From Thermoplasmata archaeon (lineage in GTDB: Archaea; Thermoplasmatota; E2; DHVEG-1; B18-G2): a stretch of DNA of 35,634 nucleotides. The position numbers and the translations under genes are program-made. Below the pieces are notes generated by a model. It was not told the origin of the DNA, did no database searches, and saw nothing but the letters and a program-made list of their open reading frames with translations. The stretch spans positions 1 through 35,634 of the forward strand of contig JAGGZU010000041.1 of assembly GCA_021161865.1 (NCBI GenBank), read 5' to 3'. Positions 1 to 35,634 of this stretch are shown in pieces (position 1 is the first letter of the stretch; each line of letters opens with the position of its first letter).

Positions 1-66
1 CAGCTTTTGATATTTTCTATCTAATTGATAAAACTTTTTAAATATAGATTAAATTGGCGTGATCAT

Positions 67-2316
67 ATGAGTGTACAAAAATTTGTGTTATGTTTTGTTT
101 GTATTTTTTTCATAACAAACATAACAATGTCGGTTATTGCTGATGAAAACGGTAAAGGCAGTATGCAAAATAATGTGCTTGGAAAAAAATGGACGTTTAT
201 GTTTTATGATGACGCCGATTTTCATAGTTCTGGTGATCCTTTAAAGCTATTTGTTAAAGAGGCGTTTTCAGGAGAAAATCTCAATGTGATAGTGCTTCAA
301 GATGAGGAATATGATCCTGCGAAGATATGGTACATCGATGAGAATCATAACAAAGAACTGCTGAAGGATTTAGGTGAGATAAACATGGGTGACTACAAAA
401 CTCTGAAAGATTTTATTGAGTACTGCAAAACTAACTTCACAGCAGACAGGTACATTATTTCTTTTTACAACCATGGCATGGGATGGGAGGGTGCTTGTCG
501 AGATGACACAAGTAACGATTCTTTAACTATGGATGAAATGCAGAAGGCGTTTACAGAAACTGGTGGTGTTGATATCGTATGTTTTACTGCCCCATGTTTA
601 ATGGCTAATATAGAAGCTGTTTATGAACTCAGAAACTGCACAGACGTATATGTAGGGAGTGAAGAAACAAGTGGATACAGATGGTGGAGTAACGTAATAG
701 GGCCTTTATGCGAGATGTTGAATCAAAACTCAGATATAGGTAATATCGAGCTGGGAAAAAGAATTATAGAGTTGATCAAAGAACAGAGTTACAGTTGGCC
801 TGAGAAAAGAGACAATTTCACAATGAGTGCTATGAAAACAGATAAAATGGATGAATTGGGAGAGGCTATCGATTCTCTTAGTCTTGGGGTTCTTAGTAAC
901 TTTAATAGGTCATATGAACTTATTTGTTCGATTTATGAAGGAGTTCAATCTTTCGGCTTGAATGGATTCCTAGATGTTTACGATTTTGCCGAAAAATGCT
1001 TCGATGTCGAGATGAATCAAACTATCCGCCATGATTTGGAGCATGTTTTAGAGAACTTAACTGATGTTGTTATTGCAGAAGCCCATGGTAACAACAAACC
1101 AGGTGCTCATGGTCTGTCAATCTACCTTCCTAATCCATCGCATCCGATTTATGAGACAAAATATGGTGAATCCGAATATGGTTTAGACTTTGCAGGTGAC
1201 ACTCACTGGGATGAACTACTTAATCGAATATGGCTGAAAAAAATTAGAGGGATTGCAATCGGATCTGCTACTGTTGGTAATGAAATCGAAGTATCGGATA
1301 TTTTGAGATTTATTGACGACTGTAACATCAACATGTTGATAGTAGACTTTGGATGGATAACATGGTCATGGAATATTACAAACTTCAATGCTGTAAATGT
1401 TCTTATAAATGCCACTCAACAACGCAGTATCCCTACTTGGGTTATGTACAGAGCCAGAACTTTACCTGGTCAATATAAGGATATTCAGCATCAAGTCCAT
1501 AAAAACGGAGAGGTTGATGAAAGAGAAATCTGCTTTACAAGTCCAGAAGGTAGGAATTGGTCGATTAGATGGGCACACAAACTGTTGGAGAAGTACCCCG
1601 CTATTGATGGGTTAATCCTTTATAATCCACATTTTTTGCCCGATTGCTGTTACTGTTCTCGATGTTTAGAGAAATTTGCAAAAGATACAGGAATAGATGG
1701 AAATCCAGCACAATTTGATACACAGAGTCCTCAATATGAGGCGTGGTCAAACTGGAGAACAAGAGAACTCGCAGATTTTATAAAAGAATGGAAAAACAGC
1801 GTGGCAACTCTTTATCCACATCTAAAAGTTGGTTTGGTTCTGGATTCAGGTGATACAGCATATTTAACCGGACAGAATCTTACTGAATTGGGAGAAATTG
1901 TTGACATGATTTGTCCATTTGTGGCTTTAGACTCTGTAACAGACAATGATTTTGCGGGAGGGATATGTAATCATGTAAAAGAAGCCACTAACGCAACTGT
2001 TGTTGCCGACATAAAAATATATGGACCATATGATAACAACGATAACGATATAGTTAATGCAATAGACAGTTCGTTGAAATCAAACGGAGATGGTTTTTTT
2101 CTTTGGGATTTCGATTCTCTTGATCCCGGTAGATATAATATAGATTTGGTGAAAAAAGCATATAATCCCTATTACTATGGTTCTCCCAGATATACCTCTA
2201 ACTCTCAAAGCTCATTAAGCAACTATGAACCCATATTTATCGTTGTAGTAAAGATGGTTTTAACGGTTGTATCAATCCTGTTTCTCATACTGTTGAAACA
2301 AAAAAGATTTGTTTGA
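67..2316 (+). CDS. Secreted, membrane-anchored clostripain-family (C11) cysteine peptidase fused to a glycoside-hydrolase-like TIM barrel
   Basis: Hydrophobic N-terminus after ATG 67; C11 hallmarks KKWTFMFY..AD, EINMGD..TL.DF, NHG (His), APCLM (Cys), SEE, GLSIY.P; second domain with ICFTSP, DGL, CYCSRC and W..WR as in GHL10/GH42-like barrels; C-terminal TM helix followed by KQKR. ORF track starts at TTG 25. Confidence 0.8.
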   Translation: MSVQKFVLCFVCIFFITNITMSVIADENGKGSMQNNVLGKKWTFMFYDDADFHSSGDPLKLFVKEAFSGENLNVIVLQDEEYDPAKIWYIDENHNKELLKDLGEINMGDYKTLKDFIEYCKTNFTADRYIISFYNHGMGWEGACRDDTSNDSLTMDEMQKAFTETGGVDIVCFTAPCLMANIEAVYELRNCTDVYVGSEETSGYRWWSNVIGPLCEMLNQNSDIGNIELGKRIIELIKEQSYSWPEKRDNFTMSAMKTDKMDELGEAIDSLSLGVLSNFNRSYELICSIYEGVQSFGLNGFLDVYDFAEKCFDVEMNQTIRHDLEHVLENLTDVVIAEAHGNNKPGAHGLSIYLPNPSHPIYETKYGESEYGLDFAGDTHWDELLNRIWLKKIRGIAIGSATVGNEIEVSDILRFIDDCNINMLIVDFGWITWSWNITNFNAVNVLINATQQRSIPTWVMYRARTLPGQYKDIQHQVHKNGEVDEREICFTSPEGRNWSIRWAHKLLEKYPAIDGLILYNPHFLPDCCYCSRCLEKFAKDTGIDGNPAQFDTQSPQYEAWSNWRTRELADFIKEWKNSVATLYPHLKVGLVLDSGDTAYLTGQNLTELGEIVDMICPFVALDSVTDNDFAGGICNHVKEATNATVVADIKIYGPYDNNDNDIVNAIDSSLKSNGDGFFLWDFDSLDPGRYNIDLVKKAYNPYYYGSPRYTSNSQSSLSNYEPIFIVVVKMVLTVVSILFLILLKQKRFV

Positions 2317-2347
2317 ACTCAACAAATCCCCTACAATTTGTAAATTG
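2306..2347. terminator. Possible hairpins between convergent genes
   Basis: GATTTGTT(2306-2313)/AACAAATC(2321-2328) inverted repeat around the TGA stop, then CAATTT-GT-AAATTG (2334-2347). Confidence 0.3.
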
Positions 2348-2430
2348 GTAACTAGATATTTCTCCGCCTGGTACATAATTTCAGGTAAACCAGTTTCCCG
2401 CAAAAGTAGAATTTTGATGAAGAATCCACC

Positions 2431-3441
2431 TTAGATCTTTAAAACCCCTGCTCCTCTGTATTTGCCATGTTTCAACATAATTAGTGCCTCGTTCGCCTCC
2501 TCAAGTTTAAACTCCTTCACCTCAGGTTTAATTGGTATCTCAGCGGCTAACGGTAGAAACTCTTGAACATCTTCTCTGGTTATGTTTGCCACACTTTTAA
2601 TCTCCTTCTCATTCCAGAGATGAGTAGCGTAGTCAAGCTCAGGAATCGGTGTCTCTTTACGTATAGCGTTTACAATAAGTCTGCCTCCTTTCTCCAGGTT
2701 GCGGAGAGCCTCCTTTACAGGTACGCCAACAGGTGTTGTATCTATTGCTCTGTCCAATTTCTCAGGAGGTGTATCTCCTGTTGTTCCAACCCAGTTTGCA
2801 CCCATATCTAAAGCGAGTTTACTGGGTTCATCGTTTCTTCTTCTCGTGAAAACAAAAACCTTCGAGTTTGGGTAAAGGTGTTTGACAAGCTGTATAACTA
2901 TGTGTGCTGATGCACCGAAACCGTAGAGACCAATGTTTTCTCCATCCTTTAAACCGGTTAGTTTCAACGCCCTGTACCCTATGGCTCCAGCGCACATTAG
3001 AGGAGCAGCCTCGGTATCCGAGAAAACTGGTGGTATCAGGTATGCAAAGTCCTCTGACACCTTCATGTATTCTGCGTAACCCCCGTTTGCATCGCACCCT
3101 GTAGCCTTGAACTCTGCGCACAGGTTTTCCATTCCATTCCTGCAGAACCTGCATCTTCCACAGGCATGGTATATCCATGCTACACCAACTCTGTCCCCGG
3201 TTTTGAATCTTTTAGCCTTTGAACCATTTTTTTCAACGTAACCTATAACCTCATGCCCAAGTACTACTGGTAGCCTCGGTTTTTTTCTCCCCTCTATCTC
3301 ATCAAGTTCTGTGTGACATACGCCGCATGCAGAAACCTTTATCAGAATTTCATTGGAATCAGGTTTTGGAACAGGTAACTCTTCCAGTTTCAATGGCTTG
3401 GTTTCAACCTCCGCTATTTTATTTAAAACCATGGCTTTCAT
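2431..3441 (-). CDS. Zinc-dependent alcohol dehydrogenase (MDR family, AdhP-like)
   Basis: CGVCHT, GHE, structural-Zn CGRCRFC...C, GxGxxA nucleotide-binding motif. Confidence 0.92.
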   Translation of the reverse strand: MKAMVLNKIAEVETKPLKLEELPVPKPDSNEILIKVSACGVCHTELDEIEGRKKPRLPVVLGHEVIGYVEKNGSKAKRFKTGDRVGVAWIYHACGRCRFCRNGMENLCAEFKATGCDANGGYAEYMKVSEDFAYLIPPVFSDTEAAPLMCAGAIGYRALKLTGLKDGENIGLYGFGASAHIVIQLVKHLYPNSKVFVFTRRRNDEPSKLALDMGANWVGTTGDTPPEKLDRAIDTTPVGVPVKEALRNLEKGGRLIVNAIRKETPIPELDYATHLWNEKEIKSVANITREDVQEFLPLAAEIPIKPEVKEFKLEEANEALIMLKHGKYRGAGVLKI

Positions 3442-3987
3442 TCAATCATCCTCCTTACCATCGATTTTTTCATCTACTCCCATACCAACCGCTATAAGAT
3501 AACCCTTCGCTCTCTCAGTATACCTGTAACGGTTAACCAGCTGCCAGAATTTTTTTGAATGATTCGGTTGTATTAGGTGGGCAAGCTCATGGATTATAAC
3601 GTAGTCTCTAACCCACTGTGGCATATCTGCTAATCTATCTGATATCCTGATTTTTTTGTTTTTTGGACTGCAACTGCCAAACCTATGGTTTTGGTTCGTT
3701 ACATACTTTATTTCAAACTCCAGTTTTCCATCAAAATATTTTTTGTTCAACTCCTGCGCCCTTTTTTGTAGTAAACCATCGTTGTTTAGTTTCTCCCTTT
3801 TTTTACGTTTTTTTATTTTAGCTACAAGTTCTTCAACATACTTTTTTTCCTTGTTTTTATCCAAACCAGCAGGCAGGTACACGATAATGTTTCCTTTGAC
3901 TTCTTTGGCTTGAACCGTTTTCTTTCTCCTTCTGCTTCTAATTATTTTGATGCGACTGTAATCTATGTTGTTATACTTTTCATCCAT
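3442..3987 (-). CDS. YgjP/DUF45-family zinc metallohydrolase
   Basis: RS.RRKK, FGSCS, DYVIIHELAH...NHSKKFW. ATG 3987 preferred over GTG 4002. Confidence 0.88.
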   Translation of the reverse strand: MDEKYNNIDYSRIKIIRSRRRKKTVQAKEVKGNIIVYLPAGLDKNKEKKYVEELVAKIKKRKKREKLNNDGLLQKRAQELNKKYFDGKLEFEIKYVTNQNHRFGSCSPKNKKIRISDRLADMPQWVRDYVIIHELAHLIQPNHSKKFWQLVNRYRYTERAKGYLIAVGMGVDEKIDGKEDD

Positions 3988-4129
3988 GTTTTTTACGTTC
4001 ACAAAATAAAAACATGGTTGTTAAACGTTTTTGATTCAACCGTTTTTTTCGGTTTTTTTCGAAAGGAATATATATAGAGGAGTAACAGATAACAAAATTA
4101 GGAACCAGACCTTAAAGAGTTGAACATGG

Positions 4130-4429
4130 ATGAAGATTAGTATAAAACTTTACATGCAGGGTGAAGAACTCCTCGTCGGGGCATGTGATGTGGAACTTCT
4201 CGGTAAACGTTTTAGTGAAGGTGAGCTCAGGTTGCATGTCAAAAAAAGTTTTTATGATGGACACAGGGTTGATGAGAAGGCTCTCGTTGCTTATCTTGAG
4301 GAGGCAACCATCGCTAACCTCGTTGGGAAGAGAACAGTTGACTGCGCGATAAAACATGGTTTTGTTAACCCTGAGTGTGTAATATTTATAGATGGTGTTC
4401 CTCATGCTCAGATGGTTAAGATGCTTTAA
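4130..4429 (+). CDS. DUF424 family archaeal protein
   Basis: LVGACD.ELLG, FY.G, ANLVG, V..IDGVPHAQ. Confidence 0.9.
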   Translation: MKISIKLYMQGEELLVGACDVELLGKRFSEGELRLHVKKSFYDGHRVDEKALVAYLEEATIANLVGKRTVDCAIKHGFVNPECVIFIDGVPHAQMVKML

Positions 4430-4889
4430 CTTTTTCTGTTAACTCCTTCATCTTTTCTTCGATTCTGACCCAGTGGCTACCTTTCCAATATATTTTGTCG
4501 CATTTTTTACAATACCAAAACTCCTCGTGTGCATCGAAAACCTTAGAGGGAACCTTTCCTTTAACATCCTCCTTTTTCACCTTCAGTAAGGGGGTGTTGC
4601 ACAGGGAGCATCTTGAAAGAACCGTTTTGTTGTTTACAGGGTAAACTGAGGTTACCGTTTTAAGCTGCTCATCAAGATCCGTTGACGTGACTTCTATGTT
4701 TGGCATCCTTCTTTTCTCCGCTCTTTCAACAAGCTGTTTATCCCTTGATATAACAACACGTTTTTCTTTTTCAGCGATATCTAGGATTTCATCATCCGTT
4801 GTTTTTTCATTTGCATAATACACATCAAATCCTAGCAGACGAAGCCATCTCGCCAGCGTACCAAGCATTTGATCGCATAACAGTTTCAT
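4416..4889 (-). CDS. Mut7-C (PIN-like) RNase-domain protein with Zn ribbon
   Basis: D.MLG.LARWLRLLG.D, SRD, RCSLCN, CKKC.KIYW.GSH. Confidence 0.92.
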   Translation of the reverse strand: MKLLCDQMLGTLARWLRLLGFDVYYANEKTTDDEILDIAEKEKRVVISRDKQLVERAEKRRMPNIEVTSTDLDEQLKTVTSVYPVNNKTVLSRCSLCNTPLLKVKKEDVKGKVPSKVFDAHEEFWYCKKCDKIYWKGSHWVRIEEKMKELTEKVKAS

Positions 4890-5533
4890 GGTATCGGCAC
4901 ATACCTCACGAGTAATCCTTCTCCAAGGGTTTTTACTTCCTCAACCTTAAGTTTTATGATCTCTTTTTCATCCTCTGCTCCTTCTCCATCCGCGATAGTT
5001 GGTGTGTTTTTTCCACCAACCACCATCGGTCCAGTGTAAATGAGGAGTTCATCAAAAAGGCGTTGTTTTATAAAGTTCCATATAACGGTTCCTCCACCCT
5101 CCACGAGAAGGTTTTTTACTCCACGTTTTACAAGCTCAGCCATCACCTCATTGAGGTCAACAAATCCTTTTTCATCAAGGTTGCAAGGCACAACCTCAAC
5201 ATTTTTTTTGTTAAACCTTTTTTTAACGTTTTTCCCAACAAAAAGTATTGTATAGGTTTTTTCATTCATCACTTCAGCATCCTCAGGGGTTCTACCATTA
5301 CTATCCAGTACAACACGTAAAGGTTGTTTTGCATCAGGTTTTTTAACGGTAAGCTTAGGGTCATCCGTGAGAATGGTTCCGATGCCTACCAGCACCGCAT
5401 CACATCTCTCCCTTAGAAGCTGTACTCTTCTAAAGTCCTCCTCTGATGATATACGCAGCTGCTTTCTTGAGGGAAACGCTATTTTGCCGTCTACGGTTGC
5501 AGCACAGTTTATTATAGTGTAGGGTCTTTCCAT
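4886..5533 (-). CDS. arfC: 2,5-diamino-6-ribosylamino-4(3H)-pyrimidinone 5'-phosphate reductase (RibD C-terminal/Rib7 type)
   Basis: RPY..IN.A..DGKI, VGIGTIL.DDP.LTV, P.RVVLDS, LLVEGGG. Confidence 0.85.
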   Translation of the reverse strand: MERPYTIINCAATVDGKIAFPSRKQLRISSEEDFRRVQLLRERCDAVLVGIGTILTDDPKLTVKKPDAKQPLRVVLDSNGRTPEDAEVMNEKTYTILFVGKNVKKRFNKKNVEVVPCNLDEKGFVDLNEVMAELVKRGVKNLLVEGGGTVIWNFIKQRLFDELLIYTGPMVVGGKNTPTIADGEGAEDEKEIIKLKVEEVKTLGEGLLVRYVPIP

Positions 5534-5539
5534 ACTCTT

Positions 5540-6208
5540 TCACTTCTTTTTTGGGTATAGAGGACAATCTTTTTTCTCCTCAGGACATATTCCTTTTGTT
5601 TTACATGGCGGTCCAGCGTTTTTGAAAATCGTTGGAGCAACCTTTTTCACCTCACTAAGCATCTTGTTTGCAAGCCTCCTTATCTCCCATTGTGCGTGTA
5701 AACAACATCTCAGCTCAAAGAAGTTGAGAAGGGCGCGTGCGTTCATGGTGACTATGACGTTGCTTGTTGTTGCGTTTGGTAGAACATAACGTGCGTCCTC
5801 AGCGGGTACATCAAGGTCAAGTAGTTTGTTGTATTCATCCCATATTTTCTCCATTGTTTCATCATAGGCTTTTTTCATTTTTTCATTTTTTCCTATGGAG
5901 GGCGGGGTCACATAGGTCGGTTTATCTAGACTGACGTATCTCTGACTCTGCTGACAGTAACTCGCTATTCTGTGTCTAACAAGCTGATGGGTTAATGCTC
6001 TGCTTACACCAGTGATTGCAAACGTAAAGTTTGCATGTTCAATAACGCTTGTGTGACCGAGTTTGATGACGTAGGATAGTATTTCTTTGAGTTGTTCATC
6101 ATCCATTTCCTCCAGTTTCTCTGGTGTTGTTTTACTGTGAGTAAGAGCAGCAGCCATCCCACAAACCCTTTCAGGTTCAGGGGTGTATCTTATCAGCTTT
6201 ACCTTCAT
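5540..6208 (-). CDS. thyX: FAD-dependent thymidylate synthase
   Basis: GH.SVIEH, signature RHRIASYCQQSQRY, EDARYVLP, AQWEIR. Confidence 0.97.
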   Translation of the reverse strand: MKVKLIRYTPEPERVCGMAAALTHSKTTPEKLEEMDDEQLKEILSYVIKLGHTSVIEHANFTFAITGVSRALTHQLVRHRIASYCQQSQRYVSLDKPTYVTPPSIGKNEKMKKAYDETMEKIWDEYNKLLDLDVPAEDARYVLPNATTSNVIVTMNARALLNFFELRCCLHAQWEIRRLANKMLSEVKKVAPTIFKNAGPPCKTKGICPEEKKDCPLYPKKK

Positions 6209-6310
6209 GTTCCCAGGATTAATAGCGGGTTTTATTTAATTATGTTTGGGAAAACTCCAACAGTTAATCAAAAAGGATAATTACCCTTAACGGTATTACT
6301 CTATGGTCTT

Positions 6311-6682
6311 ATGCCTGAGGTGAGAAAAAACCCGGTTATAGCTGCTGTTTTCAGTTTCCTAGTTTGGGGTCTCGGTGAGATGTATGCTGCTGTAACCAAC
6401 CTTAAGATAGCGGTTGGCATGGTGTTGTTTGTTGGATGGATGGTTTATCTTTTTATCGCGCCTTTTTTCATCAAAAACATTCTCTTTGTGGTTGCAATAC
6501 TTTTGGTTGTGGGTGTACCTCTCGCCTTTGATGCCTTCAGGGATGCAAAGGCGTATAACATGCAGATTAAACTGAAGGAGATTGAGCGTAAGAGAGTGGG
6601 TAATATATGCCCAGCCTGTGGAGCTAAACTGGAGGGGAACCCGAGGTTTTGTCCGCAGTGTGGGAAGAAACTGGTGTGGTAA
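6311..6682 (+). CDS. Small membrane protein with C-terminal zinc ribbon
   Basis: KNP.IAAVFS....GLG..Y (TM2-like start), 2-3 hydrophobic segments, CPACG...FCPQCG. Confidence 0.75.
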   Translation: MPEVRKNPVIAAVFSFLVWGLGEMYAAVTNLKIAVGMVLFVGWMVYLFIAPFFIKNILFVVAILLVVGVPLAFDAFRDAKAYNMQIKLKEIERKRVGNICPACGAKLEGNPRFCPQCGKKLVW

Positions 6683-6727
6683 ACTATTTGAAAAAGTTTC
6701 ATGTAATTCGTTTAAGGGGGGTTTAAG

Positions 6728-8140
6728 GTGGTAACGTTAACCTTTTACGGAGGAATCAGAGAGATTGGTGGAAACAAGGTTTTGTTAGAAGACAGTGGCA
6801 CAAAGATTTTCCTTGACTTTGGTATGAGTTTCGGCAGACGGGGCCTTTATTTTGAAGAGTTTTTGACACCAAGAGTGGCAAACGGTATAGGAGATTTTCT
6901 TGCTATGAAGCTTATACCAGACATTCGTGGTGTTTACCGTGAGGATCTTTTAACGCACATGGGTAGGAAACCTGAGGAGCCTGAGGTTCAGGGTGTTTTG
7001 TTGTCTCACGCACATGCGGATCACGCGAATTACATCTCCTTTCTCCATAAGGATATACCTGTTTATTGCGGTGAGACCTGTAAACATGTTTTAGAGGCGG
7101 TTAATGAGCAGAGTCAGCGGAGTATTGAGAACGAGGTTGTTGATTTTAAACTTCGTCCTTTGTATAGACGGGATTACAGGAAACCACCTGTTAAAAGAAG
7201 ATTTAAAACCTTCAGAACCGGTGATAAGATAAGGATTGATTCATTGGAGATTGAACCTGTTCATGTTGACCATAGTGTGCCGGGAGCCTATGGTTTTGTG
7301 ATTCATACAACTGAGGGTGATGTTGTTTACACAGGTGACCTCAGGATGCATGGGCTGCATGCCAGTATGACAGATGATTTTGTGGAGGCTGCAAGAGAGG
7401 CGAAACCACGGGTTATGATTACAGAAGGTACAAGGATTGACCGTGGTAGAACAGGCGAATCTGAGCATAGAGTTTATGTTAAGTCGAAAAAGGAGTTGTT
7501 CAACAACAGTAAACTTTCGATTGTTGATTTCAATTTCAAGGATGTTGATAGGTTCAGAACCTTCTACCGTATCTCTAAAGAGGTTGGTAAGAAGATGGTT
7601 ATAAGCTTTAAACACGCCTGTTTCCTTGAGAGGTATCATAGCGATTCTAAACTTCAGGTGCCTGATAGCAGAGATGAGAACATTCTTCTTCTTAAACCCA
7701 AGCGGTTAACAGGTACATATATTGACGAGGACTACACTGAACCCTATATTAAAAAAAGGTTGGGTTATCCAAACATTGTAACGGCGGAGGAGATAAGGGA
7801 TAAACCCGAGAAGTACATGGTGGTTTTGAACTTCTGGTACTTCAATACTTTGATTGATTTGAAACCAGATGGTGGCGTATACATTCATTCTCTTTCTGAG
7901 CCGTTTAATGAGGAGATGCAGATGTCGTTTGACAGGATGATGAACTGGCTAAAGTTTTTCAATCTAAGGTTTGTTCAGGCGCATTGTTCAGGTCATATAA
8001 ATGGGACTGACCTCAAGGAACTTATAAAAAAGGTTAATCCAAAGGAGCTTTATCCAATTCACACTGAGCATCCTGGTATGTTTAGGAAACTTGGGATAAA
8101 GACAAGGATGGTGAAGGAAGGAAAAGTGTATAAACTGTGA
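6728..8140 (+). CDS. Metallo-beta-lactamase/beta-CASP nuclease, RNase J-like
   Basis: GG..EIGGN, DFG, SHAHADH, DHS, YTGD, EGT, HCSGH, PIH.E. Confidence 0.85.
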   Translation: MVTLTFYGGIREIGGNKVLLEDSGTKIFLDFGMSFGRRGLYFEEFLTPRVANGIGDFLAMKLIPDIRGVYREDLLTHMGRKPEEPEVQGVLLSHAHADHANYISFLHKDIPVYCGETCKHVLEAVNEQSQRSIENEVVDFKLRPLYRRDYRKPPVKRRFKTFRTGDKIRIDSLEIEPVHVDHSVPGAYGFVIHTTEGDVVYTGDLRMHGLHASMTDDFVEAAREAKPRVMITEGTRIDRGRTGESEHRVYVKSKKELFNNSKLSIVDFNFKDVDRFRTFYRISKEVGKKMVISFKHACFLERYHSDSKLQVPDSRDENILLLKPKRLTGTYIDEDYTEPYIKKRLGYPNIVTAEEIRDKPEKYMVVLNFWYFNTLIDLKPDGGVYIHSLSEPFNEEMQMSFDRMMNWLKFFNLRFVQAHCSGHINGTDLKELIKKVNPKELYPIHTEHPGMFRKLGIKTRMVKEGKVYKL

Positions 8141-8230
8141 CATCATTGAAAGTTTAGTATCCACCTTAAGAGGGGAGAATGTATCATGCCTGACCTGTAT
8201 GAGTATGACAAAAAGCAGGGTGAACAAACC

Positions 8231-9265
8231 ATGATTGAAGCAGATATTGGAAAAAGGAGAAAGGAGCAGTTTGTTGAAAACCTAAGAGAAGGAGATGTGA
8301 TAAACGATTTTTTTGCTGTGAAAAGCAAAAACCCCATTAGACCATATAAGCGAGGAACATGGTTTGATTTTGTTGCCGCAGACAAGACAGGTGAAATCTT
8401 TGTTAAGTTTTGGGGTGGAGACAATAGGGATCGTGTTAAACGCCTCTATGATAGTTTTTCAGTTGGGGATGTTGTGCAGATACGTGCTGGTAACGTAGAG
8501 ATTTATGATGAAAAACCTCAGATTTCTGTCAATGAAACAAGCGGCGGTTTAAGGAGATGCAGTCCATCTGAGTATGATGTAAGCGATTTTGTTCCTGCAT
8601 TGGATGAGAATAGGATAGAGGAGTTGTTCAAGGAGATTAAGGCTGAGATTGATGGGGTTAAAAATGAGCAGTTGAGAAACCTCCTTGAAGCATTCTTCTC
8701 TGATTCATCTTTTGTTGAGGATTTTAAACATTCTCCCTCAGCTATGACGCATCATCATAATTATGTTGGTGGAAACCTTGAACATACGGTGGGTGTTATA
8801 CGTTTATGTAAAACTATTTGTGGTATGTACTCTGGTGTGGATAAAGACTTGTTGATAACTGGTGCTATTCTACATGATGTTGGTAAACTCAGGGAGTATA
8901 AAACCACTGCTGCTATAGACAAGACGGATGAGGGCAACTTTATTGGCCACATTGTGATTGGTGACAGATGGGTGCGGGAGAAGATAGATGATTTAAGGGA
9001 GAGTGGTAAAGATTTTGATGTAGAGCTTGAGAACCGTTTATGTCATATTTTGTTGAGTCATCATGGAAAGTATGAGTGGGGTTCCCCTCAGATACCAAAG
9101 CTTCTTGAGGCTTTTGTTCTTCATCAGGCTGATCTGATGGATTCTCAGGTTAAAAACTACATGCAGCTCAGAGAGGAGGGCAGGAGGCTTACTGATGATG
9201 ATTGGACGGTTGTGTGGGACTCTGGTCTTGGCAGGAAAAGAATGATGCATCTGGGTGACCGTTGA
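8231..9265 (+). CDS. OB-fold + HD-domain 3'-5' exoribonuclease, YhaM/Cbf1 family
   Basis: D.TG.I...W OB-fold, SPSA..HHH...GG.LEH, LHDVGK, GHI, ILSHHG..EWGSP, LH.AD..DS. Start 8231 or 8186. Confidence 0.9.
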   Translation: MIEADIGKRRKEQFVENLREGDVINDFFAVKSKNPIRPYKRGTWFDFVAADKTGEIFVKFWGGDNRDRVKRLYDSFSVGDVVQIRAGNVEIYDEKPQISVNETSGGLRRCSPSEYDVSDFVPALDENRIEELFKEIKAEIDGVKNEQLRNLLEAFFSDSSFVEDFKHSPSAMTHHHNYVGGNLEHTVGVIRLCKTICGMYSGVDKDLLITGAILHDVGKLREYKTTAAIDKTDEGNFIGHIVIGDRWVREKIDDLRESGKDFDVELENRLCHILLSHHGKYEWGSPQIPKLLEAFVLHQADLMDSQVKNYMQLREEGRRLTDDDWTVVWDSGLGRKRMMHLGDR

Positions 9266-9283
9266 TTTTGTTGAGGTGGTGAC

Positions 9284-9454
9284 ATGAAAAAAGATCTTTT
9301 GGATATATTGTGCTGCCCGACATGTAAGGGTGAGCTTGAGCTTAGTGTTGAGAGTGAGAATGGAGATGAGGTTGTGAAGGGTACGCTTTTCTGCAGAAAA
9401 TGCAATGTATCTTACCCTATCAGGGAGGGTATACCTGAACTCCTTCCAAAATGA
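9284..9454 (+). CDS. trm112: Trm112-family methyltransferase activator (56 aa, not in ORF track)
   Basis: Manual translation MKKDLLDILCCPTCKGELELSVESENGDEVVKGTLFCRKCNVSYPIREGIPELLPK*; GAGGTG RBS at 9273-9278. Confidence 0.93.
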   Translation: MKKDLLDILCCPTCKGELELSVESENGDEVVKGTLFCRKCNVSYPIREGIPELLPK

Positions 9455-11405
9455 AGCTTTGCAACTCCTGTATTACATCGTCTGCAGCCTGTATGTCTTT
9501 GATGTAACGTTTGAATCGTGCTGCTCTTTTGTCAAGCAGTATAGCAACTCCTCTGTCTGTTTCATTTCTGATTAGTCTTCCAATGGCTTGCAGTAGTTTC
9601 CGTGCGGTTGGTGCATTCACAGTGTACTCCCATCCTTTTCCAAACTTTCTCTGATAGTATCTTTGCAGCCCCCTTTGCCGTGCAGTTGGCTTGGGGTAGG
9701 GTATTCCAACTATTACAGCCACCTCCAGTTCATCTGCTGGGAAATCCATGCCTTCACTTATTCTACCGCCCATTACTGAGAATAAAACCGAGCCATTGTT
9801 TTTCTCTCCCTCTCTCTCCTTGAACCTCTGTATGACATCCATTAGATCATGTTGGCTCATCCGTTGTTCCTCTATGTATGTTAGACGTTTTATTTTTTTA
9901 AGTAGTCCATCTCTGATGCATATGTTCATGAAATCGAAGCTTGGGAAAAACACGATGGTGTTTCTGTTTGTGGTGTTGCATATCTCAGCTATGTATTGCT
10001 GTATCCTTTTTATCATCCCCTTGTAGTTTTTTATTTCATCATACCTTGTTGTTACATCTTTAACATAGAGGATTCTTCTATTTTCTTTTGGAAAAGGCGA
10101 GGGGTATGAGTAGAGCATCGTGGACTCAGGTAAACCAATGGAGTCCTTGTACTCATCAAGAGGGGAGAGGGTTCCTGACATGTGTATGGATGTTAGGAAT
10201 CTGTGCACAATGTTTGCACCGAGTGAGGGATCGAGGCAGTAGGCTTCTACCCTTGGGTTTTTACCATCAGTTTCATCGACTATGAGTTTAATGTAGTGTT
10301 CATCATCTATGTTCATCCAGAAGGAGAGGAAGACACCGAGTTTATGTATGTAGGAACGCGGTAGTTTACCCTGTTTTTGTTTTGCTGTCTGTATCTGCTC
10401 ACCGTATGCTATGAGAGCGGAGATTATTTTCTCCATTTCTTGAGTGGTTAAAGAGTATTTTTCAGCGATTTGGGAGACAACTGCATTTGGTGGCAGGAGG
10501 GCATCCTTTTTTTCTACATATTTTAATTTGTTGTCTCCTCCAAGGAGAAACCTTTGTCTGAGTTCAAAGATTATGTTGTTTAAATCCTTAACGAAACGTG
10601 AAAGCGTTACCCCTCTGGCTAGCAGTGAAGGGTCACCAAACCTTTCTATTTCATAGAGGCAGCTGTTCAGCATGTATGCACTGAGTTGAGATGAGAGTAG
10701 GTCACGTAGGTAATCTGGTAGGTTGTGCGCCTCATCAATTACCAGGATTATATCCTCCTCGCCAACTCCCATCCAATCTAGGAGCATGTTTCTAAGGTTT
10801 GTGTCGAAAACATAGATGTATGGGACAACAACGAGCAGGGCATCCTGAACAAGGAGTTTGTTGATTTCATATGGGCAGAGGGTGTGTTCCTCGCAGTATT
10901 TCACCAGCTCCTCAGCTGTCGGTAAAACGGCTCTCATCCATTCAAGGGCGTGTTTAACAGCCTCCTCGTTTTCCACACCCTTTCTAAAGTATGGGCAACC
11001 CTTTTTTCTTCCTCTTCTAACCTTTTTCTTTTCCTCTGCACATAGACGAGCGAGTTCATCTGCTGAACCCTTCTGCAGCTCAGGGTTGTTTTTTGCAAGC
11101 AGGCACATGTGTGTTCTTCCCTGCATGCCTACAGTTACAACATTCTTTGTCTCATTTGGGAAACGTTTTTTTATCGTCCTTATCTCTGTTATAACCTGTT
11201 TTTGCTGAGCGTTGGTCCTGGTGGTGTAAATGATTTTTTTGTTGTTTTTGAGGGCATAGGATATCGTTGATGAGACAGCACAAACCGTTTTTCCTGAGCC
11301 TGTACCTGATTCGAGCACCAACGGCGTCCCTGTGGCAAGTGACTCATCCATGTAATGCATGATGTTTTTCTGGTAACTCCTTGTGTTGTAGGGAAAAAGT
11401 TCCAT
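9420..11405 (-). CDS. xpd: XPD/Rad3/DinG-family Fe-S DNA helicase
   Basis: FPY..R.YQ, GTGSGKT, four Cys (MCL, LC, GCPY, LCPY), DEAH, MSGT, SEG.DF, QAIGRLIR. ATG 11405 preferred. Confidence 0.92.
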   Translation of the reverse strand: MELFPYNTRSYQKNIMHYMDESLATGTPLVLESGTGSGKTVCAVSSTISYALKNNKKIIYTTRTNAQQKQVITEIRTIKKRFPNETKNVVTVGMQGRTHMCLLAKNNPELQKGSADELARLCAEEKKKVRRGRKKGCPYFRKGVENEEAVKHALEWMRAVLPTAEELVKYCEEHTLCPYEINKLLVQDALLVVVPYIYVFDTNLRNMLLDWMGVGEEDIILVIDEAHNLPDYLRDLLSSQLSAYMLNSCLYEIERFGDPSLLARGVTLSRFVKDLNNIIFELRQRFLLGGDNKLKYVEKKDALLPPNAVVSQIAEKYSLTTQEMEKIISALIAYGEQIQTAKQKQGKLPRSYIHKLGVFLSFWMNIDDEHYIKLIVDETDGKNPRVEAYCLDPSLGANIVHRFLTSIHMSGTLSPLDEYKDSIGLPESTMLYSYPSPFPKENRRILYVKDVTTRYDEIKNYKGMIKRIQQYIAEICNTTNRNTIVFFPSFDFMNICIRDGLLKKIKRLTYIEEQRMSQHDLMDVIQRFKEREGEKNNGSVLFSVMGGRISEGMDFPADELEVAVIVGIPYPKPTARQRGLQRYYQRKFGKGWEYTVNAPTARKLLQAIGRLIRNETDRGVAILLDKRAARFKRYIKDIQAADDVIQELQSFILEGVQVYPP

Positions 11406-11511
11406 CAAAACTGCAATTGAGGAACAGGTAAATAGAGTTGTTGGCGACATCTATTTTTTGGTTTTGGTGAATGATTAGTTTTTTATTATGTAATGCTTTG
11501 ATTATAATGAA

Positions 11512-12353
11512 ATGATTAAACACCTTATGAGTTGATAAGGGAGAGGTTGCGGGATGTCCTATCAGCGAATCTAATACGTTTTATTCCAAGTAAATGGGAG
11601 AAGATTGGTGACGTTTTGATATTTAAAATGCCGGTGGAGCTTCAATCTTACAGTGAAGAGATTGCGGGGGTTTACGCTGAGGTTTTAGGCTGCCGAAGCG
11701 TTCTTGAGGATGTTGGCGGTGTTGAAGGCGAGTGGAGGAAACCACGGGTGAAACTTGTTTATGGCAGCTCAGATACGGAGACCATCCATTGTGAAAACGG
11801 CATCCGGTATAAGCTTGACCCCGTTAAGGTTATGTTTTCCTCTGGTAACATGGATGAACGTATAAGGATGGCAAGGATTTCAATGAGAGATGAAACGGTT
11901 GTGGACATGTTCGCAGGTATAGGGTACTTCTCTCTTCCGATGGCGGTTTATAGTAAACCAAAAAAGGTTTATGCTGTTGAGATAAACCCTGTAGCCTATG
12001 GTTATCTTTGTGAGAACATTTCTTTGAATAATGTGAATAATATTGTTGAACCTGTTTTGGGTGACAACAGGGAGAAAACCCCGGAGGGTGTGGCCGATAG
12101 AGTGATTATGGGGTATCTTCATGATACCTATCGTTTTCTTCCTGCGGCGTTCTCTGCGTTCCACAACTCGGGTATGCTGCATTACCATGAGGTTTGTCCA
12201 AATGAGCTTTTGAACGATAGACCTCTGAGGAGGGTTGAGACGGCTGCGGAGAGGTTTGGTTTTCATGTTGAAGATGTGAAGAGTAGGGTGATAAAATCGT
12301 ATGCACCTGGGGTAAGCCATGTTGTCCTTGATGTAAAGGTTGAGAGGGTTTAG
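11512..12353 (+). CDS. taw2: tRNA(Phe) wyosine aminocarboxypropyltransferase Taw2/TYW2 (Trm5-like fold); probable 1-nt deletion near the start
   Basis: MFS.GN..ER.RM, VVDMFAGIG, ADR.IMGY, HYH, K.YAPGV.HVVLD fit Taw2. Uninterrupted ORF begins at TTG 11532; ATG 11512 joins the frame if one A is added at 11518-11520. Confidence 0.78.
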
Positions 12354-12860
12354 ATGACTGTGAGGTTGCTAACATACCATGTTAATCAGGATGACCCAAA
12401 GAAATGTACTGCAAAGAAGCTAAAAAGACTTGGGTTTGCTGAGATAACACATGATTTACATGGTATCCCTTTTAATGCTGTGATACTCAATCCTCTTGTT
12501 AAAACTGTTTTTTCACCTGAGGACAGGGTTTACGCTGAAAGAGGTGGTATTGTGGCTGTAGATTGTTCGTGGAACAAGGTGGATGAGGTGTTTTCGAGGT
12601 TGAAACGGTTTAGAAACCATCGCGCTCTTCCATTCATTGTACCTGTCAATCCAGTTAACTATGGTAAGCCTTTTCAGCTTACAACCCTTGAAGCCTTTAT
12701 CACTGCTCTTTATATTATTGGTGCGGAGCAGCAGGCAGAGGAGATTTCATCCATCTACAAGTGGAGTCAACATTTTATTGATTTAAACAAACGTTTTTTA
12801 GAAGCCTACAGAAATGCATCAACAAGGCAGGAGATAATCGAGTTTATGAAGCGTATCTAA
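12354..12860 (+). CDS. tsr3: SSU rRNA aminocarboxypropyltransferase Tsr3 (DUF367)
   Basis: QDDPKKCTA.KL, DCSW, R.LP...P.NPVNYG.P..L.TLEA, F..LN. Confidence 0.93.
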   Translation: MTVRLLTYHVNQDDPKKCTAKKLKRLGFAEITHDLHGIPFNAVILNPLVKTVFSPEDRVYAERGGIVAVDCSWNKVDEVFSRLKRFRNHRALPFIVPVNPVNYGKPFQLTTLEAFITALYIIGAEQQAEEISSIYKWSQHFIDLNKRFLEAYRNASTRQEIIEFMKRI

Positions 12861-13207
12861 TCTATCCATTCTATACCCAGTTTTTTCTCCCAGTCAGGGT
12901 TTTCTTGTTTCCATTTTTCAACGACCTCCTTAGACACGCATTCTGTGCATAAACCAAGTATGCTGAAGTAGCATGATGCACAGACCTTACGGTGGCATTT
13001 TATGCAGACAAACTTTGCATCTCTTTCTTTGCATATCTCACATTTACCAGTTATTTCCTCTGCCTTTTTAGACTCCTTTATTGCTTTTTTGAGTTTTTTC
13101 TCCTCAGTCTCCTTGATCCATAGTTCAAGTTCTTTGTTCATCTTTGAAATAGATTTAACCCTGTTTATCTGCTGTTCAACCCTATCCTCATCCTCTCCGT
13201 TTTTCAT
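12857..13207 (-). CDS. Hypothetical protein with coiled coil and 8-Cys zinc finger
   Basis: CEIC..CIKC..VCASC..LCTEC. Confidence 0.7.
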   Translation of the reverse strand: MKNGEDEDRVEQQINRVKSISKMNKELELWIKETEEKKLKKAIKESKKAEEITGKCEICKERDAKFVCIKCHRKVCASCYFSILGLCTECVSKEVVEKWKQENPDWEKKLGIEWID

Positions 13208-13234
13208 AAATCAAAATAAACAAACATTGTTGAG

Positions 13235-13825
13235 TTAAAAGCTCTTTTGTTTAAACCTTCTATGAAGCGTGTTCGCCAGTATATGTATACCCGGGGTCAC
13301 AGTTAATATGACAAGGAGATGCCATAGTGTAAAGTTTTTTAGAAACCAGTTGTAGTTTGTTACTCCTGTTAGTTGAAGGAGACCACTGGTTATTAACGCC
13401 AGAATCAACGCTCCTGCTACAAAGTCAAGTTGGTCAAATAGCAGCCAATCCTCGCCTCTCTCCTTACCTACTCTTCGTTTGAAGAAGCTCTCTATCAAGT
13501 CACCGAGAAGCGCTCCTATGCATAGCGATAAAATGATGGGTATCATCAATGGGTAACCTTCAAAGTAGTCGAGGTTTATCATGTTTAGACCGTGTTCAGT
13601 TAGGTATTTTGCTGCTGTAACTTGAGAGAAACCAACTATTGAGCCAAGGAGGGAGCCGAAAAACAGGCCACGCCATGTTTTACCATCACCAAGTATTCTT
13701 TTTCCATCTCTCCACGTTTTACCGAAATCTATGGCTAACCCTCCACCTACAAGCACAGCGCAACCATTCGCAGCATAGGCTGGAAGTATAAGCCACAGTG
13801 CTTGGAGGATTATCTCGTACTGCAC
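13235..13825 (-). CDS. carS: CDP-archaeol synthase (DUF46)
   Basis: PAY.AN, IDFG....DG.RILGDGKTW.G, GD...SFFKRR, DQLDF. Confidence 0.93.
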   Translation of the reverse strand: MQYEIILQALWLILPAYAANGCAVLVGGGLAIDFGKTWRDGKRILGDGKTWRGLFFGSLLGSIVGFSQVTAAKYLTEHGLNMINLDYFEGYPLMIPIILSLCIGALLGDLIESFFKRRVGKERGEDWLLFDQLDFVAGALILALITSGLLQLTGVTNYNWFLKNFTLWHLLVILTVTPGIHILANTLHRRFKQKSF

Positions 13826-13857
13826 AAGCAGCGAAACACGAGTTACCTTAAAACGAT

Positions 13858-14358
13858 TTACTTTTTCTTCTCTATCTTCATGCCTTTGTAAACAAAGTTG
13901 TTTGATCTCTTAATTATGCTTTTTAGGGAGAGGTTGGAGAGGTTGAAATGCTCTGCGACAACGCTGCTGAATTTTCCTTCGTCACCTATAAACTGGGCTA
14001 TCTGTTTCTCAAGCGCTGCAAACTCGTTGTCATTAAGTGAAGCTATTGTGAAAACCTCACTCATTTCCGTTATAGGGCAGGAGATGTTTATGTTGAAGGT
14101 TGAGTAGTATGCTTTGTACATCTTCTGTGGTTTTCCACCAGTGTTTTGGTCAGGCATAGTCCATTTTGTTTCAGCCAGTTTTATTTTTTCAAAGAATTCC
14201 AGTGCTTTTTTTCCCTCCTCACCATACTTCTCTACTATTTCGCTGACTGTTTTCCAATCGCTGGATATCTCATTGAAAACATTCTTTTTAACTTCGGTGT
14301 CAAACGCTCTTAAAACTGGGACAAGATCTATAGAGTCGTTGACAACCTTTACACGCAT
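13858..14358 (-). CDS. Conserved archaeal ArsR-like winged-helix protein
   Basis: VVND..DLVP.L..F, W.T..EI..KYG, L.ET.W..P, K.Y..YY pattern of the euryarchaeal ArsR-like family. Confidence 0.7.
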   Translation of the reverse strand: MRVKVVNDSIDLVPVLRAFDTEVKKNVFNEISSDWKTVSEIVEKYGEEGKKALEFFEKIKLAETKWTMPDQNTGGKPQKMYKAYYSTFNINISCPITEMSEVFTIASLNDNEFAALEKQIAQFIGDEGKFSSVVAEHFNLSNLSLKSIIKRSNNFVYKGMKIEKKK

Positions 14359-14460
14359 ACTATCAGACCCTAATTGTTTTGATGCTTTATAAAATATCCT
14401 ATTACCATAATATTTTTTTGAGAGGAGTAGGCTTAAAAGCCTTCACCTTTTTTTGCAAAC

Positions 14461-14983
14461 ATGCGTGTTAGGGTTGGAAGTAAACTTGTGTTGATGTTCT
14501 TTGTGTTTACTCTTGTTTTTGTTGCTTTTCAACTTTTTGCGCCTGTTTTCCTTCCTCCATCCACTATAGGAAACCTCTCCGGCAGTGCTGGTATTATAGA
14601 TAATGGTGAAAAGTTGGAACAGATTGGATTACCCTGGCGGATTGTTTATCTAGTAGGGGATTTTATGTGCCATCAGAGAGCAGATCGCTCTTTTTTTATA
14701 AATAGCAATCAGATGCCTTTTTTGCAGCAGATGCACAGCTATCTGGGTGGGGCTTACTATTGGTTTAGGTGTAATGGTTTTTCGTAAAATAAGGTTGAAC
14801 GGCAGGTTTGTTTTTGGTATGCTGTTTGGTCTTGTTCCCATCGCCGTTGATGGTCTTGGTCAACTTTTTGGTTTATGGGAAAGCACAAACCTTATCCGAG
14901 TGCTAACGGGTTTACCTGCAGGTTTTGTGTGTGGTTTAGCGGTTGGAGTTATAGTTTATGAGAGCATAGACGGCAGAAACTGA
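14461..14983 (+). pseudogene. DUF2085 membrane protein split by one extra T (pseudogene or sequencing error)
   Basis: CHQRADRSF...QMPF in the first frame; removing one T of the T6 run 14718-14723 gives MPFCSRCTAIWVGL, continuing into P..VDG..Q....ESTN..R..TG. Confidence 0.8.
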
Positions 14984-15084
14984 AACGTTTTTTGGCAAAG
15001 GTTGCGTTTCTATGGTTTTGATTACATAAATGTATTTAAACATGAAGTTATATTGATACCCAGGTGATGAGGAGAGGAGAAAAG

Positions 15085-15693
15085 ATGAGTAATTTAAGTA
15101 ATGCAAAAATATATGGAGGAATAGGAGCATTGTTGATGCTGGTGGGGGGTTTTATCCCCGCAGTTGGTGGCATAATACCTTTGATCGGTTTGATACTGGT
15201 GTTTATAGCGGTGAAGAATATAGCTGATGAGACGAATGATGAGTCTATTTTCAAAAACTATCTTTGGTATTTCGTTGTGTCTATAATAGCGATGGTTGTT
15301 GTGTTCGGTATTTTCATAGCTTCCTTTGGTGCCGCGGGAGGATTTTCTATCTTGAGCATGATGCAGATGCAGGGCGGTCAAACTGTTAACCCAGAGGATA
15401 TCACGGGCTTGGTTGGTAACATGATGGATGGTTGCCTTGCAGCTTTGGTCATCGGATGGATACTTATGATCGTAGCAACCCTGTTTTTACGTAAAAGTTT
15501 CAACAGCATAGCTGAGCATACAGGGGTTAAACTTTTTGCAACAACAGGTTTGTTGTTCTTTGTTGGCGCTATAACTTTGATCATACTAATCGGTGCTTTC
15601 ATTCTTTTGATAGCACTGATACTTGAGATAGTAGCGTTCTTTTCCTTACCTGAGACACTTCCGAAGGCTATCCCATCTGCAGCGGAAAGCTAA
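15085..15693 (+). CDS. DUF996 family membrane protein
   Basis: AKIYGGIGALL, LIGLILV..A.K.I, F...GLL.F.GA...IILIG, AFFSLP; GGAG upstream of ATG 15085. Confidence 0.82.
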   Translation: MSNLSNAKIYGGIGALLMLVGGFIPAVGGIIPLIGLILVFIAVKNIADETNDESIFKNYLWYFVVSIIAMVVVFGIFIASFGAAGGFSILSMMQMQGGQTVNPEDITGLVGNMMDGCLAALVIGWILMIVATLFLRKSFNSIAEHTGVKLFATTGLLFFVGAITLIILIGAFILLIALILEIVAFFSLPETLPKAIPSAAES

Positions 15694-15705
15694 AGAACAA
15701 AACAC

Positions 15706-15724
15706 CCTTTTTTATTTTTTTATT
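15706..15724 (+). terminator. T-rich archaeal terminator candidate
   Basis: cccttttttatttttttatt shortly after the DUF996 stop. Confidence 0.3.
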
Positions 15725-16439
15725 GGCTGAAAAACCTATGAGTGGTTACACTGAAAAAGGCTTGGTTTTGATCATATTAAGCCTGGTTTTAACTATTATT
15801 CTCAACTTAACCGTTTTTTTCACAGGGTTTTACTCCATCGGCGGATTAAACCAAATTACTGGTCTTTTAACATTGATTGGTTTAATTCTAATGTTTGTCG
15901 GCAGAAAGGAGTACGGCGTTAAACATCAAAGGTTTGTGGTTTATGCGGTAGTTGTCTTCTTGATAGCAGTTGTTTTTTCAGTCATATACCTATTTTATAT
16001 TGCAGCAATGATTTTCAGTGCAGTATCAACAGGTAACGTAGACTTTAGTGCTTTCGTGAGTATTCTTTATATCGTTCAGATTACTGCAATACTTGGTGGT
16101 TTGGTAAACGTTTTTTTGTTGCATGAACTTGAAAGCTGGAATGGGAGGATAGTATTGTATGCAGCTTTTGTTGCAGTGGTTTTTACCTCAATCTTGGTTG
16201 TTTATGCAGCAGCGCCTGCTGTAGAAGATTTGGTAACCAATATGGAGAAAAACTTTGAGACCAACCGTTATTCTTTTCAGACTAACGAGTTTACCGTTGA
16301 ATTGCAGAAGAGTTTAAGCCGGTTAAACATTTATGGGGTGATCAACAGTCTACTTTTTCTTGTAGCAACCGTTATCGCGTATAGACGCGTGAAATCAGGA
16401 GAGGTTTTACAGGTTAATCCAACGGATTTGATGTCGTAG
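15723..16439 (+). CDS. Hypothetical multi-pass membrane protein
   Basis: 238 aa ORF, about 6 hydrophobic segments, GRKE.G..H loop; start could be TTG 15723 or ATG 15738. Confidence 0.7.
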   Translation: MAEKPMSGYTEKGLVLIILSLVLTIILNLTVFFTGFYSIGGLNQITGLLTLIGLILMFVGRKEYGVKHQRFVVYAVVVFLIAVVFSVIYLFYIAAMIFSAVSTGNVDFSAFVSILYIVQITAILGGLVNVFLLHELESWNGRIVLYAAFVAVVFTSILVVYAAAPAVEDLVTNMEKNFETNRYSFQTNEFTVELQKSLSRLNIYGVINSLLFLVATVIAYRRVKSGEVLQVNPTDLMS

Positions 16440-16444
16440 TTGAG

Positions 16445-17134
16445 TCAAACACCCATTTTTTTTCTTTTACTCCTTGGTAGTATTGAAGGAAGGATTTTTG
16501 TTGTCACATACCAGTACAGCAGTACACCGTACAGTAATTCCCCTCCTTTCAGCAGCAGTATGAGTATGTTGTTCTCTGGTGTTCCCCACAGGAAGGATAA
16601 ACCGAATTCAAGTGTTGTGATTGGCAGGCCAAGTAGGATCACTAAGAGTAACATCCTCCATATTTTACTATGGTCAGCTGATGCCGCACCATAACCTATT
16701 ATGCACCCGGTTGCTCCATGAAAGAGCATCACTCCTACCCCAAATATTAAGGCGATGAATAAAAGTGTCTGTTCCAACTGAATGGTTGTGGCGGTCATGA
16801 TGGTATAGAGGGGCATGTAGATTGCACCGAAACCAAGCCCTACAACCAAACCATACAATGGCGTATCCTTTTTCTCCTGGAATGTTCGCATGTTTATTAT
16901 TATCATTTTTGCGAACTGTTCTACAGCAGGGAAAAGAATTATGAAGAATATGCCCGCACCTAGTGTGTTGAACTCTAGTATGAGTATTATGAAACCGGTT
17001 GCAAACCCTGCGATGAGTGAGATAAAAAGTTTTTTTTCAACAAAATATCCTTCATATCTTTTCAGGGTTAACCATAGGATTGCTAGTACCACCATTACGC
17101 CAACAAGTATTGTGCCCTGCGGGAGCGGGTTCAT
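16445..17134 (-). CDS. PrsW-like multi-pass membrane protein with degenerate catalytic motifs
   Basis: P.VEQFAK (PrsW EExxK), GLGFGA, FH....IIGYG. Confidence 0.55.
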   Translation of the reverse strand: MNPLPQGTILVGVMVVLAILWLTLKRYEGYFVEKKLFISLIAGFATGFIILILEFNTLGAGIFFIILFPAVEQFAKMIIINMRTFQEKKDTPLYGLVVGLGFGAIYMPLYTIMTATTIQLEQTLLFIALIFGVGVMLFHGATGCIIGYGAASADHSKIWRMLLLVILLGLPITTLEFGLSFLWGTPENNILILLLKGGELLYGVLLYWYVTTKILPSILPRSKRKKMGV

Positions 17135-17214
17135 GTTTTATGGTAAAAACCTGTTAAGTTAAATATTTGTTCATGAGGTAAGTTATATATTTTGCAATAT
17201 GTATTCCCTGGCTC

Positions 17215-18003
17215 GTGTTTCCTGATGTCTTGGGGTTCATAGTGTTGGTTCTCTCAGGTTTTTTCGGCGGGGTTTTTGTTGGCATAGCATCTGGTACTGC
17301 GGCGATTTTTGTGATACCTTGTTTAACGTTGCTTATGGGTTTTTCTATGCATCATGCTGTTGGAACCAATCCATTGGTGGACTCGGTTATAGGTGGAGTA
17401 GCTGGTTTGGTGTTTCTTTTGAACAAAAACGTGGATTTACGTTCAACACATTTCCTTGTTTTCATGGGTGTGATAGGTGCTTTTTTTGGCAGCAGGTTCA
17501 CTTCCAGTGCACCGGAGCTGGGTTTAACGGTTTTTATGGCTTCGTTTCTTTTTGTGATGGGTGTTGATTTTGTTGTGAAGGGTATAAAAAAGAATGTTGA
17601 TTACATTGAGAGTAAAGTGGATTTTTCTTTTATAAGGAAACATAGATTGTTTTTTATGATGTTTTTTGGTTTAACCACAGGTCTTGTAAGCGGTTTCTCA
17701 GGCATGGGTGGTGCTGGTATGCTTGTTTTTATCTTCGTTCTTTTGTTTAGGTATGATTTACATACCGCTATTGGAACATCGCTTCTTCTTTCCTTTTTCA
17801 TTGGTGCCGCTGGAACACTGGGTCATGTGTTGAGTAATGAGACCGTTTTTGATGTTGCTTTGGTTGCTGCTGCGGCGGCAGCCTTTGGCGCTGTTTTTGG
17901 TGCAGTTTTTGCTAACAGGGTTGATGAGGATAAACTTGGGCGTTTGATTGGTTTTGTGGTTTTACTCTCCGGGTTTTTACTTTTTGTTAGAGCATTCGTT
18001 TAA
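17215..18003 (+). CDS. TauE/SafE (TSUP) family permease
   Basis: Two internal repeats with G..SG..G.GG and A(V/I)GT motifs, about 8 TM helices; TTATATAT at 17183-17190. Confidence 0.85.
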   Translation: MFPDVLGFIVLVLSGFFGGVFVGIASGTAAIFVIPCLTLLMGFSMHHAVGTNPLVDSVIGGVAGLVFLLNKNVDLRSTHFLVFMGVIGAFFGSRFTSSAPELGLTVFMASFLFVMGVDFVVKGIKKNVDYIESKVDFSFIRKHRLFFMMFFGLTTGLVSGFSGMGGAGMLVFIFVLLFRYDLHTAIGTSLLLSFFIGAAGTLGHVLSNETVFDVALVAAAAAAFGAVFGAVFANRVDEDKLGRLIGFVVLLSGFLLFVRAFV

Positions 18004-18053
18004 CAAAGAATATCTGGGAAGATTTATATGGTATCAAACTGTTTTTGTTGTGG

Positions 18054-18640
18054 ATGCACTCCTATGTTGTTGAAACAGAAAACCTGACGAAGTATTATGG
18101 CAAAACAAGAGGAGTCGAAGATTTAAGTTTCTCCGTTGAAAAGGGAGAGATTTTTGGTTTTCTTGGTCCAAATGGTGCGGGTAAAACCACAACCATAAGA
18201 ACACTTCTTGGTTTTCTTAGACCAACAAGTGGTGAGACTTACATTTTTGGTAGAAGCATATGGGAGAATGTTGAGGAGATAAAAAAAAAGTTGGTTATAT
18301 CCTTGGTAATTTGAATCTTTATGGTCATTTAACTGGGCAGCAATTTATTAGCTATTTTTCATCACTCCGTGGTGGCAATACTGGTTTACTTGATGAGAAG
18401 ATGAAGGCAAGCGTTGTTATGATAGCAGCGGTTGTTGCAATGTTCATCTTTGAATCCATATCTCTTATTGTACCGGATTATAAGTCCATTGGATATCTTT
18501 CTCTCATGCACTACTATAATCCTGCAGATATTCTTTTGAGAGGCGATGTGGATGGTGTTGTTGTTTTACTTGCTGTTATCGTTGAAACCCTTGTTTTTGC
18601 GATGCTTTACTTTGAGCACCGTGACATAGCAATATCCTAA
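18054..18640 (+). pseudogene. Collapsed ABC transporter remnant: ATPase N-terminus fused to permease C-terminus
   Basis: Walker A GPNGAGKTT; frame break at A9 18281-18289 (-1 frame reads VGYILGNLNLYGHLTG); no signature or Walker B; after LLDE the sequence reads as a permease end (YLSLMHYYNP...FEHRDI). Confidence 0.8.
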
Positions 18641-18703
18641 ATGATTTGTTAAGCCAAAAACAATATAACACCGGTTTTGTTTCACCTTTTGTGAGGAGTA
18701 GAT

Positions 18704-19378
18704 ATGTTGAAAACCCCTGTTATTGTGGTTAACGTCAAAACCTATGCTGAGGCAACTGGAGGTAAGGCTTTGGAGTTAGCTAAGCTCATGGACGAGGTAG
18801 CCTCTGAGACAGGTGTTAGTATGGCCATTGCTGTTCAAGCAAGCGATATTTACATGGTTTCTCAGGCTGTTTCTATACCCGTCTTTGCTGAGCACATTGA
18901 TCCAATTAAACCAGGGAGTCACACCGGTTGGACTCTGCCTGAGGCGGTTAAGGAGGCAGGTGCCGTTGGTACGTTTATAAACCATAGTGAACATAGGTTG
19001 AAGCTTGCAGATCTTGATGAATGTATAGCTCGTGCAAAGGAGTTGGATTTAGATCAGATTGTTTGCAGCAACAATATTGCAACCTCTAAGGCCATTGCTG
19101 CTTTGAACCCAAATTTTGTTGCTGTTGAACCACCTGAACTCATAGGCGGGGAGGTTTCAGTTACAAAGGCAAACCCTGATATTGTCAGCGGTACCGTTAA
19201 AGCCGTCAGGGAGATAAACAGGGGCATAGGCATCCTTTGTGGAGCTGGCGTTAAAAACGGTGAGGATGTTAAAAAGGCATTGGAGCTTGGAACAGATGGT
19301 GTGTTGCTTGCCAGCGGTGTGGTTAAGGCTAAGGATAAAAAAGCTGTACTTCTGGATTTAACAAACAATCTTTATTAG
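18704..19378 (+). CDS. tpiA: Triosephosphate isomerase, archaeal type
   Basis: N.KTY, NHSE, AVEPPELIG, CGAG, G.LLASG; GAGGAG RBS. Confidence 0.96.
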   Translation: MLKTPVIVVNVKTYAEATGGKALELAKLMDEVASETGVSMAIAVQASDIYMVSQAVSIPVFAEHIDPIKPGSHTGWTLPEAVKEAGAVGTFINHSEHRLKLADLDECIARAKELDLDQIVCSNNIATSKAIAALNPNFVAVEPPELIGGEVSVTKANPDIVSGTVKAVREINRGIGILCGAGVKNGEDVKKALELGTDGVLLASGVVKAKDKKAVLLDLTNNLY

Positions 19379-20019
19379 CGGATTAAATCATTTACCGCCT
19401 GGTTGTAGTCTTTGCCTTTGAAGACAAAACTTCCAGCTACGAGAACATCAGCACCTGCTTGTCTTACAACCCTTCCAGTTTCTCTGTTGATGCCGCCATC
19501 AACCTCAATCAAAACATTATACTCATGTTCATCGATCTGCTGTCTCAGCCACTCTATTTTTGGTACAACATCTGGGATGAATTTCTGTCCACTGAATCCT
19601 GGGTTTACAGACATGACGAGAACAAGGTCAACCTCTGAAAGCAGGTTTTTTATTCTCTCTATAGGTGTTGATGGGTTCAGTGAGACACCAACCTTACAAC
19701 CTGTTTTCTTAATTTCTTCGATAACCGTTAGAGGATTTTTGCAGGATTCTATGTGAAATGTTATGCCATCTGCTCCAGCATCAGCAAAGTTTTTTGCATA
19801 TTTAGTGGGGTTTTCTATCATAAGATGGACGTCAAAAAACAGTTCTGTTATTTTCCGTATAGATTTTACAACTGGTGGACCTATGGTGATGTTTGGAACA
19901 AAATGCCCATCCATGACATCTATGTGCAACCATTTTGCTCCTGCTTTTTCTACAGCTTTTATTTCTTCTCCAAGTTTCGAGAAATCCGCGGATAGTATGG
20001 ATGGAGCCACTATAACCAT
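19375..20019 (-). CDS. rpe: Ribulose-phosphate 3-epimerase
   Basis: APSILSADF, HIDVMDGHFVPN, DVHLM, MSVNPGF.GQ, EVDGG. True ATG at 20019; the ORF-track extension to 20298 overlaps tal. Confidence 0.96.
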   Translation of the reverse strand: MVIVAPSILSADFSKLGEEIKAVEKAGAKWLHIDVMDGHFVPNITIGPPVVKSIRKITELFFDVHLMIENPTKYAKNFADAGADGITFHIESCKNPLTVIEEIKKTGCKVGVSLNPSTPIERIKNLLSEVDLVLVMSVNPGFSGQKFIPDVVPKIEWLRQQIDEHEYNVLIEVDGGINRETGRVVRQAGADVLVAGSFVFKGKDYNQAVNDLIR

Positions 20020-20033
20020 TGTGTATTTGAGAT

Positions 20034-20057
20034 AAAACCTGGGTTTATAGAGGTTTT
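20034..20057. promoter_or_regulatory. rpe TATA box flanked by a 7-bp inverted repeat in the divergent rpe/tal spacer
   Basis: AAAACCT(20034-20040)-N10-AGGTTTT(20051-20057); minus-strand TATAAA at 20044-20049, 25-30 nt upstream of the rpe ATG. Confidence 0.45.
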
Positions 20058-20113
20058 GAAATTCCAAAATGCTTATCAACAACCTTTTGTTTTCCACCTT
20101 TTGGGGTTTAGTT

Positions 20114-20758
20114 ATGAAGATATTTGTTGACACAGCAGATCTTGATGAGATAAGGGAGCTTGCATCTTGGGGTGTTATAGATGGTGTTACCACAAACCCT
20201 ACTTTGATTGCAAAAAGCGGTAGGTCGTTTAAGGAGATTGTGGATGAGATTTTCAAGATAGTTGATGGACCGATAAGCCTTGAGGTTGTTGGCACCACAG
20301 CTGAGGAGATGGTTAAGGAGGCAAGGCAGCTTGCAGGGATTCATAGGAACGTTGTTGTGAAGATACCGATGACTGCTGAAGGTCTTAAGGCTGTTAAAAC
20401 ATTGAGTAAGGAAGACGTTAAAACCAATGTCACCCTTGTTTTCTCCGCTAATCAGGCTCTTCTCGCAGCGAAGGCTGGTGCAACCTATGTTAGCCCGTTT
20501 ATCGGCAGATTAGACGATATGGGACATGAGGGGATGCAGATAGTTGAGGAGATTGTTGATATATTTGGGAACTATGGCTTTAAAACCCAGATTATTGTTG
20601 CAAGTATTAGGCATCCTGTTCATGTTGTGCAGGCAGCAAGACTGGGAGCGGATGTAGCGACTATTCCACCCGCTGTAATCAAAAAAATGGTGAAGCACTC
20701 CTTAACTGACGTTGGTATACAACGGTTTCTTGAAGATTGGAAGAAGGTGCCAAAGTAA
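20114..20758 (+). CDS. tal: Transaldolase (short Tal/FSA family)
   Basis: [23 protein letters not shown] (Schiff-base Lys), [17 protein letters not shown]. Confidence 0.93.
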
Positions 20759-20760
20759 GT

Positions 20761-21042
20761 TTATGAGAGTTTTGAAAACTCTTTTTTTCTCTCCTTAACT
20801 GTTTTCCCTGTAGCTTCGTATAGGAAGTCATTCCATTTTTTTATTATAGAGTAATCAGCCTTTGTTGACGATGTTTTTGTTTCTATGAACAACGAGATTC
20901 CCTTCTGTTGAATGAATATTTCACCCAATCCTTCTACATTGAAGCTGAAGCCTTTCTCCAAGTCGCCGTTTACACCAAAATACTTTGACAAAATGCCGTT
21001 TAAATCAGGTTTGTACCCTCTTTTAATCCTGTACTCCCTCAT
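20761..21042 (-). CDS. Conserved archaeal small protein (DUF5611-like)
   Basis: M.EY.IKRG, WNDFL..ATG.T.KER.K; GGAGG RBS. Confidence 0.75.
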   Translation of the reverse strand: MREYRIKRGYKPDLNGILSKYFGVNGDLEKGFSFNVEGLGEIFIQQKGISLFIETKTSSTKADYSIIKKWNDFLYEATGKTVKERKKEFSKLS

Positions 21043-21077
21043 TATATGTTCCTCCTTCAGATACCGATATGGTTTTT

Positions 21078-21722
21078 TTATTTTAATGTTTTAACCCACT
21101 CGTACACGGGTTCCACCAGTTTTTTAATCCTCTCCTTTTCCTTGTTCATCGGTGAAGGCTCCCACTCATCAGCTGGTTCAAAATGCCAGTCTGTTATAGC
21201 ACCTATCCGTTGTTCTTTTGGTTTGAAAACTACCTTCAGAGGCATGTTGAACTCGACGTCCCATGGGTTCACACCATGCAACTCGTTTGCTATCGCTGTT
21301 TTTGAACCCTCTATCACACCGTAAACAAGTATTATCGGCAATCTTTTCAACGACGACCTCCCCGACCATCCTGCCACTGTCCAGGTGTGAACCTTTGCTT
21401 TCTTTGGCATCTCAATCCACTCTGTTCTCTGCAGGTTACAGTCAAGGTTCCAGCAATGTGTCCTCGGTGGAACCCATGTGTCACCGCATTTCGGGCAGCG
21501 GGTTCCCATTATCTTTCCTTCAAGTAATCCTATGAAAAAGGGTGAATTCCATCCATGCCGGATGGTGTAGAGTTGATCATAGTGTAGGAACTGGTTCATC
21601 GTTTTTTTGTCATCAGATATCTCGTAACCGACAAAAACCAGCCCTTTTTCTTTAACATCTAGTGGTCTGAAATCTTTTCTAATGGTGAAGTTTGGTGTTT
21701 CCGCAAACTTTTTCTTAACCAT
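21078..21722 (-). CDS. DUF35 Zn-ribbon/OB-fold acyl-CoA-binding protein
   Basis: F..GL.EGKIMGTRCPKCG...VPPR..C....C, V.TWT, V.F.P; begins 1 nt after the thiolase-like gene's stop. Confidence 0.9.
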   Translation of the reverse strand: MVKKKFAETPNFTIRKDFRPLDVKEKGLVFVGYEISDDKKTMNQFLHYDQLYTIRHGWNSPFFIGLLEGKIMGTRCPKCGDTWVPPRTHCWNLDCNLQRTEWIEMPKKAKVHTWTVAGWSGRSSLKRLPIILVYGVIEGSKTAIANELHGVNPWDVEFNMPLKVVFKPKEQRIGAITDWHFEPADEWEPSPMNKEKERIKKLVEPVYEWVKTLK

Positions 21723-21723
21723 T

Positions 21724-22974
21724 TCAAACCCTCCTCAGTATGAAGTTTGATATGCTTGTCCCTGTTCCAGCATGACTGTTTACTATCCCTGTGTGGGGGT
21801 CTGGAACTTGAGTTTTTGAGCTTAAATGTTTTTTTGGAATTAAACCAGCCAGTTGGTAGTATGCTTCTATGGCACTCATGAGTCCTGTTGCACCAACCGG
21901 ATGCCCATAACCCATTAAACCGCCACCTGGGTTCATGGGTATACTACCTTCGAGATATGTTTCTTTGTCTCTTATGAACTGTGCTATGTTTTCACTGTCC
22001 GCTAAACCAAGGGCTTTGTAGATTTGTGCTTCTGAGGTGGAGAACGCGTCATGTATTTCCCCGAAATCTATCTGCTTTAGCGGGTTATCTATTCCAGCTT
22101 GTTTGTAGGCTACCTCTGCTGATTGTCTGCATGCAGCGAACTCTGTCATCTCTGGGTAACCTGGTCCGTATCTTTCTATCCAACCTGGAAAGTTGAGTCT
22201 ATCCCCTGCTCTTATGGTGCAGCTTGATAATCCCATTCCATCGATGGTTACATAATGATCTGGGTTCACTTTTTTAGCATACTCTTCGGTTGTTACAAGT
22301 AGGAATGCTACTCCTCTTGTCATAAGGCAGCAATCGTATTTTTTGATTGGATAAGATATCAGACGGGAGTTTAGAACATCATCCACGGTTATGTACCTAT
22401 GTTCGTTTCTATACCATTGTGCCTTTGGGTTATCCATGGCGTTGTTCCTGTTTTTCACGGCAATCAACGCCACATCTTCTTCTGTAACCTTGTTTTCTCT
22501 CATCCATTTGTTTGCCATAGCTGCATAGTAGATTGGGTAGATGCCGCCAACCATCAGTTCGTATCTTATGTCTGATGCAAGGGCTATGAACTCGCTGCCC
22601 TGGGATTGTGACACTGAGTCCATGGTTTCCCAGCCGATTACTCCAACAACGTCATGTTGTCCTGATTTAACAGCAAGTGCTGCGGCGTATAATGCAGAGC
22701 CACCAGTGTTTCCACCATTCTCTACCCTATAATGTGGTACACCAACGAGACCAAGGTGGTCATGTATTATCCACTCTGCTGAGAGTTGATGCCCAAAATG
22801 CACTGAGAAATGAGAGTAAATCATCATGTCTATGTCTCTGAGGTTGAAGTCTGGTATGTCACGCATAACCTCACGTACGCATTCCGCTGCGCCCCCTTCT
22901 ATGCTTTCAAAACCGGTTGGACCATAATCAAATGGTGTTGTTGCACCACCTATTATACAAACCTTCCTGGACAT
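21724..22974 (-). CDS. SCP2/Ltp-type thiolase-fold protein lacking catalytic cysteines
   Basis: VKNR.NA..NP.AQ, V..S....P....DCC, EIHDAF, NP.GGL...GHP.GATG; nucleophile loop reads VENGGNTGG instead of VExACxSG. Confidence 0.88.
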   Translation of the reverse strand: MSRKVCIIGGATTPFDYGPTGFESIEGGAAECVREVMRDIPDFNLRDIDMMIYSHFSVHFGHQLSAEWIIHDHLGLVGVPHYRVENGGNTGGSALYAAALAVKSGQHDVVGVIGWETMDSVSQSQGSEFIALASDIRYELMVGGIYPIYYAAMANKWMRENKVTEEDVALIAVKNRNNAMDNPKAQWYRNEHRYITVDDVLNSRLISYPIKKYDCCLMTRGVAFLLVTTEEYAKKVNPDHYVTIDGMGLSSCTIRAGDRLNFPGWIERYGPGYPEMTEFAACRQSAEVAYKQAGIDNPLKQIDFGEIHDAFSTSEAQIYKALGLADSENIAQFIRDKETYLEGSIPMNPGGGLMGYGHPVGATGLMSAIEAYYQLAGLIPKKHLSSKTQVPDPHTGIVNSHAGTGTSISNFILRRV

Positions 22975-23061
22975 GTTTATCTTCCTCTCCCCGAAACCAA
23001 AGAAAACTACTCTTGGCTCCCTTTTTGAGGTAATGCAACATGTGTTAAAATGTTTTTCTTT

Positions 23062-24879
23062 TTATCTTCCAACCACTATACCCGCCGGATCAATTTGTTT
23101 GAGTATACTCAACTCTTTTTTGGTTGGTGGAGTTGTTGTCTGCACATTCTCTGGTATTGTTATGTTGAACCCGCTGTTGTTTTTTATATCCTCAATGGTT
23201 ACACCAGGATGAATCGATAGCAGTGTCATTTGTTTTGTTTTCTCATCAAACCCGTATACTCCAAGTTGGGTTATCACCCTGTAGGGTCCACTCGTAGTGG
23301 GTAAACCATTTTTTTCCCTAGAGTTTTTACCGTTTAGGTAACCTGGTGTGGTTAGGAAATCGATTTTTTTTACAAACCTGTTTTTGTCTTGTCTCATTAT
23401 TATAATGGTTTTGTTGCATAGACTTCCAACGTCGTTTGCACCACCACTCCCAGGGAGTCTCACCTTTGGTTTTTCGTAGTCTCCTATCACGGTCGTGTTT
23501 ATGTTCCCGTACATGTCTATCTGTGCTGCTCCAAGGAAGCCGTAGTCTATGTATCCTGCTTGTGCCATGGACATGGAGTCATGCATGCTTGATGCAGCAA
23601 CAGCCATGTGGAAGGTTCTTGAGTCCCCAACCGATATCGGGAGTACAGGTATTTCTGGTCCGATTCCTCCTGCTTCGAAGAAAAGCAGCAGGTTTGGTGC
23701 ATGTGTTTTTTGTGCGAGCATTGCCGCTATCATTGGTAAACCTGTTCCCACAAACACCGACTTGTTGTCTTCCAGGAGGTGTGATGCGGCGCAGGCAAGC
23801 AGTTCAGTGGATGAGTAGGTTTGTTGTTGGAACTGTTGTTTTTTCTTTTTTATCCAGGGTGCGTTCATGGGTTTTTCAAGTCGTTCAATTTTTTCAAGCT
23901 GTTGAAGCCTTGTTTTTCCACCGATTAATCTTAGATATTCTTCTAAATCTTCGGTTCCATAAACGTATTTTTCCAGGTAACTCTTTACGCCTTCATCTGT
24001 TTTCGAAAGTGTAAGCCATTCCCCAATGTGTTGTTCATCAAAGAAATACTGGTAGGGCATTTGGCAGGGATGGGAACCAAATGCTGCTTCAACAACAGCG
24101 TCAACAAGGTAGAAGGGTATAACGGTTTTCCAAGGCTCTTGCCTTATTTCTTTACTGTCAACGATTTTTTCGGTTGTGATGATAACTCTTCTTGCTGCAC
24201 GAGCAAGCTCAAAGTCTTCAACCATTATACCATCAATCTGAGCGTTCCCATGTTTGTCGCATCTTGGTACATGTATAACCGTTACGTCAGGATAGCACGC
24301 CGGTAGCAAACAAACAGTTTTACCACTAAAAGGGTCTTTTATTGTTTTTGCTGAACTATGTTTGAATGTGTCTGTTCCAAGCATCACCCGTGTTGGTATA
24401 AAAGGTACTCCCATCATTGCTGCTAGGAAACGCCATTGGTAACCGGCGTTACTGATTTCACCAACTACCTTGCATTTTCCTGTTTCAACTGCTCGGCGTG
24501 ATGCTGGTGAGAGTCCTCGAAGCTCATGACCAAAGGCGTAGGCTACCTCGACTTTGTTAACACAACCAGAGGCTACAAGGAGATCAAGGTCATGGACGGC
24601 TGTTTTTCCAGCCATTATTAGGTTTCTTCTAGGTTGCCTTATGATCTCGTAAACAACAGCCATTGAAACCCTCACATGACCGAAGCCACCCATTGCTAAA
24701 AGGTCGCCGTTTTTTATAAAACTGGAGACAGCTTCCTTAGCATTCATTCTTTTGTCAATTAAACCCCTGGGTTTGTTTTTTAGTATCCACCTGCGGTTTT
24801 CATCAGGGTCATACCATCCAATTAGTTTGCCCCTGCCTTCCTCCAGCACCATTTTGTCGTCTGCTTTGCTGTGTCCCAT
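23062..24879 (-). CDS. Family I CoA-transferase, glutaconate CoA-transferase-like alpha and beta subunits fused
   Basis: Alpha: GGF, G.PF.P, IH....D..GNA, FGSHP; beta: VFVGTGLP, FEAG, GFLGAAQID.YGN.N.T, RLPGSGGAND, FV..IDF.T.PG. Confidence 0.88.
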   Translation of the reverse strand: MGHSKADDKMVLEEGRGKLIGWYDPDENRRWILKNKPRGLIDKRMNAKEAVSSFIKNGDLLAMGGFGHVRVSMAVVYEIIRQPRRNLIMAGKTAVHDLDLLVASGCVNKVEVAYAFGHELRGLSPASRRAVETGKCKVVGEISNAGYQWRFLAAMMGVPFIPTRVMLGTDTFKHSSAKTIKDPFSGKTVCLLPACYPDVTVIHVPRCDKHGNAQIDGIMVEDFELARAARRVIITTEKIVDSKEIRQEPWKTVIPFYLVDAVVEAAFGSHPCQMPYQYFFDEQHIGEWLTLSKTDEGVKSYLEKYVYGTEDLEEYLRLIGGKTRLQQLEKIERLEKPMNAPWIKKKKQQFQQQTYSSTELLACAASHLLEDNKSVFVGTGLPMIAAMLAQKTHAPNLLLFFEAGGIGPEIPVLPISVGDSRTFHMAVAASSMHDSMSMAQAGYIDYGFLGAAQIDMYGNINTTVIGDYEKPKVRLPGSGGANDVGSLCNKTIIIMRQDKNRFVKKIDFLTTPGYLNGKNSREKNGLPTTSGPYRVITQLGVYGFDEKTKQMTLLSIHPGVTIEDIKNNSGFNITIPENVQTTTPPTKKELSILKQIDPAGIVVGR

Positions 24880-24985
24880 GGTTTTTTCACATCCCCTTTT
24901 TTATGAAACTTTTTTTTGTACTAAAAAGCTTCGAAGAAGAGGTAACTTTTTACCCTCTTTGTGTATCACGGTATGAGGAGTTACC

Positions 24986-26125
24986 ATGAACTTTGAGTTA
25001 ACACCTGAGCAGAAGGCTATACAAAAAACGGTGCGTGAGTTTTGTGAAAAAGAGATAAAACCCATTGCTGCCAAGATCGATGACGAGGAGGAGTTTCCAT
25101 GGGATCTTTACAAAAAGATGGGTAAACTTGGTCTCATGGGGATGACCGTTCCCAAGGAGTACGGCGGTGCAGGTATCGACCGGTTGAGCTACATGCTCGC
25201 TCTTGAGGAGATCTCCAAAGCATCTGGTTCGGTTGGTATAACGGTTGAGGCACATAACTCACTTGGTATAGGTCACATCTACGAAAAAGGCACGGAGGAG
25301 CAACGTAGGAAGTATTTGCCGAGGCTTACAAGCGGTGAAGCCATCGCTGCGTGGGCGCTCACTGAGCCAAATGCCGGCTCTGATGCCGCTTCGATTCAAA
25401 CAACAGCTGTGCTTGAGGGGGATGAATGGGTTTTGAATGGTACAAAACATTTCATCACAAGCGGTGATATCGCTGAGGTTGTTACGGTTATGGCTAAAAC
25501 TGATAAGGAAAAGGGTGCAAAGGGCATTAGCGCTTTTATTGTTGAGAAGGGGACACCTGGTTTTGAGGTTGGTGTACTTGAGGACAAGCTTGGTTTACGT
25601 GGCAGTAGAACCGCTGAGCTTATCTTAGAGGACTGTAGGGTTCCTAAGGAGAATCTTCTTGGTGAAAAAAACATGGGTTTCATTGGTGCAATGAACATTC
25701 TTGACCGTGGTAGAACAGCGATTGGTGCTATGGCTGTCGGTATAGCTCAGGCTGCTCTTGAGGAAAGTATAGAGTATTCTAAACAACGGCAGCAGTTTGG
25801 TAGACCAATCTCTAAGTTTCAAGCAGTTCAGTGGATGATTGTTGACATGGCCACTGAGATTGAAGCTGCTCGTTTACTGGTTCACCGTGCTGCATTCCTT
25901 GAGGATCATGATATACCGTTTACTAAAGAGGCTGCTATGGCTAAACTTTTTGCCTCTGAGATGGCGATGCGAGCCACCAGGAAAGCTATTCAGGTTCATG
26001 GTGGCTATGGTTACACAAAGGAGTATCCTCTCGAAAGGTTTTTCAGGGATGTAAAGCTCTGTGAGATTGGTGAAGGCACTTCTGAGGTTCAGAGATTGGT
26101 TATTGCAAGGAGACTTGGTTTATAA
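24986..26125 (+). CDS. Short/branched-chain acyl-CoA dehydrogenase (likely isovaleryl-CoA dehydrogenase role)
   Basis: ALTEP.AGSDA, LNG.K.FIT, KLG.R.S, R.QFG.PI..FQ, Q.HGGYGY, EIGEGTSE; GAGGAG RBS. Confidence 0.9.
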   Translation: MNFELTPEQKAIQKTVREFCEKEIKPIAAKIDDEEEFPWDLYKKMGKLGLMGMTVPKEYGGAGIDRLSYMLALEEISKASGSVGITVEAHNSLGIGHIYEKGTEEQRRKYLPRLTSGEAIAAWALTEPNAGSDAASIQTTAVLEGDEWVLNGTKHFITSGDIAEVVTVMAKTDKEKGAKGISAFIVEKGTPGFEVGVLEDKLGLRGSRTAELILEDCRVPKENLLGEKNMGFIGAMNILDRGRTAIGAMAVGIAQAALEESIEYSKQRQQFGRPISKFQAVQWMIVDMATEIEAARLLVHRAAFLEDHDIPFTKEAAMAKLFASEMAMRATRKAIQVHGGYGYTKEYPLERFFRDVKLCEIGEGTSEVQRLVIARRLGL

Positions 26126-26138
26126 TAAATAGAAAAAG

Positions 26139-27794
26139 GTGGTTGGTATGAAGAACATGTTGAGTGGTGCTTCTAAAAAGGAGGACAGGTATGAGGAGAT
26201 GTACAGGAACTTTAAATGGAATGTTCCAGAGTACTACAATTTTGGTTTTGATGTTGTTGACAGGTGGGCTGAGGACAGGACTAAACTAGCTTTGATTTCC
26301 ATTGATAGAACAGGGAAACATGATAGGTATCACACATTTTATGACCTCAGTGTTGCGTCGAACAGGTTTGCTAACGTGCTTAGAAATATTGGTGTGAAAA
26401 AAGGAGATCGTGTGCTTGTTATCCTTCAGAGCATACCTGAGTGGTATATTGCGTTGATTGGCATGTTTAAACTTGGTGTTGTACCTATGCCTGGAACCGT
26501 GTTGCTTACAGCAAAGGACATTGAGTACCGTATCAACCGTGCAGAGGCTTGTATGGTGCTCACAGACCTTGATCATGCGGATAGTGTGGAGGCGGTGAAG
26601 GCTAACTGCCCAACGTTGAAACATATGATGCTTGTTGACGGTAAAAGAGCTGGTTGGTACAACTTTTATGAGGAGATGAGCGAGGCTTCACCAGAGCTTT
26701 CCCAAGAGGGGGTTGGTAAAACTAGGTCTACGGATCCAATGCTTATCTATTTCACCTCCGGTACCACCGGTCACCCTAAAATGGTTCTTCACACTCATAG
26801 TTATCCTCTTGGTCATGAGGTGACCGCTAAGTTCGCGCAGGCTTTGACTGATAAGGATTTGCATTGGACTGTTTCTGAAACCGGTTGGGCGAAGGCTGCC
26901 TGGGGTAAGCTTTTTGGTCAGATGATTGTTGGAGCCGCTATTATTCAGTGGGAGACACCTGGTAGGTTTGACCCTGATGGTTTACTGAGGGCTATGGAGA
27001 AGTATGGTGTAACAACCTTTTGCGCTCCACCAACGGTTTACCGGATGCTTATCCAGCTTGATCTCTCCAAGTATAATCTTAAGCTTCGTCATTGTATGAG
27101 CGCTGGTGAGCCACTCAACCCGGAGGTTATAAGGGTTTGGAAGAAAGCCTTTGGTTTAGACATCTATGATTTTTATGGTCAAACCGAGACCGTTTGTGTA
27201 CTGTCCAACTACCCTTTTATGCCCATCAAGTATGGTTCAGTGGGGAAACCAACACCTGGTCATGATGTGAGGATAGTGGACGACGATGGAAACGAGTTGA
27301 AGCCAGGTGAAGTTGGCAACATAGCCCTCTATATTGGTAAGGAGCGTCCACCAGGTTTGTTCAAGGAGTATTGGAAGGATGAGGAGGCGATGAAGGAAGC
27401 ATTCAGAGGGGACTATTATTTCACAGGTGATCTTGGTTACAAGGATGAGGATGGTTATTTCTGGTTTGTTGGTCGTAGAGATGATGTGATAAAATCTTCT
27501 GGTTATCGTATAGGCCCTTTTGAGGTGGAGTCTGCTTTGATGGAGCATCCAGCTGTTGCTGAGTGTGCTGTCGTTGGCGTACCTGACCCACAGGGAATAA
27601 GGGGGACTGTAGTCAAGGCCTTCGTCGTTCTTGCAAAGGGTTTTAAACCATCTGAGACGCTTACAAAGGGGCTTCAGGATCATGTGAAGAAAACCACTGC
27701 ACCGTACAAGTACCCACGTATAGTGGAGTACGTTGATGAGTTACCGAAGACTATTTCAGGTAAGATACTTAGACGTGAACTTAGGAAAAAATGA
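26139..27794 (+). CDS. AMP-forming medium/branched-chain acyl-CoA synthetase (ACSM-like)
   Basis: YNFGFDVVD, YFTSGTTGHPK, GWAK..WG, SAGEPLN, YGQTE, TGD, GR.DD, PKT.SGK. Start 26139 or 26148. Confidence 0.92.
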   Translation: MVGMKNMLSGASKKEDRYEEMYRNFKWNVPEYYNFGFDVVDRWAEDRTKLALISIDRTGKHDRYHTFYDLSVASNRFANVLRNIGVKKGDRVLVILQSIPEWYIALIGMFKLGVVPMPGTVLLTAKDIEYRINRAEACMVLTDLDHADSVEAVKANCPTLKHMMLVDGKRAGWYNFYEEMSEASPELSQEGVGKTRSTDPMLIYFTSGTTGHPKMVLHTHSYPLGHEVTAKFAQALTDKDLHWTVSETGWAKAAWGKLFGQMIVGAAIIQWETPGRFDPDGLLRAMEKYGVTTFCAPPTVYRMLIQLDLSKYNLKLRHCMSAGEPLNPEVIRVWKKAFGLDIYDFYGQTETVCVLSNYPFMPIKYGSVGKPTPGHDVRIVDDDGNELKPGEVGNIALYIGKERPPGLFKEYWKDEEAMKEAFRGDYYFTGDLGYKDEDGYFWFVGRRDDVIKSSGYRIGPFEVESALMEHPAVAECAVVGVPDPQGIRGTVVKAFVVLAKGFKPSETLTKGLQDHVKKTTAPYKYPRIVEYVDELPKTISGKILRRELRKK

Positions 27795-27802
27795 AAAAGG
27801 TT

Positions 27803-29407
27803 TTACATTCTGTACATTGTTGGTTTCCACTTTGGTATTGGTGCGTTGAGTGCAGCTGATATACCTAAACCCAGTACCATTCTTGTGTCAGCTGGGTCGA
27901 TAACACCATCATCCCATATCCTCGCTGTGCTGTAGTATGGGCTTCCCTCTCTCTCATATTTTTTGAGTATAGGTTCTATGATGGCTTTTTCCTCCTCCTT
28001 TGTCAAGGTTTTTCCTTTACGCCAAAGCTGGTCTTTTTTTACGGTTAAAAGCACGTTCGCTGCCTGTTCGCCACCCATAACTGAGATTCTAGCGTTTGGC
28101 CACATCCAAAGCTGCCTTGGCTGGTAGGCTCTACCACACATCCCATAGTTTCCTGCACCGAAGGAACCGCCTATTATAACAGTGAACTTTGGAACGTTTG
28201 CTGTGGTTACTGCACTAACCATTTTCGCTCCATCCTTTGCTATACCGCCTGCCTCGTATTTTTTTCCAACCATGAAACCTGTTATGTTCTGTAGAAACAC
28301 TAATGGTATTTTTCGTTGACAGCATATCTCTATGAAATGTGTTCCTTTGAGTGCAGATTCAGAGAACAGTACACCATTGTTTGCGAGTATACCAACAGGA
28401 TAACCCATGATTCTTGCAAAACCACACACAAGTGTAGTACCATAGAGTGCTTTGAATTCATGGAATTTTGACCCATCCACCAGTCTAGCTATGATTTCTC
28501 TGACCTCGAAGGGTTTCCTGGGATCCTTTGATATTACCCCATAGATTTCTTTTATATCATACAGTGGTTCCTCAGGTTTTTTGACATCAAGCTGTGTTTT
28601 CTCAGGTCTATTGAGGTTTTCAACAATGTTTCTCGCTATCTGTATAGCCTCCATGTCGTTGTGCGCGTAATGGTCTGCAACCCCACTTTCCCTGCAGTGT
28701 ACGTCTGCTCCACCAAGCTCCTCAGCTGTGACTTCTTCACCAGTTGCTGCTTTAACAAGAGGTGGACCGCCGAGGAAGATTGTACCAGTGCCTTTGACGA
28801 TTATTGTTTCATCGGACATAGCAGGTACGTATGCTCCTCCGGCGGTGCAGGAGCCCATGACAACAGCTATTTGAGGTATACCCATTGATGACATCTTGGC
28901 TTGGTTGTAGAATATTCTACCAAAATGTTCTCTGTCAGGGAAAACCTCATCCTGCATTGGTAGGAATGCTCCACCAGAATCAACAAGGTATATGCACGGT
29001 AGGTTGTTTTCCATTGCTATCTCTTGAGCGCGGAGATGTTTTTTTACAGTCATCGGGTAGTAGGTTCCACCTGTTACTGTGGCATCGTTTGCTATAACAA
29101 CAACCTCTCGTCCATGGATGATTCCTATCCCTGTTATAATGCCTGCAGCGGGAGCCTTGTTGTCGTACATGTCGTAGGCAGCAAGAGGGTTGAACTCCAT
29201 GAAGGGTGTGTCTGGGTCAAGGAGCGCTTCTATTCTTTCCCTGGCAAGCATTTTGCCACGTGATTTATGAAGTTTTATTCTCTCCTCTCCTCCTTTAGAT
29301 GCTTCAGCGATTTTGGCTTTTAAATCTTTGACAAGTTTCTCATAGTGGGCATAGTTTTCTTTAAACTCTTTGCTTGATGTGTCAATGTGACTCTCAATCA
29401 CATCCAT
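27803..29407 (-). CDS. mccB: 3-methylcrotonyl-CoA carboxylase carboxyltransferase (beta) subunit
   Basis: [72 protein letters not shown]. True ATG 29407. Confidence 0.92.
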
Positions 29408-29411
29408 TTTT

Positions 29412-29903
29412 TTATTCCTCCTTCTTTTCAATTTCCACCGTGATTTCTCCAAGTTCTATCTGATCTTTCTCTTTGAAGTTAACCTTTTTTACCATTCCAT
29501 CATATGGCGCTTTTATGAGGTACTCCATCTTCATGGCCTCTATGACCATGAGCACATCTCCTTTTTTAACTGCATCTCCCTTTTTCACGTTAACCCGCAC
29601 GACTTTCCCTGATATTGGTGAGGAGAGATTTCCCTCTTTTTTCTCCATTCTTTTTCTACCCGTTAAAGGTACAGGTTTAACTTTGAAGACATCACCGTCT
29701 ATGAAAACAAACTTACCGTTTTTTCCCTCAGCGACAACACATTTTATGTACCTGTCGCCAAGCTTTATTTTGAGTTGACCTGGTTTAACCTCCTCTGCTT
29801 CAACGGTGTAGGTGGTGTTGTCGTAGGTAACAAGGTATTTATCTTCTTTTCTTTCGACCTCAACATTGTAAACATGGTTTTCGTACTCATAGTTGATGAA
29901 CAT
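29412..29903 (-). CDS. Biotin carboxyl carrier subunit with N-terminal BT-like domain
   Basis: SP..GKV, EAMKME biotinylation motif; ATG 29903. Confidence 0.9.
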
Positions 29904-29904
29904 G

Positions 29905-31401
29905 CTACACACCTATCCTCCATCTACCAGTGTGTTTCCATGGTGAATGCGGATCAGGTTCCTTGTATCTAACCACTTCCTCTCGTTTTGGATGCAGGGC
30001 ATTATAGATTGCAAGACCTATAATGGCATCAAGTGGCAGTCCTTTTTGTTGTTCACCCCAGTCTTTGAAGTAAGTGTCTATGAAGTGTGTTGTGATGTTT
30101 CCTCTTCTAAAAGCTTCATGTTTCAAAACCCTTTTCAGAAATGGAATGTTTGTTGTAACTCCCAGTATAACATACCTTGACAGAGCCCATATCATTTTGT
30201 TTATGCTTTCCTCCCTGTTTTCGCCACCGACTATGAGTTTGGCAAGCATTGGATCATAGTAGGGTGTTATCTCTAACCCTGTTTCGATTCCAGCATCATT
30301 CCTTATGTTTGGACCCAGTGGCATCTCCACTTTTTCTAGTACTCCAACGCTCGGCAGGAAACCATGAGCTGGATCCTCAGCATATATCCTGCATTCCAAG
30401 GCGTGCCCCCTTTGGTGAACATCCTTTTGAGTGAGGTCGAGTTCTTTTCCAGCAGCGATTTTTATCTGACGTTTAACGATGTCTACACCTGTAGTCATCT
30501 CTGTGATTGGATGCTCGACTTGTAACCTCGTATTCATCTCCATGAAATAGTAGTTTAGGTTGCCATCGACCATAAACTCTATGGTGCCAGCATTTGTGTA
30601 ACCAACCGCTTCTGCAGCTTTAACAGCAGCCTCACCCATCTCTTTTCTTAAATCCTTTGTCATAACAGGAGAAGGTGTTTCTTCTATGATTTTTTGATGC
30701 CTTCTTTGGATGGAGCATTCTCTTTCAAACAGATGTATGATGTTGCCGTGTTCGTCAGCAAGTATCTGAAACTCTATGTGCCGTGGTTTGTCAAGGTATC
30801 TTTCAAGGAAAACCATGTCGTTTCCAAAGGAGGATTTTGCTTCACGTTTCGCGCTTTCTATGGATTCTTCAAGGTTTTCTTCTGAGTGAACGATTTTCAT
30901 TCCTTTCCCGCCACCGCCGGCAACAGCTTTAACAAGCAGAGGGAAACCTATCTTTTTTCCCTCTTTAACCAGTATTTTTGTGTCCTGTTTAAGCCCATGG
31001 TAACCCGGGATAATAGGTACACCTGCTTTTTCCATTGTTTTTTTGGCTTTTATTTTGTCACCCATGAGCGCGATAACCCTTGCATCTGGACCTATGAATT
31101 TCAATCCACTGTCCCTGCAAGCCTGCGCGAAATCAGGGTTTTCAGCCAGGAAACCATAACCCGGGTGTATGGCTTCAGCTCCCTTTTTTTCAGCTGCTTC
31201 AATGATCTTTCCTATGTTTAGGTAGCTCTCAGATGGTGTGGGGTCGCCAAGGTTCACTGATTCATCAGCTAGGTTTACATGTGGTGCTTTTTCATCAACC
31301 TTGGAGTAGACTGCAACGGTTTCTATCCCCATCTCCTTGCATGCATGGATCACTCTGATTGCTATTTCTCCACGGTTTGCTATCAGGATCTTTTTGAACA
31401 C
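29905..31401 (-). CDS. Biotin carboxylase subunit of methylcrotonyl-CoA carboxylase
   Basis: KKILIANRGEIA, HPGYGFLAEN, GGGGKGM, ERECSIQRRHQK, EMNTRLQVEHP, YYDPMLAK; GTG 31401 after GGAGG. Confidence 0.93.
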   Translation of the reverse strand: MFKKILIANRGEIAIRVIHACKEMGIETVAVYSKVDEKAPHVNLADESVNLGDPTPSESYLNIGKIIEAAEKKGAEAIHPGYGFLAENPDFAQACRDSGLKFIGPDARVIALMGDKIKAKKTMEKAGVPIIPGYHGLKQDTKILVKEGKKIGFPLLVKAVAGGGGKGMKIVHSEENLEESIESAKREAKSSFGNDMVFLERYLDKPRHIEFQILADEHGNIIHLFERECSIQRRHQKIIEETPSPVMTKDLRKEMGEAAVKAAEAVGYTNAGTIEFMVDGNLNYYFMEMNTRLQVEHPITEMTTGVDIVKRQIKIAAGKELDLTQKDVHQRGHALECRIYAEDPAHGFLPSVGVLEKVEMPLGPNIRNDAGIETGLEITPYYDPMLAKLIVGGENREESINKMIWALSRYVILGVTTNIPFLKRVLKHEAFRRGNITTHFIDTYFKDWGEQQKGLPLDAIIGLAIYNALHPKREEVVRYKEPDPHSPWKHTGRWRIGV

Positions 31402-31402
31402 C

Positions 31403-32185
31403 CTATTCCCTCCAACTTGGTTTCTTTTTTTCAAGAAAAGCACGTATCCCTTCTTGTCCCTCCTTTGACACTCTAAGTTCGGCTATCTTCTTCACCGTAT
31501 ACTCCTTGTATTCTCCTGTTTTCAGCTCCTGATACATTCTTACAAGGTTTTTCACCTCTTTCACAGCATTTGGACCTGATGTTAGCGTTAGGTTAACATA
31601 TTTTTTTATGGTTTCATCAAGCAAATCCTGTGGAACAACATGGTCGATTAAACCCATATGTTCCGCGTACTGGGAGTCGAAACGTTCACCTGTTATAAAG
31701 AGTCGTCTGGTGTTTGCTATGCCTATGCGTCTTATCACGTATGGGGAGATTACAGCAGGTATTATACCCAGTTTCACCTCGCTGAACGCGAACTTTAGGT
31801 TGGGGGTGGCTACGTTTATGTCACATACGGCAAGTAAGCCTAGTCCTCCACCGAAGGCATGCCCGTTTATTCTTCCAATAACAGGTTTTGAACAGTTGTC
31901 AATGGTTTCGTATAAGTCAAGCAGAAGCCTGCTGTCACTGATGTTTTCCTCCATGGTGTAGTCAGCCATACTCTTCATCCAGTTTAGGTCCGCACCAGCG
32001 CAGAAGGATTTACCGTTTCCTGTTAAAACAACGACTCTAATCTGTTCATCTGAGTTTATTTTTTTAAAACAGGAGGTAAGTTCTTTCATCATCTTTTCGT
32101 TCATTGCGTTGTGAACCTCTGGTCTATCCAATGCTATTGTAATAGTTTTTTCTTCTTTTGTAACAGCAATGGTTTCGTAACTCAT
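31403..32185 (-). CDS. Enoyl-CoA hydratase family, probable 3-methylglutaconyl-CoA hydratase (LiuC-type)
   Basis: FCAGADL.WM, AFGGG.GL, SEVKLG..PAVISP.V, EG.EG..AFLEK..P.W; first gene of the MCC operon. Confidence 0.85.
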   Translation of the reverse strand: MSYETIAVTKEEKTITIALDRPEVHNAMNEKMMKELTSCFKKINSDEQIRVVVLTGNGKSFCAGADLNWMKSMADYTMEENISDSRLLLDLYETIDNCSKPVIGRINGHAFGGGLGLLAVCDINVATPNLKFAFSEVKLGIIPAVISPYVIRRIGIANTRRLFITGERFDSQYAEHMGLIDHVVPQDLLDETIKKYVNLTLTSGPNAVKEVKNLVRMYQELKTGEYKEYTVKKIAELRVSKEGQEGIRAFLEKKKPSWRE

Positions 32186-32210
32186 ACTTCTCCCCTGGAG
32201 GTTTCAAGCA

Positions 32211-32315
32211 GTATATAATGGTTGCTCGCCGATTACCGCTTCGATAAATAAAAGTTTCTATGTTTTTTACAGCATTTGTCGATATTATAAAAGAAACAAG
32301 CAAAAAATATATAAA
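32211..32315. promoter_or_regulatory. Divergent TATA promoters for the MCC operon and the small protein/aminotransferase genes
   Basis: Minus-strand TTATATA at 32212-32218, about 27-33 nt upstream of ATG 32185; plus-strand AAAAAATATATAAAG at about 32302-32315 followed by GGAGG at 32339-32343. Confidence 0.55.
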
Positions 32316-32353
32316 GAAGCTCATACCTATTGATACGTGGAGGGAATGATAAC

Positions 32354-32542
32354 ATGGAAGAAACCACTGTAAAAACCGACAACTTGAGGAAACTCCTCCT
32401 CGATGAGAGTGTTGGGGATACTCCTGAGGATGAACTTGCTTTCTTCATGAACAGGTTCAACTTGGACATAGAAACCGTTGAGGCTATGCCAGCATTTGAG
32501 GAGCACATCAAACCAATCTTCTCAGCGAAGGAAGAGGATTAA
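32354..32542 (+). CDS. Small acidic hypothetical protein (62 aa)
   Basis: TATA box and GGAGG RBS upstream of ATG 32354; fills an otherwise empty gap. Confidence 0.7.
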   Translation: MEETTVKTDNLRKLLLDESVGDTPEDELAFFMNRFNLDIETVEAMPAFEEHIKPIFSAKEED

Positions 32543-32622
32543 ACCACCAAGATTGAAATTCTAGGATTTTTTACGAAATAAATATAAGGCAAAAGTAGAT
32601 ACCTCTGAGCGGAGGGTAATTG

Positions 32623-33840
32623 ATGAATCTAGAGCGGTTATTCTCAGGAAGGACAAAAACGATGCGTCCTTCAGAAATTAGAGAGCTCCTAAAGCTTACG
32701 CAGAATCCTGAAATTATATCATTTGCTGGTGGTTTACCAAACCCCTCGTCGTTTCCAATAGATGAGATGCAGAATGTCTGCATAGATGTGCTGAAGAAAC
32801 ATGGTAAACTGGCTCTTCAATATGGACCTACAGAGGGTATGCGGCCTTTGAGAAACTCTTTGGCAAACAGGGCGAAGAAGGAAGGGATAGACGCATCATC
32901 GGATAATGTTTTGATAACCTCTGGCTCTCAGCAGGGTTTGGATGTGCTTGGAAGGGTTTTTCTTGATCCCGGTGACACGATAATAGTTGGCTTGCCAACA
33001 TATCTTGGTGCGTTGAATGCGTTCCGTGCCTATGAAGTAAACTTTGCCGGTATTCCTCTTGACAAAGATGGCATGCAGGTTGATTTACTTGAAGAAAAGG
33101 TGAAGGAGTTAAACAAAAAGGGTGTGACGCCAAAGTTTATTTATTTGGTTCCAACATTTCAAAACCCTGCAGGCGTGGTGATGCCTGAGAGTAGAAGGAG
33201 AAGGGTTGTTGATATTGCAAATGAGTATGACCTTATAGTTATTGAGGATGATCCCTATAGTAAGCTTAGGTTTGAGGGCGACCATATTAAACCAATAAAA
33301 TCCTTTGATGACGAGGGTAGGGTCATTTATCTCTCAACGTTCTCCAAAATTCTTTCCCCTGGTTTCAGATTGGCGTGGATGATTGCATCAGAGCCTCTCA
33401 TAAGAAAGCTAACCATTGGTAAACAAGCTCTTGATCTCTGCACAAACACCTTCGTTCAGTTTATTGCAAACGAGTTCATAGAGAAAGGTTCTCTTGATTT
33501 ACATATAATGAAGATTATAGAGATGTATCGACCAAAGAGGGATATTATGATGGAGTCGATAAAAAAATACTTTCCGTCTGATACGGTGTGTCATAAACCA
33601 AAGGGTGGTATGTTTGCATGGGCCACTATCCCTGGACCAATTGATACCGAGGAGATGTTTCTCGATGCCATTAAAGAAAAGGTTGCCTACATCCATGGTA
33701 AAGCGTTTTATGTTGATGGTGGTGGGGCAAACTCCATGCGTCTAAACTTTTCCTACTCCTCAAACCAGACGATAGAGGAAGGTATGAAGCGGCTTGGGAA
33801 GGTGATAGAGAGAAAGCTGAAAGAAGCGGCTGCACAATGA
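32623..33840 (+). CDS. PLP-dependent class I/II aminotransferase (ARO8/LysN-like, broad-specificity)
   Basis: S.IRELLK, ISFAGGLP, LQYG.TEG, GSQQ.LD, FQNP.G, EDDPY, TFSK.L.PG.R, RLNFS; GGAGG RBS. Confidence 0.92.
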   Translation: MNLERLFSGRTKTMRPSEIRELLKLTQNPEIISFAGGLPNPSSFPIDEMQNVCIDVLKKHGKLALQYGPTEGMRPLRNSLANRAKKEGIDASSDNVLITSGSQQGLDVLGRVFLDPGDTIIVGLPTYLGALNAFRAYEVNFAGIPLDKDGMQVDLLEEKVKELNKKGVTPKFIYLVPTFQNPAGVVMPESRRRRVVDIANEYDLIVIEDDPYSKLRFEGDHIKPIKSFDDEGRVIYLSTFSKILSPGFRLAWMIASEPLIRKLTIGKQALDLCTNTFVQFIANEFIEKGSLDLHIMKIIEMYRPKRDIMMESIKKYFPSDTVCHKPKGGMFAWATIPGPIDTEEMFLDAIKEKVAYIHGKAFYVDGGGANSMRLNFSYSSNQTIEEGMKRLGKVIERKLKEAAAQ

Positions 33841-35420
33841 AAGTGTGGATGAAAAAAACAGGAAAGGTTTTTTCTGTTGCCTTGTTACTTTTTTTGTCCA
33901 TGTTCTCTGGCTGTATAAACCCTTTTCAAACAGGCTCCTGCAAGTTTATCTCATATGAGATAATAGATGATGATGGTTATGCTGCCCTCAGGGTCGAGGT
34001 TAATGCAACAAGTGGTTTAACGCTTAAACTGCTAGGTCCTTTTAACAACCTAGTTGGAGAAAAACAGCTTGAAAATGGTGTTCAAACCGTCACCATTGAT
34101 TTAGCAGAGAGTTATGAAACCCCTGCTGATGGCTCCTATACTCTAAAGGTTTACAATGGAGGAACAAATGTTGTTACTAAGAAGAGTTTTGTTGTTACTC
34201 CTACATCTTTATCCATATCAGATTTTAGAGGGAGGTGGTGGAAGGAGGGAGTGGATAGTTATTCGTTGATAGAGGTTGTTTTATCCATTGAAAACAATGG
34301 GAACGCCCCTGTTTATCTTAAAGAGATGAATGTTACCGTTGACGGCGTCAGCAGTTTTACAGCCCCCATCTTCAATGGCACGGTTGAAGGTAAAACATCA
34401 AAGGGTGTTGCTTCCTCATTTTATGTACCTGGTTTAGATGAGTCGGAGCATGTTTTTGTTGTAAAGGTTTTTGATTACTCAGGGAATGTTTTGTTTTCAA
34501 AGACGTTCTCTGAGGAACCCTATTATGACTCAGCGATGAAGAGGTTTTCTCTCAGTTGGAAATACAAATGGAGGAGTTTCTCAATTAGTCTACCCTTGCC
34601 TGCAGAACTCCTGAGTTTTTATTCCTCCATTAAAAGACCTGTGATTGAGGATTACTCTTTCTACGTTATATCACCATACGACGACAGCTACGTTGATTTG
34701 GTAACCAGAAGGTTGATTTCTTTGTTCAATGGTGAGGGTGAGGAGTTAATAGACTTTGTTGCATCCTTCGTTCAGAGTATTCCTTATGCGGAGGAAGAAG
34801 GGGAGTACCCTCAGTTTCCCATAGAGCTTCTTAATAATGGTTCTGGTGATTGTGAGGATAAAGCCATTTTTGCTTCATCGATTCTTTACAACCTTGGTTA
34901 CGATGTTGCTCTGCTCAGGTTTCCTGAGCACATGGCTGTTGGTGTTCATCTTCCAGATGTGACCTATGATGGAAGGATATACTATGAGGATGAGTCTGGT
35001 AAAAGATACTTGTTTCTTGAGACCTCGAACACAGCATGGACGCTTGGTAACGCTGATTTAGAATATAGGCATGCAGGTAATTTCACCTTGTATCATGTTA
35101 CATCAAAACCTGTTCTTGTGGAGGAGTGTAAACCCCCGACTAGGTACACGAGTGTGGTTAAGGATTACATTAGTGTGGATACCACTGTGAAAAACATTGG
35201 TACTGAGGATGCAGAGAACGTATATGTTTCGGCTGCTTTTTTGACACAATATGGGGTGGTGGTTAATGGTGAAAAATCCTCCCTTTTTACCGTAGCTGCT
35301 GGGAGGGAGAAACGTGTTTCTTTTACAGTTGATTACCCTGATGTTACGGTTGTTAAGGTTTATGTTAGAGTGGTTTATGAGGATAAGATTTCTACTGAGG
35401 CAACCTTTGTCTTCGCCTAA
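33837..35420 (+). CDS. Putative lipoprotein with Ig-like domains and a transglutaminase-like cysteine protease domain
   Basis: Basic N-terminus, hydrophobic stretch, FSGC lipobox; FVQSIPY, YP.FP.E.L....GDCEDKA, HMAVG, Y..LET; Ig/CARDB-like V.N.G motifs. Confidence 0.72.
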   Translation: MKVWMKKTGKVFSVALLLFLSMFSGCINPFQTGSCKFISYEIIDDDGYAALRVEVNATSGLTLKLLGPFNNLVGEKQLENGVQTVTIDLAESYETPADGSYTLKVYNGGTNVVTKKSFVVTPTSLSISDFRGRWWKEGVDSYSLIEVVLSIENNGNAPVYLKEMNVTVDGVSSFTAPIFNGTVEGKTSKGVASSFYVPGLDESEHVFVVKVFDYSGNVLFSKTFSEEPYYDSAMKRFSLSWKYKWRSFSISLPLPAELLSFYSSIKRPVIEDYSFYVISPYDDSYVDLVTRRLISLFNGEGEELIDFVASFVQSIPYAEEEGEYPQFPIELLNNGSGDCEDKAIFASSILYNLGYDVALLRFPEHMAVGVHLPDVTYDGRIYYEDESGKRYLFLETSNTAWTLGNADLEYRHAGNFTLYHVTSKPVLVEECKPPTRYTSVVKDYISVDTTVKNIGTEDAENVYVSAAFLTQYGVVVNGEKSSLFTVAAGREKRVSFTVDYPDVTVVKVYVRVVYEDKISTEATFVFA

Positions 35421-35448
35421 AAATATTGGAGAAAGGTAGGTTTTTTAT

Positions 35449-35634
35449 CTAAAACTCTTCTGAGCCCTCTGGTTCTCCTTTTGAACCCTTGGATTTTTCC
35501 TCCATCTCTTTTGATGCTATGACGTCGTCTATTCTCAGTATCATTGTTGCTGCTTCTGATGATGCCTGTATCTCCTGCATGCTGACACGTAGTGGTTCTA
35601 TAACATTGTTTTTCAACATGTCATCTATTTCTCC
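35449..35634 (-). CDS. Thermosome (group II chaperonin) subunit, 3' end only
   Basis: Manual translation [61 protein letters not shown]. Confidence 0.93.

Follow-up and report, generated by a model that had tools for sequence, protein, structure and literature searches.

Among thiolase-fold enzymes that lack the catalytic cysteine and depend on a DUF35 protein, the retro-aldolases Ltp2 and Sal are the only characterised members in the account given in PMC12329534. Ltp2 acts after an acyl-CoA dehydrogenase (ACAD) and a hydratase and releases an acyl-CoA by retro-aldol chemistry, and Sal releases acetyl-CoA through a reaction of the same kind (PMC12329534). Multiple thiolase/DUF35 pairs also occur in archaeal, above all Asgard, genomes, where they have been read as a sign of fatty-acid synthesis (bioRxiv 10.1101/2024.07.05.601840). 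Here we analyse one very strongly conserved pair of this type which, judging from its residues, cannot be a thiolase. It is encoded in a 35,634-nucleotide stretch of DNA (the window) from a Thermoplasmata archaeon whose genome (G000) is 88% complete, and a preliminary description had proposed that it replaces HMG-CoA lyase.

Sequence and predicted structure of the pair

The pair consists of a 416-aa thiolase-fold protein (positions 21724–22974, reverse strand), for which we coin the name ThlG, and a 214-aa DUF35 protein (21078–21722, same strand) whose open reading frame begins 1 nt past the ThlG stop. ThlG matches the Pfam domains Thiolase_C_1 (87.7 bits) and Thiolase_N (38 bits), and the structures nearest to its AlphaFold model (pLDDT 86.9) are the archaeal thiolases 6ESQ/6ET9 (TM 0.87–0.93) and 7YVY. 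The motif VENGGNTGG begins at residue 84, and when aligned by HMMER with 7YVY, a thiolase of Pyrococcus furiosus, it lies over IEAACASGG, which places Gly88 (codon 22711–22713, reverse strand) on the nucleophilic Cys. The canonical thiolase encoded in a closed relative genome (L068:1571-2737:-), included in the same alignment, reads RIEGACASGG, HDCF, GHP and NVGGSG at the corresponding motifs. ThlG has Gly88 and HDAF (residues 308–311; 22042–22053, reverse strand) in place of the Cys and HDCF of its relatives' canonical thiolase, and both catalytic cysteines have therefore been lost. The loop that bears CxG in classical thiolases reads SHAGTG in the ThlG family (Ser400-His401; 21772–21777, reverse strand), where the canonical thiolase has NVGGSG, and none of the six cysteines of ThlG (residues 6, 32, 215, 216, 252 and 282) lies within a C-terminal CxG. 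The two His loops of the thiolase fold, HDxF and GHP (Gly357-His358-Pro359; 21898–21906, reverse strand), are retained. These alignments bear out what the preliminary description had read from the window, namely Gly at the nucleophile position, no C-terminal CxG, both His motifs in place and a DUF35 gene 1 nt downstream; its reading of HDAF for HDCF is also correct, but this motif is not diagnostic by itself since the Cys-bearing 7YVY thiolase and BbsB share it. On this evidence, covalent catalysis through the usual thiolase Cys cannot take place in ThlG.

Conservation was assessed in 108 full-length homologues, drawn from Thermoplasmatota and Asgard archaea as well as from a sister clade in bacteria. 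Gly88, Arg255, Arg259, His358 and His401 are present in all 108, His308 and Ala310 each in 107, and Cys216, which is Ser in the relatives' canonical thiolase, and Arg283 each in 105. The fixation of Gly88 indicates a real enzyme family rather than chance or sequencing error, and the very high identity of ThlG (82–89% within Thermoplasmatota and 71–76% to Asgard archaea) is consistent with an active enzyme. The family has gained Cys216, an Arg-rich segment and, in the loop that once held CxG, His401, which is family-specific and has a putative catalytic role. The segment (approximately residues 255–285; 22120–22212, reverse strand) is conserved and family-specific and contains Arg255, Asp258, Arg259, Tyr273 and Arg283; part of it is an insertion that canonical thiolases lack. 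We speculate that the segment may bind a carboxylate. Proteins of the ThlG type in these archaea are currently annotated as 'acetyl-CoA C-acetyltransferase'.

The DUF35 protein matches Pfam zf-ChsH2 above the cut-off (27.3 versus 23.2 bits) and, more weakly, OB_ChsH2_C. Its zinc ribbon (C76-x2-C79 ... C90-x4-C95; 21438–21497, reverse strand) is well preserved in an alignment of 21 sequences, with C76, C79 and C90 invariant and C95 found in at least 90%. Conserved N- and C-terminal extensions distinguish the 214-aa protein from the 135-aa canonical DUF35. In all 54 loci with at least 750 bp of downstream sequence, a DUF35 gene directly follows ThlG.

Conserved gene neighbourhood

Within the window, ThlG and DUF35 follow a fused alpha/beta CoA-transferase of the glutaconate CoA-transferase family (23062–24879, reverse strand; Pfam CoA_trans, 243 bits), which is the first gene of the CoAT-ThlG-DUF35 operon. 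Among PDB entries it scores highest to GctB and GctA (1POI; 167 and 132 bits), followed by AibA/B and IpdAB, and the catalytic Glu of GctB aligns to the Glu of its FFEAGG motif. Divergent from this operon is a Bcd/SCAD-type ACAD (24986–26125, forward strand) that scores 457 bits to Clostridioides difficile Bcd (5OL2), 400 to SCAD and 320–340 to IVD, followed by an AMP-forming, MbcS-like acyl-CoA synthetase (26139–27794, forward strand; NCBIfam AcylCoAsynMbcS, 512.6 bits, under the cut-off of 850). The next genes, all on the reverse strand, encode an MCC-type carboxyltransferase (CT) subunit (27803–29452), a biotin carboxyl carrier protein (29412–29912; Pfam Biotin_lipoyl), a biotin carboxylase (BC; 29905–31443; NCBIfam accC-type, 645–681 bits) and a crotonase-fold, LiuC/methylglutaconyl-CoA-hydratase-like protein (31403–32185). 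Matches of the CT to human MCCC2 (794 bits) and the Pseudomonas aeruginosa MCC beta subunit (790) far exceed that to true PCC beta (about 257), which upholds the earlier assignment of this cluster as MCC-type; the hydratase matches NCBIfam PRK07468 (288.6 bits) and gamma-carboxygeranoyl-CoA hydratase (239.9 bits), both under their cut-offs. No HMGCS gene was found among 59 loci or in the window itself, and the pair has neither the adjacent HMGCS nor the Cys-bearing thiolase of the archaeal thiolase/HMGCS/DUF35 mevalonate complex. Relatives carry the canonical HMGCS-thiolase-DUF35 operon elsewhere in their genomes. Elsewhere in G000, contig C116 encodes a classical thiolase-Hbd-Crt set that could act as the finisher of acetoacetyl-CoA.

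Comparison across genomes showed that the pair has its tightest partners not in MCC but in a Bcd-type ACAD and an enzyme that activates acids. The activating enzyme is either the glutaconate-type CoA-transferase or, alternatively, an acetoacetate-ligase-like Acs paralogue (ACS2): among 45 loci with upstream sequence, 18 encode the former and 17 the latter, none both and ten neither. ACS2 is a dedicated paralogue alongside the housekeeping Acs, with the motif SGGTE versus WWQTE in Acs; the Streptomyces acetoacetate-CoA ligase 4WD1 has SGGTD. In the window's own family (f2), CoA-transferase orthologues occur in 22/31 ThlG-positive and 0/23 ThlG-negative genomes, and ACAD orthologues in all 31 of the former. 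MCC lies within 10 kb of the pair in just three of the 59 fetched loci. The pair, MCC and a LiuC-like hydratase share a neighbourhood in the window and in loci L015, L017 and L019. One contig carries both pair and MCC, separated by 5–20 kb, in G000 and nine f2 genomes; in a tenth the distance is 50 kb. A closed genome (G399) has lost MCC and kept ACAD, ECH, ACS2, ThlG and DUF35. The ThlG-DUF35 pair is thus the core of a recurrent module with an acid-activating enzyme and a Bcd-type ACAD; conserved linkage, which the preliminary description had made a test of its proposal, exists to these partners but not to MCC.

The pair also occurs in Asgard archaea, and 8/8 tested Asgard genomes that carry it are without an MCC-type CT; G026 gave no CT match, and G134 and G195 gave a distant match only (E about 1e-102). 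In two Asgard loci (L049 and L051), genes for an ACAD-like protein, a PhaJ-like MaoC hydratase and a split CoA-transferase run divergently from the pair, and MaoC is present in a third (L048), making a PhaJ-type hydratase an extra part of the module in Asgard archaea. Among 80 metagenome loci of the bacterial sister clade, 23 encode an ACAD (at least 45% identity), seven a CoA-transferase, six an ACS2-like protein and six an MCC-like CT or BC. This clade is also Cys-less (E[GS]GGATGG, HDA[FY], GHP, SHAGTG), a signature that it has in common with ThlG, but it is only about 40% identical to ThlG. Its member P0116 scores 712.4 bits to NCBIfam NF004982 (PRK06365; cut-off 695), compared with 340.3 bits for ThlG. 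The annotation of NF004982 stops at 'thiolase domain-containing protein'.

Distribution of MCC and HMG-CoA lyase

The proposal that the pair replaces HMG-CoA lyase rested partly on the view that HMG-CoA cleavage is the step missing from the MCC cluster. A canonical HMG-CoA lyase scores above the cut-off in only 1/401 genomes of the phylum, and the DRE-TIM enzyme was found neither in the 88% of G000 that is available (no PF00682 match) nor in two closed relative genomes, so that the lyase elsewhere in the genome that the preliminary description had named as refuting evidence did not appear. ThlG itself matches thiolase domains only and not the HMGL-like TIM barrel (NF004283/PF00682). MCC occurs without the pair or the lyase in 58/58 MCC-bearing genomes of family f30, 35/36 of f12 and 10/10 of f27 (103/104 in these three families compared), and in 16 further f2 genomes. 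MCC without HMG-CoA lyase is therefore normal in this phylum, which fits the use of leucine for isoprenoid lipids; a routing of leucine to mevalonate has been proposed for Calditenuis (PMC12979851). Since absence of the lyase is the norm and HMG-CoA can be used for mevalonate synthesis, the idea of a missing step is not supported, and with the lyase nearly absent everywhere the predicted anti-correlation with the pair cannot exist. The predicted co-occurrence with MCC holds within f2, where 30 genomes have ThlG and MCC, one ThlG only, 16 MCC only and seven neither (the genomes are related and these counts overstate their independence), and fails in the Asgard archaea. The single ThlG-positive f2 genome lacking MCC retains a remnant of a truncated biotin carboxylase/MCC operon.

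Proposed function and alternative explanations

Because both catalytic cysteines are lost and conservation is very strong, ThlG probably cuts C–C bonds in a new way. The reading we favour, as a serious possibility that stops short of being probable, is that the pair is a third, independently evolved, DUF35-dependent and non-thiolytic thiolase-fold C–C lyase; this grading refers to the general mechanism and to neither of the substrates considered below. ThlG would bind an acyl-CoA and break or make its Cα–Cβ bond via the CoA-thioester enolate, without an acyl-enzyme, with the retained His308 and His358 stabilising the enolate and the DUF35 zinc-ribbon/OB protein serving as an obligatory structural partner. 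Most likely, a short 3-hydroxyacyl-CoA would be split by retro-aldol chemistry into acetyl-CoA and a carbonyl compound, as in Ltp2 and Sal. At the HDAF motif the catalytic residues of these two enzymes are absent from ThlG and the acid/base pair would therefore be new, and the nearest sequences and structures, being those of true archaeal thiolases, also argue against this reading. If ThlG is a lyase, it would be a new catalytic solution within the thiolase superfamily and would alter how the metabolism of Thermoplasmatota and Asgard archaea from sediments is reconstructed. Such an enzyme may also account for the formation of acetyl-CoA from branched-chain acids in these archaea where the DRE-TIM lyase is lacking.

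The substrate may be HMG-CoA or an MCC-independent 3-hydroxyacyl-CoA. Cleavage of HMG-CoA to acetoacetate and acetyl-CoA, with the CoA-transferase re-activating acetoacetate, is a tentative candidate, and an MCC-independent reaction, for example of 3-hydroxyisovaleryl-CoA to acetone and acetyl-CoA, a somewhat weaker one. Replacement of HMG-CoA lyase is thus a possibility, with HMG-CoA as a candidate substrate: the Cys-less DUF35-type enzyme, the MCC cluster and the lack of a lyase stand, and the missing step, the anti-correlation and the linkage to MCC are not supported. In its strict form, a narrower case of the favoured lyase, the pair would specifically replace the DRE-TIM enzyme and close the leucine/isovalerate pathway, with CoA-transferase or ACS2 activating acetoacetate. 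The nesting of the pair in MCC-bearing f2 genomes (the one exception having a truncated MCC operon), the four shared neighbourhoods with MCC and the LiuC-like hydratase, the AACS-type pocket motif of ACS2, the near-absence of the canonical lyase and the MCC-like genes beside the bacterial relatives all agree with this version. We nevertheless consider it doubtful, given Asgard pairs without MCC, the many MCC-bearing genomes with neither pair nor lyase and the module kept in G399 despite MCC loss; moreover, HMG-CoA is a lipid precursor in archaea, G000 having HMG-CoA reductase, and no step need be missing. HMG-CoA as substrate is further disfavoured by an ACAD that is not IVD-type, a CoA-transferase that is not SCOT/AtoDA-type and the rarity of MCC close to the pair. 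Equally tentative is a joint proposal in which a third independent class of DUF35-dependent retro-aldolases relies on His308, His358 and His401, with Cys216 perhaps taking part, in place of Tyr or Tyr/Cys pairs, serves Thermoplasmatota as a non-homologous HMG-CoA lyase that makes the leucine-to-mevalonate branch catabolic, and has Asgard orthologues and a bacterial sister clade (PRK06365) whose substrates are related short 3-hydroxyacyl-CoAs, tertiary or secondary.

Other readings are less likely. Cys-less ketosynthases (KS-Q/CLF) are a precedent for enolate-stabilising decarboxylation, and the pair might be a biotin-independent decarboxylase of a dicarboxylyl-CoA (glutaconyl-, 3-methylglutaconyl- or malonyl-CoA) in which the His pair stabilises the enolate, the CoA-transferase supplies the substrate and the Bcd-type ACAD acts on the product or a precursor. 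The closeness of the CoA-transferase to GctAB with its catalytic Glu kept, that of the ACAD to bifurcating Bcd, and the possibility that Arg255, Arg259 and Arg283 bind a carboxylate are in keeping with this, as is the slow decarboxylation of malonyl-CoA by the thiolase-like relative TbSLP; for CtSal, the same source describes this activity as not detected (PMC12329534). We regard a decarboxylase as improbable: ACS2, which stands in for the CoA-transferase in other loci, is a member of the Acs/AACS family, whose ligases act on small monocarboxylates; a methylglutaconyl-CoA decarboxylase beside ATP-dependent MCC would form a futile cycle; and the loci showed neither a 2-hydroxyglutaryl-CoA dehydratase nor any further gene of a glutaconate pathway. 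The loss of both cysteines, the similarity to the thiolase of the thiolase/HMGCS/DUF35 complex (6ESQ, 6ET9) and the canonical operon elsewhere in relatives could instead point to a catalytically dead scaffold or CoA-ester-binding adaptor, for example one passing acetoacetyl-CoA from CoA-transferase or ACS2 to HMGCS via DUF35 as in that complex. This is very unlikely: active-site His and new polar residues are kept across a 35–45% identity divide, which would be unusual in a protein serving just as scaffold, the pair adjoins HMGCS in 0/59 loci, and it is syntenic with catabolic genes. No more credible is a thiolase or acyltransferase with Cys216 as relocated nucleophile. The conservation of Cys216 speaks for it, but the family has Gly in the nucleophile loop and Ala at the acid/base position, G000 already has a classical thiolase (relatives also an archaeal one), and we know of no thiolase-superfamily enzyme with its nucleophile at this position.

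Comparison with known systems

HMG-CoA lyase (LiuE/HMGCL; NF004283, PF00682) resembles ThlG in the proposed reaction only: following the MCC and methylglutaconyl-CoA hydratase steps, a tertiary 3-hydroxyacyl-CoA would be cleaved in retro-aldol/Claisen fashion. Its DRE-TIM fold is unrelated and its mechanism metal-dependent. TbSLP, a Trypanosoma brucei SCP2-thiolase-like protein without thiolase activity and a proposed aldolase, has the motif YDCF and no DUF35 partner in the description given in PMC12329534, and is distant from the ThlG model (Foldseek ranks 38–50). The archaeal acetoacetyl-CoA thiolase of the thiolase/HMGCS/DUF35 complex (6ESQ/6ET9) and 7YVY are closest to ThlG in both sequence and fold, and likewise have a small DUF35 partner that is a separate protein from a neighbouring gene. 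Unlike ThlG, they keep the nucleophilic Cys, and the ThlG pair differs from the complex in its lack of an adjoining HMGCS and in the longer, extended DUF35 protein. ThlG scores 161 bits to 7YVY, 56 to Ltp2 and 52 to Sal, and in Foldseek searches with its model archaeal thiolases rank 1–4, Ltp2 29 and Sal 37.

The bile-acid aldolase Sal-Shy(DUF35) of Comamonas testosteroni (9MYR) has Gly89 at the nucleophile position and a DUF35 partner; its catalytic Tyr302 and Cys304 (YDCY) correspond to His308 and Ala310 in ThlG (PMC12329534). Ltp2-ChsH2 of Thermomonospora curvata (6OK1) shares with ThlG the thiolase fold and a Gly at the nucleophile position, and requires a DUF35 zinc-ribbon/OB partner of the kind encoded beside ThlG (PMC12329534). 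The parts list of the ThlG modules matches ChsE/ChsH/Ltp2, and the likeness to Cys-less DUF35-dependent retro-aldolases seen in the preliminary description is sustained. However, the Ltp2 system has its DUF35 as a domain within the MaoC hydratase ChsH2 and ThlG has it as a separate protein, and Ltp2 acts on steroids in Actinobacteria whereas ThlG has short-chain enzyme neighbours in anaerobic archaea. Ltp2 uses Tyr294 (YDHF) and Tyr344 (PMC12329534); ThlG has His308 in place of the former. With His where both Ltp2 and Sal have Tyr, ThlG would be a distinct subtype, as originally suggested.

Active site of the thiolase-fold protein

ThlG, our name for the 416-aa thiolase-fold protein encoded at 21724-22974 (-), carries glycine at residue 88 within the motif VENGGNTGG. 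It retains two histidine motifs, HDAF (308-311) and GHP (357-359), and its 416-aa translation has no cysteine near the C-terminus. In an HMMER alignment VENGGNTGG pairs with IEAACASGG, the corresponding stretch of 7YVY, a thiolase from P. furiosus. A closed relative genome encodes a canonical thiolase whose aligned motifs are RIEGACASGG, HDCF, GHP and NVGGSG. Since the canonical relatives have cysteine at the aligned columns and ThlG has none, both catalytic cysteines are gone, and ThlG is incapable of covalent thiolysis in the known way. HDAF by itself is not diagnostic of this loss, because the cysteine-bearing enzymes 7YVY and BbsB read HDAF too. Translation and alignments thus bear out the preliminary description, which had pointed to the glycine, HDAF, the missing C-terminal CxG and the two surviving histidine motifs, and these features are fixed in 107-108 of 108 full-length homologues (Gly88, 108; His308, 107; Ala310, 107; His358, 108). 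The same homologues share the family-specific residues His401 (108), Arg255 (108), Arg259 (108), Arg283 (105) and Cys216 (105), with His401 standing in the former CxG loop of thiolases. As judged from these alignments, the active-site positions are under strong constraint.

ThlG has orthologues at 82-89% identity across Thermoplasmatota and at 71-76% in Asgard archaea, and a bacterial sister clade (~35-45% identity), which matches NCBIfam PRK06365, a family annotated without a function, bears the same signature. Among the full-length sequences within the best 150 matches in a 50%-identity representative library, the cysteine is missing at the aligned position in 58 of 141, and among these 58 the alignment of the most distant sequences is uncertain. 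Source databases label ThlG 'acetyl-CoA C-acetyltransferase' or 'thiolase domain-containing protein', and an ESM Atlas lookup returned generic thiolase cluster names only.

Genomic context and the DUF35 partner

The source genome is a Thermoplasmatota MAG of 1.44 Mb (133 contigs, 88% complete). ThlG follows a fused CoA-transferase of 605 aa (23062-24879, -), the first gene of their operon, and precedes a 214-aa DUF35 protein (21078-21722, -) that starts 1 nt past the thiolase stop, a spacing noted earlier and matched by the ORF coordinates. Divergent from this operon are a Bcd-type acyl-CoA dehydrogenase (ACAD; 24986-26125) and an MbcS-like acyl-CoA synthetase (26139-27794), beyond which lies an operon for a hydratase, biotin carboxylase, biotin carrier and carboxyltransferase (27803-32185, -). 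Alignment scores clearly place the carboxyltransferase in the methylcrotonyl-CoA carboxylase (MCC) type: human MCCC2 gives 794 bits and the P. aeruginosa enzyme 790, whereas true propionyl-CoA carboxylases give ~257. The nearest models to the hydratase are LiuC-like, with scores under their cut-offs, and the adjoining cluster is thus of the MCC type originally proposed. Its genes overlap as called (hydratase/biotin carboxylase 41 nt, biotin carboxylase/carrier 8 nt, carrier/carboxyltransferase 41 nt), which points to translational coupling or to some starts placed too far upstream.

Elsewhere in the window, ORFs for ribulose-phosphate 3-epimerase (19375-20298, -) and transaldolase (20069-20758, +) overlap on opposite strands. 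The overlap falls in an N-terminal extension of 96 residues in the epimerase as called; because its Pfam match begins at residue 97, the true start probably lies further downstream. The flanking regions encode a 763-aa clostripain-family (C11) peptidase (25-2316, +) and a class I/II aminotransferase divergent from the hydratase (32620-33840, +), consistent with a peptide- and amino-acid-degrading lifestyle.

The DUF35 partner retains the four-cysteine zinc ribbon. Unlike the canonical 135-aa DUF35, it carries an AGWSGRSSLKRLP motif and two strongly conserved extensions, LHYDQLYTIRHGWNS near the N-terminus and EKERIKKLVEPVYEWVKTLK at the C-terminus (alignment A2), all of which may serve to dock a third protein or contribute to the active site. 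A complex prediction of ThlG, DUF35 and the LiuC-like hydratase, in which the hydratase scored 0.00, was run without controls and speaks neither for nor against binding.

The gene neighbourhood was surveyed at 59 loci of species-representative genomes. All 54 loci with enough downstream sequence have DUF35 after ThlG. Upstream of ThlG, 18 of the 45 loci with sequence there have a CoA-transferase, 17 the Acs paralogue ACS2, none both and 10 neither. An ACAD orthologue occurs in 14 of the 59 loci and MCC within 10 kb in three. ThlG and DUF35 form a tight module with a Bcd-type ACAD and an acid-activating enzyme. The CoA-transferase is a member of the glutaconate CoA-transferase family with the catalytic glutamate intact. 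ACS2, with which it alternates (L005:7937-9871, 644 aa, and 16 other loci), is a dedicated paralogue (80-82% identity among orthologues) beside the housekeeping Acs (47-49%). Its best profile score is to acetate-CoA ligase (Acs), whereas its acyl-pocket position reads SGGTE rather than the WWQTE of Acs, matching SGGTD in the Streptomyces acetoacetate-CoA ligase 4WD1; by these motifs ACS2 is a hybrid Acs/acetoacetate-ligase-like paralogue.

Four loci with neither activating enzyme upstream (L006, L029, L014 and L032) have unrelated genes there. Genes for NosD/beta-helix repeat proteins lie between the CoA-transferase and ThlG in L023, L033 and L045, and directly upstream of ThlG in L014, L029 and L034. 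In the bacterial sister clade these partners recur with less regularity: 80 metagenome loci, picked with a pattern that includes the cysteine-less motif, contain ACAD in 23, CoA-transferase in seven, ACS2-like genes in six and MCC-like genes in six.

Distribution of the pair, MCC and HMG-CoA lyase

Searches for ThlG, the MCC-type carboxyltransferase and HMG-CoA lyase (NF004283) covered one set of 401 Thermoplasmatota genomes. ThlG orthologues occur in 37 genomes: the source genome, 31 of the 54 members of family f2 and five others; none was found in families f30, f12 and f27. The MCC-type carboxyltransferase is present in 46/54 genomes of f2, 58/58 of f30, 35/36 of f12 and 10/10 of f27; across the last three families, 103 of 104 genomes encode it at 65-73% identity. 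HMG-CoA lyase exceeds the cut-off in one of the 401 genomes and has no match whatever in f30, f12 and f27. Two closed genomes, G001 and G002, have PF00682 matches that were considered as HMG-CoA lyases and rejected, being isopropylmalate/homocitrate-synthase-like.

Counts within f2, which like the other genome counts are not independent because the genomes are related to one another, are 30 with ThlG and MCC, one with ThlG alone, 16 with MCC alone and seven with neither. The CoA-transferase is found in 22 of the 31 ThlG-positive and none of the 23 ThlG-negative genomes, and the ACAD orthologue in 31/31 ThlG-positive, 15/16 MCC-positive ThlG-negative and 0/7 genomes with neither. In genomes that have MCC and lack ThlG, four stretches beside the ACAD (two ending at contig ends, ORFs unannotated) showed nothing suggestive of a substitute for the pair. 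The sole f2 genome with ThlG and no MCC, the closed G399, has an intact LiuC-like hydratase beside a truncated biotin carboxylase, and therefore lost MCC secondarily. In this decayed operon (L096, G399:C1:1870000-1889999, ~10657-12028) the biotin carboxylase matches residues 3-209 of 512, and the carrier and carboxyltransferase are gone. Outside f2, G026 has no carboxyltransferase match, and G134 and G195 have a distant one only. The anticipated co-occurrence of the pair with MCC holds within f2 (30 of 31 ThlG-positive genomes) but fails in Asgard archaea, where none of the eight genomes with the pair has an MCC-type carboxyltransferase or an HMG-CoA lyase over the cut-off.

Fate of HMG-CoA

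The preliminary description took HMG-CoA cleavage to be the step missing from the MCC cluster. This premise is not supported across the phylum, since most of its MCC-bearing genomes have neither the pair nor the lyase. If HMG-CoA passes into the mevalonate pathway, MCC without pair or lyase is to be expected; this routing of leucine has been proposed in print for Calditenuis (PMC12979851). The distribution suggests that in f30, f12 and f27 the breakdown of leucine or isovalerate stops at HMG-CoA, whose carbon then goes into isoprenoid lipid synthesis. The source genome encodes HMG-CoA reductase (contig C33). The canonical archaeal HMGCS-thiolase-DUF35 operon was not found in this 88% complete assembly, probably owing to an assembly gap, since four relatives (G001-G004) have it. 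As a probe for archaeal HMGCS, PF08540 lacks sensitivity: it missed the controls M. jannaschii and Sulfolobus. A classical bacterial-type thiolase, 3-hydroxyacyl-CoA dehydrogenase and crotonase lie in a row at G000:C116:3380-6207 in the source genome, 68-80% identical to the genes of locus L025 (tblastn with the L025 classical thiolase), which rules out ThlG as its only thiolase.

Proposed function

We tentatively propose that ThlG is an enolate-based C-C lyase operating without an acyl-enzyme. The resemblance to Ltp2 and Sal, along with the ACAD and hydratase context, makes a retro-aldolase the most plausible form. HMG-CoA, the substrate first suggested, is a possible but doubtful candidate. 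In its favour, the pair is nested within MCC-bearing genomes of f2 and lies close to MCC on the same contig, the ACS2 pocket resembles that of acetoacetate ligase, and the thiolase set on C116 could finish acetoacetyl-CoA. However, most MCC-bearing genomes of the phylum do without pair or lyase, the Asgard orthologues occur without MCC, the ACAD is of the Bcd type, and G399 kept the module after losing MCC; dependence on the ACAD explains the nesting equally well. For these reasons HMG-CoA is given a low probability; that of a 3-hydroxyacyl-CoA formed independently of MCC, for instance 3-hydroxyisovaleryl-CoA, is slightly lower.

Other functions appear less probable still. That the pair is a dicarboxylyl-CoA decarboxylase is improbable; that ThlG, with its constrained active-site positions, is an inert scaffold is more so, and a thiolase working through the widely kept Cys216 seems to us about as unlikely as the scaffold.

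Comparison with known aldolases

In searchable literature, which omits most subscription journals, we found no description of a cysteine-less archaeal thiolase/DUF35 pair, a non-DRE-TIM HMG-CoA lyase or a 3-hydroxyisovaleryl-CoA lyase. Among structural matches to the AlphaFold model of ThlG (pLDDT 86.9), the nearest are 7YVY and the thiolase from the archaeal thiolase/HMGCS/DUF35 complex (6ESQ/6ET9; TM 0.87-0.93); Ltp2 ranks 29th and Sal 37th. As its nearest structures are archaeal thiolases, ThlG is thus a re-tooled archaeal DUF35-type thiolase outside the Ltp2 and Sal clades. In the Asgard loci L049 and L051, genes divergent from the pair encode an ACAD-like protein, a split CoA-transferase and a PhaJ-like (R)-hydratase, the parts list of ChsE/ChsH/Ltp2. 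The catalytic residues given in PMC12329534 are Tyr294/Tyr344 for Ltp2 and Tyr302/Cys304 for Sal. Whereas Ltp2 reads YDHF and Sal YDCY, ThlG has His308 and Ala310 at those motif positions, so that the histidine reported in place of the Ltp2 tyrosine is indeed present. ThlG is best filed among the non-thiolytic DUF35-dependent thiolase-fold enzymes, with a catalytic set that would differ from those of Ltp2 and Sal.
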